Origin: Chara braunii
Taxonomy: Eukaryota; Plantae; Charophyceae
NCBI GenBank assembly: GCA_003427395.1
Contig: BFEA01000046.1
Span: 517,279-581,278 of the forward strand
Direction of reading: 5' to 3'
Length of the DNA stretch: 64,000 bases
The position numbers and the translations under genes were made by a program. Below are positions 1 to 64,000 of the stretch, in pieces; the first letter of the stretch is position 1; the number at the start of each line of letters is the position of its first letter. The notes beneath the pieces are model-generated. The model saw only the letters and a program-made list of their open reading frames with translations, did not search any database and was not told where the DNA came from.

Positions 1-1621
1 ATTTCGCCATAGCCGTTTCTTTCTAGAATATGTATACAAGTTAGTTGCCTGAAAGGAGTATAAGCATGTCTACCCCAGTTCGTGGCCTTATGGGTATAGC
101 AGGATTTTGGCCGGTAGCGGCCAGATGCATTACCAAGGCCTGGAACTTGGTCCCCTAGGGGAACATCAAGTTTCTCAGCCCTTGATTGCGTTTGAGATCA
201 AGGGTCAAGCCTCACTCCGAATTTTGGCTGGAGGCAAAGCAGCTGCCCTCAGCCTCCAGCCTGTTATAAAACAGCCAGCAGCCAGCCAGCCAACATTCAT
301 TTGTGGCTAGTGCTGCTAGCATTTCGCTTGGGTGAATGCTGGTTGTTGGAGGAGAAGTTGTTGGTGGAGTGAGGAGTTGGTGGAGGTCTGCACGAGAGAG
401 GGGAGGACTGCTGGAGGTGGCCATAGCTGTGAAACACAGCCGTAACCGCCATCTCAGCGAGGGGAAGAAAGAGAAGCGTTGGAGGTCTGCAAAGAGCGCG
501 GGAGTGAGGGTAGCCATAGCTGCCGCTGCACTTGGTGAAACGCAAGGGGGGTGTTGTCCGCTCGGCACGGCAACGACGACACTTTTTGGCAATGGCGCGG
601 AAGCGTTGCCCATTTTTTGCGGCGACGGCAGCCGAGTGTGGTGAGGTGCAAAGAGGAAGTGCTGCCCATTTTTTGCGGCGGCAGCAGTGCGTTCTAGGTG
701 GTGGCGCGGAAGCGCTGCCCGTTTTTTGCGGTGGGGAGGTATTGACACAGGGGAAGTGTCGTCGAAGTGGCGGCGTGTTCTTTTTGAGTTAGTGTTGGCG
801 TTATGCTGTCCGCATAACGAGGCGGCAACACGTTGACGTTGGTGATGGTGTCGCGGTGACGCTAGTGGTGATTGGTGGCAGCATTAACGACAGTGGTGCG
901 TGAGGCTGCCCGGGTTGCCTTGACTGTGAGGGACATTTGTGGCAGCGTGTTCTGGTATTGACGGCGACGACGTGGTGGTGCGGTTGGTGTAACGGCGACG
1001 CTGAGACGCCGTTAGATTATTAGGAGGTGATTGTGTGCTGAGAGGGTATCGCGGGAGACAATCGTTGTAGAGAGTGGTGTGGAACACTTTGCTGACGGCT
1101 CGTTGTGATAGTTTCTCATCTGAAGACGAGAGTTTATATGGTTTTCTTGAGTGAGCCGTACATCAACTTCACTCGAGGTTAGTTATTAACTCAGACCCCT
1201 TCACACCCGTGTGAACCCGCACTTGCTTGACTCTATTCTTTGAATGTTCGCTGAAAAGGTAGGGGAAATGTGTGTTTGCGCGTGTGAATGGAAGTCTGAC
1301 ATGAGTTTGGGACTGCATTGTTTTCCTTTGAACTTGTTGTTCGATTTGATGTGCAGGTAGGTAGAAGGATGCAAAAAAAAAGGGAACCTGACCATGTCAA
1401 TGAAGACGAGAATAGAAGGATGGTTATCTTCTATTTCTCGTTTGTATGCGTGCCGAAAGGACGGAAAACCAGTGGACGACGAGTAGGAATTCGATCACAC
1501 AAAGAAGGATCACACAAAGAAGGAGAAATCAATTGGACATGGATTTTTTTTATAGGGTTACCCGTTGTTCCTCGAATGACCCTCCCTGTCTAGGCACTAC
1601 CTTAGCGGATAGGTTCGCTCC

Positions 1622-1828
1622 ACAAGAAGTGCAAACCTGGGGAAATTGAGATGGGTTGATAGGAAGTATCGACTAGAGCAATGCTTTGAAGATTCTTATG
1701 ATGAAGATGGATACTTCATCATTCGTGGGACGAAAAAAACCATTGTTGTCCAAGAGGACAAAGCAACCAACAAAATTTGGAAGCAGACCCCCGTCCTCGG
1801 CAGGGTAACCAGTGCGTCGGTTGTCTAA
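1622..1828 (+). pseudogene. Isolated fragment resembling the RNA polymerase second-largest subunit (RPB2/RpoB family)
   Basis: Translation EQCFEDSYDEDGYFIIRGTKKTIVVQEDKATNKIW resembles the conserved ExxxDxGGYFIINGxEKVxxxQE block recalled for RPB2/RPC2/archaeal RpoB. Stops follow soon after and no other exons were seen. Confidence 0.55.
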
Positions 1829-2334
1829 ACCGACCGCTAATTTGAATAGTGGTTGCCGTATTACTAGCGGAAGTCATTCATACCAAAGTTAGAAAGATAG
1901 TGAAGTCACCAATAAAGCAATGGTATCCTAACTCTTCTTGAAAGTTGGGAGATGTTTGCGTTTCTTTTCTAGCAGTTAGTATGGGGCGGAATGAAAGAAC
2001 TTGGCAGCGCATCTCATCAATTCGAAAAGTTGTGTCAGCTCAGCCATTTGGCAGGCAGAGTGGAGATATTTTGGTCAGACGCCATTTGAGCGTCGCTATG
2101 CATGTTAGTCATGCTTTTATCCTTTTGTTAATAAGTGATATCTGAAGTCAAGTCAACTCATGTTGGCTTGTCATTGGATGACAAGTCAAGACAACCTTTG
2201 TCGATTTGATATGAACAAGTGGTATGCATGATTGTATTATATATGAATCGATTCAGAAGATAAGTCAACTTACGTTAACTTGAGTCCTCTTCATTTGATA
2301 GTGTTTTGTCTGAGTAACTCTTGATTGTCTTTGA

Positions 2335-2810
2335 AAAAAGGGACTAGGATCACTCGAAGTTTTCCTTACGCTTGGAATATCACGTCCTAGTCGAACGGCG
2401 TACGTTCCAATTCCTGGGAGATTAGCGCCCCAGGGACGGACGACGTTCGGGTCCACTTTGGCGTTTAACCATGCGTACCTATGCTACAGCGAACGAGCAA
2501 ACGCCCTCGACCGGCCTACCTCTGCAATCGCATTATAAAAGCCTTTGCACGTGGGCCGGTAGCTCGGCGGGGATACGCCCCTAAGGGTGGTGACAACCCC
2601 TTAGGGAAGGTAAGATGTGCCCCGCGAGAAGCTATCCTGTCGCAGGGGATCGCGGGATGTACGGTTGGTGCACTCGACCGGAGCGGCGAAGGGTCGGCGC
2701 GGGTTACCGTGTCGCCCCTGAGTTGTCCCTAAAAAGTTGAAAGTCTAAGTTTCTCCTGCGTGACGCGGCCGAAAAGGCCCTCGCTCGTGCGAGGGCCGAT
2801 GCGCTCGACA
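2335..2810 (+). repeat. 3' (U5) end of an LTR; 5' boundary not determined
   Basis: Ends ...GATGCGCTCGACA like the LTR ends at 11797, 28392 and 52840, and is colinear with the reverse complement of 11797-12275. It is followed by pol sequence rather than a PBS, so it is a 3' or solo LTR inserted into another element. Confidence 0.8.
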
Positions 2811-5800
2811 CCGCATCCCACTAGGAGATCAGGTCCAGATGGCTCCTAAGCCGGAAGTGCCTACTGTGACAGTGTCGGGAGTGAGCGTGAAAGCCGAGCG
2901 TGCGGCAACAGTATATCTGGATGGTATGGAGGGTGTGCCTCCAGACAAGTTCTACATTCTAGGTAGTGGGACAATTGAGATTATCCTCAACAACGAGATA
3001 GTTTTCCAGCGAGTTATCGATAATGGCAGTGAAGTCAATCATTAAAGACGAGGAGCTCGCCGTACAGTTAGGGATGGATCTAGATAGGTCCTTCCTATTT
3101 GAGATAGAGACAACTGACGAAAGGAAACAAAAGATTTTCGGAGTCTGTCACAAGGCGACCATTGAGGTCGAGGGGTTGCGCACGCTGATGCCTATCTTCG
3201 CGGTCAAGGGCTGCAACTCAGAGCTACTATTAGGGCGAAAGTGGTTAAGCCATGTGCACGCAGTCACGATAGAACGACCGGATGGGAGTCAGATGCTCTC
3301 CATTAAGCGTCCTCATGGCGGTCGGATTATGATTGAGATAGTAGAGCCTCAAGATCCGAGGAATGGGACGGCCCTAGCGGTTGCTGGCACACGTGGGGCG
3401 CACAAGTCGACCTCGTTTTCTAGTCGCTCATTGCGATTTCGCGAGAAGAATTATGGGACCCTACTTACAGATGAAGAAGGGCGAATAGTGGAAGTGGAAG
3501 ACTTAGGGAATTGTGTGATTGTGGATGGGAATTCTTACCCAAAGAGAGAGGATGAAGAGTTCAGAGGGATGGATTTCTGTGTCTTTTTAAAGGGCAGATC
3601 CCCCTACGGGGGGCGACCAAAGAAACATAAGCGAGTAGCACAAAAAGTAAAGCCGACGGCCGTGGTCCGAGGGCGATGGATACTAGAGGGAATATCTGAG
3701 GAAGAGATCGCGAGCGAAACTAAAGAAAGGAAGAAGAGAGAGCCGCAACACTTAACATAAGAAAGGATAGCGGAGATGGACATAGGAGATGAAAAATGAC
3801 TGAACAAGAAAACTAGCGGGTGCTAAAAGTCCTTAAGACTTGCGATAAAGCTATAGCTTTTAGCGATGCGAAAAGAGGAAGGATTGATCCTAGGTACGCC
3901 AAACTTGTTAGGATCTATACAATTCCGCACACTCCGTGGAATGATGCAGGGTGGAAGTTCGCTCAGAAAGAAAAGGAAGAGGTAAATTACCTTTCTGAAA
4001 GAAAAGATGGCTTTTCACGTGGCTGAGCCATCCGAGAGTGCCTATGCGAATAGATGGTTATTCTTATGAAAACCGAACGGGAAGATCCGGTGGATTCAGG
4101 ATCTCCAAAACGTAAATGCCGTCACCATCCGCGATGTCGGGTCCATCCCCCGCGCAGATCTGTTGGCGGAGGGAGCAGCAAGCAGATCGATCTGTTCTGT
4201 CTGCGATTTATTTTCTGGTTACGACGAGATACCCTTGGACCCTAGAGACATACACCTCACTGCCATGCACACACCGCTCGGGTTAGTACAAATGATGGTG
4301 GCACCTATGGGATGGATAAACGGGGTTGCCGTATTTTAGAGAGCTATGGTAGCAGCCATGAAAGACTTCATTCCAGATAAGGTGGAAGTTTTTCTAGACG
4401 ACTTTTCGATTAAAGGACCGGTGGAGAAGGACGAGACGGAGGTGGCTCCGGGCGTCAGAAGGTTTGTGGAGCAGCACTTGAGGATATTTACGTGGTTCTA
4501 GAGCAGCTGGATGACACTAATCTGACGGTTAGTGGAACAAAGAGCCGGTTTTTTCGATTAAGATTCTAGGGTTTATTTGCGACGTGAGAGGGCGACGAGC
4601 AGATCCTGCAAAGCTAGATAAGCTTTTAAACTGACTGTCACCACTGCATAGCGCGACTGAGGTTCGTCAGTTTTTGGGAGTCGTGGGATATTGGCGGATC
4701 TTTATACGAGGGTACGCGGAGAAAGTTGAACCACTGAGGCTTCTCCTTCGTAAGAGCGAACGGTTCTACTAGGATTCCTCGCAAGAAACAACCATGTTTG
4801 CACTTAAGGAGGAATTAAAGGAAGAAGGGCGTATCCTAGGGGTACCGTTCTTCGATGATGAGGCGAACAAACCTTTCATAGTGTCTACAGATGTTGGGTC
4901 GTGTTCGATCGAAGGACTGCTTTCTCAGAAGGACGCTGAAGGAAAGGAGAGACCGTTGAGATTCGAGAGCCGGACTCTTAATATCGTGGAGCGCAATTAA
5001 AGTCAGTTTAAGAAGGAGGTGTTAGCAGTTCTCCGTTCCTTAGACGCATTCAGACACTGCATATATGGGAGACGATTTATCTTACGAGTAGATCGTACTG
5101 CAGTTGCCTCGGTTGCACAAAAGGATTTCAGCCTGATAGATCCTACTATCGCGCGATGGCTGATTAGGATCCGACTCTTTGACTATACAGTCGAGAGGAT
5201 TTCCGGGACTAAGAATGCAGTCGCCGATGGACTGTCCCAGATTCCGGTTGACTCTGAGCAACCGATAGTCACGGCGATACTAACCATAGTTGAGCCAAAA
5301 TGAGCGGATCGGTTCCTAGTTAACCTCTATGAAGGGAAGCATCGGACGATTGGATTGCACTTGTGAGGTGAGGAGAGTTTAGATATGGAGATAACGAGAC
5401 AGGCAACTCAATTTTGTCTTTGATCGAGACATTTATTCCGAAGGCCTACTGGGTCTCGTATGCCTCTACGCGTGGTCTGCGATCCTGAAGAAAAACAATC
5501 TATAGTAGCGGAACTCCATGACGGCGTAGTTGGTGGACATGAGGAGTGAAAGGTACGTATGAGAAGGTACGCAGGCTATACTGGTGGGAGGAGAGTACAA
5601 GGGCATTGAGAGGTACTGCATGACCTGCGAGGAGTGCCAAAAGAGAGCTCTCGTAACATACAAAGAGCCTCTTCACCCATCCTACCCTACCAGGCCAGGA
5701 GAGAAGGTACATATTGACTTAGTGAAAATGTCGAAAGGGGTAGGAAATATAAACTACGTGGTGAACATTAGGGATGATTTCACAGGCTTTGTGGACGGTA

Positions 5801-6687
5801 AGTCCATCAGGACAAAGTCGGCTAAAGAAGTCTAGAACTTTGTCCTAGAATACTTGTCTAGATATGGGTGTGTTAGTCGGATTGTGATGGATAGAGGAGC
5901 AAAGGTCCTGACAAACAAAGTTCAAAATGTGTTCAAGAAGGCAGGAGCTAGGGTCTCGATAGCCACTGCCTATCACCCTCAGTCCAACTCACCCGTAGAA
6001 CGAGGTCATCAATCTTTGATAGCATTGTTGTCCAAGTGGTGTAGGGGGAGAGACAATGACTGGCCGCGATACTTTCGATATGCGATATGGGCGGACAATG
6101 TCACAGTCTGAGCTAGTATGGGATACCCTCCCTACACCTTATGGTTTGGGAGGCATTGCCATCTGCCCATAGAGTTTCATGTGGACAGTTGGACTACTGT
6201 CGACTGGGTGGACAACATGTTGTGAGAAAAGTTTTTGGCCGCTCGAACGAGACAGATAACCTACGGGTTAGAAGATAATCTTATGACAACCGCTGATCGG
6301 CTGGCAGCGGAGAGAGAGAAAGGAAAGGAGAGATGGGATAAGAACATCAAGATTAGGAGAGGTAAGATAGGTGTGGGCGATATGGTGCTTCTTTACGACG
6401 CTGCTCTAGAAAGGACGTGGTCGGGAAAACTGGCGAACAGATGGATGGGGCCTTATCACGTGGTCGGAGCGCTCGACTGGGGAGCCTATATGATAGCTGA
6501 ATTGGACGGATCTAAGTGGAGGGATCCAGTGGTTGGGGCCAGGCTGAAGCTGTTTAGACAAAGGAGACCTTCCACCCCTACACCAACACTATCCTCTCCC
6601 AAGGGAAAGAGGAAGGCAAAGGTGACAGACGAATTGCCATCGAGGCACTTTGAGAGTGGAGAGAGTTCAAGGAAGAGGAGAGGGTAG
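2811..6687 (+). pseudogene. Degenerate Ty3/gypsy pol (protease, RT, RNase H, integrase)
   Basis: Protease VIDNGSEVN...ELLLGRKWL; RT DLFSGYDE...HTPLGL...VFLDD; RNase H FIVSTD...LSQKDAEGKERPLRFESRTL; integrase zinc-finger remnant (LHDG...GH...CEEC), VHIDLV, MDRG, HPQSNSPVERGH, WMGPY. Gypsy domain order with many stops and frameshifts. Confidence 0.95.
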
Positions 6688-9600
6688 AGACCGGACTGAC
6701 TTTAGGAAAGAAAAGGAAATGGCTTTTTGTACTCAAAGGCCGAAACGGAGGGTCCGCATCAGACATGGTAGTGCGTTGAAATCACTTCCAGCTCAACGAA
6801 GAAAGAAACAGAAAAATGTTCCTTTACCTATACCTAGGTGGCACAAATATGGGAGGGGTAAGAAGCATCTTCTCACTCCCAGGATTCCCGAAAAACCTAA
6901 ACATAAAGCGGTTAAGTGTCGACACGGGCGACACATACGACCGGTCACTTTGAAACTTGTACGTTTCCCCTGACTGATATGTCTGGCGGCCGTAGACCAG
7001 TCGGCCACCCGAAATGGAAGGAATTCGTCCCCAAACCCAACACCCAGTTAAGATTCTCCGGGTACTCTTGTAAGGGCTGTCGGTAAAAATTAGGGGCCCT
7101 AAGATGAACCCGAAAATCCCCTGCGTCGACCGTAAGAACTAACCCTTGAATCTAATAAGTTGAATAACCGCCCTTTCCGTGCCTGGCACCTATCTATTTC
7201 ATCTCTTCGGAGGCTGTCTCTAAGTCCGTCGGTCATGGAGCAAGGGTATGCTAGTAACCCTTCACGCGACACTTTCACGCTGACCAATTGACAGGGGAGT
7301 GAGGCCTCGATTTTCATTTAATATAATAAAGAAATTAAAAATGAGTAAAAGAATTAAAAATGTTAGAAAGGGAAGGGAACGGACGATTATTTTATTATTT
7401 GACTAACTAATTTTCACAAAACTCTGCTCTTGATGAATTTTAGCCAAGAATTATTTATTTATCCCCCTTCATCGATTTAAACGGGTTTTTGTTATTTGTA
7501 ATCCTTCGCAGGATTTTACCCGATTTTTCTGATTGTTACCCTCATTATAAACCGGCCGATATTGAGTGAGCGGGGCTTGTATCTTCCTGGAATCCCACGA
7601 ACTTTGATAACGTCGGTTAGTGGGTTGGCTGGACCGTTTTTTTGGTTACAGCGGCATGGTTGATATGGTGCGGTCATTGCTGCTACGCAACACTATTGTT
7701 TTGGTGTGGACGCTGGTTTGGAACAAGCACGGTACACTGGTTTGGACAAGCCATGGTACATTGGTCCGACACAGGTATGGTACAGGGACTGTTTGGCATG
7801 GTTACTTCTTGACACAGCACTGTAGTCCGTCTCGGAACTACTGTTGGGCATTCCCATCCGATGTTTGGCTCCACGGGAACTTGGCCGCGGTGATATGGTT
7901 TCTGGTCTGCTACTCGTCTGGTATGGTCACTGGTTTGGCCTGTTACGGCTCGAGGAGGTCCAGAGCTATTACTTCCAGTGCACTTGCAGATTTGGAACTG
8001 GTACGGGTCACTGCCAATCGATGTCATGATTCCTTGGTGCAACACTTGGTGCGGAGCAGCACGCTCAGGTGGAAGGCCAATGGTTCCTGACTCACGGGGC
8101 TTGGGTCCAGGATAGTCGGTCCGGGACAAACGGGCCGAAACTATTGGTACGAACGATGGGGAGGATCGGTGGGCCTGTAACCGTCAGTACCACCACTGGT
8201 ACCGGTTTTGCGAGCATTGTGTTTGGGCCTGAGGGCTAGTGAGTTGGCGGGGGGAAGGCCACACGTGTGAGATATAGGGGAGATCAGCTGAAGATTAGGG
8301 GGCAATTTCGGAAGGGGGGAAATTCAGTTAGCGTGCTAGGGGTACACAACTCGCAGCAGATCCGACTGGTCGGGGTTTGTACCCTATGGGATGATTGAGT
8401 GGGAGACGAGGGTGCCCCAGGCGTACTCAGTTCACAGTTGAGTGCGCTTGGAACGCACCCATGTGGGGCCAGTGAGTGAGGAAAAAGGGAGGGAGAAATG
8501 TGCATGGTGTTCGCAGCAATCTTGAGCAGGGTTCTGTTCGTGGATGTGAGTTACACACGCTGCGATTAAGTGATTCGGACGGGGACACTTAATCGACCTC
8601 GGGATCATTGAATCGGGCTTTCAAAGGACCAATTCGCAGTGTGCAAACAGGCAGACTTCTCTCTGCGTGGACCAGCGTCCCAATGAGCGCGAGAGCCAGT
8701 GAGGTGATGAAGAGAGAATGCGAAGGTAGAGAGAGGGTTAGTAAGAGAGAGAAAGAGGAGTGTGAGGGGGGTGTGAGCGAACGCGAAGGAAGAAGAGACC
8801 GTGCGAGTAAATTAAAGACAAAGAGAGTGTGTCGTGTGTTCGTAGGAAGAGAGAGAGAGAAGGAGGGAGAGAGAGAGGGACAAAGGAAAAGATAAAGAAG
8901 GAGAGAGAAAAAAAAAGAGAGGAGTTGAGAGGCGCAGGCTCATTTGAGAAACGGAGATCACTTTGTGGGACTGACACAGAGCGAGAATCGGCGTACTCGG
9001 GGTAAGATCATGCTCAGACAATATTGAAAGTGAATCCTCAGAGAGGGATCAGCGGGACGAGATTGATACGTGATTGCTAGAGAGGGACCACCTGCAGTGT
9101 GGGACGTCAAGGCTCATGTGTCATTTCCTGTCAAAGCCAGGGTCTAACCGTGAGTGTGAACAGGCACACTGATCAATGAAATGTCGAGTTGGGGGGGGGC
9201 GTTGGCTTAGCCTTGAATCTGTTTCTGCAGCGCGCTCGAGCTTTTGCGTGAGAGTAGAGGGAGATAAGGGACAAAGAAGGTGCACTCTTTAATGCCGCTC
9301 GCCTGAACGCGATCAGGGTAACAAGCCCTGGAGAAACCCTTCTCATTAGAGAGTAACGCGAAGGAAAATGAAAGTCGATGTCAGTGAGACGTAATCCACT
9401 CACAATTGAGGCCGGTTCAGCAGGGGAAAACTAAAGTAAGACCTGCGGAAAGACTGTGTACCTACCATTACTCAGCGAGGACCCCTCACACCATGAAGAA
9501 GTGATCTTAGGGGCTGCCAACTTGTGATAACTGGGGCAAAAAGAGCTTGTGAACTGCAACAGTCACAGAGCGAGCCCGTGAGATTCGAGCAGCGCAGCAA

Positions 9601-10035
9601 GGACAGACTAGAAAGTCTAGAAGGATCTGTGAGTAACTTCAAAAAGGGGACATGATTGTGAGCTCGTTTCTTGCCATCAACATTGAGATCTGAAAGGTAT
9701 TTAGTTGGTTATTTGATGATTAATATTTCCTCTATTTCTCTATTATTTTTTATTTTATTTTTATATATAGATGAGTAGATCGGTGACAAATTCTAGCGTG
9801 GACTTCGAACTTGGCATATTGCGATCTCCAACTCGAATGGTACGGTATAGAAAGCGTAGTGTATTCTAATGTTATGAAAATCGATCACATCCATCAAGTC
9901 TCAGGAGCCAAGGGCCAATCAACAACCAAACTGAAACTCCAATTGAGTTCATGCGCAAGTGACTACTTGTCCAAATCCGAGAGATATGAATGATCTCATC
10001 TTCAGTGACACTGTGGAGACTAAGGGAAGGGGAAT

Positions 10036-10670
10036 GAAGAGTTTCTCGCATCAAAACCCCTGCGGTTAATTTTCACGTCTGGGTTAAAGCTCACAAGCAT
10101 TTTGGATGGACGCGTCTGGGTTAAAGCTCACAAGCATTTTGGATGGAGGTGGCTGATTGGGAAAATTGACAATAATAGTGCAATCATCTAGAATCTGCTC
10201 TGACCGGAAAACATCAGAAGTGATTGTCGGTGATTGTGTTGTGAGGACACTTCCTGACGAAAGTGTTATTGTGTTCCCTCCTTTCCTTGGAAGAAGTGTA
10301 AATGTTCAGCCCTGGCTTGATGGACCTTCTCGATTGGACTGAACTTCATTGGACATCGACTACTGGGGCTTGGAGGTGGCTGATTGGGAAAGAAGAGTTT
10401 TTCGCATCAAAACCACTGCGGTGAATTTTCACAAGCATTTTGGATGGAGGTGGCTGATTGGGAAAATTGACAATAATAGTGCAATCATCTAGAATCTGCT
10501 CTGACCGGAAAACATCAGAAGTGATTGTCGGTGATTGTGTTGTGAGGACACTTCCTGACAAAAGTGTTATTGTGTTCCCTCCTTTCCTTGGAAGAACTGT
10601 AAATGTTCAGCCCTGGCTTGATGGACCTTCTCGACTAGAGTGAACTTCATTGGACATCGACTACTGGGGG
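10036..10670. repeat. Local tandem duplication, about 301-bp offset
   Basis: The ORFs at 10157 and 10458 are nearly identical. There is also a small internal duplication CGTCTGGGTTAAAGCTCACAAGCATTTTGGATGGA at 10076-10147. Confidence 0.9.
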
Positions 10671-13600
10671 TTAGTTGGAAAGGGCTGATTTGAGAGGCTA
10701 AGATTTCGGAAAACTCGCGTGGGAGCGCTGGCCGGGGGAGAGTTGGCTCGAGAGTCTAGCGGGTTGCTCTGTTCGCTATGCTGCTTGAGTGGGACAATAT
10801 GAATACATGTTTTATTTGTTTATTAATATTGACGATAATGTTCCCTTGAATGAAGGCGTTGCAGTCTAAAGAGGTAACTACCCTAAGTAAAGGCAGGGTC
10901 GGATGGGATCTTTCTTTGCCAATTTAAATTCGTTGCCCGAGTTATAGCAGCTTTGGTCGGGCAAACGACCATCAGTTTCGGCTGTAACCTAGACATATGA
11001 GGGTTCTATTCTTTTACTGGGAAATTCAATTAAATTCGGTTCGAATATTATTCTTATTCTTGAGACTGCAGCTGACGATCTGTCCAGTATCCAAAGCTTA
11101 CTGATAAAAGATGTAAGCCAGCAAGTAATGAACGAAATGAGTGTGTTTTACCTATGATCTGCCTTCAGGTAGGAGAGAACCTGTGGCCTAGTACAGCTCC
11201 GCTCTCAAATCTGTGAGCCATGCTTTTGGTATTAGATTTAAATTATTTTTTTTTTGCTTTTAATGCTCAGCAGAGACCGTTGAAACAAAGTACTCGGTAG
11301 AAGTGAGACAGGCAAGTCCAAACCCCCATTTCCTGCTGGTCGCTGAGGACCTCCTAAGCGGGCGCAGCGAGTGACAGACGTTGTTGCCCTTAGCTTCAAC
11401 AAACAATAGGCAACCCCTCCCCGGGTTTCCTCACACCGGGCCGGTTCTATCGGCCAGTGGACCGCGTCGGTTCCCCCCCGGTTGCAATTTGCACAATTTG
11501 ATTGTGAGAGAGGTTTGAATTTTTTTGGGGGCAAGAGGCCTCCATGTGGGTCGTGGAGACCTCCCGGCCCCACAAAAAAGTTGAACTAGGTCCAGTAGGC
11601 CCGCTAGAATATTAAAAAACTGGCGGCCTATCTGGACCGTCGATCTGGTGATATCCGCGGCCCAGATAGGCCGCCCGTAATTGAACATTTGGGCGGGAAA
11701 CCACCCAAACATCGGTCTGCCATCCATACGTTTCCGAACCACCACCCCCACCATCCCGCCTCCTGCCTCCAGCTGCTTCCCAACAGCTCAACCCGTTGTC
11801 GAGCGCACGGTCCTCGCTGGGGGAACCTTCCTGGCCGCGTCACGCAGGATTGGCAAAATTCGCATGTCGCTTCACAAAAAGTGAAGCGGCGGAGCCGCTC
11901 CGACTGAGTGCGCCAGCTATACCTCCATCGAGTCCCTACGATAGGACAGGGTCTCGTGAGGTACAACTTACGTCCACCCGCGGGAACTGTCACCATCCCT
12001 TGGGTGGGCGTATCCCCGCCGAGCTACTGAACCACACGTGAAAGTTTTTACTTGCAATCGCGGAGGTGGCCCAGTCGAGGGCCTTTCTCGTATGTTGTAG
12101 CATGGGGGGTACGTGCGGTCCACTCCTAGCTCGGACCCGTACGCGAACCGTCTCGCTGGGGTGCTGATCTCCCACGTGCGGTCCAACGACGGTCGACTAG
12201 GATATCCTAACTCAACCACGGGATACGCAACAAAGCAATCTAACTCAGACAAACAGGTAAGCCTAGTCCCTTTTTCATACGTCCTGACCCATATCTCAAA
12301 AAAAATCTTTGTGTCCGAGCGAGACCCACACGAAGTTGCATAAAAAGAATGCAACCGTCAAGGGAATCATAATGCTCAGTCATGTGTACTAAGTTGATCT
12401 GCTATCATGGCGACGCTTCATGCGTTATCCACATACGCGCACCCTCTCTTGGGTTTCGGGGTTGCGTACGACACTCAGGTGTCGAAAGCAAAATATCGTG
12501 AAGGGTTCAACCTTCACGATATTGCACGGCTGAAGGATAAGTCGTGCGGCCCTTGCAGCGCCCCTATCTTTTGCGCAGTGGGTGACGATAAGCAAGAGGC
12601 GTAGACCCAACTCAAGGGGGAAACCGTTTTGTGTTGGACCAGAGTCTGGAGTGTCCTGGACAAGGATCTCGAATTCAAAGCTCGGGACCAACGTCTGACT
12701 AATACTTTAGAAAGCAAACCCCCTTTGAGATGGGATTCGCTCGTCCCTCCCCTGAGGGAAGAAAAATAAGAGTACTTGCGAGTTGGCGAGCAATTCCCCA
12801 TACCCAAACTAAGTCTCGGTCTGAGCAAATGTCGAGCGCTAAACCTTGCGCTGGGCTTCTCCTGCCTGTTCACTAGATGCGTGCGGCAAGAGCAAAATAA
12901 GAAAAAGAAAAGGGCAAGTCTCGGGGGAAATCAGGGAGAGTCATTCTCACAGCCGCAGTTGAACCTTGTCACTCACACCCTGCAGTCATTCATCCATATC
13001 ACTCTCAAATCCAGGAGCGAGTCCTTGCTCTCATACATACCTGCACATACATGAAACCCAAAGAAAATTCATATCCAAATGCCACAAAATGTGGTCAACC
13101 CCTTTGCTCCCAGGTTCATGTCTCACACGCCCCTTTCCGACCCCCACTCGACAAAGGTATGCCCGTCCTGTCCATTTCACACAACTTTTGCATGGCCATT
13201 CAAGAGTGGTTTAGAGAGTAGGAACTTTATTTGCACAAAAATGCCTTTCGCCTACGGGGTCACAGACATCTGGGCGTGGGTATCACGGAGGGTAGGAGTT
13301 TAGCCGCAAACCGACCTGCTAATAATATGATAGTAGAAGTTGAAGAATCTCAAGAATTCGAAGAACACTCGCATGTAGCAATGATCTGCATCACAAAGAT
13401 CAAGACAAGCATCGCCGAGGTAACGAAGTTCAACTCCATATTGCACTCTAAGCTACTTAGCAGTAGCGTCAGGCAACGATGTGGAAATCCCGAAAATTTT
13501 GGCAGCACTTCCTTCAGGGAAGTATGTGCGAAGAATATTTACTATACTAAAACTCAAAAGAAAACCTGTATCTCTGAAAATATCTGACAATAAACTAACT

Positions 13601-14203
13601 CTTTGGTTTTAGTGGAAATTTCGGCAGCGCTTCCTTTAGAAAGGAAGGGTTCCAGAATTCCTACTGACCACAAAGACTAAACAATATCCTATCCTAGCTG
13701 ACATCTCTGAAACTTTGACTAACTTTGAGTATTTAGCAGGAATTTTGGCAGCATCTCCCCTAAGGAAAAGAGGCTCCTAGAACTTTTACTAACTCAGAGG
13801 CTAGTCAGAGTCCTATAAAAACCAATCATACAAGAAGAGAATGCGAAAACAAAAAGCAGACATGTACCTGGCCTGTTGCTCAAGCATAAGGTGAGCACTA
13901 ACAAACAACCCTATATAACGCAGAATACAAACAGAGCTTCAGCAAAAAGACACAACATTGCCAACAAGAATGTCATGTCCACATCGCATTCAGTCAATTC
14001 AAAACAAAGGTTCGTTCATCCAAAGTTTTCATTTTTCGCTTGTTCTGATCACAAAAAAAAACATAAGTTATGTATCTTACTTAGTTTATTAACTTTCCAA
14101 GTTGTTCTCAGTCAACCCCATGCAATCACTAACACACTTAGCCTCCACTATTCTCACAAGGAGAAAAGTTAGACCTTTGTCAACAAGCAAAACTGACTGA
14201 CTT

Positions 14204-15165
14204 AGCAAAGCGACCGGATCGGTCAGGAGGACCTCATCTCCAGTCCCATTTCAATGTTTTCAGCAAACAGCAAAGCGACCGGATCAGTATGAAGGACCTC
14301 ATCTCCAGCCGCATTTCAATGTCTTAGGCAAACAGCAAAGCGACCGGATCAGTCTGAAGGACCTCATCTCCAGCCCCATTCCAATGTCTTACGCACACAG
14401 CAAAGAGCCCGGATCAGTTTGAAGGACCTCATCTCCAGCCTCATTTCAATGTCTTAGACAAACAGCAAAGCGACCAGATCAGTCTGAAGGACCTCATCTC
14501 CAGCCCCATTTCAATGTCTTAGGTAAACAGCAAAGCGACCGGATCAGTCTAAAGGACCTCATCTCCGGCCCCATTTCAATGTCTTAGGCAAACAGCAAAG
14601 CGACCGGATCAGTCTGAAGGACCTCGTCTCCAGCCTCATTTCAATGTCTTAGGCAGACAATAAAGCGATCGGATCAGTCTAAAGGATCTCATCTCCAACC
14701 CCATTTCAATGTCTTAGGCAGACAGCAAAGCGACCGGATCGATCTCAAGGACCTCATGTCCAGCCCCATTTCAATGTCTTAGGTGAGCAGCAAAGCGACC
14801 GGATCAGTCTGAAGGACCTCATTTCCAGCCCCATTTCAATGTCTCAGGCAAGCAGCAAAGCGACCGGATCAGTTTGAAGAACCTCATCTCCAACCCCATT
14901 TCAATGTCTTACGCAAACATCAAAGTGCCTGGATAAGTCTGAAGGACCTCATCTCCAGCCCCATTCCAATGTCTTAGGCAAACAACAAAGCGATCAGATT
15001 AGTCTGGAGGACCTCATTTCCAACCCCAGTTCAATGTCTTAGGCAAACAGCAAGGCGACCGGATCAGTCTGGAGGACCTCATTTCTAGCCCCAGTTCAAT
15101 GTCTTAGGCAAAACAGCAAGGTGACCAGATCTGTTCGGAGGACCTCATTTTCATCCCCAGTTCAA
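14204..15165. repeat. 65-bp tandem array inside the LTR (about 15 units)
   Basis: Unit GCAAACAGCAAAGCGACCGGATCAGTCTGAAGGACCTCATCTCCAGCCCCATTTCAATGTCTTAG. Confidence 0.95.
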
Positions 15166-15794
15166 ATCATCGCATACAAGCATCATGATTTTTACCACTG
15201 ACAGATGGCTTAAACATGCATAGTAGATTCTCCTTCTGATTCAGTTAAAGTCATGAAAAAGAAAACAAACATATATACAAGTCAAAGTCAAACAGACCAA
15301 ACACCAGGTTTGTATGGACAAAGGGTTTATTGGGATTCTAATGGTCTAGTGTCAGTGTACCTCTGAGTTCCCTACCTCCAGAGTCCCACCTGGGCTCAGG
15401 TAGAGCTCCCACAATCGGTGGGTCAACCTCCCACAAAGGTCTTGCTGCGGTCCTACTGGTTGCAATCCCGCCTACCGCCTTCCTCTCCTAACACAGAGTA
15501 GACTGAGAGGAAGAAGGAAAGACGAAGAAGAAGTCAGACGCTCGAGATACGAGAAGGGGCCAACTCAACTTACACGAGAGGGCCTTGGTGCCTTCAGATC
15601 CCGAGCGGCCCGCAATGGCGGCCAAAACGCAGCGTCCACAGTCAGATTCGTGGTTAGAACGAAGCGAAGAACCTGTCTTTGAAGAAACTGAAGTTGCGGC
15701 AGCTTCCTGATTAGTGTGTTTGACACACCGCCCACAAGGTAAGTCTCCAAGCTTTCTCGTCATGCCACTCCCTGCACTCTAATGAGCAATGCAC

Positions 15795-16085
15795 TGTGCA
15801 ACAGGTAATTGTCCAGTCCGCCGCCGACCTGCTGCAACTTCCCTCCGACTATATGAATAACGCACAGTCCGACAGGTATGTCTCCCGTCCGGTGCTGGCC
15901 TGCTGCAACTTCCCTCCGAGTGTGTGAATAGCGCAAAGTCTGACAGATAAGTCTCCTGTTCGCCGCTGGCCTGTTGCAGCTTCCCTCCGACTGTGTGGAT
16001 AACGCAAAGTCCGACAGCAGCGACAGGTAAGTCTCCTGTCCGCCGCTGACCTGCTGCAGCTTCCCTCCGACTGTGTGAATAACGC
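15795..16085. repeat. 71-80-bp imperfect tandem array inside the LTR (also about 16500-16775 and 32085-32375)
   Basis: Recurring CCTGCTGCAGCTTCCCTCCGACTGTGTGAATAACGCA...GACAGGTAAGTCTCC. Confidence 0.9.
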
Positions 16086-19000
16086 ACAATCCCTCCTTAT
16101 CAAGACTGCAATACCCGATGTAGCTCGTAGTCAAACCCTCGACACTCCAGTCAGATGCAGGTACCTACAGTCATATCAGAAAGGTCCTCCGGTCGACAAC
16201 GCTAGTCTCCAACCTGTTATGACTCGTCAAAAAGTGGCAGCAGCTACGTCGTCGTGTCAGAAAACGCAGCCCGTCGCCGTCGAGGAAAAACACAGTCCGT
16301 TATTGCTGAGAAAAAACACACAGTCAATTGCCACTTCTCAAACCTCAGCGTTATCCCTGGTTTCCACTTCTCAAACCTATCTTTGAAGAAACTGAAGTTG
16401 AGGCCGCTTCCTGATTAATGTGTTTGACACACCGCCCACCAGGTAAGTCTCCAAGCTTTCTCCTCACGCCACTCCCTGCACTCGTTTGAGTAATGCACCG
16501 TGCAACAGGTAACTATCCAGTCCCCCGCTGACTTGCTGCCCTCCGACTATATGAATAACGCACAGTCCGACAGATAAGTCGCCCGTCCTGCTGTTGCTTC
16601 CCTCGGAGTGTGTGAATAACGCAAAGTCTGACAGATAAGTCTCCCGTCCGCCGCTGGCCTGCTGCAGCTTCCCTCCGACTGTGTGAATAACACAAAGTCC
16701 GACAGCGGCGACAGGTACGTCCCCCGTTCGCCGCTGGCCTGCTGCAGCTTCCCTCCAACTGTGTGAATAACGAACAGTCCCTCCTTCTCAAGACTGTAAT
16801 ACCCGATGCAGCTCGTAGTGAAACCCTCGACACTCCAGTCAGATGCAGGTACCTACAGTCATAGCAGAAAGGTCCTTCGGTCGACAGCGCTAGTCTCTAA
16901 CCTGTTATGACTCGTCAAAAAGTGGTAGCAACTACATCGTCGTGTTAGAAAACGCAGCCCGTCCCTGCCGAGGAAAAACACTGTCCGTTATTGTTGAGAA
17001 AAAACACACAGTCAATTGCCACTTCTCAAACCTCAGCGTTATCCCTGGTTTCCATCTCAAAAGTAAAATTACGAAGCTTGCAATTGTTGAGCACGAAGAC
17101 AGCAGCAATGAGCCGCAATGTTTAGCAATATTGTGTTGTAGAACAACAACTCTTCGAAGGTTACATAATTGATGGTCGTCGATAGACGGTGCACCCGTAG
17201 GTTGATACATCCCTTTATTTCTCTCTCACCTTCCTTCCCCTTTGTGTCGTTCCTACCCTTCGCTATTCAGCCCAATGTATTCGGCCAGGTCCCTGGCCAA
17301 GTACGTCCAACCTCAAGACTCTTGCACCGAAGGGTGATCTCACCGTGACGAATGACGTGCACAACAACGATCTTGACTGCAGCAGCAAGCCTATCTACCT
17401 ACTCACAAAAGGTGTGGAACGAATCTTCAGCTATAATATAGAAGGATACACTGCTGCCTGGCTTGAGCGCCATAGACCACAACCAAGTGACTTTGATACG
17501 ATCCCAACGCCATTTCAGCAAAGCGTTGCAAGGTCAATGCTCGCCCCTCCCGAAGACGACGAACTCCAAGCAAGCAGGCACTGAGAAGATAACGAATCGA
17601 TAGAATGGGCACCACGCGATGATGGTCATCAACAATGTGCACTATTGTGTCGAGGACTTGAGGTGGTGAAGGACATAGTAGCTACAAGCATAATCCGGCT
17701 TTGCACTAGGAGGGCAAAAATTGGGATGAACCTTGCGCTAGACCATAGGAAGATACATTCACTTTCCTACCATGTGAGCTGGTTGGCACCGTAGCTCGCC
17801 TTTTGTTTCATTCCGCGTTGCCTAGTTCAGTCACGCACGCCGAGAGCTATTCCCGTGGATCGCTCATGCGATGCGCCTTCCAATAGGGTAAGTTCCCTCG
17901 TTCCTTCCCTCACTCCTCTCTTCTCTTCCTCCAACGTCCTTGTTACTAGCTCTTCTTTCCCTCTTCAACCATCATCCGTCACTCGATACATGCAAACTTC
18001 AAAGAAGACTATGATGGCTGCTTCGACGAGGAGCAGATGAGCAAGCCCTCAGATTAATCCAGTTGCGGAGGAGCGATCCGATTATAGCAGGAATCTGGCC
18101 GAAGACTCAAGGGAGTTGGCAACCCTTGACCACTAGAAAACGATATCCTCCTCTGTTACGAAAGGTTTAGCCGAAGCAGTGCTGCTTATCAAGCATACAA
18201 AAATGAGAATGAATCTCCCGCTAGAACACCAGCAGATACATCCCCATGTTTCGAACCTCTTGGAGGCGCAGCTCTTGTTGCTTGTACAGGCCAAACCATT
18301 GACTGCGTCAAAAATCTGCAGCGTTCATTAGATTCGGACTGGCCCAAAGCTCCCAGTTAGCATCTTAGATCATCTGAAACGGTCGAGAAATGACCGAGAT
18401 CCGCCTTCTCTACGAATTCTTTACTGAATCCGATTGCAAATTCGAGGTCTCCTCACATTGAAACCTTCGGTAGCTCTTTCGTTCTGTCAAGTTTCGTCAA
18501 AAAACCGGTAAGTTACGACCTTTTCCTTCTGCCATACCCACTTCATCTTCTTTTAATTTCTTCACCTGCCTTCTCGTATCTATGCCTGATCCTGACCAGA
18601 TACATACGTAATTTCCCTGCTTCTTTATTCACCTCTGCGCGCAGCTCACGTTCCCCACAGCTCCGCAACGGAAGCACCAAACTCGATTTTGACTTCGCGA
18701 CTGTGCTCACAATGCCCGAAAACCCCAGGCATGCCTTCCCCTTCGTCCACCAAATGTGCAAATGGGAATGGATCTCCACCTAGAACACGAAAAGATACAT
18801 TGCCTATCCCACAACGCGGCTGCCATCTCCTGTAACACCAAAACTACTAACCTAGCACCAAAACTAACCTTGCCATTGCGTTCACCATGCCTCTAAACCT
18901 CCTTTTCAACTCCTCACTTGCCCGATTTCATTAAGAAACGGGCAAGATACACCAATTTCCCATTTCGTTCTTATCCCTCCTTCGTCTACTCCGCGCACGC

Positions 19001-21235
19001 TATTTCTACTGCACCTCCCAATACACCCAACCATTCGCCAATTTGATTCCACCACCGAACTTGCCCGACCTCATAACCCCTACGTAGCACTTTGGTTCGC
19101 CCGATTCCGCCGAGAATCGGGTGAGATAATCGATCTTTGCTCTACCATAGTCGTTTCCTTCGTCGCCTTCGTCACTTCCCTTCACTCGTCTTCCTTGTTT
19201 CCCCCGACGTCCTTTCTTCTTCGTTTGTTATTGCTTAGTGCCCGCCGCCCGCGTTCTCACTTAGCGTTGCTTAGTACAGTGTTTGCCCTGTAGGATCCGA
19301 CCCAAGCACTTCAGCTATCGTGAGGGAAAACTTCGGTGGCAGCTCGCCCCTATACCCAAGTCTGTCGTACGGTTTGCACTTCAGCTTGCTGCCAGACCTT
19401 TCCACAGTGCCATTCTGGTCGTGCCCCTCCTAGGTTAAGCCGAGGGTTGTCGAGCCCCGGCCCCGGGGCCCCGGCGGGGGTCCAGGGGTTCGNNNNNNNN
19501 NNNNNNNNCAGGTACCTACAGTCATATCAGAAAGGTCCTCCGGTCGACAACGCTAGTCTCCAACCTGTTATGACTCGTCAAAAAGTGGCAGCAGCTACGT
19601 CGTTGTGTCAGAAAACGCAGCCCGTCGCCGCCGAGGAAAAAACACAGTCCGTTATTGCTGAGAAAAAACACACAGCCAGTTGCCACTTCTCAAACCTCAG
19701 CGTCATTACTGGTTTCCACCTCAACAGTAAAAATATGAAGCTTGCAATTGTTGAGCATGGAAGACAACAACAATGAGCCGCAATGTTCAACAATACTGTG
19801 TTGTAGAACAACGACTCTTCGAAGGTTACACAATTGATGGTCGTTGATAGACGGTGCACCCGTAGGTTGATACATCCCTTTATTTCTCTCTCACCTTCCT
19901 TCCCCTTTCTGTCGTTCCTACCCTTCGCCATTCAGCCCAATGCATTCGGCCAGGTCCCTGGCCAAGTACGTCCAACCTTGCACCGAAGGCAGACTGCACC
20001 GTGACGAATGACGTGCACAGCAACGATCTTGACTGCAGCAGCAAGCCTGTCTACCTACTCACAAAAGGTGTGGAACGAATCTTCAGCTAGAATATAGAAG
20101 GATACACGGTTGCCTGGCTTGAGCGCCACAAACCACGGCCAGGTGAATTTGATACTGATCCCAATGGCTCTTCAGCAAAGCGCTGCAAGGTCAATGCTCG
20201 CCCCACTTCATCTTCTTTTATTTCTTCACCTGCCTTCTCGTATCTGTGCCTGATCCCGGCCAGATACATACGTAATTTCCCTGCTTCTTTATTCACCTCT
20301 GCGAGCAGCTCACAACTCCGCACCGAAAGCACCAAACTCGATTTTGACTTTGCCACTGTGCTCACAATGCCCGAAAACCCCAGGTATGCCTTCCCCTTCG
20401 TCCACCAAATGTGCAAATGTGAATGTATCTCTCGCTAGAACACGGAAAGATACATTGCCTATCCCACAGCTCGGCTCCCATCTCCTGTACCACCAAAATT
20501 ACTAACCTAGCACCAAAACCAACCCTGCCATTGTGTTCATCATGCCTCAAAACCTCCTTTTCAACTCCTCACTTGCCCGATTTCATCAAGAAACGGTGAA
20601 GATACACCAATTTCCCGTTTCGTTTTTCTCCCTCCTTCGTCTCCTTCGCGCACGCTATTTGTACTGCACCTCCCAATACACCCAACCATTCGCTAATTTG
20701 ATTCCACCACCGAACTCGCCCGACCTCATAACCCCTATGTAGCACTTTGGTTCGCCCGATTCCGTCGAGAATCGGGTGAGATAATCGATCTTTGCTCTAC
20801 CATAGCCGTTTCCTTCTTCGCCTCCGTCACTTCCCTTCACTCATCGTCCTTGTTTCCCCCGACGTCCTTTCTTCCTCGTTCATTATTGCTTAGTGCCCGC
20901 CGCCCGCGTTCTCACTTAGCGCTGCTTAGTACAATGTTAGCCCTGTAGGATCAGACCCAAGCGCTTCAGCTACCGTGAGGGAAAACTTTGGTGGCAGCTC
21001 GCCCCTATACCCAAGTCTGTCGTACGGTTTGCACTTCAGCTTGCTGCCAGCCCTTTCCACAGTGCCATTCTGGCCGTGCCCCTCCTAGGTTCAGCCCAAC
21101 ATCCCCCGTTTTTTTTTTTCTTTTTTCTTTTTTCTTTTTCTTCTTAGATATCATCCCTAAGCTGACCGGCCCCGGGCAATTCAGAAATAGTTGGTCCTAC
21201 AACTTTACTCATCACAATCCATCATCAGGATTCGA

Positions 21236-21870
21236 ACACAGGTCTGTATTTTCTACAGTTCATGGGTATACTAACTGGGCTTGCTCAAGTGCTCATCCCA
21301 CAGGACTGTTTTCGAACAGTCTGCAGGGGTACCAACCTGCGCTAGGCCCAGTGGCTGTGATCCCACAGACTTCTTTTCAACAGTTCGTGAGTGTACCACC
21401 TGAACCATGCTTGCAGGTGCTGGTTTCACAGCCCTGTTTTCAACAGGTCACGGGTGTACCAACTGAGTTATGCCTGTAGGTGCTGATTTCACAGCCCTGT
21501 TTTCAACAGTTCACGGGTGTACCAGCTGAGTTATGCCTGCACGTGCTGGTTTCACAGCCCTGTTTTCAACAGTTCACGGGTGTACTAGCTAAGTTACCGT
21601 AGGTACAGATCCCACAGGACTGTTTTTCAACAGTCTGCAGGTGTACCAACTGAGGTAGGTCCCCAACTGTTGTTCCCACAAGCCTATTCACAGCAATTTG
21701 TGGGTGTTCCAACTGGCTAGCGTAGGTGTTCATCCCACAAGACTAACAGTCTGCGGTTGTACCATCGAAGCTTAGCTCATTGGCATTGGTCCCACATGAC
21801 TGTTTTTCAACAGTTTGCGGGTGTACAAGCCGAGCTTGGCCCAATGGCAACGGTCCCGTAGGACTGTTCA
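21236..21870. repeat. About 63-bp degenerate tandem array inside the LTR (copy at about 34173-34815)
   Basis: Recurring CACAG..CTGTTTTCAACAGT...GGTGTACCA with a more variable tail. Confidence 0.9.
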
Positions 21871-23245
21871 CCCTCAAATCTCTTACAACAACACATGCTT
21901 GGCAGGTGGTGCACCCGCAGGTGCTGGTCCCGCCACTCAGATTCCTTCCTCGTTGCGGGCTACACACCCACTACTCACATGCACGTTGAATTCCTCGGAC
22001 CATGATTTCAAGATGGGAAAGATGGAGGAATTTTATCATCATCTCGACCACGCATGAAGTCGAACGGACCTTCTGAAAGAGGCGTTTGCTCAAGGTTCTC
22101 GACTGTCGTGACGGCCACTGGTGGGGAGGTGTTTCAATTGCTCCCTACTGTAATGCCGGTCACAACAAGCTATGCTGGCATGCACCTCACGTACCATCAA
22201 GGAGGGCGGTGATGCAGTCGCCTTCTACCCCCGTTGAGTGGGGATACACGACTTTTCTCCTTTCGTTTTGTCGCTCAACAATCTTCAAACATTCTTTAAC
22301 TCTCTTTTGAAGTTCTTTTCATCCGCCCTCGCGGTATTTCTTCGTCATCTGTCCCAGAGCCAGTTCCCGGCCTGGTCAACAAATTGAAAAATGGGAAAAA
22401 ATAAAAATAAAAATAAATCAACAAAATAAAAATAATGGAATTGAAGAGGACGAGGACCTCTCGACGCCCTCTTTGTCCTGCCTGTCGAACCCAGCCTTGC
22501 GCCCGTCTAACAAAACCAAGGGGGATAGCCCCTTAAGACCCTCGACCCCTTAGTCCTTGTTGGTCGCGTTCCCTTGCTCCATCGCCACTTACTGACCTTG
22601 AACCCAAAACCTGTCGCTTGAAATTCCAGAACCGTAACCATTAGAACTAGGCCGAAGGCTGAGCTAGGTAGGCATAAACCTGCGTATGAATAGTCGTGGG
22701 ACCGTGATTGGTCCTACCCGCACAAACCAGCCCTCCACCTTGGCCTACCGGCCACCTCCTGACTCTCAGAAGATGCCGAGACGCCGCCCGCGCCTAGGAT
22801 CGTAGCTGCCTGGTATCCTGGTCGTCGGGCGCTCAACATATTTTGTCAAACTTTTGACTTTTCCCCATACTAGGTTTGCCAATGCCGTGCCTTTCCGTGT
22901 GTCGCCGAACACACTCGTCCTGCGTGTGCGCAAGGTAAAGTTTTTATCCTCTTCGCGCCGTATCCCCCCAGAGACCGAACTAGTTGTGAAGTAAATCTAG
23001 TCTTCATAAAATAAAAGAAAAATATAATCAACAATAACAATTACAGAAGGGAAAGTAACCGGGCCCTACGGCTTTAGCGCCGTTTCGCCAGCCTAATATT
23101 GTGGATGACTAACGGCTATCTCACCGTGCAACACAATAATGAGTGCCCCACACACCTTCTTATTTGGCCGTATTCGACTCGGAGTCCCGCCAAGAGCGAG
23201 GTTGCCGAGACGGCAAATACCCTTGTAAGGGTGTTTGCCACGACA

Positions 23246-23263
23246 GTCCTCCCAGACCCCGTT
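23246..23263 (-). promoter_or_regulatory. Polypurine tract
   Basis: Minus strand AACGGGGTCTGGGAGGAC directly abuts the TGTCG start of the 3' LTR. Confidence 0.7.
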
Positions 23264-25470
23264 AAGCGACCTCCCCGTTGCTTCGGGTAACGACGAAAAA
23301 GTACAAGCGAAAAACATAAGCGAATGGATAGACTTAACAGATGGATAACCAAATCCGTATAATCAGAAGAACTCAGCTTGGGGTTTGGTATTCTAGTTAT
23401 GCGGCGTCCCCATGGCGAGCAGGAGTCCAACCTGCACCTCCTGTCTGACGCACAGGGATACTTTCTTTATACTACCGCCCTAGGTTAGCTTCAGTGTTCA
23501 AATACCAACCCCTTCCGTTTGTCCTAGACGCCTTCTGACTTTCGTTGGGTGCCGTCTGAATCGGGCTATCAAGAAGCTATCATCTTTGGCCGTGGGTTTT
23601 AGGCAGGACAATTGCCCTGAGTGGGACAAAGTGAAGCACACAACAAAGTAGCTCAGCTAAATCAAAGCATACTCCTCTAGGTGGTTTACTCTACAATAAA
23701 AAAAATAGTAACTTACTCCTCTGGGTGGCTTACCATACAAAAGTACGGCCCCTTGAGTAGCTCAACTTGTGATAGACATGGTGTTGCACGTAGCTCACTT
23801 CATGCAATTAAATCAAAACTCAGCCCGACCTTGCGTCTAGTTACATGTGGGTTTATAGTCCTGCCCTCAACCTACCATAGTTTAGCTGATCGGGCCAAAA
23901 AACGGTTCATCGTGCCATTAAGCCACGATGTTGCTTACATTGTTTGCACAATGCTAAGGCGACTCTCTGACTTTTAGACCTAAGTACCCCTTAGTCGTCG
24001 CCCTAGTTAGATTCTTTGGAGTGACCCGATATTTGGCTTAATTATTTAGCCCTCCCATATGATGATAGTAATAATAATAACAAGGATAGTAATAAATATA
24101 ATATTAATAATAGTAAGTAATAGTTAATTATAGTAACCATAATAACCTGCTTATATATATATATATATATCATATGTCATGGATGATGGTGCAAGCGACT
24201 CCTCCGTCTCTAAGTTCAGGCTAAGTTAGGGGTCCGTTGTCCTGGTTAGGCGGGACAGCAGCCCACGTTGGGGGTTGCCCTAACGATGTCGATTTAGCCC
24301 CCGGTTTAGGCCTCCCAAAATACTCTTGAGCCAACTTTCAATGCTTGCAGTCGTTGTGCTTGATCAAGACAGATGCGACCGCCGGCCCTAGAGCCTCACA
24401 AATAAGTCTCTCTCTTTCAGAGAAACCCCTCATTACATGAACATCTTTCTCAAGCTTGGTTATCCACTGACAGTTTTTTGCAAAGATCAAAGCTTTACTT
24501 ATTTCGCATAACAAGCTATAATCATAAATTTTTGCTTTCAACTCACATACATAAACAGGTGGCTCCTCAAAACGGGCTCCCTTCTCATAAATCATTTAGG
24601 CTGCCTTTTCGGTTCAGCCAATTGCCATGCTTTTCTATTAGACAATTTTCACTAACCCTCACACACTGATTCGTATGCAATCAAGGTCAGTAACCACTTG
24701 TTCAACAATCAAAACGACTCACTCACAACCGAAAAACAGATACAAACATCTCAGATGCAAGGGAAGTGAGCACAAGTCCATACTGTGAGAATATTTCATG
24801 GCTCCCTGTTTCCACACGAGACTCACTCGTCTGAATCAAAACTCAACAAATAAGGCATACTTAAAACAAAGAAAAATTGTGTATAGTGCTATGTCCAGTA
24901 GGATACATCTGTGCAATACTCTCTGAATCTCAGAATCAATCATGAAGAAGCGAACGTCTTAAGTGGTTATCACTATCCGACAATTGGAGCAGTGCCCCTG
25001 AACGAAACAATGTAACTCGCAAAAGTACTCGTTAACTCAAGGACTTACCCTGAAAAGTCGTACTCATATCAGACACATACTCACACCAAACTCGCACCAA
25101 TCTCACACAATGCTCACACAAAACTCACGCAAAACCGGACTCTCGTGCCAGGGTAATCTCTAAAACCCCTACTCAGACCAACCTACTAAAACTAGTAGTT
25201 TGTCACGCATGTACAGTCTACCGAAATGTAAGTCAATCCTAATCGCCAACTATATATAATACATGGCTCTAGTCCTGAAGCCAAGAGTCGAAACTTCCAA
25301 TGTACAAGTCACAAGGTAATACAAGTCTATGCCTCGGAGCCCTCAAAGTAGAAGACAACAATATGAAACAAGTCCAACAATATATCCCTCATAATAGCCA
25401 CCTCGTCCTCGTCTATCCCCTCTCTGATCTCATAGTCTGGCTCCTCGTGGTCTCATGGACATGCAACCTA

Positions 25471-27955
25471 TCACTCGTCCCCTCTCAGCTCCAGGCCTAG
25501 CCTGTCATACACAGCTCTCCTAGCACCGTGACATTTCCTCCGTAGAAGAGCGCCACGCATATCTCTGACTCGCCTCTGTCCGTCAGTCTGCACGACTCGT
25601 CTCCTAAGGTCATCCTGAAAGGCGGGGCAAGCAACCCTGTCGTGCACTCCTCTGCCACACCACGAGCACATGTCACTGGTGCTACTGTCCTCTACCTTTG
25701 CCTTCTTATGCTTGGGTAGGATCTGAGGCCGTGCGCTCTGGAGTTGGATTGTCACATCCTGTACGGCTCTATCCACCGTATCAGGGCTCAACATCCTCGA
25801 GACCCTCTCAGTCGTCACCTCCTCATCACATCTCTCAGTCCCTAACGAAAGGAGGTGCACTATATCGTTCATCGGCCCTAAAGCTAGAGCTGGTGTAAGT
25901 GGCAGAGTCATCGGCAGCACCGTCGCTGATCCGCTCGTGTCCTGCTGTGGCATGACACCTTGAGACTCTAAAACCCTCTCTCGCTCGTCGTGCGTACCAC
26001 CCATCTCTCGCCATGCAGGGACCCAGTCCAAACCACGTGCGTCTGCCTCTCTCCTCCTCTCAATCTCATCTGGCTCAAGCATGAGCTTGTCGACAACTGC
26101 AGCCTCCTCATATGTCATTCCCATAGCTCTAAGTTGCTCCTCCGTGTGTGAGTCTCGTCGAGGGACGTGCAATCTCACTCCACCCGACTCTAACTCATAA
26201 GTGACTTGTGCATGTTCGATAGGAATCAGTTGTCCTTCAGTCCTCCTCTCGTCAACGAGATCTGTCGTGACCTGACGCCTCTGACCCTCCTCTAGATCAG
26301 TAATCCTCTGCTCAATTCTCGAGGTAGACTGTCTCGCCAGCTCTGCGCTAGCGACGAGGTCACGTACTATGTCCCTCAGACCTTTGTCCTCCTGCTCTAG
26401 GACACCTATTCTCTATACCGCATCATGAAGTACCTCTCCTCACGCAACCTCGGTCTGCGTGAGTCTCCTGACATGCTCCATCACTCCTGCCAACTCTCGC
26501 ACTGAGGCATCAGATAACGATCTCGCCTGGAGCCCCTCCTCTGCCTGTGTACGCTCTCCCTCAGGCATAGGCTCCTTTCCTGTCCGTCTCCTCATCCTAA
26601 CCTCCTCCTGCCATCCGGTTGTGGCCGCCTACTCATAGAAGAGCCTCTGTGTCTGCTCCTCTCGGTCTCTCGCCGTAAACCGACAAGAGTCGATACCTGA
26701 CTCTCCAACTGAGATGATCACACGGTCTCAAGGACAACCCTGCGCTCGAGCCTATCTCTATCCAATGTGTCAACAAGTGGCTCATATTCCCTGAGCACCC
26801 TCTGAACCTGGGCTCGCCAATCACTCGCCTCTCTCTCCTGAATCCTAAGGACCGCCTCGGCCTCCTCCAGAGTCTGAGCCTCTCTTCCCTCAACAACCGT
26901 ACGGAGGTCACACACCACCTCTCTCAGTGCATTGTGCTCCGTTTGTCTGTCGCGACTCAACTCAAAGGATCAGATGGCAACTCTCCTAGTATAATCTCTA
27001 ACCTGCTTCATCGCCTCTCGAGCTGCTGTGAGGCCGCTACCAATATAGGTCCTATGGAGGGTCAGGTCGTCATACAATACTCTGAGCCCACCAGTGGTCC
27101 GATCCTCCGGCAAGTGAGGTCTTGCGGCCTGGCCCAGTCGCTCAAAAGCCAGCCAGCCCAGAAAATGTAATGATGGCATCTGTTCCATCTCCTCGGCCAG
27201 CCACGTATCCCCCCTGACAGGCTCGTGATCTACCGGCCTCCGAGAATCTGGCAAGCTCTCCTCCTAATGAGTCATGGATACGTCCTGAGTATGTTATGGG
27301 CTTGCCTCAACGTGGCCCCTCATACTGGCCTCACTCCGATCACCACCCCATCGTGGAGTATCTCCAAAATCTAGGGGTGACGACTCATCTTGCTGGGCCT
27401 GTAAGCCCTCTGTGGGACCCTCCCTCTCTAACCCCAAAACCTCGGCCTCAACCTGCTCTGTCTCTATATCCATGGCTGATGGTTGGGATACCTCCTGTCG
27501 TACCTGCATCCTAGGAGACTCCATGTCATATAGTTGGGCAGTCAACGAACCCACAGGCTCAGCTGGCTGCTCAACCAATCGACTTTCACTCAGTAATGGC
27601 AAGTCATCCAATGATGAGGGCCCCATGGCACCTCTCTCACCATCCTCCACTGCTAGCTCTGACTGAGGCTGGATCCTCTGCCCATCATGTCCTAGCTCAT
27701 CATGTATCGGCGCCGCATCTCCCACCAGACGTACTTATGTACCTGACCAAATTTTTCCGCATCCGTCATTCCGTCCGTGATTTGCTGTAGCAACTCAAGC
27801 CATTCAGACACTTTCTCGCCTTGGAAGTGAAAGATGGGAACCTTAGGAATGTTGGATCGCGTCACCGCGCGCCCATCCAGTTGCGCCACCAGCTTACCCA
27901 ATGTAGCCGGCCGTTGACCCGCGTCATTGGCCTCATTAAGCTCATCGTCAGCCAT
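25471..27955 (-). pseudogene. Degenerate gag-like ORF with C-terminal CCHC zinc knuckle
   Basis: N-terminal NIPKVPIFHFQGEKVSEWLELLQQ...KYV matches the gag at 53.3 kb (NVPKVDTFHFNGERV...LKYV); the middle is E/R-rich; CSWCGRGVHDRVAC knuckle; frameshifts and stops. Confidence 0.8.
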
Positions 27956-28371
27956 CTCGCTCTCTGATGATCAGTTCCCTGTCAATATACAACACTTATA
28001 CAGGGTCAACCTAACTACTTTAACAATCCCTTATAGCCAGTCCAACCTCAAATCTTAAGAGGTTGTCCCCTGCTACCTAGTTTGAAACCTCATCACTCAT
28101 TCACAAGCATTCACACCACCATACAATCACACTACGAATTCGCCCACGCCACACCAAGTCCTAATACTTAGCGTTCCTGATTATGACAGTGAGGCCCTTC
28201 TTTGGGCCTTACAAGATTCGTAGGAACATTCTCTTAGGCCATTACGGGCAATATCAAAATTAAGAACACACTATATCACCCTCTAATCACAAAAAAATGT
28301 CGTTTTGCCTCGATCATCATTCTACACTTAACCCAAGTCCGTTCACTATGGACCTCGGTAGGCAGCCGAGG

Positions 28372-28389
28372 TCCCTGACAACAGCGCCA
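28372..28389 (-). promoter_or_regulatory. Primer-binding site, tRNA-Asp type
   Basis: Minus strand TGGCGCTGTTGTCAGGGA, 2 nt after the LTR end. It differs by three transitions from TGGCGCCGTTGCCGGGGA, the complement of the plant tRNA-Asp 3' end. Confidence 0.8.
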
Positions 28390-28391
28390 CC

Positions 28392-31300
28392 TGTCGAGCG
28401 CCCGGTCCCCGCTGGGGGAACCTTCCCGGCCGCGTCACGCAGGATTGGCAGAATTCGCATCTTGATTCACAAAAAGGGAAGCAGCGGAGCCGCTCCGGCC
28501 AAGTGTGCCAGCTATACCTCCATCGAGTCCCTACGACAGGACAGGGTCTTGCGAGGTACAACTTACCTCCACCCGCGGGAGCTGTTACCATCCCTTGGGT
28601 GGGCGTATCCTCGCCGAGCTACTGAACCACACGCGAAAGCTTTTACTTGCAATCGCGGAGGTGGCCCATCCGAGGGCGTTTCTCGTATATTGTAGCATAA
28701 GGGGTGCACGTGGTCCACGCCTAGCTCGGACCCGTACGCGAACCGTCACGCGGGGCCGCTGATCTCCCACGTGCGCTTCAGCGACGGTCGACTAGGACAT
28801 CCTAAGTCAACCACACGATACGCGACAAAGCAAACTAACTCAGACAAAAAATAAGCCTAGTCCCTTTTTCATACATCCTGAGCCATAACTCAAAAAAAGC
28901 CTTTGTGTCTTAAGCGAGACCCATACGAAATCGCATAAAAAGAATGCAACCGTCAAAGGAATCATAATGCTCAGTCATGTGTACTCAGTTGATCTGCTAT
29001 CATGGCGACGCTTCATGCGTTATCCACATCCACGCACCCGTACGACACTCAGGTGTCGAAAGCAAAATATCGTGAAGGGGGTTTCCTTCACGATATTGCA
29101 CGGCTGAAGGATAAGTCGTGCGGCCCTTGCGGCACGCCTGTCTTTTAGGCAGTGGGTGACGATAAGCAAGAGGCGTAGACCCAACTCAAGGGGGAAACCC
29201 TTTTGTGTTGGACCAGAGTCTGGGGTGTCGTGGACAAGGACCTCGAATTCCAAGCTCAGGACCAACGTCCGACTAATAATTTAAAAAGCAAAACCCCTTT
29301 GAGATGGGATTCGCTCATCCCTCCCCTGAGGGACGAAAAATAAGAGTGGTCGTGGGTTGGCGAGCAATTCGCCATACCCAAACTAAGTCTCAGTCTGAAC
29401 AAAGGTTGAGCGCTAAACCTTGCACTCGGCTTCTCCTGCCTGCTCGCTAGATGCGTGCGGCAAGAGCAAAATAAGAAAAAGAAAAAGGCGAGTCTCGGGG
29501 GAAATCACGGAGAGTCATTCTAACAGCCATAGTTGAACCTTGTCACTCACACCCTGTACTCATTCATCCATATCACTCTCAAATCCAGAAGTGAGTCCTT
29601 GCTCCCATACATACATGCACACACATGAAACCCAATGAAAATTCACAGCCAATTGCCACAAAACGTGGTCAACTCCTTTGCTCCCAGGTTCATGTCCCAC
29701 ATGCCCCTTTTTGACCCCCACTCGACAAAGGTATGCCCGTCCGATCCATTTCACACAACTTTTGCATGGCCATTCAAGAGTGGTTCAGAGAGTAGAAACT
29801 TTATTTACACAGAAATGCCTTTCGCCTACGGAGTCACATACATCTGGGCGTGGGTATCACGGAGGGTAGGAGTTGAGTTGCAAACCGACCTGCTATCAAT
29901 CTGACCGCAGAAGTTGAAGAATCTCAAGACTTCGAAGAACACTCGCAGGTAGCAATGACCTGCGTCACAAAGATCAAGGCAGGCGTCGCCTGTCGAGTTA
30001 ACGGAAATCAACTCCGTATTGCACTCTAATCTACTTAGCAGTAGCGTCTGATAACGATGTGAAAATCCCAAAAATTTTGGCTGCACTTCCTTTACGGAAG
30101 TATTTACTATACTAAATCTCAAAAGAAAACTTGTCACTCTGAAAATATCTGACAATAAACTAACTCTTTGGTTTTAGTACAAATTTCGGCAACACTTCCT
30201 TCATAAAGGAAGGCTTCCAAAATTCCTACTGACCCCAAAGACTAAACTATATCCTATCCTAGCGGACATCTCTGAAACTTTGACTAACTTTGAGTATTTA
30301 GCAGGAATTTTGACAGTATCTCCCCTAAGAAAAAGAGGCTCCCAGAACTTCTACTGACTCAGAGGCTATTTAGAGTCCTATGAAAAATAATCATACAAGA
30401 AGAGACAATGCGAAAACAAAGAGCAGACATGTACCCGGCCTGTTGCTCAAGCATAAGGCGAGCACTAACGAACTACCCTATGTAATGCAGAATACAAACA
30501 GAGCTTGAGCAAAAAGACAAAGCATTGCCAACAAGCATGTCATGTCCACATCGCATTCAGTCAATTCAAAACAAAGTTTCGTTCATTTAAAGTTTTAATC
30601 TTTCACTTGTTCTGATCACAAAAAAAACATTAGTCCTGTATCTTACTTAGTTGATTAACTTTCCAAGTTGTTCTCAGTCAACCCCATGCAATCGCTAAGA
30701 CACTTAGCCTGGACTATTCTCACAAGGAGAAGAGTCAGACCTTTGTCAACAAGCTAAACTGACTGACTTAGCAAAGCAACCGGATGGGTCAGAAGGACCT
30801 CATCTGCAGCCCCATTTCAATGTCTTAGGCAAACAACAAAGCGACCGGATCAGTCTGAAGGACCTCATCTCCAACCTCATTTGAATCTCTTAGGCAAACA
30901 TCAAAGCGACCGGATTAGTCTGAAGGACCTCATCTCCAGCCCCATTTCAATGTCTTACGCAAACAGCAAAGCGACCGGATCAGTCTGAACGACTCATCTC
31001 CAGCCCCATTTCAATNACTCATCTCCAGCCCCATTTCAATGTCTTAGGCAAACAACAAAGTGACCGGATCAGTGTGAAGGACCTCATCTCCAGCCCCATT
31101 TCAATGTCTTAGGCAGACAGCAAACCGACCGGATCAGTTTGAAGGACCTCAGCAAAGCGACCGGATCAGTCTGAAGGACCTCATCTCCAGCCCCATTTCA
31201 ACGTCTTAGGCAGACAACAAAGCGACCGGATTAGTCTGAAGGACCTTATCTCCAACCCCATTTCAATGTCTTAGGCAAACAGCAAATCGACCGGATCAGT

Positions 31301-34300
31301 CTCGAGGACTTTATTTCCAGCCCAGTTCAATGTCTTGGCAAACAGAAAGGCGACCGGATCAGTATGGGGACCTCATTTCCAGCCCAAGTTCAATGTCGTT
31401 GACAAAACAGCAAGGCGACCGGATCAGTCTGGAGGACCTCATTTCCAGCCTAGTTCAAATCATCGCATACAAGCATCATGATTTTTACCACAGACAGATG
31501 ACTTAAACATGCATAGTAGATTCCCTTTCTGATTAAGTTAAAGTCCTGAAAAACAGAATAAACATATACACAAGTCAAAGTCAAACAGACCAAACACCAG
31601 GTTTGTATAGATAAGGGGTTTATTGGGATTCTAATGGTATAGTGCCGGCCTACCTCTGAGTTCCCTGCCTCTAGAGTCCTGCGTGGGTTCCGGCAGAGCT
31701 CCAGCAATCGGTGGGTCAACCTCCCACAAAGGCCTTGCTGCGGTCCTATGGGTTGCAATCCCGCCTTCCGCCTTCCTCTACAAACACAGAGTAGACTCAG
31801 AGGAAGAAGGAAAGAAGAAGAAGTAGTCAGACGCTCGAGATACGAGAAGGGGCCAACTCAACTCCCACGAGAGGGCCTTGGTGCCTTAAGATCCTGAGAG
31901 CCCCGCAATGGCGTCCAAAACGCAGCGTCCACAGTCAGATTCGTGGTTAGAACGAAGCGAAGAACCTGTCTTTGAAAAAACTGAAGTTGCGGCAGCTTCC
32001 TGATTAGTGTGTTTGACACACCGCCCACCAGGTAAGTCTCCAAGCTTTCTCGTCATGCCACTCCCTGCACTCTAATGAGCAATGCACTGTGCAACAGGTA
32101 ATTGTCCAGTCCGCCGCCGACCTGCTGCAACTTCCCTCCGACTATATGAATAACGCACAGTCCGACAGGTATGTCTCCCGTCCGGTGCTGGCCTGCTGCC
32201 CCTCCGAGTGTGTGAATAACGCAAAGTCTGACAGATAAGTCTCCTGTTCGCCGCTGGCCTGTTGCAGCTTCCCTCCGACTGTGTGGATAACGCAAAGTCC
32301 GACAGCAGCGACAGGTAAGTCTCCTGTCCGCCGCTGACCTGCTGCAGCTTCCCTCCGACTGTGTGAATAACGCACAATCCCTCCTTATCAAGACTGCAAT
32401 ACCCGATGTAGCTCGTAGTCAAACCCTCGACACTCCAGTCAGATGCAGGTACCTACAGTCATATCAGAAAGGTCCTCCGGTCGACAACGCTAGTCTCCAA
32501 CCTGTTATGACTCGTCAAAAAGTGGCAGCAGCTACGTCGTTGTGTCAGAAAACGCAGCCCGTCGCCGCCGAGGAAAAAACACAGTCCGTTATTGCTGAGA
32601 AAAAACACACAGCCAGTTGCCACTTCTCAAACCTCAGCGTCATTACTGGTTTCCACCTCAACAGTAAAAATATGAAGCTTGCAATTGTTGAGCATGGAAG
32701 ACAACAACAATGAGCCGCAATGTTCAACAATACTGTGTTGTAGAACAACGACTCTTCGAAGGTTACACAATTGATGGTCGTTGATAGACGGTGCACCCGT
32801 AGGTTGATACATCCCTTTATTTCTCTCTCACCTTCCTTCCCCTTTCTGTCGTTCCTACCCTTCGCCATTCAGCCCAATGCATTCGGCCAGGTCCCTGGCC
32901 AAGTACGTCCAACCTTGCACCGAAGGCAGACTGCACCGTGACGAATGACGTGCACAGCAACGATCTTGACTGCAGCAGCAAGCCTGTCTACCTACTCACA
33001 AAAGGTGTGGAACGAATCTTCAGCTAGAATATAGAAGGATACACGGTTGCCTGGCTTGAGCGCCACAAACCACGGCCAGGTGAATTTGATACTGATCCCA
33101 ATGGCTCTTCAGCAAAGCGCTGCAAGGTCAATGCTCGCCCCACTTCATCTTCTTTTATTTCTTCACCTGCCTTCTCGTATCTGTGCCTGATCCCGGCCAG
33201 ATACATACGTAATTTCCCTGCTTCTTTATTCACCTCTGCGAGCAGCTCACAACTCCGCACCGAAAGCACCAAACTCGATTTTGACTTTGCCACTGTGCTC
33301 ACAATGCCCGAAAACCCCAGGTATGCCTTCCCCTTCGTCCACCAAATGTGCAAATGTGAATGTATCTCTCGCTAGAACACGGAAAGATACATTGCCTATC
33401 CCACAGCTCGGCTCCCATCTCCTGTACCACCAAAATTACTAACCTAGCACCAAAACCAACCCTGCCATTGTGTTCATCATGCCTCAAAACCTCCTTTTCA
33501 ACTCCTCACTTGCCCGATTTCATCAAGAAACGGTGAAGATACACCAATTTCCCGTTTCGTTTTTCTCCCTCCTTCGTCTCCTTCGCGCACGCTATTTGTA
33601 CTGCACCTCCCAATACACCCAACCATTCGCTAATTTGATTCCACCACCGAACTCGCCCGACCTCATAACCCCTATGTAGCACTTTGGTTCGCCCGATTCC
33701 GTCGAGAATCGGGTGAGATAATCGATCTTTGCTCTACCATAGCCGTTTCCTTCTTCGCCTCCGTCACTTCCCTTCACTCATCGTCCTTGTTTCCCCCGAC
33801 GTCCTTTCTTCCTCGTTCATTATTGCTTAGTGCCCGCCGCCCGCGTTCTCACTTAGCGCTGCTTAGTACAATGTTAGCCCTGTAGGATCAGACCCAAGCG
33901 CTTCAGCTACCGTGAGGGAAAACTTTGGTGGCAGCTCGCCCCTATACCCAAGTCTGTCGTACGGTTTGCACTTCAGCTTGCTGCCAGCCCTTTCCACAGT
34001 GCCATTCTGGCCGTGCCCCTCCTAGGTTCAGCCCAACATCCCCCGTTTTTTTTTTTCTTTTTTCTTTTTTCTTTTTCTTCTTAGATATCATCCCTAAGCT
34101 GACCGGCCCCGGGCAATTCAGAAATAGTTGGTCCTACAACTTTACTCATCACAATCCATCATCAGGATTCGAACACAGGTCTGTATTTTCTACAGTTCAT
34201 GGGTATACTAACTGGGCTTGCTCAAGTGCTCATCCCACAGGACTGTTTTCGAACAGTCTGCAGGGGTACCAACCTGCGCTAGGCCCAGTGGCTGTGATCC

Positions 34301-36267
34301 CACAGACTTCTTTTCAACAGTTCGTGAGTGTACCACCTGAACCATGCTTGCAGGTGCTGGTTTCACAGCCCTGTTTTCAACAGGTCANGGGTGTACCAAC
34401 TGAGTTATGCCTGTAGGTGCTGATTTCACAGCCCTGTTTTCAACAGTTCACGGGTGTACCAGCTGAGTTATGCGTGCAGGTGCTGGTTTCACAGCCCTGT
34501 TTTCAAAAGTTCACGGGTGTACCAGCTGAGTTACTGCAGGTACAGATCCCACAGGACTGTTTTTCAACAGTCTGCAGGTGTACGAACTGAGGTAGGTCCG
34601 CAACTGCTGTTCCCACAAGCCTATTCACAGCAGTTTGCGGGTGTTCCAACTGGCTAGCGTAGGTGTTCATCCCACAAGACTGTTTTTCAACAGTCTGCGG
34701 GTGTACCAACTAAGCTTAGCTCATTGGCATTGGTCCCACATGACTGTTTTTCAACAGTTTGCGGGTGTACCAGCCGAGCTTGGCCCAATGGCAACGGTCC
34801 CGTAGGACTGTTCACCCTCAAACCTCTTACAGCAACACATGCTTGGCAGGTGGTGCACCCGCAGGTGCTGGTCCGGCCACTCAGGTTCCTTCCTCGTTGC
34901 GGGCTACACACCCACTACTCACATGCACGTTGAATTCCTCGGACCATGATTTTAAGATGGGGAAGATGGAGGAATTTTATCAGCATCTCGACCACGGACG
35001 AAGTCGAACGGACCTTCTGAAAGAGGCGTTTGCTCAAGGTTCTCGACTGCCGTGACGGCCACTCGTGGGGAGGTGTTTCAATCGCTCCCTACTATAATGC
35101 CGGTCACAACAGCCTATGCTGGCATGCACCTCACATACCGTCAAGGAGGACGGTGATGCAGTCGCCTTCTATCCCCGTTGAGTGGGGATAGACGACTTTT
35201 CTCCTCCCGCTTCGTCGCTCAACAATCTTCAAACATTCTTTAACTCTCTTTTGAAGTTCTTTTCATCCGCCCTCGCGGTATTTCTTCGTCATCGTTCCCA
35301 GAGCTAGTTCCCGGCCTGGTCAACAGACGGAAAATTGGGAAAAAATAAAAATAAAAATAAATCAACAAAATAAAAATAGTGGAATTGAAGAGGACGAGGA
35401 CCTGTCGATGCCCTCTTGGTCTTGCCAGTCGAACCCAAGCTTGGGCCCGTCTAACAAAACCAAGGGGGATAGTCCCTTAAGACCCTCGACCCCTCAGTCC
35501 CTGTTGGTCGCGTTCCCTTGCTCCATCGCCACTTGCTGACCTCGAACCCCAAACCTGTCGCTTGAAAGTCCAGAATCGTAACCATTAGAACTAGGCCGAA
35601 GGCTGAGCCAGGTAGGTGTGAACCTGCGTATGAATAGTCGTGGGACCGTGATTGGTCATACCCGTACAAACCAGGCCTCCACCTTGGCCTACCGGCCAAC
35701 CTCCTGGCCGTCAGAAGACGCCGAGACGTCGCCCACGCCTAGGATCGTAACTGCCTGGTATCCTGGTCGTCGGGCGCTCGACATATGTTGTCAAACTTTC
35801 GACTTTCCCCCATACTAGGTTTGCCAACGCCTCGCCTTTCCGTGTGTCACCAAACACACTCTTCCTGCGTGTGCGCAAGGTAAAGCTTTTATCCTCTTCG
35901 CGCCGTATCCCCCCAGAGACCGAACTAGTTGCGAAGTAAATGTAGTCTTTATAAAACAAAAGAAAAATATAATCAACAATAAAAGTTACAGAAGGGAGAG
36001 TAATCGGGCCCTACGGCTTTGGCGCCATTTCGCCAGCTTAGGATTGCCGATGACTAACGGCTATCTCACCGTGCAACGCAATAATGAGTGCCCCACACAC
36101 CGTGCAACGCAATAATGAGGGCCCTACGGCTTTGGCGCCATTTCGCCAGCCTAGGTGAGCGACCTAACAGGGTTCGCCCCATCAACGCATTACGTTAATC
36201 AAGGACGCCCCTAGTGCGACCTTTAAAAAGGACGGCAAATACCCTTGTAAGGGTGTTTGCCACGATA
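28392..36267 (-). repeat. 5' LTR, 7,876 bp
   Basis: Direct repeat of 11797-23245, followed by the PBS; contains the same three tandem arrays. Confidence 0.85.
30770..31455. repeat. 65-bp tandem array, 5' LTR copy
   Basis: Same unit as 14204-15165 with fewer units. An N at 31016 makes the copy number uncertain. Confidence 0.9.
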
Positions 36268-36794
36268 CCGTCACTTCGACACTTCGTCGAATGTGGACGA
36301 GGTAGAGACTGCGTCGGCCCCCCCACGTCCGCTCCGTCCTTGGATCGCCATCGCCCCGCCCTGCCATCCATCGGTACAGGTGAGTCTTCCTCCTCTTCCT
36401 TCTTCTTCTTCTTACTATCTTCTTCTTCTTCTTCTTCTTCTTCTTCTTCTTCTTCTTCTTCTATTTCTATTTCTTGTTCTTCTTACTATCTTTTTCTTCT
36501 TCCTCTGGCACAGCCCAAGTTTCCAAAATCTCATAGAGCGAGAGCGAGAGAGAGAGAGAGAGAGATTGTGCAGAAAAAACAACCGCAGTTTGAAGTCCGG
36601 AGTAGGCATGGACCCAAGGGAGGGGTAGAGGGGCAGCTGCACAACGAGAACGAGTCGAAGAGGAAGAGGAAGAGGAAGAGATTCATGGATGAGAGGGAGA
36701 TTCAACTAAACGAGAGACAAGGAGCCGAGATGCATGAAAGCGACAAGGGGTAACAGGGAGGTCCGTAGAAAAGAGAAATAAAAATTCAAAAAAA

Positions 36795-37454
36795 NNNNNN
36801 NNNNNNNNNNNNNNNNNNNNNNNNNNNNNNNNNNNNNNNNNNNNNNNNNNNNNNNNNNNNNNNNNNNNNNNNNNNNNNNNNNNNNNNNNNNNNNNNNNNN
36901 NNNNNNNNNNNNNNNNNNNNNNNNNNNNNNNNNNNNNNNNNNNNNNNNNNNNNNNNNNNNNNNNNNNNNNNNNNNNNNNNNNNNNNNNNNNNNNNNNNNN
37001 NNNNNNNNNNNNNNNNNNNNNNNNNNNNNNNNNNNNNNNNNNNNNNNNNNNNNNNNNNNNNNNNNNNNNNNNNNNNNNNNNNNNNNNNNNNNNNNNNNNN
37101 NNNNNNNNNNNNNNNNNNNNNNNNNNNNNNNNNNNNNNNNNNNNNNNNNNNNNNNNNNNNNNNNNNNNNNNNNNNNNNNNNNNNNNNNNNNNNNNNNNNN
37201 NNNNNNNNNNNNNNNNNNNNNNNNNNNNNNNNNNNNNNNNNNNNNNNNNNNNNNNNNNNNNNNNNNNNNNNNNNNNNNNNNNNNNNNNNNNNNNNNNNNN
37301 NNNNNNNNNNNNNNNNNNNNNNNNNNNNNNNNNNNNNNNNNNNNNNNNNNNNNNNNNNNNNNNNNNNNNNNNNNNNNNNNNNNNNNNNNNNNNNNNNNNN
37401 NNNNNNNNNNNNNNNNNNNNNNNNNNNNNNNNNNNNNNNNNNNNNNNNNNNNNN
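36795..37454. other. Assembly gap (660 N); smaller gaps at 19493-19508 and 61879-61926
   Basis: Runs of N. Confidence 1.
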
Positions 37455-37528
37455 CAGCCCTGTTTTTTTTTCTTTTCATTGTCTATTGTTTTTTCCATGG
37501 CAGTGCGCACTCCTTCCGAGGGGAGTCA

Positions 37529-37593
<65 letters not shown>

Positions 37594-37596
<3 letters not shown>

Positions 37597-38215
37597 CCGA
37601 AGGGGGGGGCTTTGGGTCGTGTGTGGGTCGAGCGTGGTTGCGTGAGGTGGGGGCGGGGTCGCGACTGCGGGGACCGGTGGTGCGGGGAGCGGGGGTACCA
37701 ACGGTGCGGGGATCGGGGACCGGCAGGTGATGGTGTGGTGGCGGGAGTGAGCGGTGCGGCGGCGGGGATACGGGGATTGGGAAGCAGTCGGCGGTTGGGG
37801 GTCCGCGACCCGGGGACGGGCCATGCATGCGGGGACGCAGGGATCCATGGCGCGCTGTGGTGGTGGGCGGGCGGCGGTGCTGGCGGGGGTGCAGGGTTCA
37901 CTGCTGGGGTGGTGTTCGGGGGTTGCGGGGGTCGACGCGCGGTGTCGGGTGTGCCGGGCGGGGCCGGGGATGAGGGGTCAGGAGTGGTAGGGTGGTGGGG
38001 GTTGGCCTCCGGGGGTGCAGTGGCAGGGACGGGTGTCTGGTGCTGTCGGCGGTGGGCATGCGCGGTGGTCAAGGGACGGGAGCGGGAGTCGTTGGGTTGG
38101 GCCAGTGGCGGGTATGGATTGCCGGGTGGGGGGGTCAACGATCCCTGCGCCGGGGGTTCGGGGGTCAACCTCAACCTCCGGCTAGGGGCCCGGGGATCCC
38201 CGCTTAACAACCCTG
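37594..38215. mobile_element. G-rich segment ending in a possible hAT/MITE-type terminus
   Basis: The reverse complement starts CAGGGTTGTTAAGCGGGGATCCCCGGGCCC, and a similar start GAGGGTTGTCGAGCCCCGG occurs at 19442. No transposase or paired TIR confirmed. Confidence 0.35.
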
Positions 38216-38920
38216 GTCATGGGAGCTCAGCAACAAGGGAACCAGAACGATTAAGGAAAAGAAAAAAAAAACTTAAAAAAAACAAGGGGACCAGAACGCC
38301 ATCTGGATGTGAATGGTTCTGTTCCTTAGGCTGAGGATATGGCCTCTAGTTGCAATAAGCTCGGCCCTAGGATTGCTCCATTTCACTTTCTTACCGTCCA
38401 CGGTTAAATGCTGATCTGACAGTCTACTCCAAGTAGCATGAGAGGGACATTATGAAGGGAATGATGCAAAAGCCTCCTGGCAGTTAATCCTCCTATTAGG
38501 GGCAATCAATGCTGTAGAAGGGGTCCTTCAACCTCAATGGAAGGAATACTTTTTTGGTTACCTGCAAGTGAGTGTACTGAACGACTTCCGGTGAAAAAGT
38601 AACCGGACTGATGCTCCCCAGAATGGAATGCATCCAGGACCCCAAGGCCCTGTCCAGAAAAGAAAGGAAGACAAGAAAACTGAAGTGAATATAATGCCTA
38701 TAATGTGCTTCCTTCTGCAGCTGTGTTTTTGTCCACCAACATCCAGCAATCTAGATATTAAGTTGTGCTGTCATAACACTGCTGTTGTTGTATGGATGTC
38801 TTGAATAGTTCACCTGTCGTGTCTTTGCAGTTGTCTTCCTCGTGCTATCCATATTCTTTCCTCTCACTGTGGTGCTACATTTTGCTAATTTAGTATGTGA
38901 CTTGGAAACTTCTTCTGCAG

Positions 38921-39532
38921 GCTTTCTGTTCGCAAGGAGGAGACATTTTGAATGTGGGCTTTGGGATGGGAATTGTGGATGAGGCCATACAACGGCGGTC
39001 ACCTAAGTCACATATCATTGTGGAAGCACATCCGATGGTGCATGAGAAAATGCTGAAAGCTGGTTGGTCAACCCGGCCTGGAGTCGAAATTCTGTTTGGC
39101 CGGTGGCAGGAGGTACTCACCCCTCTCGCGGGTCAGAAGCAGTTTGACGGAATCTTCTTTGACACGTATGGTGAGGACTACGAAGACATGCGCGAGTTCC
39201 ATAATCTGGTCCTAAAGCTTTTGAAACCAAATGGAATCTATTCCTTCTTCAATGGGCTTGCAGCAGATAATGCTTTCTTTCATGCAGTATGCTGCCATGT
39301 TGTTGAACTTGAGATGGCCCGTATGGGGCTTTCGGTCCAGTTCATCCCACTACCAGTGGGGAGCATCATAGGATCCATATTGCCGTCTGCAGGTGAAACA
39401 AATGGTGCACAGCAAAAGGAGGACGTTTGGAAAGATGTGGCGAGGCGATATTGGCAACTTGACACATACTATCTCCCTGTCTGTCAATTTGAACAGCAGG
39501 AGGAGGAGGAGGAGGAGGAGGAGGAGGCATAG
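38921..39532 (+). CDS. RMT2: Terminal exon of an RMT2-type (type IV, GAMT-like) protein arginine N-methyltransferase
   Basis: SAM motif ILNVGFGMGIVD, IIVEAHP, GRWQ, FDGIFFDTY, LLKPNGIYSFFNG, YWQLDTYYLP. Preceded by a branch-like GCTAAT and an in-frame acceptor TTCTTCTGCAG; open through to TAG. Upstream exon(s) not found. Confidence 0.9.
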   Translation, partial: AFCSQGGDILNVGFGMGIVDEAIQRRSPKSHIIVEAHPMVHEKMLKAGWSTRPGVEILFGRWQEVLTPLAGQKQFDGIFFDTYGEDYEDMREFHNLVLKLLKPNGIYSFFNGLAADNAFFHAVCCHVVELEMARMGLSVQFIPLPVGSIIGSILPSAGETNGAQQKEDVWKDVARRYWQLDTYYLPVCQFEQQEEEEEEEEEA

Positions 39533-39752
39533 GAGAAAACTGAGGAACACGTTGGGCGAAGTGCCATGCACAGGGATACAAAAACATGTGTGCTGGAGAA
39601 GAATTAGGGAAGAAAAAAGAGGAGCACAACTTCTACCGTAGAATCCATCAACTAGTGGTGTTGAATTAGCTGTAATGGTGTTGAATTTAGTTCCGACAAG
39701 GGAAAATGACGTCAGGAAAGGTTGAGGAAAGGTTCAGTAAGGTTCGGTGCAA

Positions 39753-39855
39753 GGAGAAGGTTTGGAAAGATGTGGTGCAGCGGAATTGGCAGCTGGACAG
39801 ATACTATCTCCCTGTCTGTCAATTTGAACAGCAGGAAGAACTGGAGAAGGCCTAG
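39753..39855 (+). pseudogene. Diverged duplicate of the last ~33 codons of the RMT2-like exon
   Basis: EKVWKDVVQRNWQLDRYYLPVCQFEQQEELEKA* versus EDVWKDVARRYWQLDTYYLPVCQFEQQEEE...A*. Confidence 0.85.
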
Positions 39856-40734
39856 GAGAACGTACTGGTGTTGAATTTAGTTGCGACAAGGGTGATGCAA
39901 CACGCAGACAAAAACAGACACAAGAGCGCAGGAGAAGCCTAAGGGAAGAAGAACGATGGGCAGAACTGCAGAAGTGAAAAATGGGACTTGTGCTTTCTGA
40001 AGCTATGAAGGCGTAGATCCAAAAAGGGAGAGAGCCGGAGGGGCCGGAGGGGCCGGAGGGGGGTTGCCGATTGCAATCAAGTAATGGTTTTGAATTAGCT
40101 GCAATGGTGTTGAATCTAGCTGCTGCAAGGAAAAATGAAATCAGGAGAGGTTCAGTAAGGTTAGGTAGTAGGCCCAGGATCACCTTCCAATTGATGAGGA
40201 GGTATGGCAGAGGTTGCAGCACCCTCAAGAATAGAACAGGTGCCTGGATTTCTCCTGCGGGGGGCAGCATGCTGAGAGGTCTTGTACATTTCCTGCATGT
40301 CATTCTTTCTGACAGCACTTGCATGGAAGTTGTTTGACTCAAAGTTGGAGTGACTTTCTTCCATGTCTAACTTATGGCATTACGTCTTGCTGCTACATCA
40401 TTTGTGTTGTGATTTTTTAACTTGGGAACACAAGTCCCTTTTATCTGTTCGGGCTGCACAACCTGCATTACCGGACTGCGGATTTTACAACAGTAAGGAT
40501 GATTGGTTCCATTGCTATGTCCTCAAAGACTGAAGATTGGTCCAGCGAAGGAGGTTTTCCTTCCTCCTCTCACTGTGGGTGGGTGATGGTCTGGTTTGAT
40601 TTTCGCCACAGGTACCTTGAGGGCAGTGGTTGGTGCCCACCTCAGGGTATCCGTTGTCAGGCAGTCGTTGATGCTAAAACACAACCGGGGTTAAGGTGGA
40701 TTATCACTTAGTGTAATCAGTTAGGAGATTCTGC

Positions 40735-40790
40735 AGACTGTTGAGGGTTCAGCCTCCTGATGGGTTGGTGAAACTCCAACGAAACAGTTT
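40735..40790 (+). ncRNA. Hammerhead ribozyme fold, type III topology, A9G variant
   Basis: AGACUGU-U | GAGG-guucag-CCUC | CUGAUGG | GUUGG-ugaaacu-CCAAC | GAA-ACAGUUU. Stems III (7 bp), I (4 bp) and II (5 bp) all pair. Confidence 0.75.
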
Positions 40791-41239
40791 ATAACAGGCC
40801 CTCGTTTGTTGTCCTCTTCTCCCTCTCTGCCTACGGTTTACCGGGCAGTTCTGTTTGACGATACAGTGACTTTGATAGCACCCTGCTAAGGCTTTCTCCG
40901 GTCAGGTTGAGCGTCTGTGGTCGGGGCCGTCACTACGCGGCCGTGCTGTGCGTCTAGTGTCAACGGCGTGTCTGGAATGTATTTTCTGGTTGTGATAGAC
41001 CTTTCTTTTTTTTGTCCGTGTTTTGCTGGCTTGTGATGAGTTGTGAACCAACAGTCTGTAAGAGTTTTCCATCTGGTGTGGGTGAGTGATAGTCTGCTTG
41101 GATTTTCGTCACAGGTACCTCGAGGGCCATGGTTGGTGCCCACCTCAGGGTATCAGTTGTCGGGCAGTCATTGATGCTTAACCACAACCGGGGTTAAGGT
41201 GGATTATCACTTACAGTGTAATCAGTTAGGGGATTCTGC

Positions 41240-41294
41240 AGATTGTTGAGGGTTCATTGTCCTGATGAGACAGTGAAATCCTACGAAACAGTTT
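41240..41294 (+). ncRNA. Second, degenerate hammerhead copy
   Basis: Canonical CUGAUGA...GAAAC core and stem III retained (AGAUUGU/ACAGUUU); stems I and II mismatched. Confidence 0.55.
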
Positions 41295-41327
41295 GTCACA
41301 GCCCCTCATTTGTTGTTCTTTTCTCCC

Positions 41328-41696
41328 TGATGCATGCCCAGTTGGGCACTGTATATGGAGCCAAGGATCCGCAAACAGACGAAAATGTAGCGCAGTGGAA
41401 GACTCAACGATATGACCTGACCTGTCAGACTGACACAACATCCCATCATACGCCACACATGTGAGAGAGGGAACAGGGACCGCATACACAGAAGAAAGGT
41501 CCCTCCTTGCACGCGCACATGGGGGAAATACCACGGATGAGAGATGGGGGGAGAGGCAAGACGAAGACGGAGGCGAGGGAGAAGACCAAGATCGTGATAC
41601 CGAAATCCAAAAATAGTGCCTTGCCGAATGACCAATCAATGTCTGCCACAAAAATGTCGGATTGGATCCTGGGCTATATGCCCGATGCAACCTCTG

Positions 41697-41746
<50 letters not shown>

Positions 41747-42466
41747 GAAGAAGAAGAAGAATAAGAAAAAGGAGGAGGAAGAAGTAGGAAGAAGAAGAAG
41801 AAGATGTCGTCCTCCTCGCTGTCTCACCTGCAGGTAACTGTCGCCCTGTACTGACTGCCGTGTCGTCGTCGTCATGTGCAGGTCGGCGCGCGGAGTCTCA
41901 GCTATGGCGCCAGGTAAGTCCGCCACTGCAGGTATGGCCTCCGCCCCTCTGCCTACCTGCCCCTCTACCTCTACCTCCGAGCGCAGCACTAAAGTGGTGC
42001 AGCGCTGGTCCAGCAGCGTGTCGCCCAAGAAGTGAGCTACTCGAACTGTGTGTCTGCTCAGCCGAGGCCCAGCTATATGCAGCGCTGGGCCGGCTGGGTG
42101 GGCTGCAGTGTTGGCCTGAAAACGGCCCGCACGGTCGGGGCCCCTACCGGGCATCCAGACCATGCTGCTGATGCAGCAGGGCGCCAAAACACGCCTGGCC
42201 TCCATCGGCCCTGCCTCCTGGTGTACCCAGCCCAAGGCATCGCCTTGGGGACTGCAAGTCCGAAACGACGTCTGAACAGACAAAAATAGGACAGCAATAA
42301 ACAAACAAATAAATAAACAAATAAATGATGTCGTAATGCCGTACCTGCAGCCCAAGGGCCGCCGTGGGCCTCCAGGGCGCGTGTCTGATGGGCACACGGC
42401 CTGGGGGCCCCTCAGCAACCGTCGGCCCCCTGTAATGGGGCCCGTGTGTAGGCGCAGCATGTAACA
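41328..42466 (-). repeat. 3' LTR of gypsy element A
   Basis: Minus strand: G-rich PPT at 42467-42479, then TGTTACA...; probable end ...GCATGCATCA at 41328. Contains a (CT)n microsatellite. Confidence 0.7.
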
Positions 42467-42479
42467 CCCCCCCCTCCTT

Positions 42480-45400
42480 ATGAAGTCAAGCCGGGTCGAG
42501 GGCAAAGCTGACGATCTGATGGTGGAACCTGGACGCGAGTATGGTGTGGAGCCGAAGGTACCGGCTTGCCTTGCAACTTGCGCTCGTAGCGTGTGAGAAT
42601 GTCGGGGGCTGTTGCCTGAAGTTCCGCACGGGTCAACCAACAGTCAGCGTTATGGCTGCAGTAGGAGAAATGTAGTAAGTACTCTGTCGGCCTGTTGCCG
42701 TAGCGTCGCTTGGAGATGATGTCGCCAGCCTCTTAAAAATTGTCCATAGAGGGTGGGTCTTGCAATCGTTGCCCGGGAAAGTCGTCGTGTTCCGCTGAAG
42801 TGAACGGAGCTAACTTGGAACAGTGAAAGACCGGGTGGATGGGCAAGTGGGCGGGCACTTGAATGACAAATGAAGGTCCTTCAGGTGCATCCCCAGTGGG
42901 TGCCACGATGGGACAGGGCCCCATCCATTTCAGAAGGAGCTTGCGAGAGATATCTTGTTCGAGGCTGAACTCCGCGGCGGAGACCCATACAAGGTCGATG
43001 GTGCGAAATGGACAAGGAAGACGCCGACGAGTGGCCTGTTGGCTCATGCGTTACTGCGTCTTGGACATCCGGTGGCGTACCTTGACGAGTCGGTCTTGCA
43101 TCCGACGAAAGAAGAGAAGATGGTCGTCGTTCTCGGCCGCCCATGGGATAATCGTGTCCAACTGCAAAGTGACCAGCGAGCCATGCTCGAACTCAAAGGG
43201 TGACCTCCCGATCGCCGGATAAATGGACGAGTTGTATGCCAACTCGACATCTGGCAGCTGCTCAACCCAATCATTTTGGTCGGGATGGATGAGAGTGTGA
43301 AGGAGAACCTATGCGGTCTGATGCGCCCTCTCCGTTTGGCCGTCGGTTTGGGGTGGCGAGCCGGACTCGACTTGAGAGATGAGCCTCATCGTTTGATGAG
43401 CGCCAACCAAAAATCGGACATAAACTCGATGTCGTGGTCACAAACAATCTCGTTGGGGTAACCCTTGGTTCGAATCCAACTGGCGTAAAGAACCTCGACC
43501 AACTCCGGTGCATTGGCGTGATAGCAGCAAGGCAGAAACATGGCGAACTTGGTGAGTCGATCGACCACCGTGAGAATTCCATCCACACTGGTCTTGTGCT
43601 TGGGGAACGGCCCGGTGATGTCCATGGCAATCGCTTCCCTTTGTCGCAAGGGGATCGGTAATGATCGCAACTCACCGTACGAATGATGATTGTGGGATTT
43701 GCAACGTCGGCAAACCTCGCATAACTCGCAATAGCGTGTGACGTCGTCGAGAAGGTCGGACCACCAAAAGCGCTCATGAAGTCGGTCAATCGTTTGATTG
43801 ACTCCAAAATGTCTGGTGGTGGGAGCATTGTGCAACTCGCCAAGAAGCCGCACATGCAAGTCGCGAAACTTGGGGTCGGCTTGGTAGCCGCGGATGAAGC
43901 TGTCCTGCAAGTCGTCATCAATCTCGAAAGTCGAGTAGACTGCGGTACAATGGTCCAGACGCCGTAAAAGAGCATTTGCAAAACGGTTTGATTTTCCCAG
44001 AATGTGGTCGGGGAAAAAGTCAAATTGGTCGATGAAAGTCATCCAACGAGCGATGGTGCTATTGACCGAGTCTTGGGTCTTGTAGAAAACCAATGGATTG
44101 TTATCCGTTACCCATCAGAATTGATTTCAACCAAGAAGAAACTGCTGCCACCGCTTAAGCGCTTGTACGAAGGCTACCAACTCCTTTCGTGCGTCGTCGA
44201 TCGAGTGCGCGACGGACACTTCCTTGCTAAAAATACTTGACGGGGTGCCAATCCACGCCATTGTGTTGCTCGAGGACGGTACCAATGCCATAGCCGGGCG
44301 CATCGGTAGTGATGTGCGTCAGCAAAAGCGGGTTGTAGATGCGCAAGACCTTCGCGGATAGCAAAGCGGCTTTGAGGGCCAAAAATGAACCCCGCGCATC
44401 GTTACTGAAGTCGAACGGCCGATGCTCGCATTGAAGCTTGGTCAAGTTGGACACGATCTTCGAATAGTTTTTGATAAAGCGTTGATAGTAGCCGGCAAGG
44501 CCAAGAAATGCACGAACATCCGTAACATTCCGCGGCTCCGACCACTCTTGGACGACTTGAATCTTGTCCGATAACGGACTAATGCCCTCCGGTGTGATGA
44601 AATGGCCCAAGTACTCCAACTCTTGTCGGACAAATTCACACTTGTCACGGTTGGCTTTGTACTTGGCGCGACGGAGCGTCTCCAACACGCATCGAAGGTG
44701 CTCAAGATGGTCCTCCAAGGTCCGACTATAGACGAGAATGCCGTCTAAGTAGACCAGCACAAACTGGTCCAACATCGTGCAAAACTCGTTGGTCATCGCT
44801 GCTTGAAAGGTCGTCGGGGCATTGGTGAGGCCAAAAGGTATGGCCACCCACTCAAAATATTTGTACCGCGTTTTGAGCGCGGGTTTGTAGCGATAGTGCG
44901 GGCGTATCGAAATCTGATGATAGCGCGACTTCAAATCCAACTTTGAGAAGAACTTTGCGCCACCCAACCGCTCAAGAAGATCGTCGATATGAGGAAGAGG
45001 CCCCACACCCTTGATGGTTTGCGCGCTGAGCTTGCGCTAGTCGATGCACAATCGTAGATCCTTGTTCTTCTTCCATGCGCACCATACGGTGAGCTACTAG
45101 GGCGGATCCAACCCTTCTCCAACAAATCATCGAGTTGCGCGTGGAGAACCTCGAGCTCCTCCTCGCTCATGCGATAGATGCAACCTTTCGGCGACACGGC
45201 ACCGGCCTTAAGAATGATCTCGTGGGAGATCGGCCGATCCAGCACCACACCAGTAGGAGACTCGAAGATGTCGGCGAACTCGTCAAGCAACCGCACCATA
45301 TGGAGGTATGGAGACAAATCTGCGGGTGAAGCGTCTGGTACCACAACGATTCAAAGGAAACATATGCCGATCTCATCGGTCTACTCGTAAGCACAAGTGG

Positions 45401-47886
45401 CCCTAAAAGACTTGGCCGTAACAACTTGGTACCAGATCAAAGGGTGCGGAAGAGGAAGAGTAGACGACACCTCGGCGCCAAAGGCGCCGCAAACGGTAAG
45501 TGTGCGCCAATGGAAGTTGACCGTGTGATCCGCACTTGCAATCCAAATCTTCCCCAAAATGATGTCGAAGTCCGTGTCCAAGACGTCGAACATCACCGGT
45601 TCGAATGCATGAGGTGTGAAATAAACCGGTACTGCCTCGATGTAGCGGTCAATGAGTTGTTGCGTCCGACCGTTCACCAACTTGACCGCTGTAGGATTTG
45701 CCTTCCTTCGAACTTGTGCGCCAAGGCCGAGCCTTTGAATAAAGGACTAGCTCTTAAAATTGCGAGTCACGCCGGTATCCAGCAAAGCATTGCAGGATAC
45801 TTGCCCAACTTTGATGCGGACGTAAAGGAGCGGTGCGTTGTTGGCGTCGTACCGCTGCGTGCGAAACTCGCTGGCCACCTTGGTGACATACACAAGGATG
45901 TCCCCCACCGCAGCTTCGTCATCCGTTGGCGAAGTTGGTGGTGCATAGAAGGATAAGTATGTGTGGAGATGAGCGCATAGTGTTGTGCATTGTGGTCCCA
46001 ACAAGCGGCCTGTGGTAGGGAGAAGAAGCCATGTGAAGTCCTTGGACGTTAGCGGGTCCAAGACCTCTATGTTGAACTCGCGCGCCGAATCCGTGAAAAA
46101 ACACTTGAAGACGATAAACCGTCGCCGCTTCCGGACGAAGAAGTAACCACGCACACATCTTGTCCTTGAGCATGAGTGCCCAGCGAAGGAACGAGACGGG
46201 CAGCATAGTCCTCATAAGAATAGAGAATGGGAGGACCTTCGACTTCCTTGTGTGCTTCGGAACTAAGGGAGGTCGCCCGCACAACAACCAGTTTCGAAGG
46301 CGTCGAGAGTGCCATCGCATCACTCTCGGCGGTGCTCACTTTCCCAACTGGGTTTTCCTCTTGGCCTTGGTGGAACATGCAACTATCTCGTGGAGGTCAC
46401 TGTTGCAACGCAAACAATATCAGAATCTCGTGTATATCTTGTATACGCTTTTCGAGAGACCGTAGTGGTTCCAAGGTGCAAAAGCAGCTGCGCCGGGCCC
46501 GGGGCTTGAAGAGGTGTTGGTCTTTGATCTGTCGCATCCCCGGCCTTTGGCTGGGCGGCCACCATCTCGGGTGGCTGCGAATCTGTCTCCCTCAGCAGCA
46601 GAAGCAGCCTCTCTTGAAGGGTTGGTTGGCGTTGCTGCCGCGACCACTGCCACTTTCGGCCGATGCTGATCTCTGCTCGGGCCCTTAGAAGGCAAACAGC
46701 GAAGATTTATGGCTTCTATGTTCGTCACAATGATCTGCGCGGCCTTGTCGAAGAGCTCCGCACTTGTGGTGAGAGTCTCCGTGACTTGTGTCAAAGCATT
46801 TGACAATGTCGGACATGACCTCGTGATGAAGTAGTGTTTGATGCCTTTGAAGACCATCGGCAACTCCGGCGTGGATGCCAAGCATTGGTATGCGGCTATC
46901 CAATATCCGCTTGGCAAAGTGTTCTGATGGAACTTCTGCAATTTGTCCATTGCTTGAAGTTCGGGTGGCTCCACTTGGAACCGCTTGTGCCATGCTGCCT
47001 TCAGATCAGCCCACCTGATCGATCTTACCGTGACCCCGTGCGTGGACAGCATATTGTGCAGCCAAGCTTGGCATGCCCCCGCCGATCGGGAATATAAATA
47101 TGCGTGCTGGCTGGTATCACAGGTCTCGTGGATCTTCAACTTGAGTTCAAACTGGCGACGCCAAGGAATTGGTTCCGTCTTCGTTACGTCACAGAAGATC
47201 GGCTGGCCATCGAACTTCGGGATGCTCTCGTGTGGTCACGAGGTAGGACCGGCAGCTGCGGCGCAAATCTCCTGCTCAAGTTGTTGAGTTGGTGCTTGCT
47301 GTTGTTGCACACCGGTCTTGAGAGTCCCGATGTCGATCTCCAAAACGTCGAGCCGATCGGCGTAGTTGGAGGAGCCGGCGCTTGAAGCGGCGATGGGTCG
47401 TTGTTCCAGCAGCTGTACGCGGCTGGTCAACTGTGCGGACGGCTTCTTGTGGCCGTCGAGGACCTCGTCGAGGCAGTGGATATCCTCCTGCTGTGCAATG
47501 CAAGTAGCCAGGAGGTCCGTAAGACGGGAGAGCAACAGCGAGATCTTGAGTCCGCTGTTGCTGTCTTCGCCGGTTTCTGCCTCCTTCCGCCATTCCACAG
47601 CCAGCGTGAGTAGTGCTCTCTCCTCCTTGAATACCTTCTCGTGCCGTTGTCTGTGTTCCTCATCAGCAGTGTTTGCTGCTGCTCCGTCGTGCTGTTGGCG
47701 CTGTTCCTCTGCAAGCGGACGTTGATTCTCTGCTTCCTCCTCCTTTTTCTTCTGTGTGGCTGTTGCTGCGTCTGCCCTTTGCTTGGCTTCGGCCATGATA
47801 TTCAGCATCCGTACCGTGTAGGCCTCGACTGTTTCCCCTGCCATCTGCTCCATGGCACTTGTTAGTGAACATGTGCTCACAGGCAT
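42480..47886 (-). pseudogene. Degenerate Ty3/gypsy (chromovirus-like) gag-pol, element A
   Basis: gag ...WADLKAAWHKRF; protease LLDTG...FDIILG; RT LPHIDDLLERL...KLDLKSRYHQ...PFGLTNAPTTFQ...VYLDG (catalytic D lost); RNase H TTDAPGYGIG; integrase H..C.VC, IAMDITGP, KWMGP, HPVFH; probable chromodomain remnant at about 42500-42730. Confidence 0.93.
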
Positions 47887-48519
47887 GGGCTGCGGGACTG
47901 CTGATGTGGCACTCTCTGCTGCTGACGTGGCACTGTTCGGCTACTAACATGGCACAACTATCGGCTGACGTGTCACTGCTTACATTACCTGCTGACGTGG
48001 CAACTTACCAATGCCGCAGAAGGGAGAACCAGAAGACAGATGGAGAAGAGTAGAAGAGGGATGCAGCAGCATAGATGGGGTGGGTGGGAATGATCGCCCA
48101 GATAAGGAGCCACTAATAAAAAATGAAGAGGTCGAACTTTGTGTAATTAATACTAGTTTCGAGAAAATAATTAAAAAAATATTCGAAATTGCAAGTTCGC
48201 TAGGTCTCCCAAGCCCCAGAAATCCGAAATAATAAAAAATAAAGAATTCTGAGTTTCGGACTGCAAATGATTAATGCTAACAAAGAATTGATAATGGAAC
48301 TTGCAAAACATAATTTCGCACATTCCATTAATTCTGAATTCAAAAAATTACAACCCGGAATAATTCAGATGAGAGTATGCGAAAAAAATCAATTTTGGGA
48401 GGATTCCCGAAACTTAACTGCAAAAAGTGAGATTTCCCGAGAAAAATAAAATTTCAGAATCTTGAAGTGGCGGCAAGGAAAATGAGCCAGAAAGCAGAAT
48501 TGCACCGATATTACACCAA

Positions 48520-48760
48520 TGGAGAACCAAAACACTGAGTCCGAGTGTCAATGAGAGCACACTGTCGCCATCATCAGCATAAGTATCCGGAGCCTTTCCC
48601 CTACTTGGCGCTCAGCGCGCAGACTACTATCACGCAGCTAGTTCGAGCCTACGAATTGACCATGCAACTGTTGACGTCATCAGCAGCACTGAAGGACATG
48701 AAGATGTCGACCCTTGCAGACCATCGCCAAGACCAGGTATGTGCCCTCACGTCATCATCC

Positions 48761-48803
<43 letters not shown>

Positions 48804-49764
48804 CCTTGTCTCCCACCCATGACTTCTCCCTCGTACACGAAGACCACCACTACACCGTGCTGTACACCCAAGCTCAGCCAGCTATGGAAGCAGGGCTATG
48901 GCGCTGCCCTCAGCAGCGCCCTGGCTTGCACAACCGCACGTGCGCCTTGCGCTGCTGCAAACTTGAAGTGCCTGAATGCCTTGCCAGGCGGCGAGCACTT
49001 TCCTATATGGAAAGTGTCTGGCGTGGTGTGCTGCCTGGCTGGGCTCTTCCAGTAAGCCCTGTGCAGCTGGGCCTCTGCCCCATGCTGTTACTGCCATGGG
49101 CCCCGTTCGGTGACGCCTCCTAACGGCCTGTTGTGCTTCCTGCTTTGTGAGCGGCCCAGGGTCTGCTTCCCCATTCTTCCAAGAGAGGCCCAGAAGGCCG
49201 AAACAAAATGCTGCTGACCGTGGCCTGGATTCCCTCAACCAAGTGATGCGACGCAACTGTCTGAACCCCCAAATGCGAAATTGACAACAATGGGCCTCTC
49301 ATAAGTTCATCAGGCCCGCTTTCACCCAGGGCAGGCACACATTGCAGAATGGGCCCCTTAGGCCTGCCGAGTAGTGAAATCCTCACATTCCGTCCTCCTT
49401 TACTTCGATAGTCCTCTGAGAGGTCCTTCAACTTGCAGGCATTTTCATCTTGAGTCTTCTTTCATATCCTGCAATCACTTGGGGAGCTGTTTGCTGCAGT
49501 TTGTCTCTGGTAAACCACCGATCTTCACGTGGATCAATATGGTGTCTGAATCGTGCCCGGTACTGCATCCGAGGCTTTGGAGGTCGTCCTCTACCCAGAG
49601 GTTTCGGGACAGGCATGATTCCGTGCTCCACAATGTCATCAATGTCGACTTCGCCGTCCATGGTTTGGAGCAGCATTGATCGCCCGGAAGGAAATTCTGC
49701 AGTTTCTGCGAAAGGTGCCAGCTTTGAAGCGTGGAAAACTGGGTGTGTGTGTGAGCAGGGATCT
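48520..49764 (-). mobile_element. 3' end of gypsy element B: integrase tail, chromodomain-like ORF, PPT and 3' LTR (about 48520-49387)
   Basis: HPVFHASKL, VDIDDIVEH...QYRARF...DRWFT; PPT AAAGGAGGACGGAA then TGTGAGG. LTR end inferred at ...GTTCTCCA. Confidence 0.7.
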
Positions 49765-52256
49765 TAATCACGTCGGAGGGTCCATCTATCTGGTTCCTGA
49801 CTATGTCTAGGACTTCCTGTGGGCTGTAGCAAGGCGGAGACAGGGCAGCGAGGCTGGGAGACGGAGGGAGAGTGAGAGCACACACACACGCTCACTCCAC
49901 TCGACGCAGACTCGGCACGACTCGACGAACGAAGACACGAAGTGGCAAAGTCGCAAAGTCGCAGTCTTCGATTCCTGAACACAATGTCGAAGCATAGTCA
50001 CACTGAACGCAAGCAATGAGGCTGAAAACTGGTTGCCCGTACTAGGCTTGAGTCCGGTCTTAAGTACCGTACTCAAGTTCAGTCCCGAGGGCAAAAGTGC
50101 GAATTGCCTCAGGGCTGAGTCTGGGCGCCAGAATGCCGGATGGCGCCAAGTATCGAAATCCAAAAGTGCCAAAAGAGGAATTGAGAACGGGCGTCAACTG
50201 CAAAGGGCGCCAACTACAGAGGGCGCCAACAGTCAGGGGCCTGAGAACAAAGACCCAAAAATGAAATAGCAGCCTGGCGGGTGGTACCCCGCGGACCAGG
50301 GATTGAGCCCTGGTCGAATCCGTAACGCTATCCCCTTCCTCTGGAAGGCAACATCCCAGCTGCCAAAGACCTGATGAACAACCGTGAAGGACGGGACGGG
50401 GTCGATCACTGGTCAGAAAAGGAAAGGGGGAGTAATGCAAGTAACAAGGTAATCTTTCTGATGGTGTACAAGTGTGAAGGTATCAATGTTCAAGTAACAG
50501 GGTAGTTGAGGTGCTACGAGGTTGAAGTAACAGGTAGCAGGGCAATACTATTGATGTTCTACGGGAATGAGGGAATCAATGCTCGAGTAACAGGGTAATC
50601 CTATTGAGGTTCTAGGTGAGGGTAGCAGTTTTTAGATAACAGGGTAATCCTATTGAGGTTCTACAAGGGTGAGGGTAGCAATGTTTAGGTAACAGGGTAT
50701 TCCTATTGAAGTTCTACAAGGTTGAGGGTAGCAATGTTCAAGTATCAGGGTGATCCTATTGAGGTTCTACAAGTAACAGTGCAGTCCTATTGATGTTCTA
50801 TAAGGTTATAGGTTGTCGGGTTTGAGAAAAAGAAAAAGAAAAATAGTTTGTTCAATGCTCAAGGGCTGGGGTGTCTGAGGAATCTGGGGACAACAAAGTC
50901 TTAGGTCTGTAACAAAGTGTCAAAATGCGAAAAATGTCTTGAGGAAGGTCTTTTGAGGTCTTGATCAGATCCAGGATAGGTGAGAGAACCGGTCTTCAGC
51001 GGCTGCAACAGGTAGTTGTCGAATGTTCAAGCTGTGGAAAAGCGAAGTAGGAGTAGAAGTGTCCAAAGTCCAAGTGTTGGAATGTGTCCGGTTCATGAAC
51101 TGCAAGGAGGTCTGGTCCGGTAGCAAGGAAGTCGCGGACTGATGTGAAGGTCCAAATCATATGTCACTGCTCCAGTAAGTCCGCGAGTTCAGATGTCGGC
51201 CAAGGAAACAGCATCGTGGCCAAACCAGCTGCATTATCGTCATGATCATGAGGCAGCAGGCCATCGTCCTTGTGCGCTTGTCATTATATCCTTATCGTCG
51301 GCGTCGCGCAGGTCCACAACCATTGGTCAAGAGAGACAAAGAGTGTGGTAGAGGATAGATGGGAAGGACTAGGCTGAGGCAAGGGCGGATCAGACAACGA
51401 GAGATCAAGATCAAGGGTAGGGGTTAGGCTGGGTTTAGGGGTGGTGTGTGTAGAGTAGGTATGTACAGGTTGCGGCATATGCAAGTAGATAGCTATTAGA
51501 CAGGGTGGGTACGATCATAGGCACGGACGAGTTTCATAGTGTTCTTTAGATTTGAGTTCCCATGTTGATTCTTCATCAGGGTATCCTATCCATTTTAGTT
51601 TGTAGCTTGTGATAGGCTTGGGGTGGTTGGATACCTGAGTTGTTCTACGACCGATGATTGACTCCACAGAGAATTCAGAACAGGTGGGAAGCATGATAGG
51701 CGTTGGACGAGGATGAGGGCGATCAGAGAACTGAGGAGGTGATTCATGGAATTCTTTCAAATATTCTACATGGAAGAGGATGGGCACAGTTCATGTCAGG
51801 AGGGAGTTGGAGCTTGTAATCTACAGCGGATATTTTTTCAATGATGGGGAATGGACCGAGCCACTTGTTCGAGAGTTTCTTGGACAAGCCTTGTTCGGGA
51901 TCAAAGCGTTTGGTAGAGAGCAAGACTTTGTTTCGAATATGGAAAGTGGCGTCACGACGATGTTTGTTCGATTGCTTGGCTTGTTGTTCCCGAGTTCATT
52001 GAATAGATTCGGTGGCTTCTCTTAGCAGGCGGTTCATTGTGGCAACCATTCATTGAGAGAGGGACAGGGAGTAGACAGGTTGAGCTGCGAGGGCGGCAAG
52101 AAGTCAGAGGGCAGGCGAGGATGGTAGCCAAGGTCTAGGTAAAAAGGAGACATGCGAGTGGAGGGGCAAAAAACGTTGTTTTAGGCGATCTCGACAGCGG
52201 AGAGCAGCTGGTCCCAGTCGTGCTGATGGGGATGACAACACTTTTGGAGGATGCGC
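49765..52256 (-). mobile_element. 3' end of gypsy element C: integrase tail, chromodomain, tandem repeat, PPT and LTR (about 49765-50327)
   Basis: DWDQLLSAVEIA...SPFYLDLGYHPRLP; chromodomain FSVESIIGRR...YKLKWIGYPDEESTWE (51515-51787); PPT AGAGGAAGGGGATAG then (C/T)GTTACGG. Confidence 0.8.
50440..50810. repeat. About 40-47-bp degenerate tandem repeat in the 3' UTR of element C
   Basis: Recurring GTAACAGGGTAATCCTATTGAGGTTCTACAAG...GAGGGTAGCAATGTT. Confidence 0.85.
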
Positions 52257-52840
52257 TGTCGGTGTGAATACCCTTACAAGGGTATCCGCCCTGGTTTTTA
52301 CAAGTGACAGAAAATAGGTTTGGTTTAAAGTTTAAGTATTATGCGCAAGGCGCGGTTGCGTCTGTAGTTTACGTTGGCTAGATGGTTGACTAAAGTAGAG
52401 AGTGTGTGGACGCACAGGCTTAAGGCGCGCGTGATCTCTTTCGTTTTTGATGATTGTGGAAACCAGCGTTGATCGCCGGCCAGATGTTTTTTTATTATTA
52501 CTTTTTTGATTAAATTAGGGTTAAAAAGATTGTGTCTCGTTGATTGATGCGCTTGCCTGTGACTTATGCGTACGTGCGGAGGGCGACGTCGACAACAGGG
52601 TGATTTTGAAAACGTTTTGGTAAGTCTGCACGCCGCGCAGTATCCGTTTATTTAAGCGTCTGTTGAACTAGGCCCGACCTTGGGCCTAACACTAGTAGTT
52701 ACGACATCGGACTTTCATCAGAGGAATTCAGGGATCGAAATCGAATGGCGACAGCGCAGGAATATCAGAGTAGCGTGAGGAGACCGAGCCGTTGAGGGTC
52801 CCGCGTTGCCTTGTGCGGTGCCGGACCGATGCGCTCGATA
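52257..52840 (+). repeat. 5' LTR (584 bp) of gypsy element D
   Basis: Starts TGTCGGTGTGAATACCCTTACAAGGGTAT, ends GATGCGCTCGATA, and is followed by a PBS. Confidence 0.85.
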
Positions 52841-52842
52841 GG

Positions 52843-52860
52843 TGGCGCCATTGTTGGGGA
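52843..52860 (+). promoter_or_regulatory. Primer-binding site, tRNA-Asp type
   Basis: TGGCGCCATTGTTGGGGA, 2 nt after the LTR end; three transitions from TGGCGCCGTTGCCGGGGA. Confidence 0.8.
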
Positions 52861-53211
52861 TAACGGAAGCCTACCGTTGTCCCGTGTGGAACGACATCTG
52901 GGTATAAGATTGAGAGAGAAATAGGCATATTACCGGGCTAATTATGATGGATAAGTATTAATAATGTAATAAGTTTTATCCTTGATCTGATTGGTTGTCT
53001 GGGTTAGAGAATCACGAAGGAAACCCTATAGTGAGAATGGGGGCCTATTAAGATGAGTTCAAAAGGAAAGAATAGGTAGTACTACTCAGTCTGAATCGCT
53101 AAGAGACTGTTTAGGAAGCTCGATAGGCGTCATGATAAGTTAGGACGCTGAATGAAAGTTTTTTTCCTTATTCTTCTTAACAGGAAAATTTGAGAAAAAG
53201 GTTCGGCCAAG

Positions 53212-56200
53212 ATGTCAGGAGGCATAGTTGGTGGTACCGGGAAGGTCCTGACGATCGACGACTTGGTCGAAGCCTTGGACAGGCGTGAAAGGTCACAGAG
53301 CAATGTTCCCAAGGTCGACACCTTCCATTTCAATGGGGAACGGGTCTTTGATGGTTGGACTTAGTAGAACAAGCGCTGGTGGGACTATCAGACGCGGTGA
53401 AATTTCAGCGGATTTTGAAGTATGTGCTCCATGGCCATCACCAGGAGGTAGAGAAGGTTGTGAACGCAACTAATGGCAGTTGGGCGAGATTCAAAGACGG
53501 GATGCAAAGGAAGTACAGGCTGGGTGATGGCCTGCTAACCACTACGGACTTGGAAGCCATGAATAGGGATGAATTCACCACAGTAAGGGCTTTCGTGCAA
53601 GAGTTTAAAAAGCAGGCGAGGAAGGTGCCTGGAATTTCTGAGGAAGCGCAGTGTGCTATTTTCATGGGATTGCTCACTGCGTCGGAAGCGTCAGAGCTGA
53701 CGAGCCATGGAGGAGGGAGTGCGAAGCCCACCTGGGCCACTATCGACAAAGGGGTCGAGGAAGGAAGTCTGGACCAGGTGGAACAGTATTAGATGCGCTT
53801 GCAAAGGCGAAAGAGGAAAAAACGAGATGCAATCGCTTCAGGACCCCTAAGAGTGAAAAGGATCGTCACCGACGTACTTGCAGAGTTGGGCTATGGGAAA
53901 GACGAGGTGATACAAAAGAAAGTGGTGACGGCAATCCAGGGAAAAGAGAAGGATCCAGAGATAGAGGAAGTCGTCCAAGAGGAGTGGGAAGACGAGGAGC
54001 CGGTGCCCCAACACCTCTCGAAGGCGCTACACAAACAACGCAACTTAACGCAGGGGGGCCAAGGCTCAGGAAAGGGGCAGGCGCCCCAAGAGTGGTAGTA
54101 GCATCGGCAAGTGCGTCGGCTCCGTCAAGTAGTGCGAGGGTCGTACCAACATTCGGACAGTGGCCATGACTTGTGTTCAACACCTTTGTGCCATGGGGAA
54201 GCCCGACTTCATCTGGGCAGATGGTACCATACGCTGGGCCCCAAGCGAGTATGCCACCGCCAAGTGATCCCGCAGCTCAGGCCCTGCCCGTGGCACCGCC
54301 TCTGTCGCCCGCGCTGAGTTCACAAGGTAGTGTGGCTGGTGGAGGTAATCAAGGGAATGGAGGAAGAGGCGGCGGGAGAGGACGCGGCAGAAATGGCGGT
54401 GGCCGAGGAGGTCAATGGGACAACGAGGGCTACCAGGGCCAGGGAAATCAAGGAAATCAAGGGAGCCAGGGAAGTGGGAGGTCCCGTTTTGATTGGAGAA
54501 ACGCTATATGTCAACATTGTGACAAATAAGGCCATACTATACGGTTATGCAATAATAGGCGGAAAGATGAAAGAGTAGGACTGATTTATTCCAATATGGA
54601 TGGTGATATATACGATCAGCTCGGAGAATATATCGACCGGAAGGTTCCGGGTGGAGTAAGGGCGGAGGCCGAAAAAAGGATAGTTGCGTCGCAAGCGCCG
54701 CCTGCCACATTCAGGTTGTTGCAGGAGAAGGACGACCCACCAATTAGAGTGGAAGAGGTGGAAAGTGATGAAGAGGTAACTCAAAGGCTACGGGCTAGAC
54801 TTATAAAGGAGGAGCCCATAGTCGTTGAGTCCGACGAAGAGGCGAGAATAAAAGAGTAGAGCCAGCATCCATCCTTCTGGGGAAGATGGAAGACTTATGG
54901 GAGAAAATGGGCCAGTACCAGCAGAAGTTGGTAGATATTTGCCAAAGTCTTTCTTTATGAGTCTGACCCGGAATCGATGCCAGGGCGACCCGGGGTATCT
55001 ACCGTGGGATCAGGACCTCGGTCTGGAATGATGGTTAGACCCCCTACGACGCAAGGAAGACTGGCACAGGCAGCTCGTATTGGAGGTCAGGCTAAGGCTA
55101 GTGCCAGCCAGGAACCTTCGCAGAAAGAGCCAGAGCCTGAGAAGAGAAAGGAGGTCGCAGAGGTAGAGGATGAGGAGGAGGAGGAAGAGGAGGATGATAG
55201 ACTGTGCCAGGAAGAGGACCAGAGGGCGGAGCAAAGGGCCAAGAAAAGAGGAGCCCAGGAAGAAGCCGAACCAGTTTTGCGCGATGCAGGGCCAAGGAAA
55301 GAGAAGTATGCGGTCCGGTTGGAGGAAGGGTTCGATGTAGAGAAGGTAATTGACAGGTTACTTGATGGTCATAACGACCTGGTGACCTTGAAAGAGATCC
55401 TGGCTTCTACTCCTAAGCTCCACAACGAGCTGAAAGGAAGGCTCTCGCGGCGCTTAGTGCCGAATGTCCATCTAAGTGTGATTCTGCCAAAGGAGGCGGA
55501 ATGAGCGGAGACAGGGACGAAGATGGACTGGAAGTGTGTGGCCTGCGGCATGGTGGATTTGGTGGTGAAAGGCTCCAAGTGCGCGGCAATGGTGGACACA
55601 GGAGCAGAGATAAACATCATCCGAGAGGCTGATGCACTCAGGTTTGGATTAGAAATAGACGTTCAGATTGTGGCATTTTACATGGAGCCAACTGCAAGGT
55701 GGTGTTTTGTGGGATAGCCTCGAACGTACTTATCGAGGTTGGAAGAGTGAAAGCCAGGGTATGCTTCTTTGTCATGCCAGATGTGGACCTTGACATCCTT
55801 TTGGGAAGGTCATTCCTGTGCAGGACAGAAACGTTGATGTTTAATAAACACGACGGAACTATGATCCTAATTATGCGTGATCCGGCATGTGGGGATTACG
55901 AAATAATCACTTGCCGGAACACTGGTCCACGAAACATAAGGAACCGGCTTAATCCTGACTCGTTTACGATCGAAAAATCTGAGGATGAGTGCCGAAGACT
56001 CCTTGTGGAGCCAGAGGAGGAAAATAGGGGCGAGGCATTTTCCCTCAGTCTATCGGATGTAAACAAGGTCATGGATATGCTGGCGAGATGGCGGATCCAG
56101 ACGCCATTCAAGCATTGAGGGAGCAGGTCCTGGAGTGTCCCCAGGCTGGGGAACTGGAGCTGGTCTATTGACTTCCGGGCGGAAGGAGGGACCCTGCAAT

Positions 56201-56991
56201 GATGCAGGCACAAGCTGTAAGCCGACCTTTTTTAGGGGACGGCTCAAGCAGGATGCCCAAAGGCGGTACAAGACGATAGATAAGAAGTGTCGCTCAGTTC
56301 CCGTCCTCGTCACGGAAGATGACGAGGTTTATTATAAACGAGAATGAGGATTGATGCGGCGCATGAGGGAGCAAGCAGCAGCGGGGTCGTGCCGTATCAA
56401 TGAAGAGAATGAGGAGTAATGACGATCAGCGAGAGCGGTTGGACGTGGACAAGATTCCCATGATGCAGATACATACCGTGCCACATGAGCCATGAAATTT
56501 GAGAGGGGCACGGTATCCCAATCCTGACGAGGAGAAGAAGGTAGTGGATTACCTCAACGGCAAGATACGTACGCATGCCACCGACTACGCCCCCATGATT
56601 TTGTTTTGTTAAGCCTAACGAGACGCTGCGGTGGGTGCAAGATTTGCAGCGGCTGAATGCGGTGACTGTGCGAGATGCGGGAGGTTTGCCAAATGTAGAC
56701 GCGTTGTCAGAATCCTATGCAGGGAGGCCTATAATTTCACTTATAGACCTCTACTCAGGGTATGACCAGTTTCCAGTCTACCCGCCAGACAGGCCGGTGA
56801 CGGCGATGCACACACCTAGAGGGCTGATCCATATGAATGTGGCTCCACAAGGATGGACTAATGTGGTGGCAACGGTGCAGCGACATATGATTCGAGCCAT
56901 GCAATCGGTCAGCCCGCATGTCACTCAACTGTATATCGACGACTTGGCGACAAAGGGGCTAAGAGAGGAAAGCAGAGAGAGAGACCTTTGA
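53212..56991 (+). pseudogene. Degenerate gag-protease-RT of element D, truncated after the RT YIDD motif
   Basis: gag WARFKDGMQRKY, RGG-rich region, broken knuckle CQHCDK*GHTIRLC; protease MVDTGAEIN...ILLGRSFL; RT QDLQRLNAVT...IDLYSGYDQ...PQGWTN...LYIDDL. Confidence 0.92.
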
Positions 56992-57126
56992 GTTCAGGGC
57001 ACTACCAAACTCACCACGTTGCCAACAACAATTGTGAAGCCCATGACAGTGGTCGTGCAATTATCAGTCGAAGGGGGGCAGCAGACAGCTAGTAGCGAGC
57101 CGATTTAGGGTTCAGGGGAAGGGTCT

Positions 57127-57648
57127 ATGGATGTGCTTCTTGAGGCAGTTGACACGATCCAGGAAGAGGCGAGTCTATTTTCGCCTAAGCAGAGGGTGGA
57201 GGAAACGCCTCAGAGAGAGATGGCGATCGCGATAGAGAGCATCATTGAGGGTAGGCGACAGAGGCTGGATACTCCTAAGTTCAGACCTGAGGGAGTTAGG
57301 ATACGGGCAGGGCCGAGTACTCAGGGGGTGGATGTGATATCTGAGGAGCCTATGGACGTGCCCCAGAGCTATGAAATGAGCAGAGAGGCTAGCGAGGCAC
57401 CTTCGTCGTCACGGTTTCAGAGAAAGAAGAAGAGGCTAAGAAAGTCGTACAACCCGACCTGCTTTTTCTGCAAAAAAGGGGAACATAGGGCCTTGCAGTG
57501 TCCTAAGTTTTTGAAGGACAAGGCAGCGGGGAACGTTATTGAGAGTGATGGTAAGATGTATGATAAACGGGGTAGAATAGTAGAGCGATCTGCCGATGGG
57601 GGCAAAGCTCAATTATATAGGCAAAACGAGGAGGAGATGACAGAGTAG
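57127..57648 (+). pseudogene. Second gag C-terminal fragment with CCHC knuckle
   Basis: CFFCKKGEHRALQC followed by DGKMYDKRG, similar to the other two gag ends in the window. Stop, then non-coding DNA. Confidence 0.75.
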
Positions 57649-60600
57649 GGACTGGTTTACATATATGTAGATTACTGTTAGGATAACATGAAAATGAGTA
57701 GAATGTGTGCATTAAGGTAGAGGTTTGACTGTATCGTTGCTTCTGATTTTTGTATTCTTAAGGGTCTGGATGTTTACGCTGTTAGCTGTATACATAGATG
57801 ATTATAGCGTATGATTTTCATTGAGATTCTTTCTAGAGATATAAAAGTCAGGATCATGTAAGATAACATGTGTATATCATGTAAGATAACATGTGTATGA
57901 TGAGGATATTTTTTCTTGACTTTGACATTCAGATTCAGTACTTGTCTCAGCGACGTTTCTAAACGAGTATGGTTGGCTATGTACCATATTGACAATAACA
58001 CTGATTGATCCGAGTGAGTTATGGATCTGGGCTACTATGCGCGTTTTTTGGATGAGATATTTCGTTCCTGAGTGTATTTTTGAGTTGAGTTTTATCCGAG
58101 ACTATCAACCTGTATATGATGATCACAATCACTCTCACATGTGTGGTTTTATCCTAATGTATGATGGCTTTGTGTGAGAGATGTATGAGAAACATCTCGT
58201 GTGCTATGTATTTTATGAATGTGAATGGATGTAAATTGCCTACTCTTCGGTATATTCGTGCGATCTGCCCACGAGCGGATGATAGGGCCGGGTACAAGGA
58301 GAGGAAGTGCAATTTGTTTTTGTGAAAAGTGTGAGAATCCTACGGGATTTATGAGTCTTTGAGACTTGAATACTTACCATGCCAAATGTTTCTTGTTGAG
58401 TTGTGGTGGGGACCCATAAGTTGGTCTCTCGGTTTGAGCTGTTTTATGGTTGAGACACTTTTGAGTAAAAAGGTAACTTTGTGCTTATTTGGAAACTCAT
58501 CTTCAGAGAGGGAAGATGTTTTAAAAGAAAGGTCGCATGAGAGTTCATCTTAGAAAGGGAAGGGATGGTTGGGAGACCTATTGAGTGAGACCTCCTTCAT
58601 ATGAAAGGTGGTTAATAGATTTAATGGTATGAAAAACTGATTTTAAAGGATAAAGACTGACAAGAAGGACTACGTTTCGTTTGGCCATTGGTGGAATTTT
58701 GGGGATCGCAAAAATGATTTATTTGGGAGATGTCGCTGAGAGGGGGTCTTCTTGCTCTGATCAAGTAAGGAGGTCACGGTCTTGTGAGTCTGGCGGTGAT
58801 TTTGTTTTGTGAATGTGGAGAGGTTACCGTGATTCTCTGTGTTGTCCCACAGAGGATTGGTAAATACCTTATGTGTGACAGACCTTTGCGCAGTCCCGCA
58901 ATAGGCTTGTATTGTTGCGACACACCGTCCAACCACTTGTGCTAATCTTAGGATATTTATGAGAATACCAAGCTAACGGTAAAGTTTAGCATGACTATGG
59001 TGCAACCCCTAGTCAGCCTCCCCCCAAAAAATTGAGTAAAAAGAAAGCCCATGAGAAAATAAGGCCCCCGGGGTAAATCGGAGAAAAGGAGCCCACTATG
59101 GGGGAAGAATGCGAGTAAAAGGGAACTCCCATGGGCATGAGAGAACCAAGACTGCAGTCCGAGTTACAACGGACTGCACCAAGAGGATATGAAGGGCCAA
59201 AACTAAGAGGAAGGGCCTATAAAAGGGCCTTAACGGCTAGTTGACACATGACATGCAAAAAGAAAAAGAAAAGAAAAAGAAAAATGAGGGAGAATAAGAC
59301 AAAATGGGTGAGAGGGAATGAGTGAGTTGGTCGTCAGTTGCGACTGCAGCAAGTAGGGACTGGCAGGTTCCTACTGTCCACAATGGAGAAAGGAGAAGAA
59401 AAAGAAAAAGAAAAAGAAAGAGAGAGGAAAAGACAAAAAGACACTAACAGTAAAAAACGGTCACTTGGGGAGATGCATCCGTGACCAGATTCATCCTGGA
59501 ATATGGTGGTTGCAAAGGATATTGACTTTCTTTGATTTTTGCAGAGAACATCAAAGAAAATTAATGTCTCATGCAACCGAAAAATCACGGATTACATGGG
59601 GGAGGTGAAACACATGTTCTAGGGTCATCCGGAGCCAAAATCAAGTCCGGATGCATCCGGGAGTTGGCTGTTTGTTTTCTTTCAAGTAATGGGCTAGTTG
59701 TGAGAGAGTGGGGCTAGAGAATTGACCCCTACTACAGTCTGAATAACAACGGACCGCATAAAAATGCCTAGGCTAAGGGGAAATAAGCTACGGCAAGGCC
59801 AATGGGCTAGAAAAAGGAAGATTTCGGCATGGGGCAAACGGAGACGGTAAACGGCGACCGTGAGATGAGATCTCACGACCATAAAAAATCGGCACGCAAG
59901 GGAGGGATGTTGGGACCACCGAGGATAAGGGGACCACAAAATAAAGTGAGGCACCATCCGGGATGTTGCCGGAGACCAAGTGGACCCAAATAATAAAAGT
60001 CGGAAAACGGGACGTGCGCCGGTGGGGCTACCGGCGGGACGAGAAAACGGAACTAGTACGGAGGAGGTGGCGGGGACTTGGGTTGTCCCAAGGGAACCAT
60101 GAGCCAAGAGCAAAATAATAATAATAATGGTGCGAGCGAACAGCACCATCAAGATCAAGGATCTAAACGACGAAAAATAATGGCGCTGCTAGTGCCAACG
60201 CCAGTGGGGGAAACTAGGTTAGGCATGGGAGAGAAGAGAGTAAAATAATAATGGAGGAGAGGGCTGTTCAGCAGTCCGAGATATATCGGACTAGCAAGGC
60301 ATGAGAAAATGGAGCCTCAAGAGGCTCAAATCAGAAAAAAAAGGTTGTCCGAAGAAAAACGGAGCAAGGGGGCTCAACTTTGGGCCAAACGGAGGCAAAA
60401 TGGAGCCCCCTAGGGACATGGGGATGCCATTATGGTAATCCGAGATGCAACGGCCTGGTACCTGCCATGAATTTGGCCTTTAATGGGGTTCTAGAGATTA
60501 GGAAGGAGGGTGCACAACTATTTGACACTTATCACAGCGGAAATAAAGAAAAAAATAGAAAAATGAAAGAAAATGGAGGGAAAATGAGACATAAGGGGAT

Positions 60601-61840
60601 AAATGAGTGGAGGGAAATGTGCCGGCCTGTTTGGACTGCTGCAGTAGGGATTGGCAGGTCCCTACAATGACCTCATCCCTCCTAGATTCAAGGAGGGCAG
60701 TCCGGATTGCAGAGATATGACCCTTGGGGCATTAGCTCTACAAAATATGAATTAAAAGAGAGAAAATAAGGGAAAATGCAGAAATGAGTTGGCCGGTTTT
60801 CTTTTGGGCCATGAATATGAGATCAGATCTCATGGTGGAGAGAATCTGGCCGTTTTTTATGGGCCAGCAAAAAACGGCTAGCTCCGGAATGAGCTGGCAA
60901 CCCACAATGGAAAGAAACAAAAGAGGAAAGGGGACAAAACTGTGCATTTGGCCCAAAAGGAGAGCCAGAGGCATCAAAAATTGGAAATGTGGACTTTAGG
61001 GCCTAAAATTGAGGCAAGGGGTATCATGGGGGAGCTCGAAATATTGTGAACCTTGGATCTCAACCAGATCCAAGGCTGAAGTTGCTCTGCCACTTGAAAA
61101 AATGCAACGACTTACTCAAAATTATGCCAAAATCAGAAAAATCAAGGAAATGGGTCTCTAGGCACTTGATTTTCAAGTAAGGCTGCTCCTTGGGCATAGG
61201 GACCCTATGAAACAACGTTTTTGAAACTGAAAAGAGGCCAAGGGAGCCAAAGGGTAGTCCGAGTTAGTACCAGCCACCCAGACTGCATGTATCTGGGCAA
61301 AATAAGGCCCGGGTACCTCCCGGAGGGCCAAGTGGTGGAAAATTGCCTTGGGGGTACCTCGGTTCACCTTGAGGCACATAGGGAGGCTCATAGGCTGGGC
61401 GGTGCACCGGTTTCAGCCTATATGAGCTGGGGATTCAGTCCGCCACTGTCACATTTGCATGTGGAGAGCCCATGTTGCTCAAATGAGCATGTGAGAGAGC
61501 TCTATTCACTTGGGAGTGAGGGGAGGTAAATAGCTGCAAGCTTGAAGCTTGGTGATGGTGATAGGTTAGAGGAAGAGACCCTAGTGGCTGGTAGTAGTGA
61601 GGGAGGTAGTCCGCCATAGCCCCCAGGCTGTGGGTAAGAGAGAGAGGCTAGAGGAGGTCCCACTAGCCCTCCTAGAAGGAGGGACTCCGTAGCCAAAGCA
61701 AAAGAGGTCTGCCATAGCTTTACGAGAAGGTGATAGAGAAGGAGGAGATGAGTTTGAGGAGGGTGGAAGCCATAGCAAGGAAGTGAGCATCAAGGTTGAG
61801 ACTCCACCTGCGAGTCAATAATAGAGGTGAGGGAGGGAAA

Positions 61841-61878
<38 letters not shown>

Positions 61879-62099
61879 NNNNNNNNNNNNNNNNNNNNNN
61901 NNNNNNNNNNNNNNNNNNNNNNNNNNTTCCTCTTCTTCTTCTTCTTCTTCTTCTCCCTCTTCTTCTTCTCCTTCTTCCCCTTCCCTTTCATTCTTCTTCA
62001 TCACCTTTTTCTTTTTATTCCTCTCCTTCTTTTTCCCCCTTCCTCTTCTCTTTGATCTCCTCCATCTCTTGATTTCCACCTATTTGGTAAAAGTTTGAG

Positions 62100-64000
62100 T
62101 TGCGATTCATCCTAGGATGCTCCGCTGCCCTCCCATTGTGTTTCGGCCTGTTCATTCTCCAATTTTACTCTTTTTTGGTAGTAGTTTGAGTTGCGATCCA
62201 CCCCTGAATGTTCCGCTGAGCTTTCCTGTAGATATTGACTCTTCAAGTGCTTGTTTTTTTCTCATTTCGCACTAGGTAGTGTAGCGATTCATCCCTGCAT
62301 GTTCCGCTGAACTTTCTTGTTGATATTGGCTATTCAAGTGTTTGTTTTTCTCTCATTTGACACTAGGCAGTATAGCAATTCACCCCTGAATGTTCCGCTG
62401 AACTTTCCTGTTGATATTGGTTGTTTAAGTGTTTGTTTTTCTCTCATTTAACACTAGGTAGTGTAGCGATTCACCCCTGATTGTTCCGCTGAACTTTCCT
62501 GTTGATATTGGTTGTTCAGGTGTTTATCGTTCTCTCATTTGACACTAGGTAGTATAACAATTCACCCCTGAATCTTCCGTTGAACTTTCCTGTTGATATT
62601 GGTTGTTCAAGTGTTTGTCTTTCTTTCATTTGACACTAGGTAGTATAGCGATTCACCCCTGAATGTTCCGCTGAATTTTCCTGTTGACATTGGTTGTTCA
62701 AGTGCTTGTCTTTCTCTCATTTGGCACTAGGTAGTATAGCGATTCACCCATGAATATTCCGCTGAACTTTCTTGTTGATATTGGTTTTTCAAGTGTTTGT
62801 CTTTCTCTCATTTGACACTAGGTAGTATAGCGATTCACCCCTGAATGTTCCGCTGAACTTCACTGTTGATATTGGTTGTTCAAGTGCTTGACTTTCTCTC
62901 ATTGGGAACTAGGTAATGTAGCGATTCACCCCTGAATGTTTCATTGAACTTTCCTGTTGATATTGGCTGTTCAAGTGCTTGTCTCTCTCTCATTTGACAC
63001 TTGGTAGTGTAGCGATTCACCCCTGTATATTCCGCTGAACTTTCCTGTTGATATTGGTTGTTAAAGTGTTTGTCTTTCTCTCATTTGACACTAGGTAGTA
63101 TAGCGATTCACCCCTGAATGTTCCGCTGAACTTTTCTGCTGATATTGGCTGTTCAAGTGCTTGTTTTTCTCTCATTAGGCACTAGGTAGTGTTGCGGTTC
63201 ACCCCTGAATGTTCTGCTGAACTTTCCTGTTGATATTGGCTGTTCAAGTGTTTGTCTTTGTCTCATTTGACACTAGGCAGTGTAGCGATTCATCCGTGAG
63301 TGTTGTGATGTTCTTCCTGGGTGATTTGGGATGTTCACAGTTGTGTTTTCACTCATGCAGTAGGAAGTAGTGCTCCGATCCACCCATGAATGTTCCGTTG
63401 TTCTTCCTTGGGGAATTGGGTTGTTCATACTTATGTTTTCACTCATGCAGTAGGTAGTAGTGGTCCGATTCACCCATGAATGTTCCGCTGTTCTTCCTTN
63501 ACTTGTGTTCTTCACTCATGCAGTAGGTAGTAGTGGTCCGATTCACCCATGAATGTTCCGCTGTTCGTCCTTGGGGAATTGGGTTGTTCATACTTGTGTT
63601 TTCACTCGTGCAGTAGGTAGTAGTGGTCCGATTCACCGATGAATGTTCCGCTGTTCTTCCTTGGGGAATTAGGCTGTTTATACTTGTGTTCTTCACTCAT
63701 GCAGTAGGTAGTAGTGGTCCGATTCACCCATGAATGTTCCCCTGTTCTTCCTTGGTGATTCGGGTTGTTCACACTTGTGTTTTTCACTCATGCAGTAGGT
63801 AGTAGTGGTCCGATTCACCCATGAATGTTCCGCTGTGCTTCCTTGGTGATTCGGGGTGTTCACACTTGTGTTCTTCACTCATGCAGTAGGTAGTAGTGCT
63901 TCGACTCATCCCCGAGTGTTGTGGTGTTCTTCCTTGGTGATTTGGACTATTCACACTTGTGTTTTCACTCATGCAGTAGTGTAGTTGTGTTCCGGTTCTC
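62100..64000. repeat. About 91-bp satellite/tandem array with two subtypes (switch near 63300), running off the window
   Basis: Shared core GTAG...CGATTCACCC(C/A)TGAATGTTCCGCTG; a period of 91 was measured between 62285 and 62376. Confidence 0.95.

Follow-up and report, generated by a model that had tools for sequence, protein, structure and literature searches.

Within the window, a 64-kb stretch of Chara braunii DNA, a plus-strand open reading frame at 38897–39532 codes for an RMT2-type arginine methyltransferase domain and forms the last coding exon of a conserved host gene, with its stop codon ending at 39532. The frame is 58% identical to its Klebsormidium nitens match over 96% of its length (E = 4.8e-72) and also matches many plant PRMT2/RMT2 proteins, on which the Pfam domain PF27704 is found. 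Downstream, on the same strand, a single-copy transcribed flank (39538–40573) runs into the element that is the subject of this analysis, which is in sense orientation and separated from the stop codon by about 1 kb. Depth over this flank is ~10 in the DNA run, the single-copy contig ends at 40579, and RNA-type contigs cover 39538–39830 and 39801–40635 with 0 mismatches. Raw stranded reads over the flank fall on one strand only, with the first mate on the minus strand, an arrangement that denotes plus-strand RNA in most stranded libraries. The flank is probably the 3′ UTR of the methyltransferase gene or read-through, and its raw oligo-dT coverage falls from ~12 to 0.3 by 40409–40509, before the element is reached. 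A Ty3/gypsy remnant also occupies the neighborhood, 2–6 kb away on the minus strand; no LTR pair for it was found in the window, and the window's gypsy RT ORF is 74–84% identical to Chara braunii proteins and at most 47% identical to those of other taxa.

The element is non-coding and comprises ~1.6 units arranged head-to-tail with a 504-bp period. Its most visible feature is a pair of direct repeats, 40574–40824 and 41077–41328, spaced 503–505 bp apart. Their alignment of 250 bases shows 88% identity, the differences being 17 transitions and 12 transversions besides 3 gap columns; the K2P distance is 0.127 and the BLAST E-value within the window 2.7e-73. A first-pass annotation had described two direct repeats of ~250 bp about 503 bp apart, and such repeats were recovered; a BLAST search for a third copy in the 64-kb window found none. 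The repeat boundary at 40824 does not coincide with a boundary of the wider family, which instead lies at 40863. The presumed 250-bp terminal repeats are better read as a 5′-truncated copy joined head-to-tail to a longer one. As delimited by repeat comparison and reads, the first copy (A, 40574–40863, plus strand) is truncated at its 5′ end and carries a hairpin module, a hammerhead and a complete 3′ tail, the terminal 39 nt of which (40825–40863) follow copy A and are absent after the second copy. The last 121 nt of copy A (40743–40863, ending ...GACGATA) correspond to the 3′ product of the predicted ribozyme cleavage.

The second, longer copy (B, 40864–41328, plus strand) begins directly after the 3′ end of A. 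This 40863|40864 junction falls exactly at the canonical 3′ end of the family and has no spacer, and what the annotation had treated as an internal region consists of the 39-nt tail of A together with the 5′ extension of B (40864–41076), which has no long ORF and is high-copy in the reads. Copy B lacks its own last 39 nt, and the missing tail was not found elsewhere in the window; the end at 41328 could reflect a later insertion or deletion, or a one-sided Penelope-like 'tail'. Directly abutting it, outside the element, lie high-copy repeats with no assigned strand and no similarity to the element (41329–42500), which show different variants in the reads and reach depths of 4x10^3–3x10^4, and up to 8.7x10^4 in the bin 42429–42500.

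Each copy carries a plus-strand match to the Rfam type III hammerhead model RF00008. The match in copy A (40735–40790) spans the full model (positions 1–54 of 54) with 36.1 bits and E = 7.6e-6, and that in copy B (41240–41294), also full length, scores 19.0 bits with E = 0.53, both E-values referring to the 1.1 kb searched. Both scores are under the gathering score of the model, 48.5 bits, and a search of the whole window against Rfam at the gathering threshold returned no match. Because of the size of the genome, a single 36-bit match is not significant genome-wide; the case for hammerheads is therefore built on two matches at homologous repeat positions, together with the family-level evidence from reads. 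Hammerhead 1 has a helix III of 7 bp, a helix I of 4 bp, a helix II of 5 bp and a GUU triplet, and from the model alignment cleavage is predicted after U40742 (40742|40743), which is also the 5′ end of the commonest copies of the family. Its core reads CUGAUGG, with G40763 at position 9 in place of the A of the invariant CUGANGA. Hammerhead 2 retains an intact CUGAUGA and GAAAC core and its helix III, and its helices I and II are disrupted. The annotation had described these two ribozymes in the same terms, a three-stemmed type III fold with GUU and CUGAUGG in the first copy and a canonical core with damaged stems I and II in the second, and the RF00008 alignments agree with it on both, down to the coordinates of each. 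Neither of the two ribozymes of this locus is predicted to be active.

Relatives of the two damaged copies have a canonical core, in line with the canonical consensus that the annotation had drawn from the pair: a read consensus of these relatives is CTGATGAG-TCGG-TGAAAC. When positions 41270 and 41272 of copy B are given the letters of the family majority, T and G, the 5′ strand of its helix II is restored; a second subfamily in the reads has a different, self-complementary helix II. An alternative type I fold had also been put forward. It found no support: a search of the Rfam hammerhead clan gave no type I match, the best match was still type III when the 5′ strand of helix III was removed, and by inspection the proposed helix I, GAGGG/CCCUC, would not adjoin the core.

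Upstream of the hammerhead, the module of copy A contains a 12-bp hairpin (40611–40651, plus strand) with a folding energy of -22.7 kcal/mol and a z-score of -2.2, the equivalent of which in copy B (~41114–41154) has values of -18.8 and -1.7. The annotation had listed several strong hairpins here, of which the 12-bp hairpin stood; the stretch with the smaller ones, 40655–40742 (z -0.1), folds no better than shuffled sequence. A relative of the hairpin module, 69% identical, occurs alone at 15004–15132 of one Chara NCBI locus (L003), with no significant similarity there to the 5′ extension of B or to the ribozyme and tail. At its junction, the predicted 505-nt circle would read just like the genomic DNA at either hammerhead. 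The possibility that this 505-nt RNA folds compactly in the manner of a viroid was considered and rejected, its z-score of -1.54, no better than 7 of 100 shuffles, being unexceptional.

The broader context of the locus comes from public Chara braunii reads, mostly from one read search at 85% likeness and its best-supported rows; RNA evidence comprises oligo-dT raw reads and contigs. Summed DNA depth, which adds the word depths of contigs and is not a true copy number, is ~6–9x10^5 over 40712–40913, compared with ~10 in the flank, and on the same measure it is 1.4–3.2x10^5 over the 5′ extension of copy B. The commonest form of the family is the 121-nt unit 40743–40863, over which the summed DNA depth is 6.3–8.9x10^5; one contig covers exactly this interval, and many DNA copies start at 40743, the predicted self-cleavage site. 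The hammerhead of the family sits ~120 nt from the 3′ end. Loose ends running past 40863 into (TA)n number 300 among DNA contigs and 711 among raw RNA reads in the best-supported rows listed. Joints from 40863 to 40743, 40744 or 40747 across TA-rich spacers are present in both DNA and RNA runs, as is TATATAATA, the spacer of the 40863→40743 joint. Other copies are 5′-truncated at 40771, 40794 or 40799 and start there after AT-rich DNA, and in the 40863→41279 joint the end of a tail passes straight into a next copy that is truncated. A further joint, 41328→40819/40825, indicates that relatives of copy B continue into the 39-nt tail.

Longer forms occur too: at least 99 DNA contigs continue upstream of 41061 with sequence like 41031–41060, and in these the stretch separating the repeats runs on without a break into the hairpin module. 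The family is also transcribed, and the preponderance of sequence downstream of the cut site over the upstream module is far greater in RNA runs than in DNA. Starts of raw reads do not accumulate at the cut site. A public contig (L004) contains at 329–416 a sequence 93% identical to the 121-nt unit and followed by (TA)n, which represents a 5′-truncated copy with tail lying head-to-head with an inverted, 5′-truncated copy. The locus described here is itself not in (TA)n, and its left flank is unique DNA. Seven NCBI Chara loci that surround genes for gypsy RTs, together ~150 kb with a large share of N, yielded no hammerheads, and a search for family copies through spurious ORF translations of the element yielded no candidates. 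Our literature search found no paper that describes this non-coding family, how abundant it is or the 5′ ends of its copies at the cut site.

Together, these features make it likely that the locus is a dead insertion of ~1.6 units belonging to an extremely abundant, non-coding Chara braunii family of type III hammerhead retroelements that spreads by target-primed reverse transcription. A fixed 3′ end at (TA)n combined with 5′ truncation is a signature of target-primed reverse transcription and not of LTR elements. The annotation's view of a decayed member of a mobile, non-coding type III hammerhead family holds in the light of the degenerate copies here and the canonical core of their relatives. 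The locus lies outside (TA)n and copy B is devoid of a tail; how this particular insertion came about can be reconstructed only in part.

A mechanism can be envisioned in which element RNA is transcribed, often by read-through from neighboring transcription or tandem copies, and is cut in vivo by the hammerhead after the GUU triplet. Target-primed reverse transcription would then place copies of tail-bearing RNAs in (TA)n targets. On the cleaved 3′ product, reverse transcription would run off at the cut site and give rise to the dominant 121-nt copies, whereas uncleaved or tandem RNAs would generate longer, variably 5′-truncated copies and head-to-tail partial tandems such as A|B. These partial tandems may form by template switching, or by copying of a multimeric or circular template. 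The RT and endonuclease would most likely be supplied by the hammerhead-bearing Penelope-like elements of Chara, on which the family probably depends. The annotation had raised a kinship with Penelope pseudo-LTRs, and the head-to-tail joining of a 5′-truncated and a longer copy fits this suggestion; the linked Penelope-type RT or GIY-YIG ORF that would accompany it was not found at the locus, which has no long ORF. Searches of the window and of ~150 kb of other Chara DNA likewise revealed no Penelope-like ORF or GIY-YIG motif, Pfam detected only Ty3/gypsy domains on window ORFs of at least 150 aa, and ARAGORN found no tRNA-like SINE head in 39500–42500.

An alternative that we judge unlikely, and yet give real weight, is that the element is a true non-LTR retrozyme, a ~504-nt unit cut by two hammerheads, circularised and reverse transcribed by a rolling-circle process to give partial tandems, so that the 40863|40864 junction would be internal to a circular template. 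This model is established for animal retrozymes (PMC7229834, PMC7761336), and it would account for the head-to-tail arrangement without a spacer at 40863|40864 as well as for the lack of any class of loose ends before 40864 among the best-supported DNA rows (classes down to 30 contigs). The excess in RNA runs of sequence downstream of the cut site over the upstream module, far above that in DNA, points in the same direction. Against the model, most copies have (TA)n, and not the sequence from 40864 onward, after 40863, and the 505-nt RNA, with its z-score of -1.54, is unlike the highly self-paired circles of retrozymes.

A local tandem duplication of one insertion together with its downstream flank, unrelated to element mobility, would suit a simple 504-bp period and two copies that are 12.7% diverged. 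Such a duplication is very improbable, since the sequence between the repeats is itself high-copy and contiguous with the hairpin module in the DNA contigs noted above (at least 99), the junction is the canonical 3′ end of the family, and similar joints between a tail and a next copy recur elsewhere in the genome.

Still less credible is the proposal, made in the first-pass annotation, of a plant-type LTR retrozyme in which the 250-bp repeats would be LTRs and mobilisation would proceed through a circular RNA with Ty3/gypsy machinery. Type III hammerheads do occur at homologous positions in both direct repeats, both of them degenerate, and the Ty3/gypsy remnant lies only 2–6 kb away on the minus strand. 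The hallmarks of LTR elements are nonetheless missing: the tRNA-Met primer-binding site TGGTATCAGAGC has no match within 3 mismatches on the plus strand and one 3-mismatch match, a chance-level result, on the minus strand, no purine run of 9 or more that could serve as a polypurine tract exists on the plus strand of 40500–41400, and the flanks, TCAC and GATG, do not match as a 4-bp target-site duplication. The annotation had itself remarked on the lack of a tRNA-Met primer-binding site and of a clear polypurine tract. The supposed LTR boundary at 40824 is not a boundary of the family, in contrast to 40863, and the family copies are 5′-truncated, often starting at the cut site, with a fixed (TA)n terminus. 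This absence of LTR hallmarks, combined with (TA)n 3′ ends and 5′ truncation, sets the element apart from plant LTR retrozymes mobilised by Ty3/gypsy elements. Finally, the idea that the ribozyme has been domesticated for 3′-end processing of the methyltransferase mRNA can virtually be dismissed: the sense orientation ~1 kb after the stop and the RNA contigs running from flank into element would be in its favor, but the changes in both hammerheads are disabling, raw oligo-dT coverage dwindles within the flank before it reaches the element, and the sequence belongs, with nothing to set it apart, to a huge family of repeats.

The locus itself is an ordinary dead copy of little importance, and the family matters more. 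It joins the type III topology typical of plants with movement of the kind seen in Penelope-like elements and animal non-LTR retrozymes, the Penelope-like traits being target-primed insertion, microsatellite targets and partial tandems, and its host is a streptophyte alga near the origin of land plants. A descent of the retrozymes of both plants and animals from Penelope-like elements has been proposed in reviews (PMC11722881), and a Chara-type family is the kind of intermediate predicted by such common descent. The 121-nt copies supply countable evidence on genomic hammerhead cleavage, which appears to take place in vivo and would shape which sequences are reverse transcribed; the same copies are relevant to the question, still open, of the role of hammerheads in Penelope-like elements (PMC8557442). 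If cleavage mostly yields 121-nt copies that are dead on arrival, the ribozyme may be costly or parasitic and not helpful. It is also conceivable, if rather doubtful, that the Chara family is a working type III non-LTR retrozyme, the first outside animals, that produces ~500-nt circular RNAs and rides on Penelope-like elements. If so, it would connect animal retrozymes, which are type I and Penelope-associated, with those of flowering plants, which are type III and of the LTR type, and with viroid-like RNAs, and the tens of thousands of DNA copies starting at the cut site would constitute a genomic record of in vivo cleavage.

How does this family compare with known systems? With the LTR retrozymes of plants it shares the type III topology, a ribozyme in each direct repeat, a non-coding interior and a host of the green lineage (Cervera et al. 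2016, PMC4918200). Plant LTR retrozymes, however, have LTRs of ~350 bp, a tRNA-Met primer-binding site, a polypurine tract and 4-bp target duplications and are mobilised by Ty3/gypsy elements (PMC4918200), none of which applies to the Chara element. Hammerheads in Penelope-like elements of Chara are already known from a published mention, the elements concerned being of the Chlamys-2_cBra and PLE-X types (Craig et al. 2021, PMC8557442). The C. braunii Penelope-like families are described as carrying a canonical hammerhead at the 3′ end, forming partial tandems, being frequently 5′-truncated and inserting into microsatellites, the targets being (CA)n and (C)n for Chlamys and (TA)n for Naiads, with none given for the Chara families and the topology of their hammerheads not stated (PMC8557442). 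Compared by description only, the present copies differ from these elements in being short and non-coding, without an RT/endonuclease ORF, and resemble them in organism, in a hammerhead near the 3′ end, in frequent 5′ truncation, in pseudo-LTR partial tandems and inverted, 5′-truncated neighbors, in a 30–40-bp tail on one side only, in very high copy number and, at the level of the family, in microsatellite insertion.

The non-LTR retrozymes of metazoans are similarly composed of non-coding, head-to-tail units, each with a hammerhead, and devoid of LTRs, a primer-binding site and a polypurine tract (Cervera & de la Pena 2020, PMC7229834; 10.64898/2026.07.22.740005). They can reach 10^4–10^5 copies and are regarded as non-autonomous elements derived from Penelope-like pseudo-LTRs (PMC7229834; 10.64898/2026.07.22.740005), a derivation given for animal non-LTR retrozymes in a recent preprint (Li et al. 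2026, 10.64898/2026.07.22.740005). The metazoan elements have type I hammerheads, units of ~150–450 bp, long arrays and abundant circular RNA that has been demonstrated, whereas the Chara family combines a type III hammerhead with a ~504-bp unit, has 121-nt cut-site monomers as its commonest copies and resides in a streptophyte alga.

Two direct repeats, 40574-40824 and 41077-41328, lie 503-505 bp apart as the first-pass annotation had described. Across 250 aligned bases their identity is 88%; they are separated by 17 transitions and 12 transversions, with 3 gap columns (K2P 0.127). No third copy occurs elsewhere in the 64-kb window. The annotation had also placed a type III hammerhead in each repeat. 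Rfam at gathering thresholds gave zero matches across the whole 64 kb; a sensitive scan of 40400-41500 with RF00008, the type III model, returned full-length matches at exactly the proposed coordinates, 40735-40790 (36.1 bits, E 7.6e-6) and 41240-41294 (19.0 bits, E 0.53), both below the gathering score of 48.5. The model alignment likewise bears out the damage described for each: copy 1 has three paired helices, a GUU triplet with a predicted cut after U40742 and a CUGAUGG core, and copy 2 retains a canonical core and helix III, with helices I and II disrupted. Position 9 of the hammerhead core is invariant, and copy 1, with a G there, is therefore expected to be strongly impaired. As for the strong hairpins claimed upstream, the large one at 40611-40651 does fold (z -2.2), whereas the stretch with the smaller ones is no more stable than its shuffled versions (z -0.1).

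Public reads from one DNA run, two RNA-type contig sets and one raw oligo-dT RNA run were placed on 39500-42500 at 85% likeness. In DNA, depth is about 10 in the flank (the single-copy sequence at 39538-40573, from which contigs of the DNA run show 0-2 differences), and the repeat sets in at ~40575-40580. Summed depth, a rough measure rather than a copy number, reaches 6.3-8.9x10^5 over 40712-40913, implying a very large family, and 1.4-3.2x10^5 over the 5' parts at 40914-41216. The form seen most often, a 121-nt unit at 40743-40863, starts at the first base past the predicted hammerhead cut and is covered exactly by one contig. Past 40863, (TA)n continues in 300 DNA contigs and 711 raw reads, and TA-rich spacers join 40863 to 40743, 40744 or 40747, the 40743 joint appearing in both DNA and RNA runs. 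Further copies start at 40771, 40794 and 40799, each preceded by AT-rich sequence, as microhomology-associated 5' truncation would produce. The core of the relatives is canonical (read consensus CTGATGAG-TCGG-TGAAAC), and helix II is restored once 41270 and 41272 carry the letters that prevail in the family. Helix II of a second subfamily has another sequence that pairs with itself, and the two versions constitute covariation between subfamilies.

As a member of this family, the locus is dead and unremarkable. Copy A (40574-40863) is 5'-truncated with a complete 3' end, and copy B (40864-41328) starts directly after it and reaches 213 nt further 5'. Reads resembling copy B run from 41328 into the tail, the 39-nt terminal stretch at 40825-40863, so that B is shortened at its 3' end; upstream of 41061, 99 DNA contigs continue with sequence like 41031-41060, and B's 5' extension is thus part of the element. 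What had been taken for an internal region between terminal repeats is A's 39-nt tail plus this extension. A different high-copy repeat (41329-42500) begins right behind copy B; its end reads TGATGCATGCCCAGTTGGGCA, with the palindrome TGCCCA..TGGGCA, and it may be the end of a transposon that truncated copy B.

Scanned for exact patterns, the metagenome collection yielded a single contig, BFBZ01009962.1, in which a 5'-truncated copy at 329-416, 93% identical to 40778-40863, finishes with the tail and then (TA)n. Penelope-like insertions are marked by a fixed 3' end, a microsatellite target, 5' truncation, partial tandems and adjacent inverted truncated copies (PMC8557442). The contig also holds an inverted 5'-truncated copy (331-274), head-to-head with the first. 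LINE twin priming, too, can make inverted copies. Elsewhere this contig bears (GA)n and long (GAT)n tracts and a coding-looking, proline-rich repeat of Ser-Pro-Pro type (1-110, 600-1030, 1440-1858). On a further Chara scaffold, L003, a near-perfect 200-nt hairpin (14480-14687) has sub-threshold matches to several precursor models of plant microRNAs (MIR1858, 122.6 bits vs 137) and is probably an inverted-repeat transposon; ~300 bp downstream, 15004-15132 is related at 69% to the hairpin module (the part of the element upstream of the hammerhead) and has no hammerhead.

Upstream of the element, a plus-strand ORF (38897-39532) encodes an RMT2-type arginine methyltransferase domain, the C-terminal, single-exon portion of a conserved green-lineage gene, and matches a Klebsormidium nitens protein at 58% identity over 96% of its length (E 4.8e-72). 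No Chara braunii protein is among the 120 matches listed; the gene may therefore be missing from the public proteome or present there in pieces. Within its ~1-kb 3' region, 39647-40166 holds direct repeats 190-430 bp long. The ~1 kb from stop codon to element is single-copy and transcribed, with contigs of two RNA runs spanning 39538-39830 and 39801-40635 without a mismatch. These two contig sets must be RNA, because other repeats, 3000-fold above the flank in DNA, do not rise above flank level in one of them and stay within ~10-fold of it in the other. As this interval is transcribed and raw stranded reads of the flank fall on a single strand only, the element lies in the sense direction, where the methyltransferase 3' UTR ends or just past it. 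Raw oligo-dT coverage drops before the element, from about 12 to 0.3 by 40409-40509. The family is also transcribed, sense reads outnumbering antisense ones about 3:1 in the stranded run. Over 40611-41317, sequence downstream of the cut exceeds the hairpin module 20- to 30-fold in RNA runs and about 2-3-fold in DNA, an RNA excess that could reflect either in vivo cleavage with loss of the 5' product or the location of short copies.

Taking as shown the family's anatomy, abundance, (TA)n-linked 3' end, cut-site 5' ends, canonical cores and transcription, we infer that the hammerhead cuts element RNA in vivo and that tail-bearing RNAs would be copied into (TA)n by target-primed reverse transcription, the 121-nt copies deriving from the cleaved 3' product and copies like A and B from longer or tandem templates. 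The enzymes are probably supplied by hammerhead-bearing Penelope-like families of C. braunii, in which Craig et al. describe a 'canonical 3'-HHR' for Chlamys-2_cBra and for the PLE-X type (PMC8557442). Neither a Penelope-type ORF nor a GIY-YIG motif turned up in the window or in some 150 kb of further Chara sequence. The tandem may stem from a switch of template from one linear RNA to another or, following the retrozyme model, from rolling-circle copying of circular RNA. The two yield identical DNA, the circle junction being genomic sequence; the unremarkable stability of the 505-nt RNA (z -1.54) speaks against a retrozyme circle.

A plant LTR retrozyme mobilised by Ty3/gypsy machinery, the reading first put forward, is ruled out by what is missing: the locus has no tRNA-Met primer-binding site or polypurine tract (neither of which the first-pass annotation had seen) and no 4-bp target duplication, and the element has neither a tRNA-like head nor a long ORF. 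The alternative type I hammerhead fold was rejected. A Ty3/gypsy remnant nearby on the minus strand (43386-47139) comprises a weak gag match (46420-47139), RT/RNase H (44227-45006) and an integrase zinc-binding domain (43386-44093). No LTR pair could be detected for it, and nothing ties it to the element; its RT/RNase H ORF is 74-84% identical to dozens of C. braunii proteins and at most 47% to those of other taxa.

Elsewhere in the window, large blocks are duplicated at 89-97% identity across 11797-23156 and 28392-36101 (11797-14561 with 28392-31151, 14853-16367 with 31150-32656, and 19509-23156 with 32446-36101) and enclose 65-bp and 63-bp tandem arrays (14204-15165, 30770-31450, 21374-21654 and 34311-34533). 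At least 20 tandem 91-bp units (62193-63998) reach the window end. GC skew forms long strand-asymmetric blocks, ~+0.2 to 11.8 kb, ~-0.2 at 12-36 kb and ~+0.2 at 36-62 kb.

Within the literature searched, C. braunii and hammerheads are coupled only by Craig et al. (2021), for autonomous elements (PMC8557442). Ribozyme topology is the sole feature that the Chara family has in common with plant LTR retrozymes. It works like the animal non-LTR retrozymes, which a 2026 preprint derives from Penelope-like pseudo-LTRs (10.64898/2026.07.22.740005), but differs from them in having a type III rather than a type I hammerhead, a longer unit, a majority of copies that are monomers beginning at the cut site, and a streptophyte alga as host.
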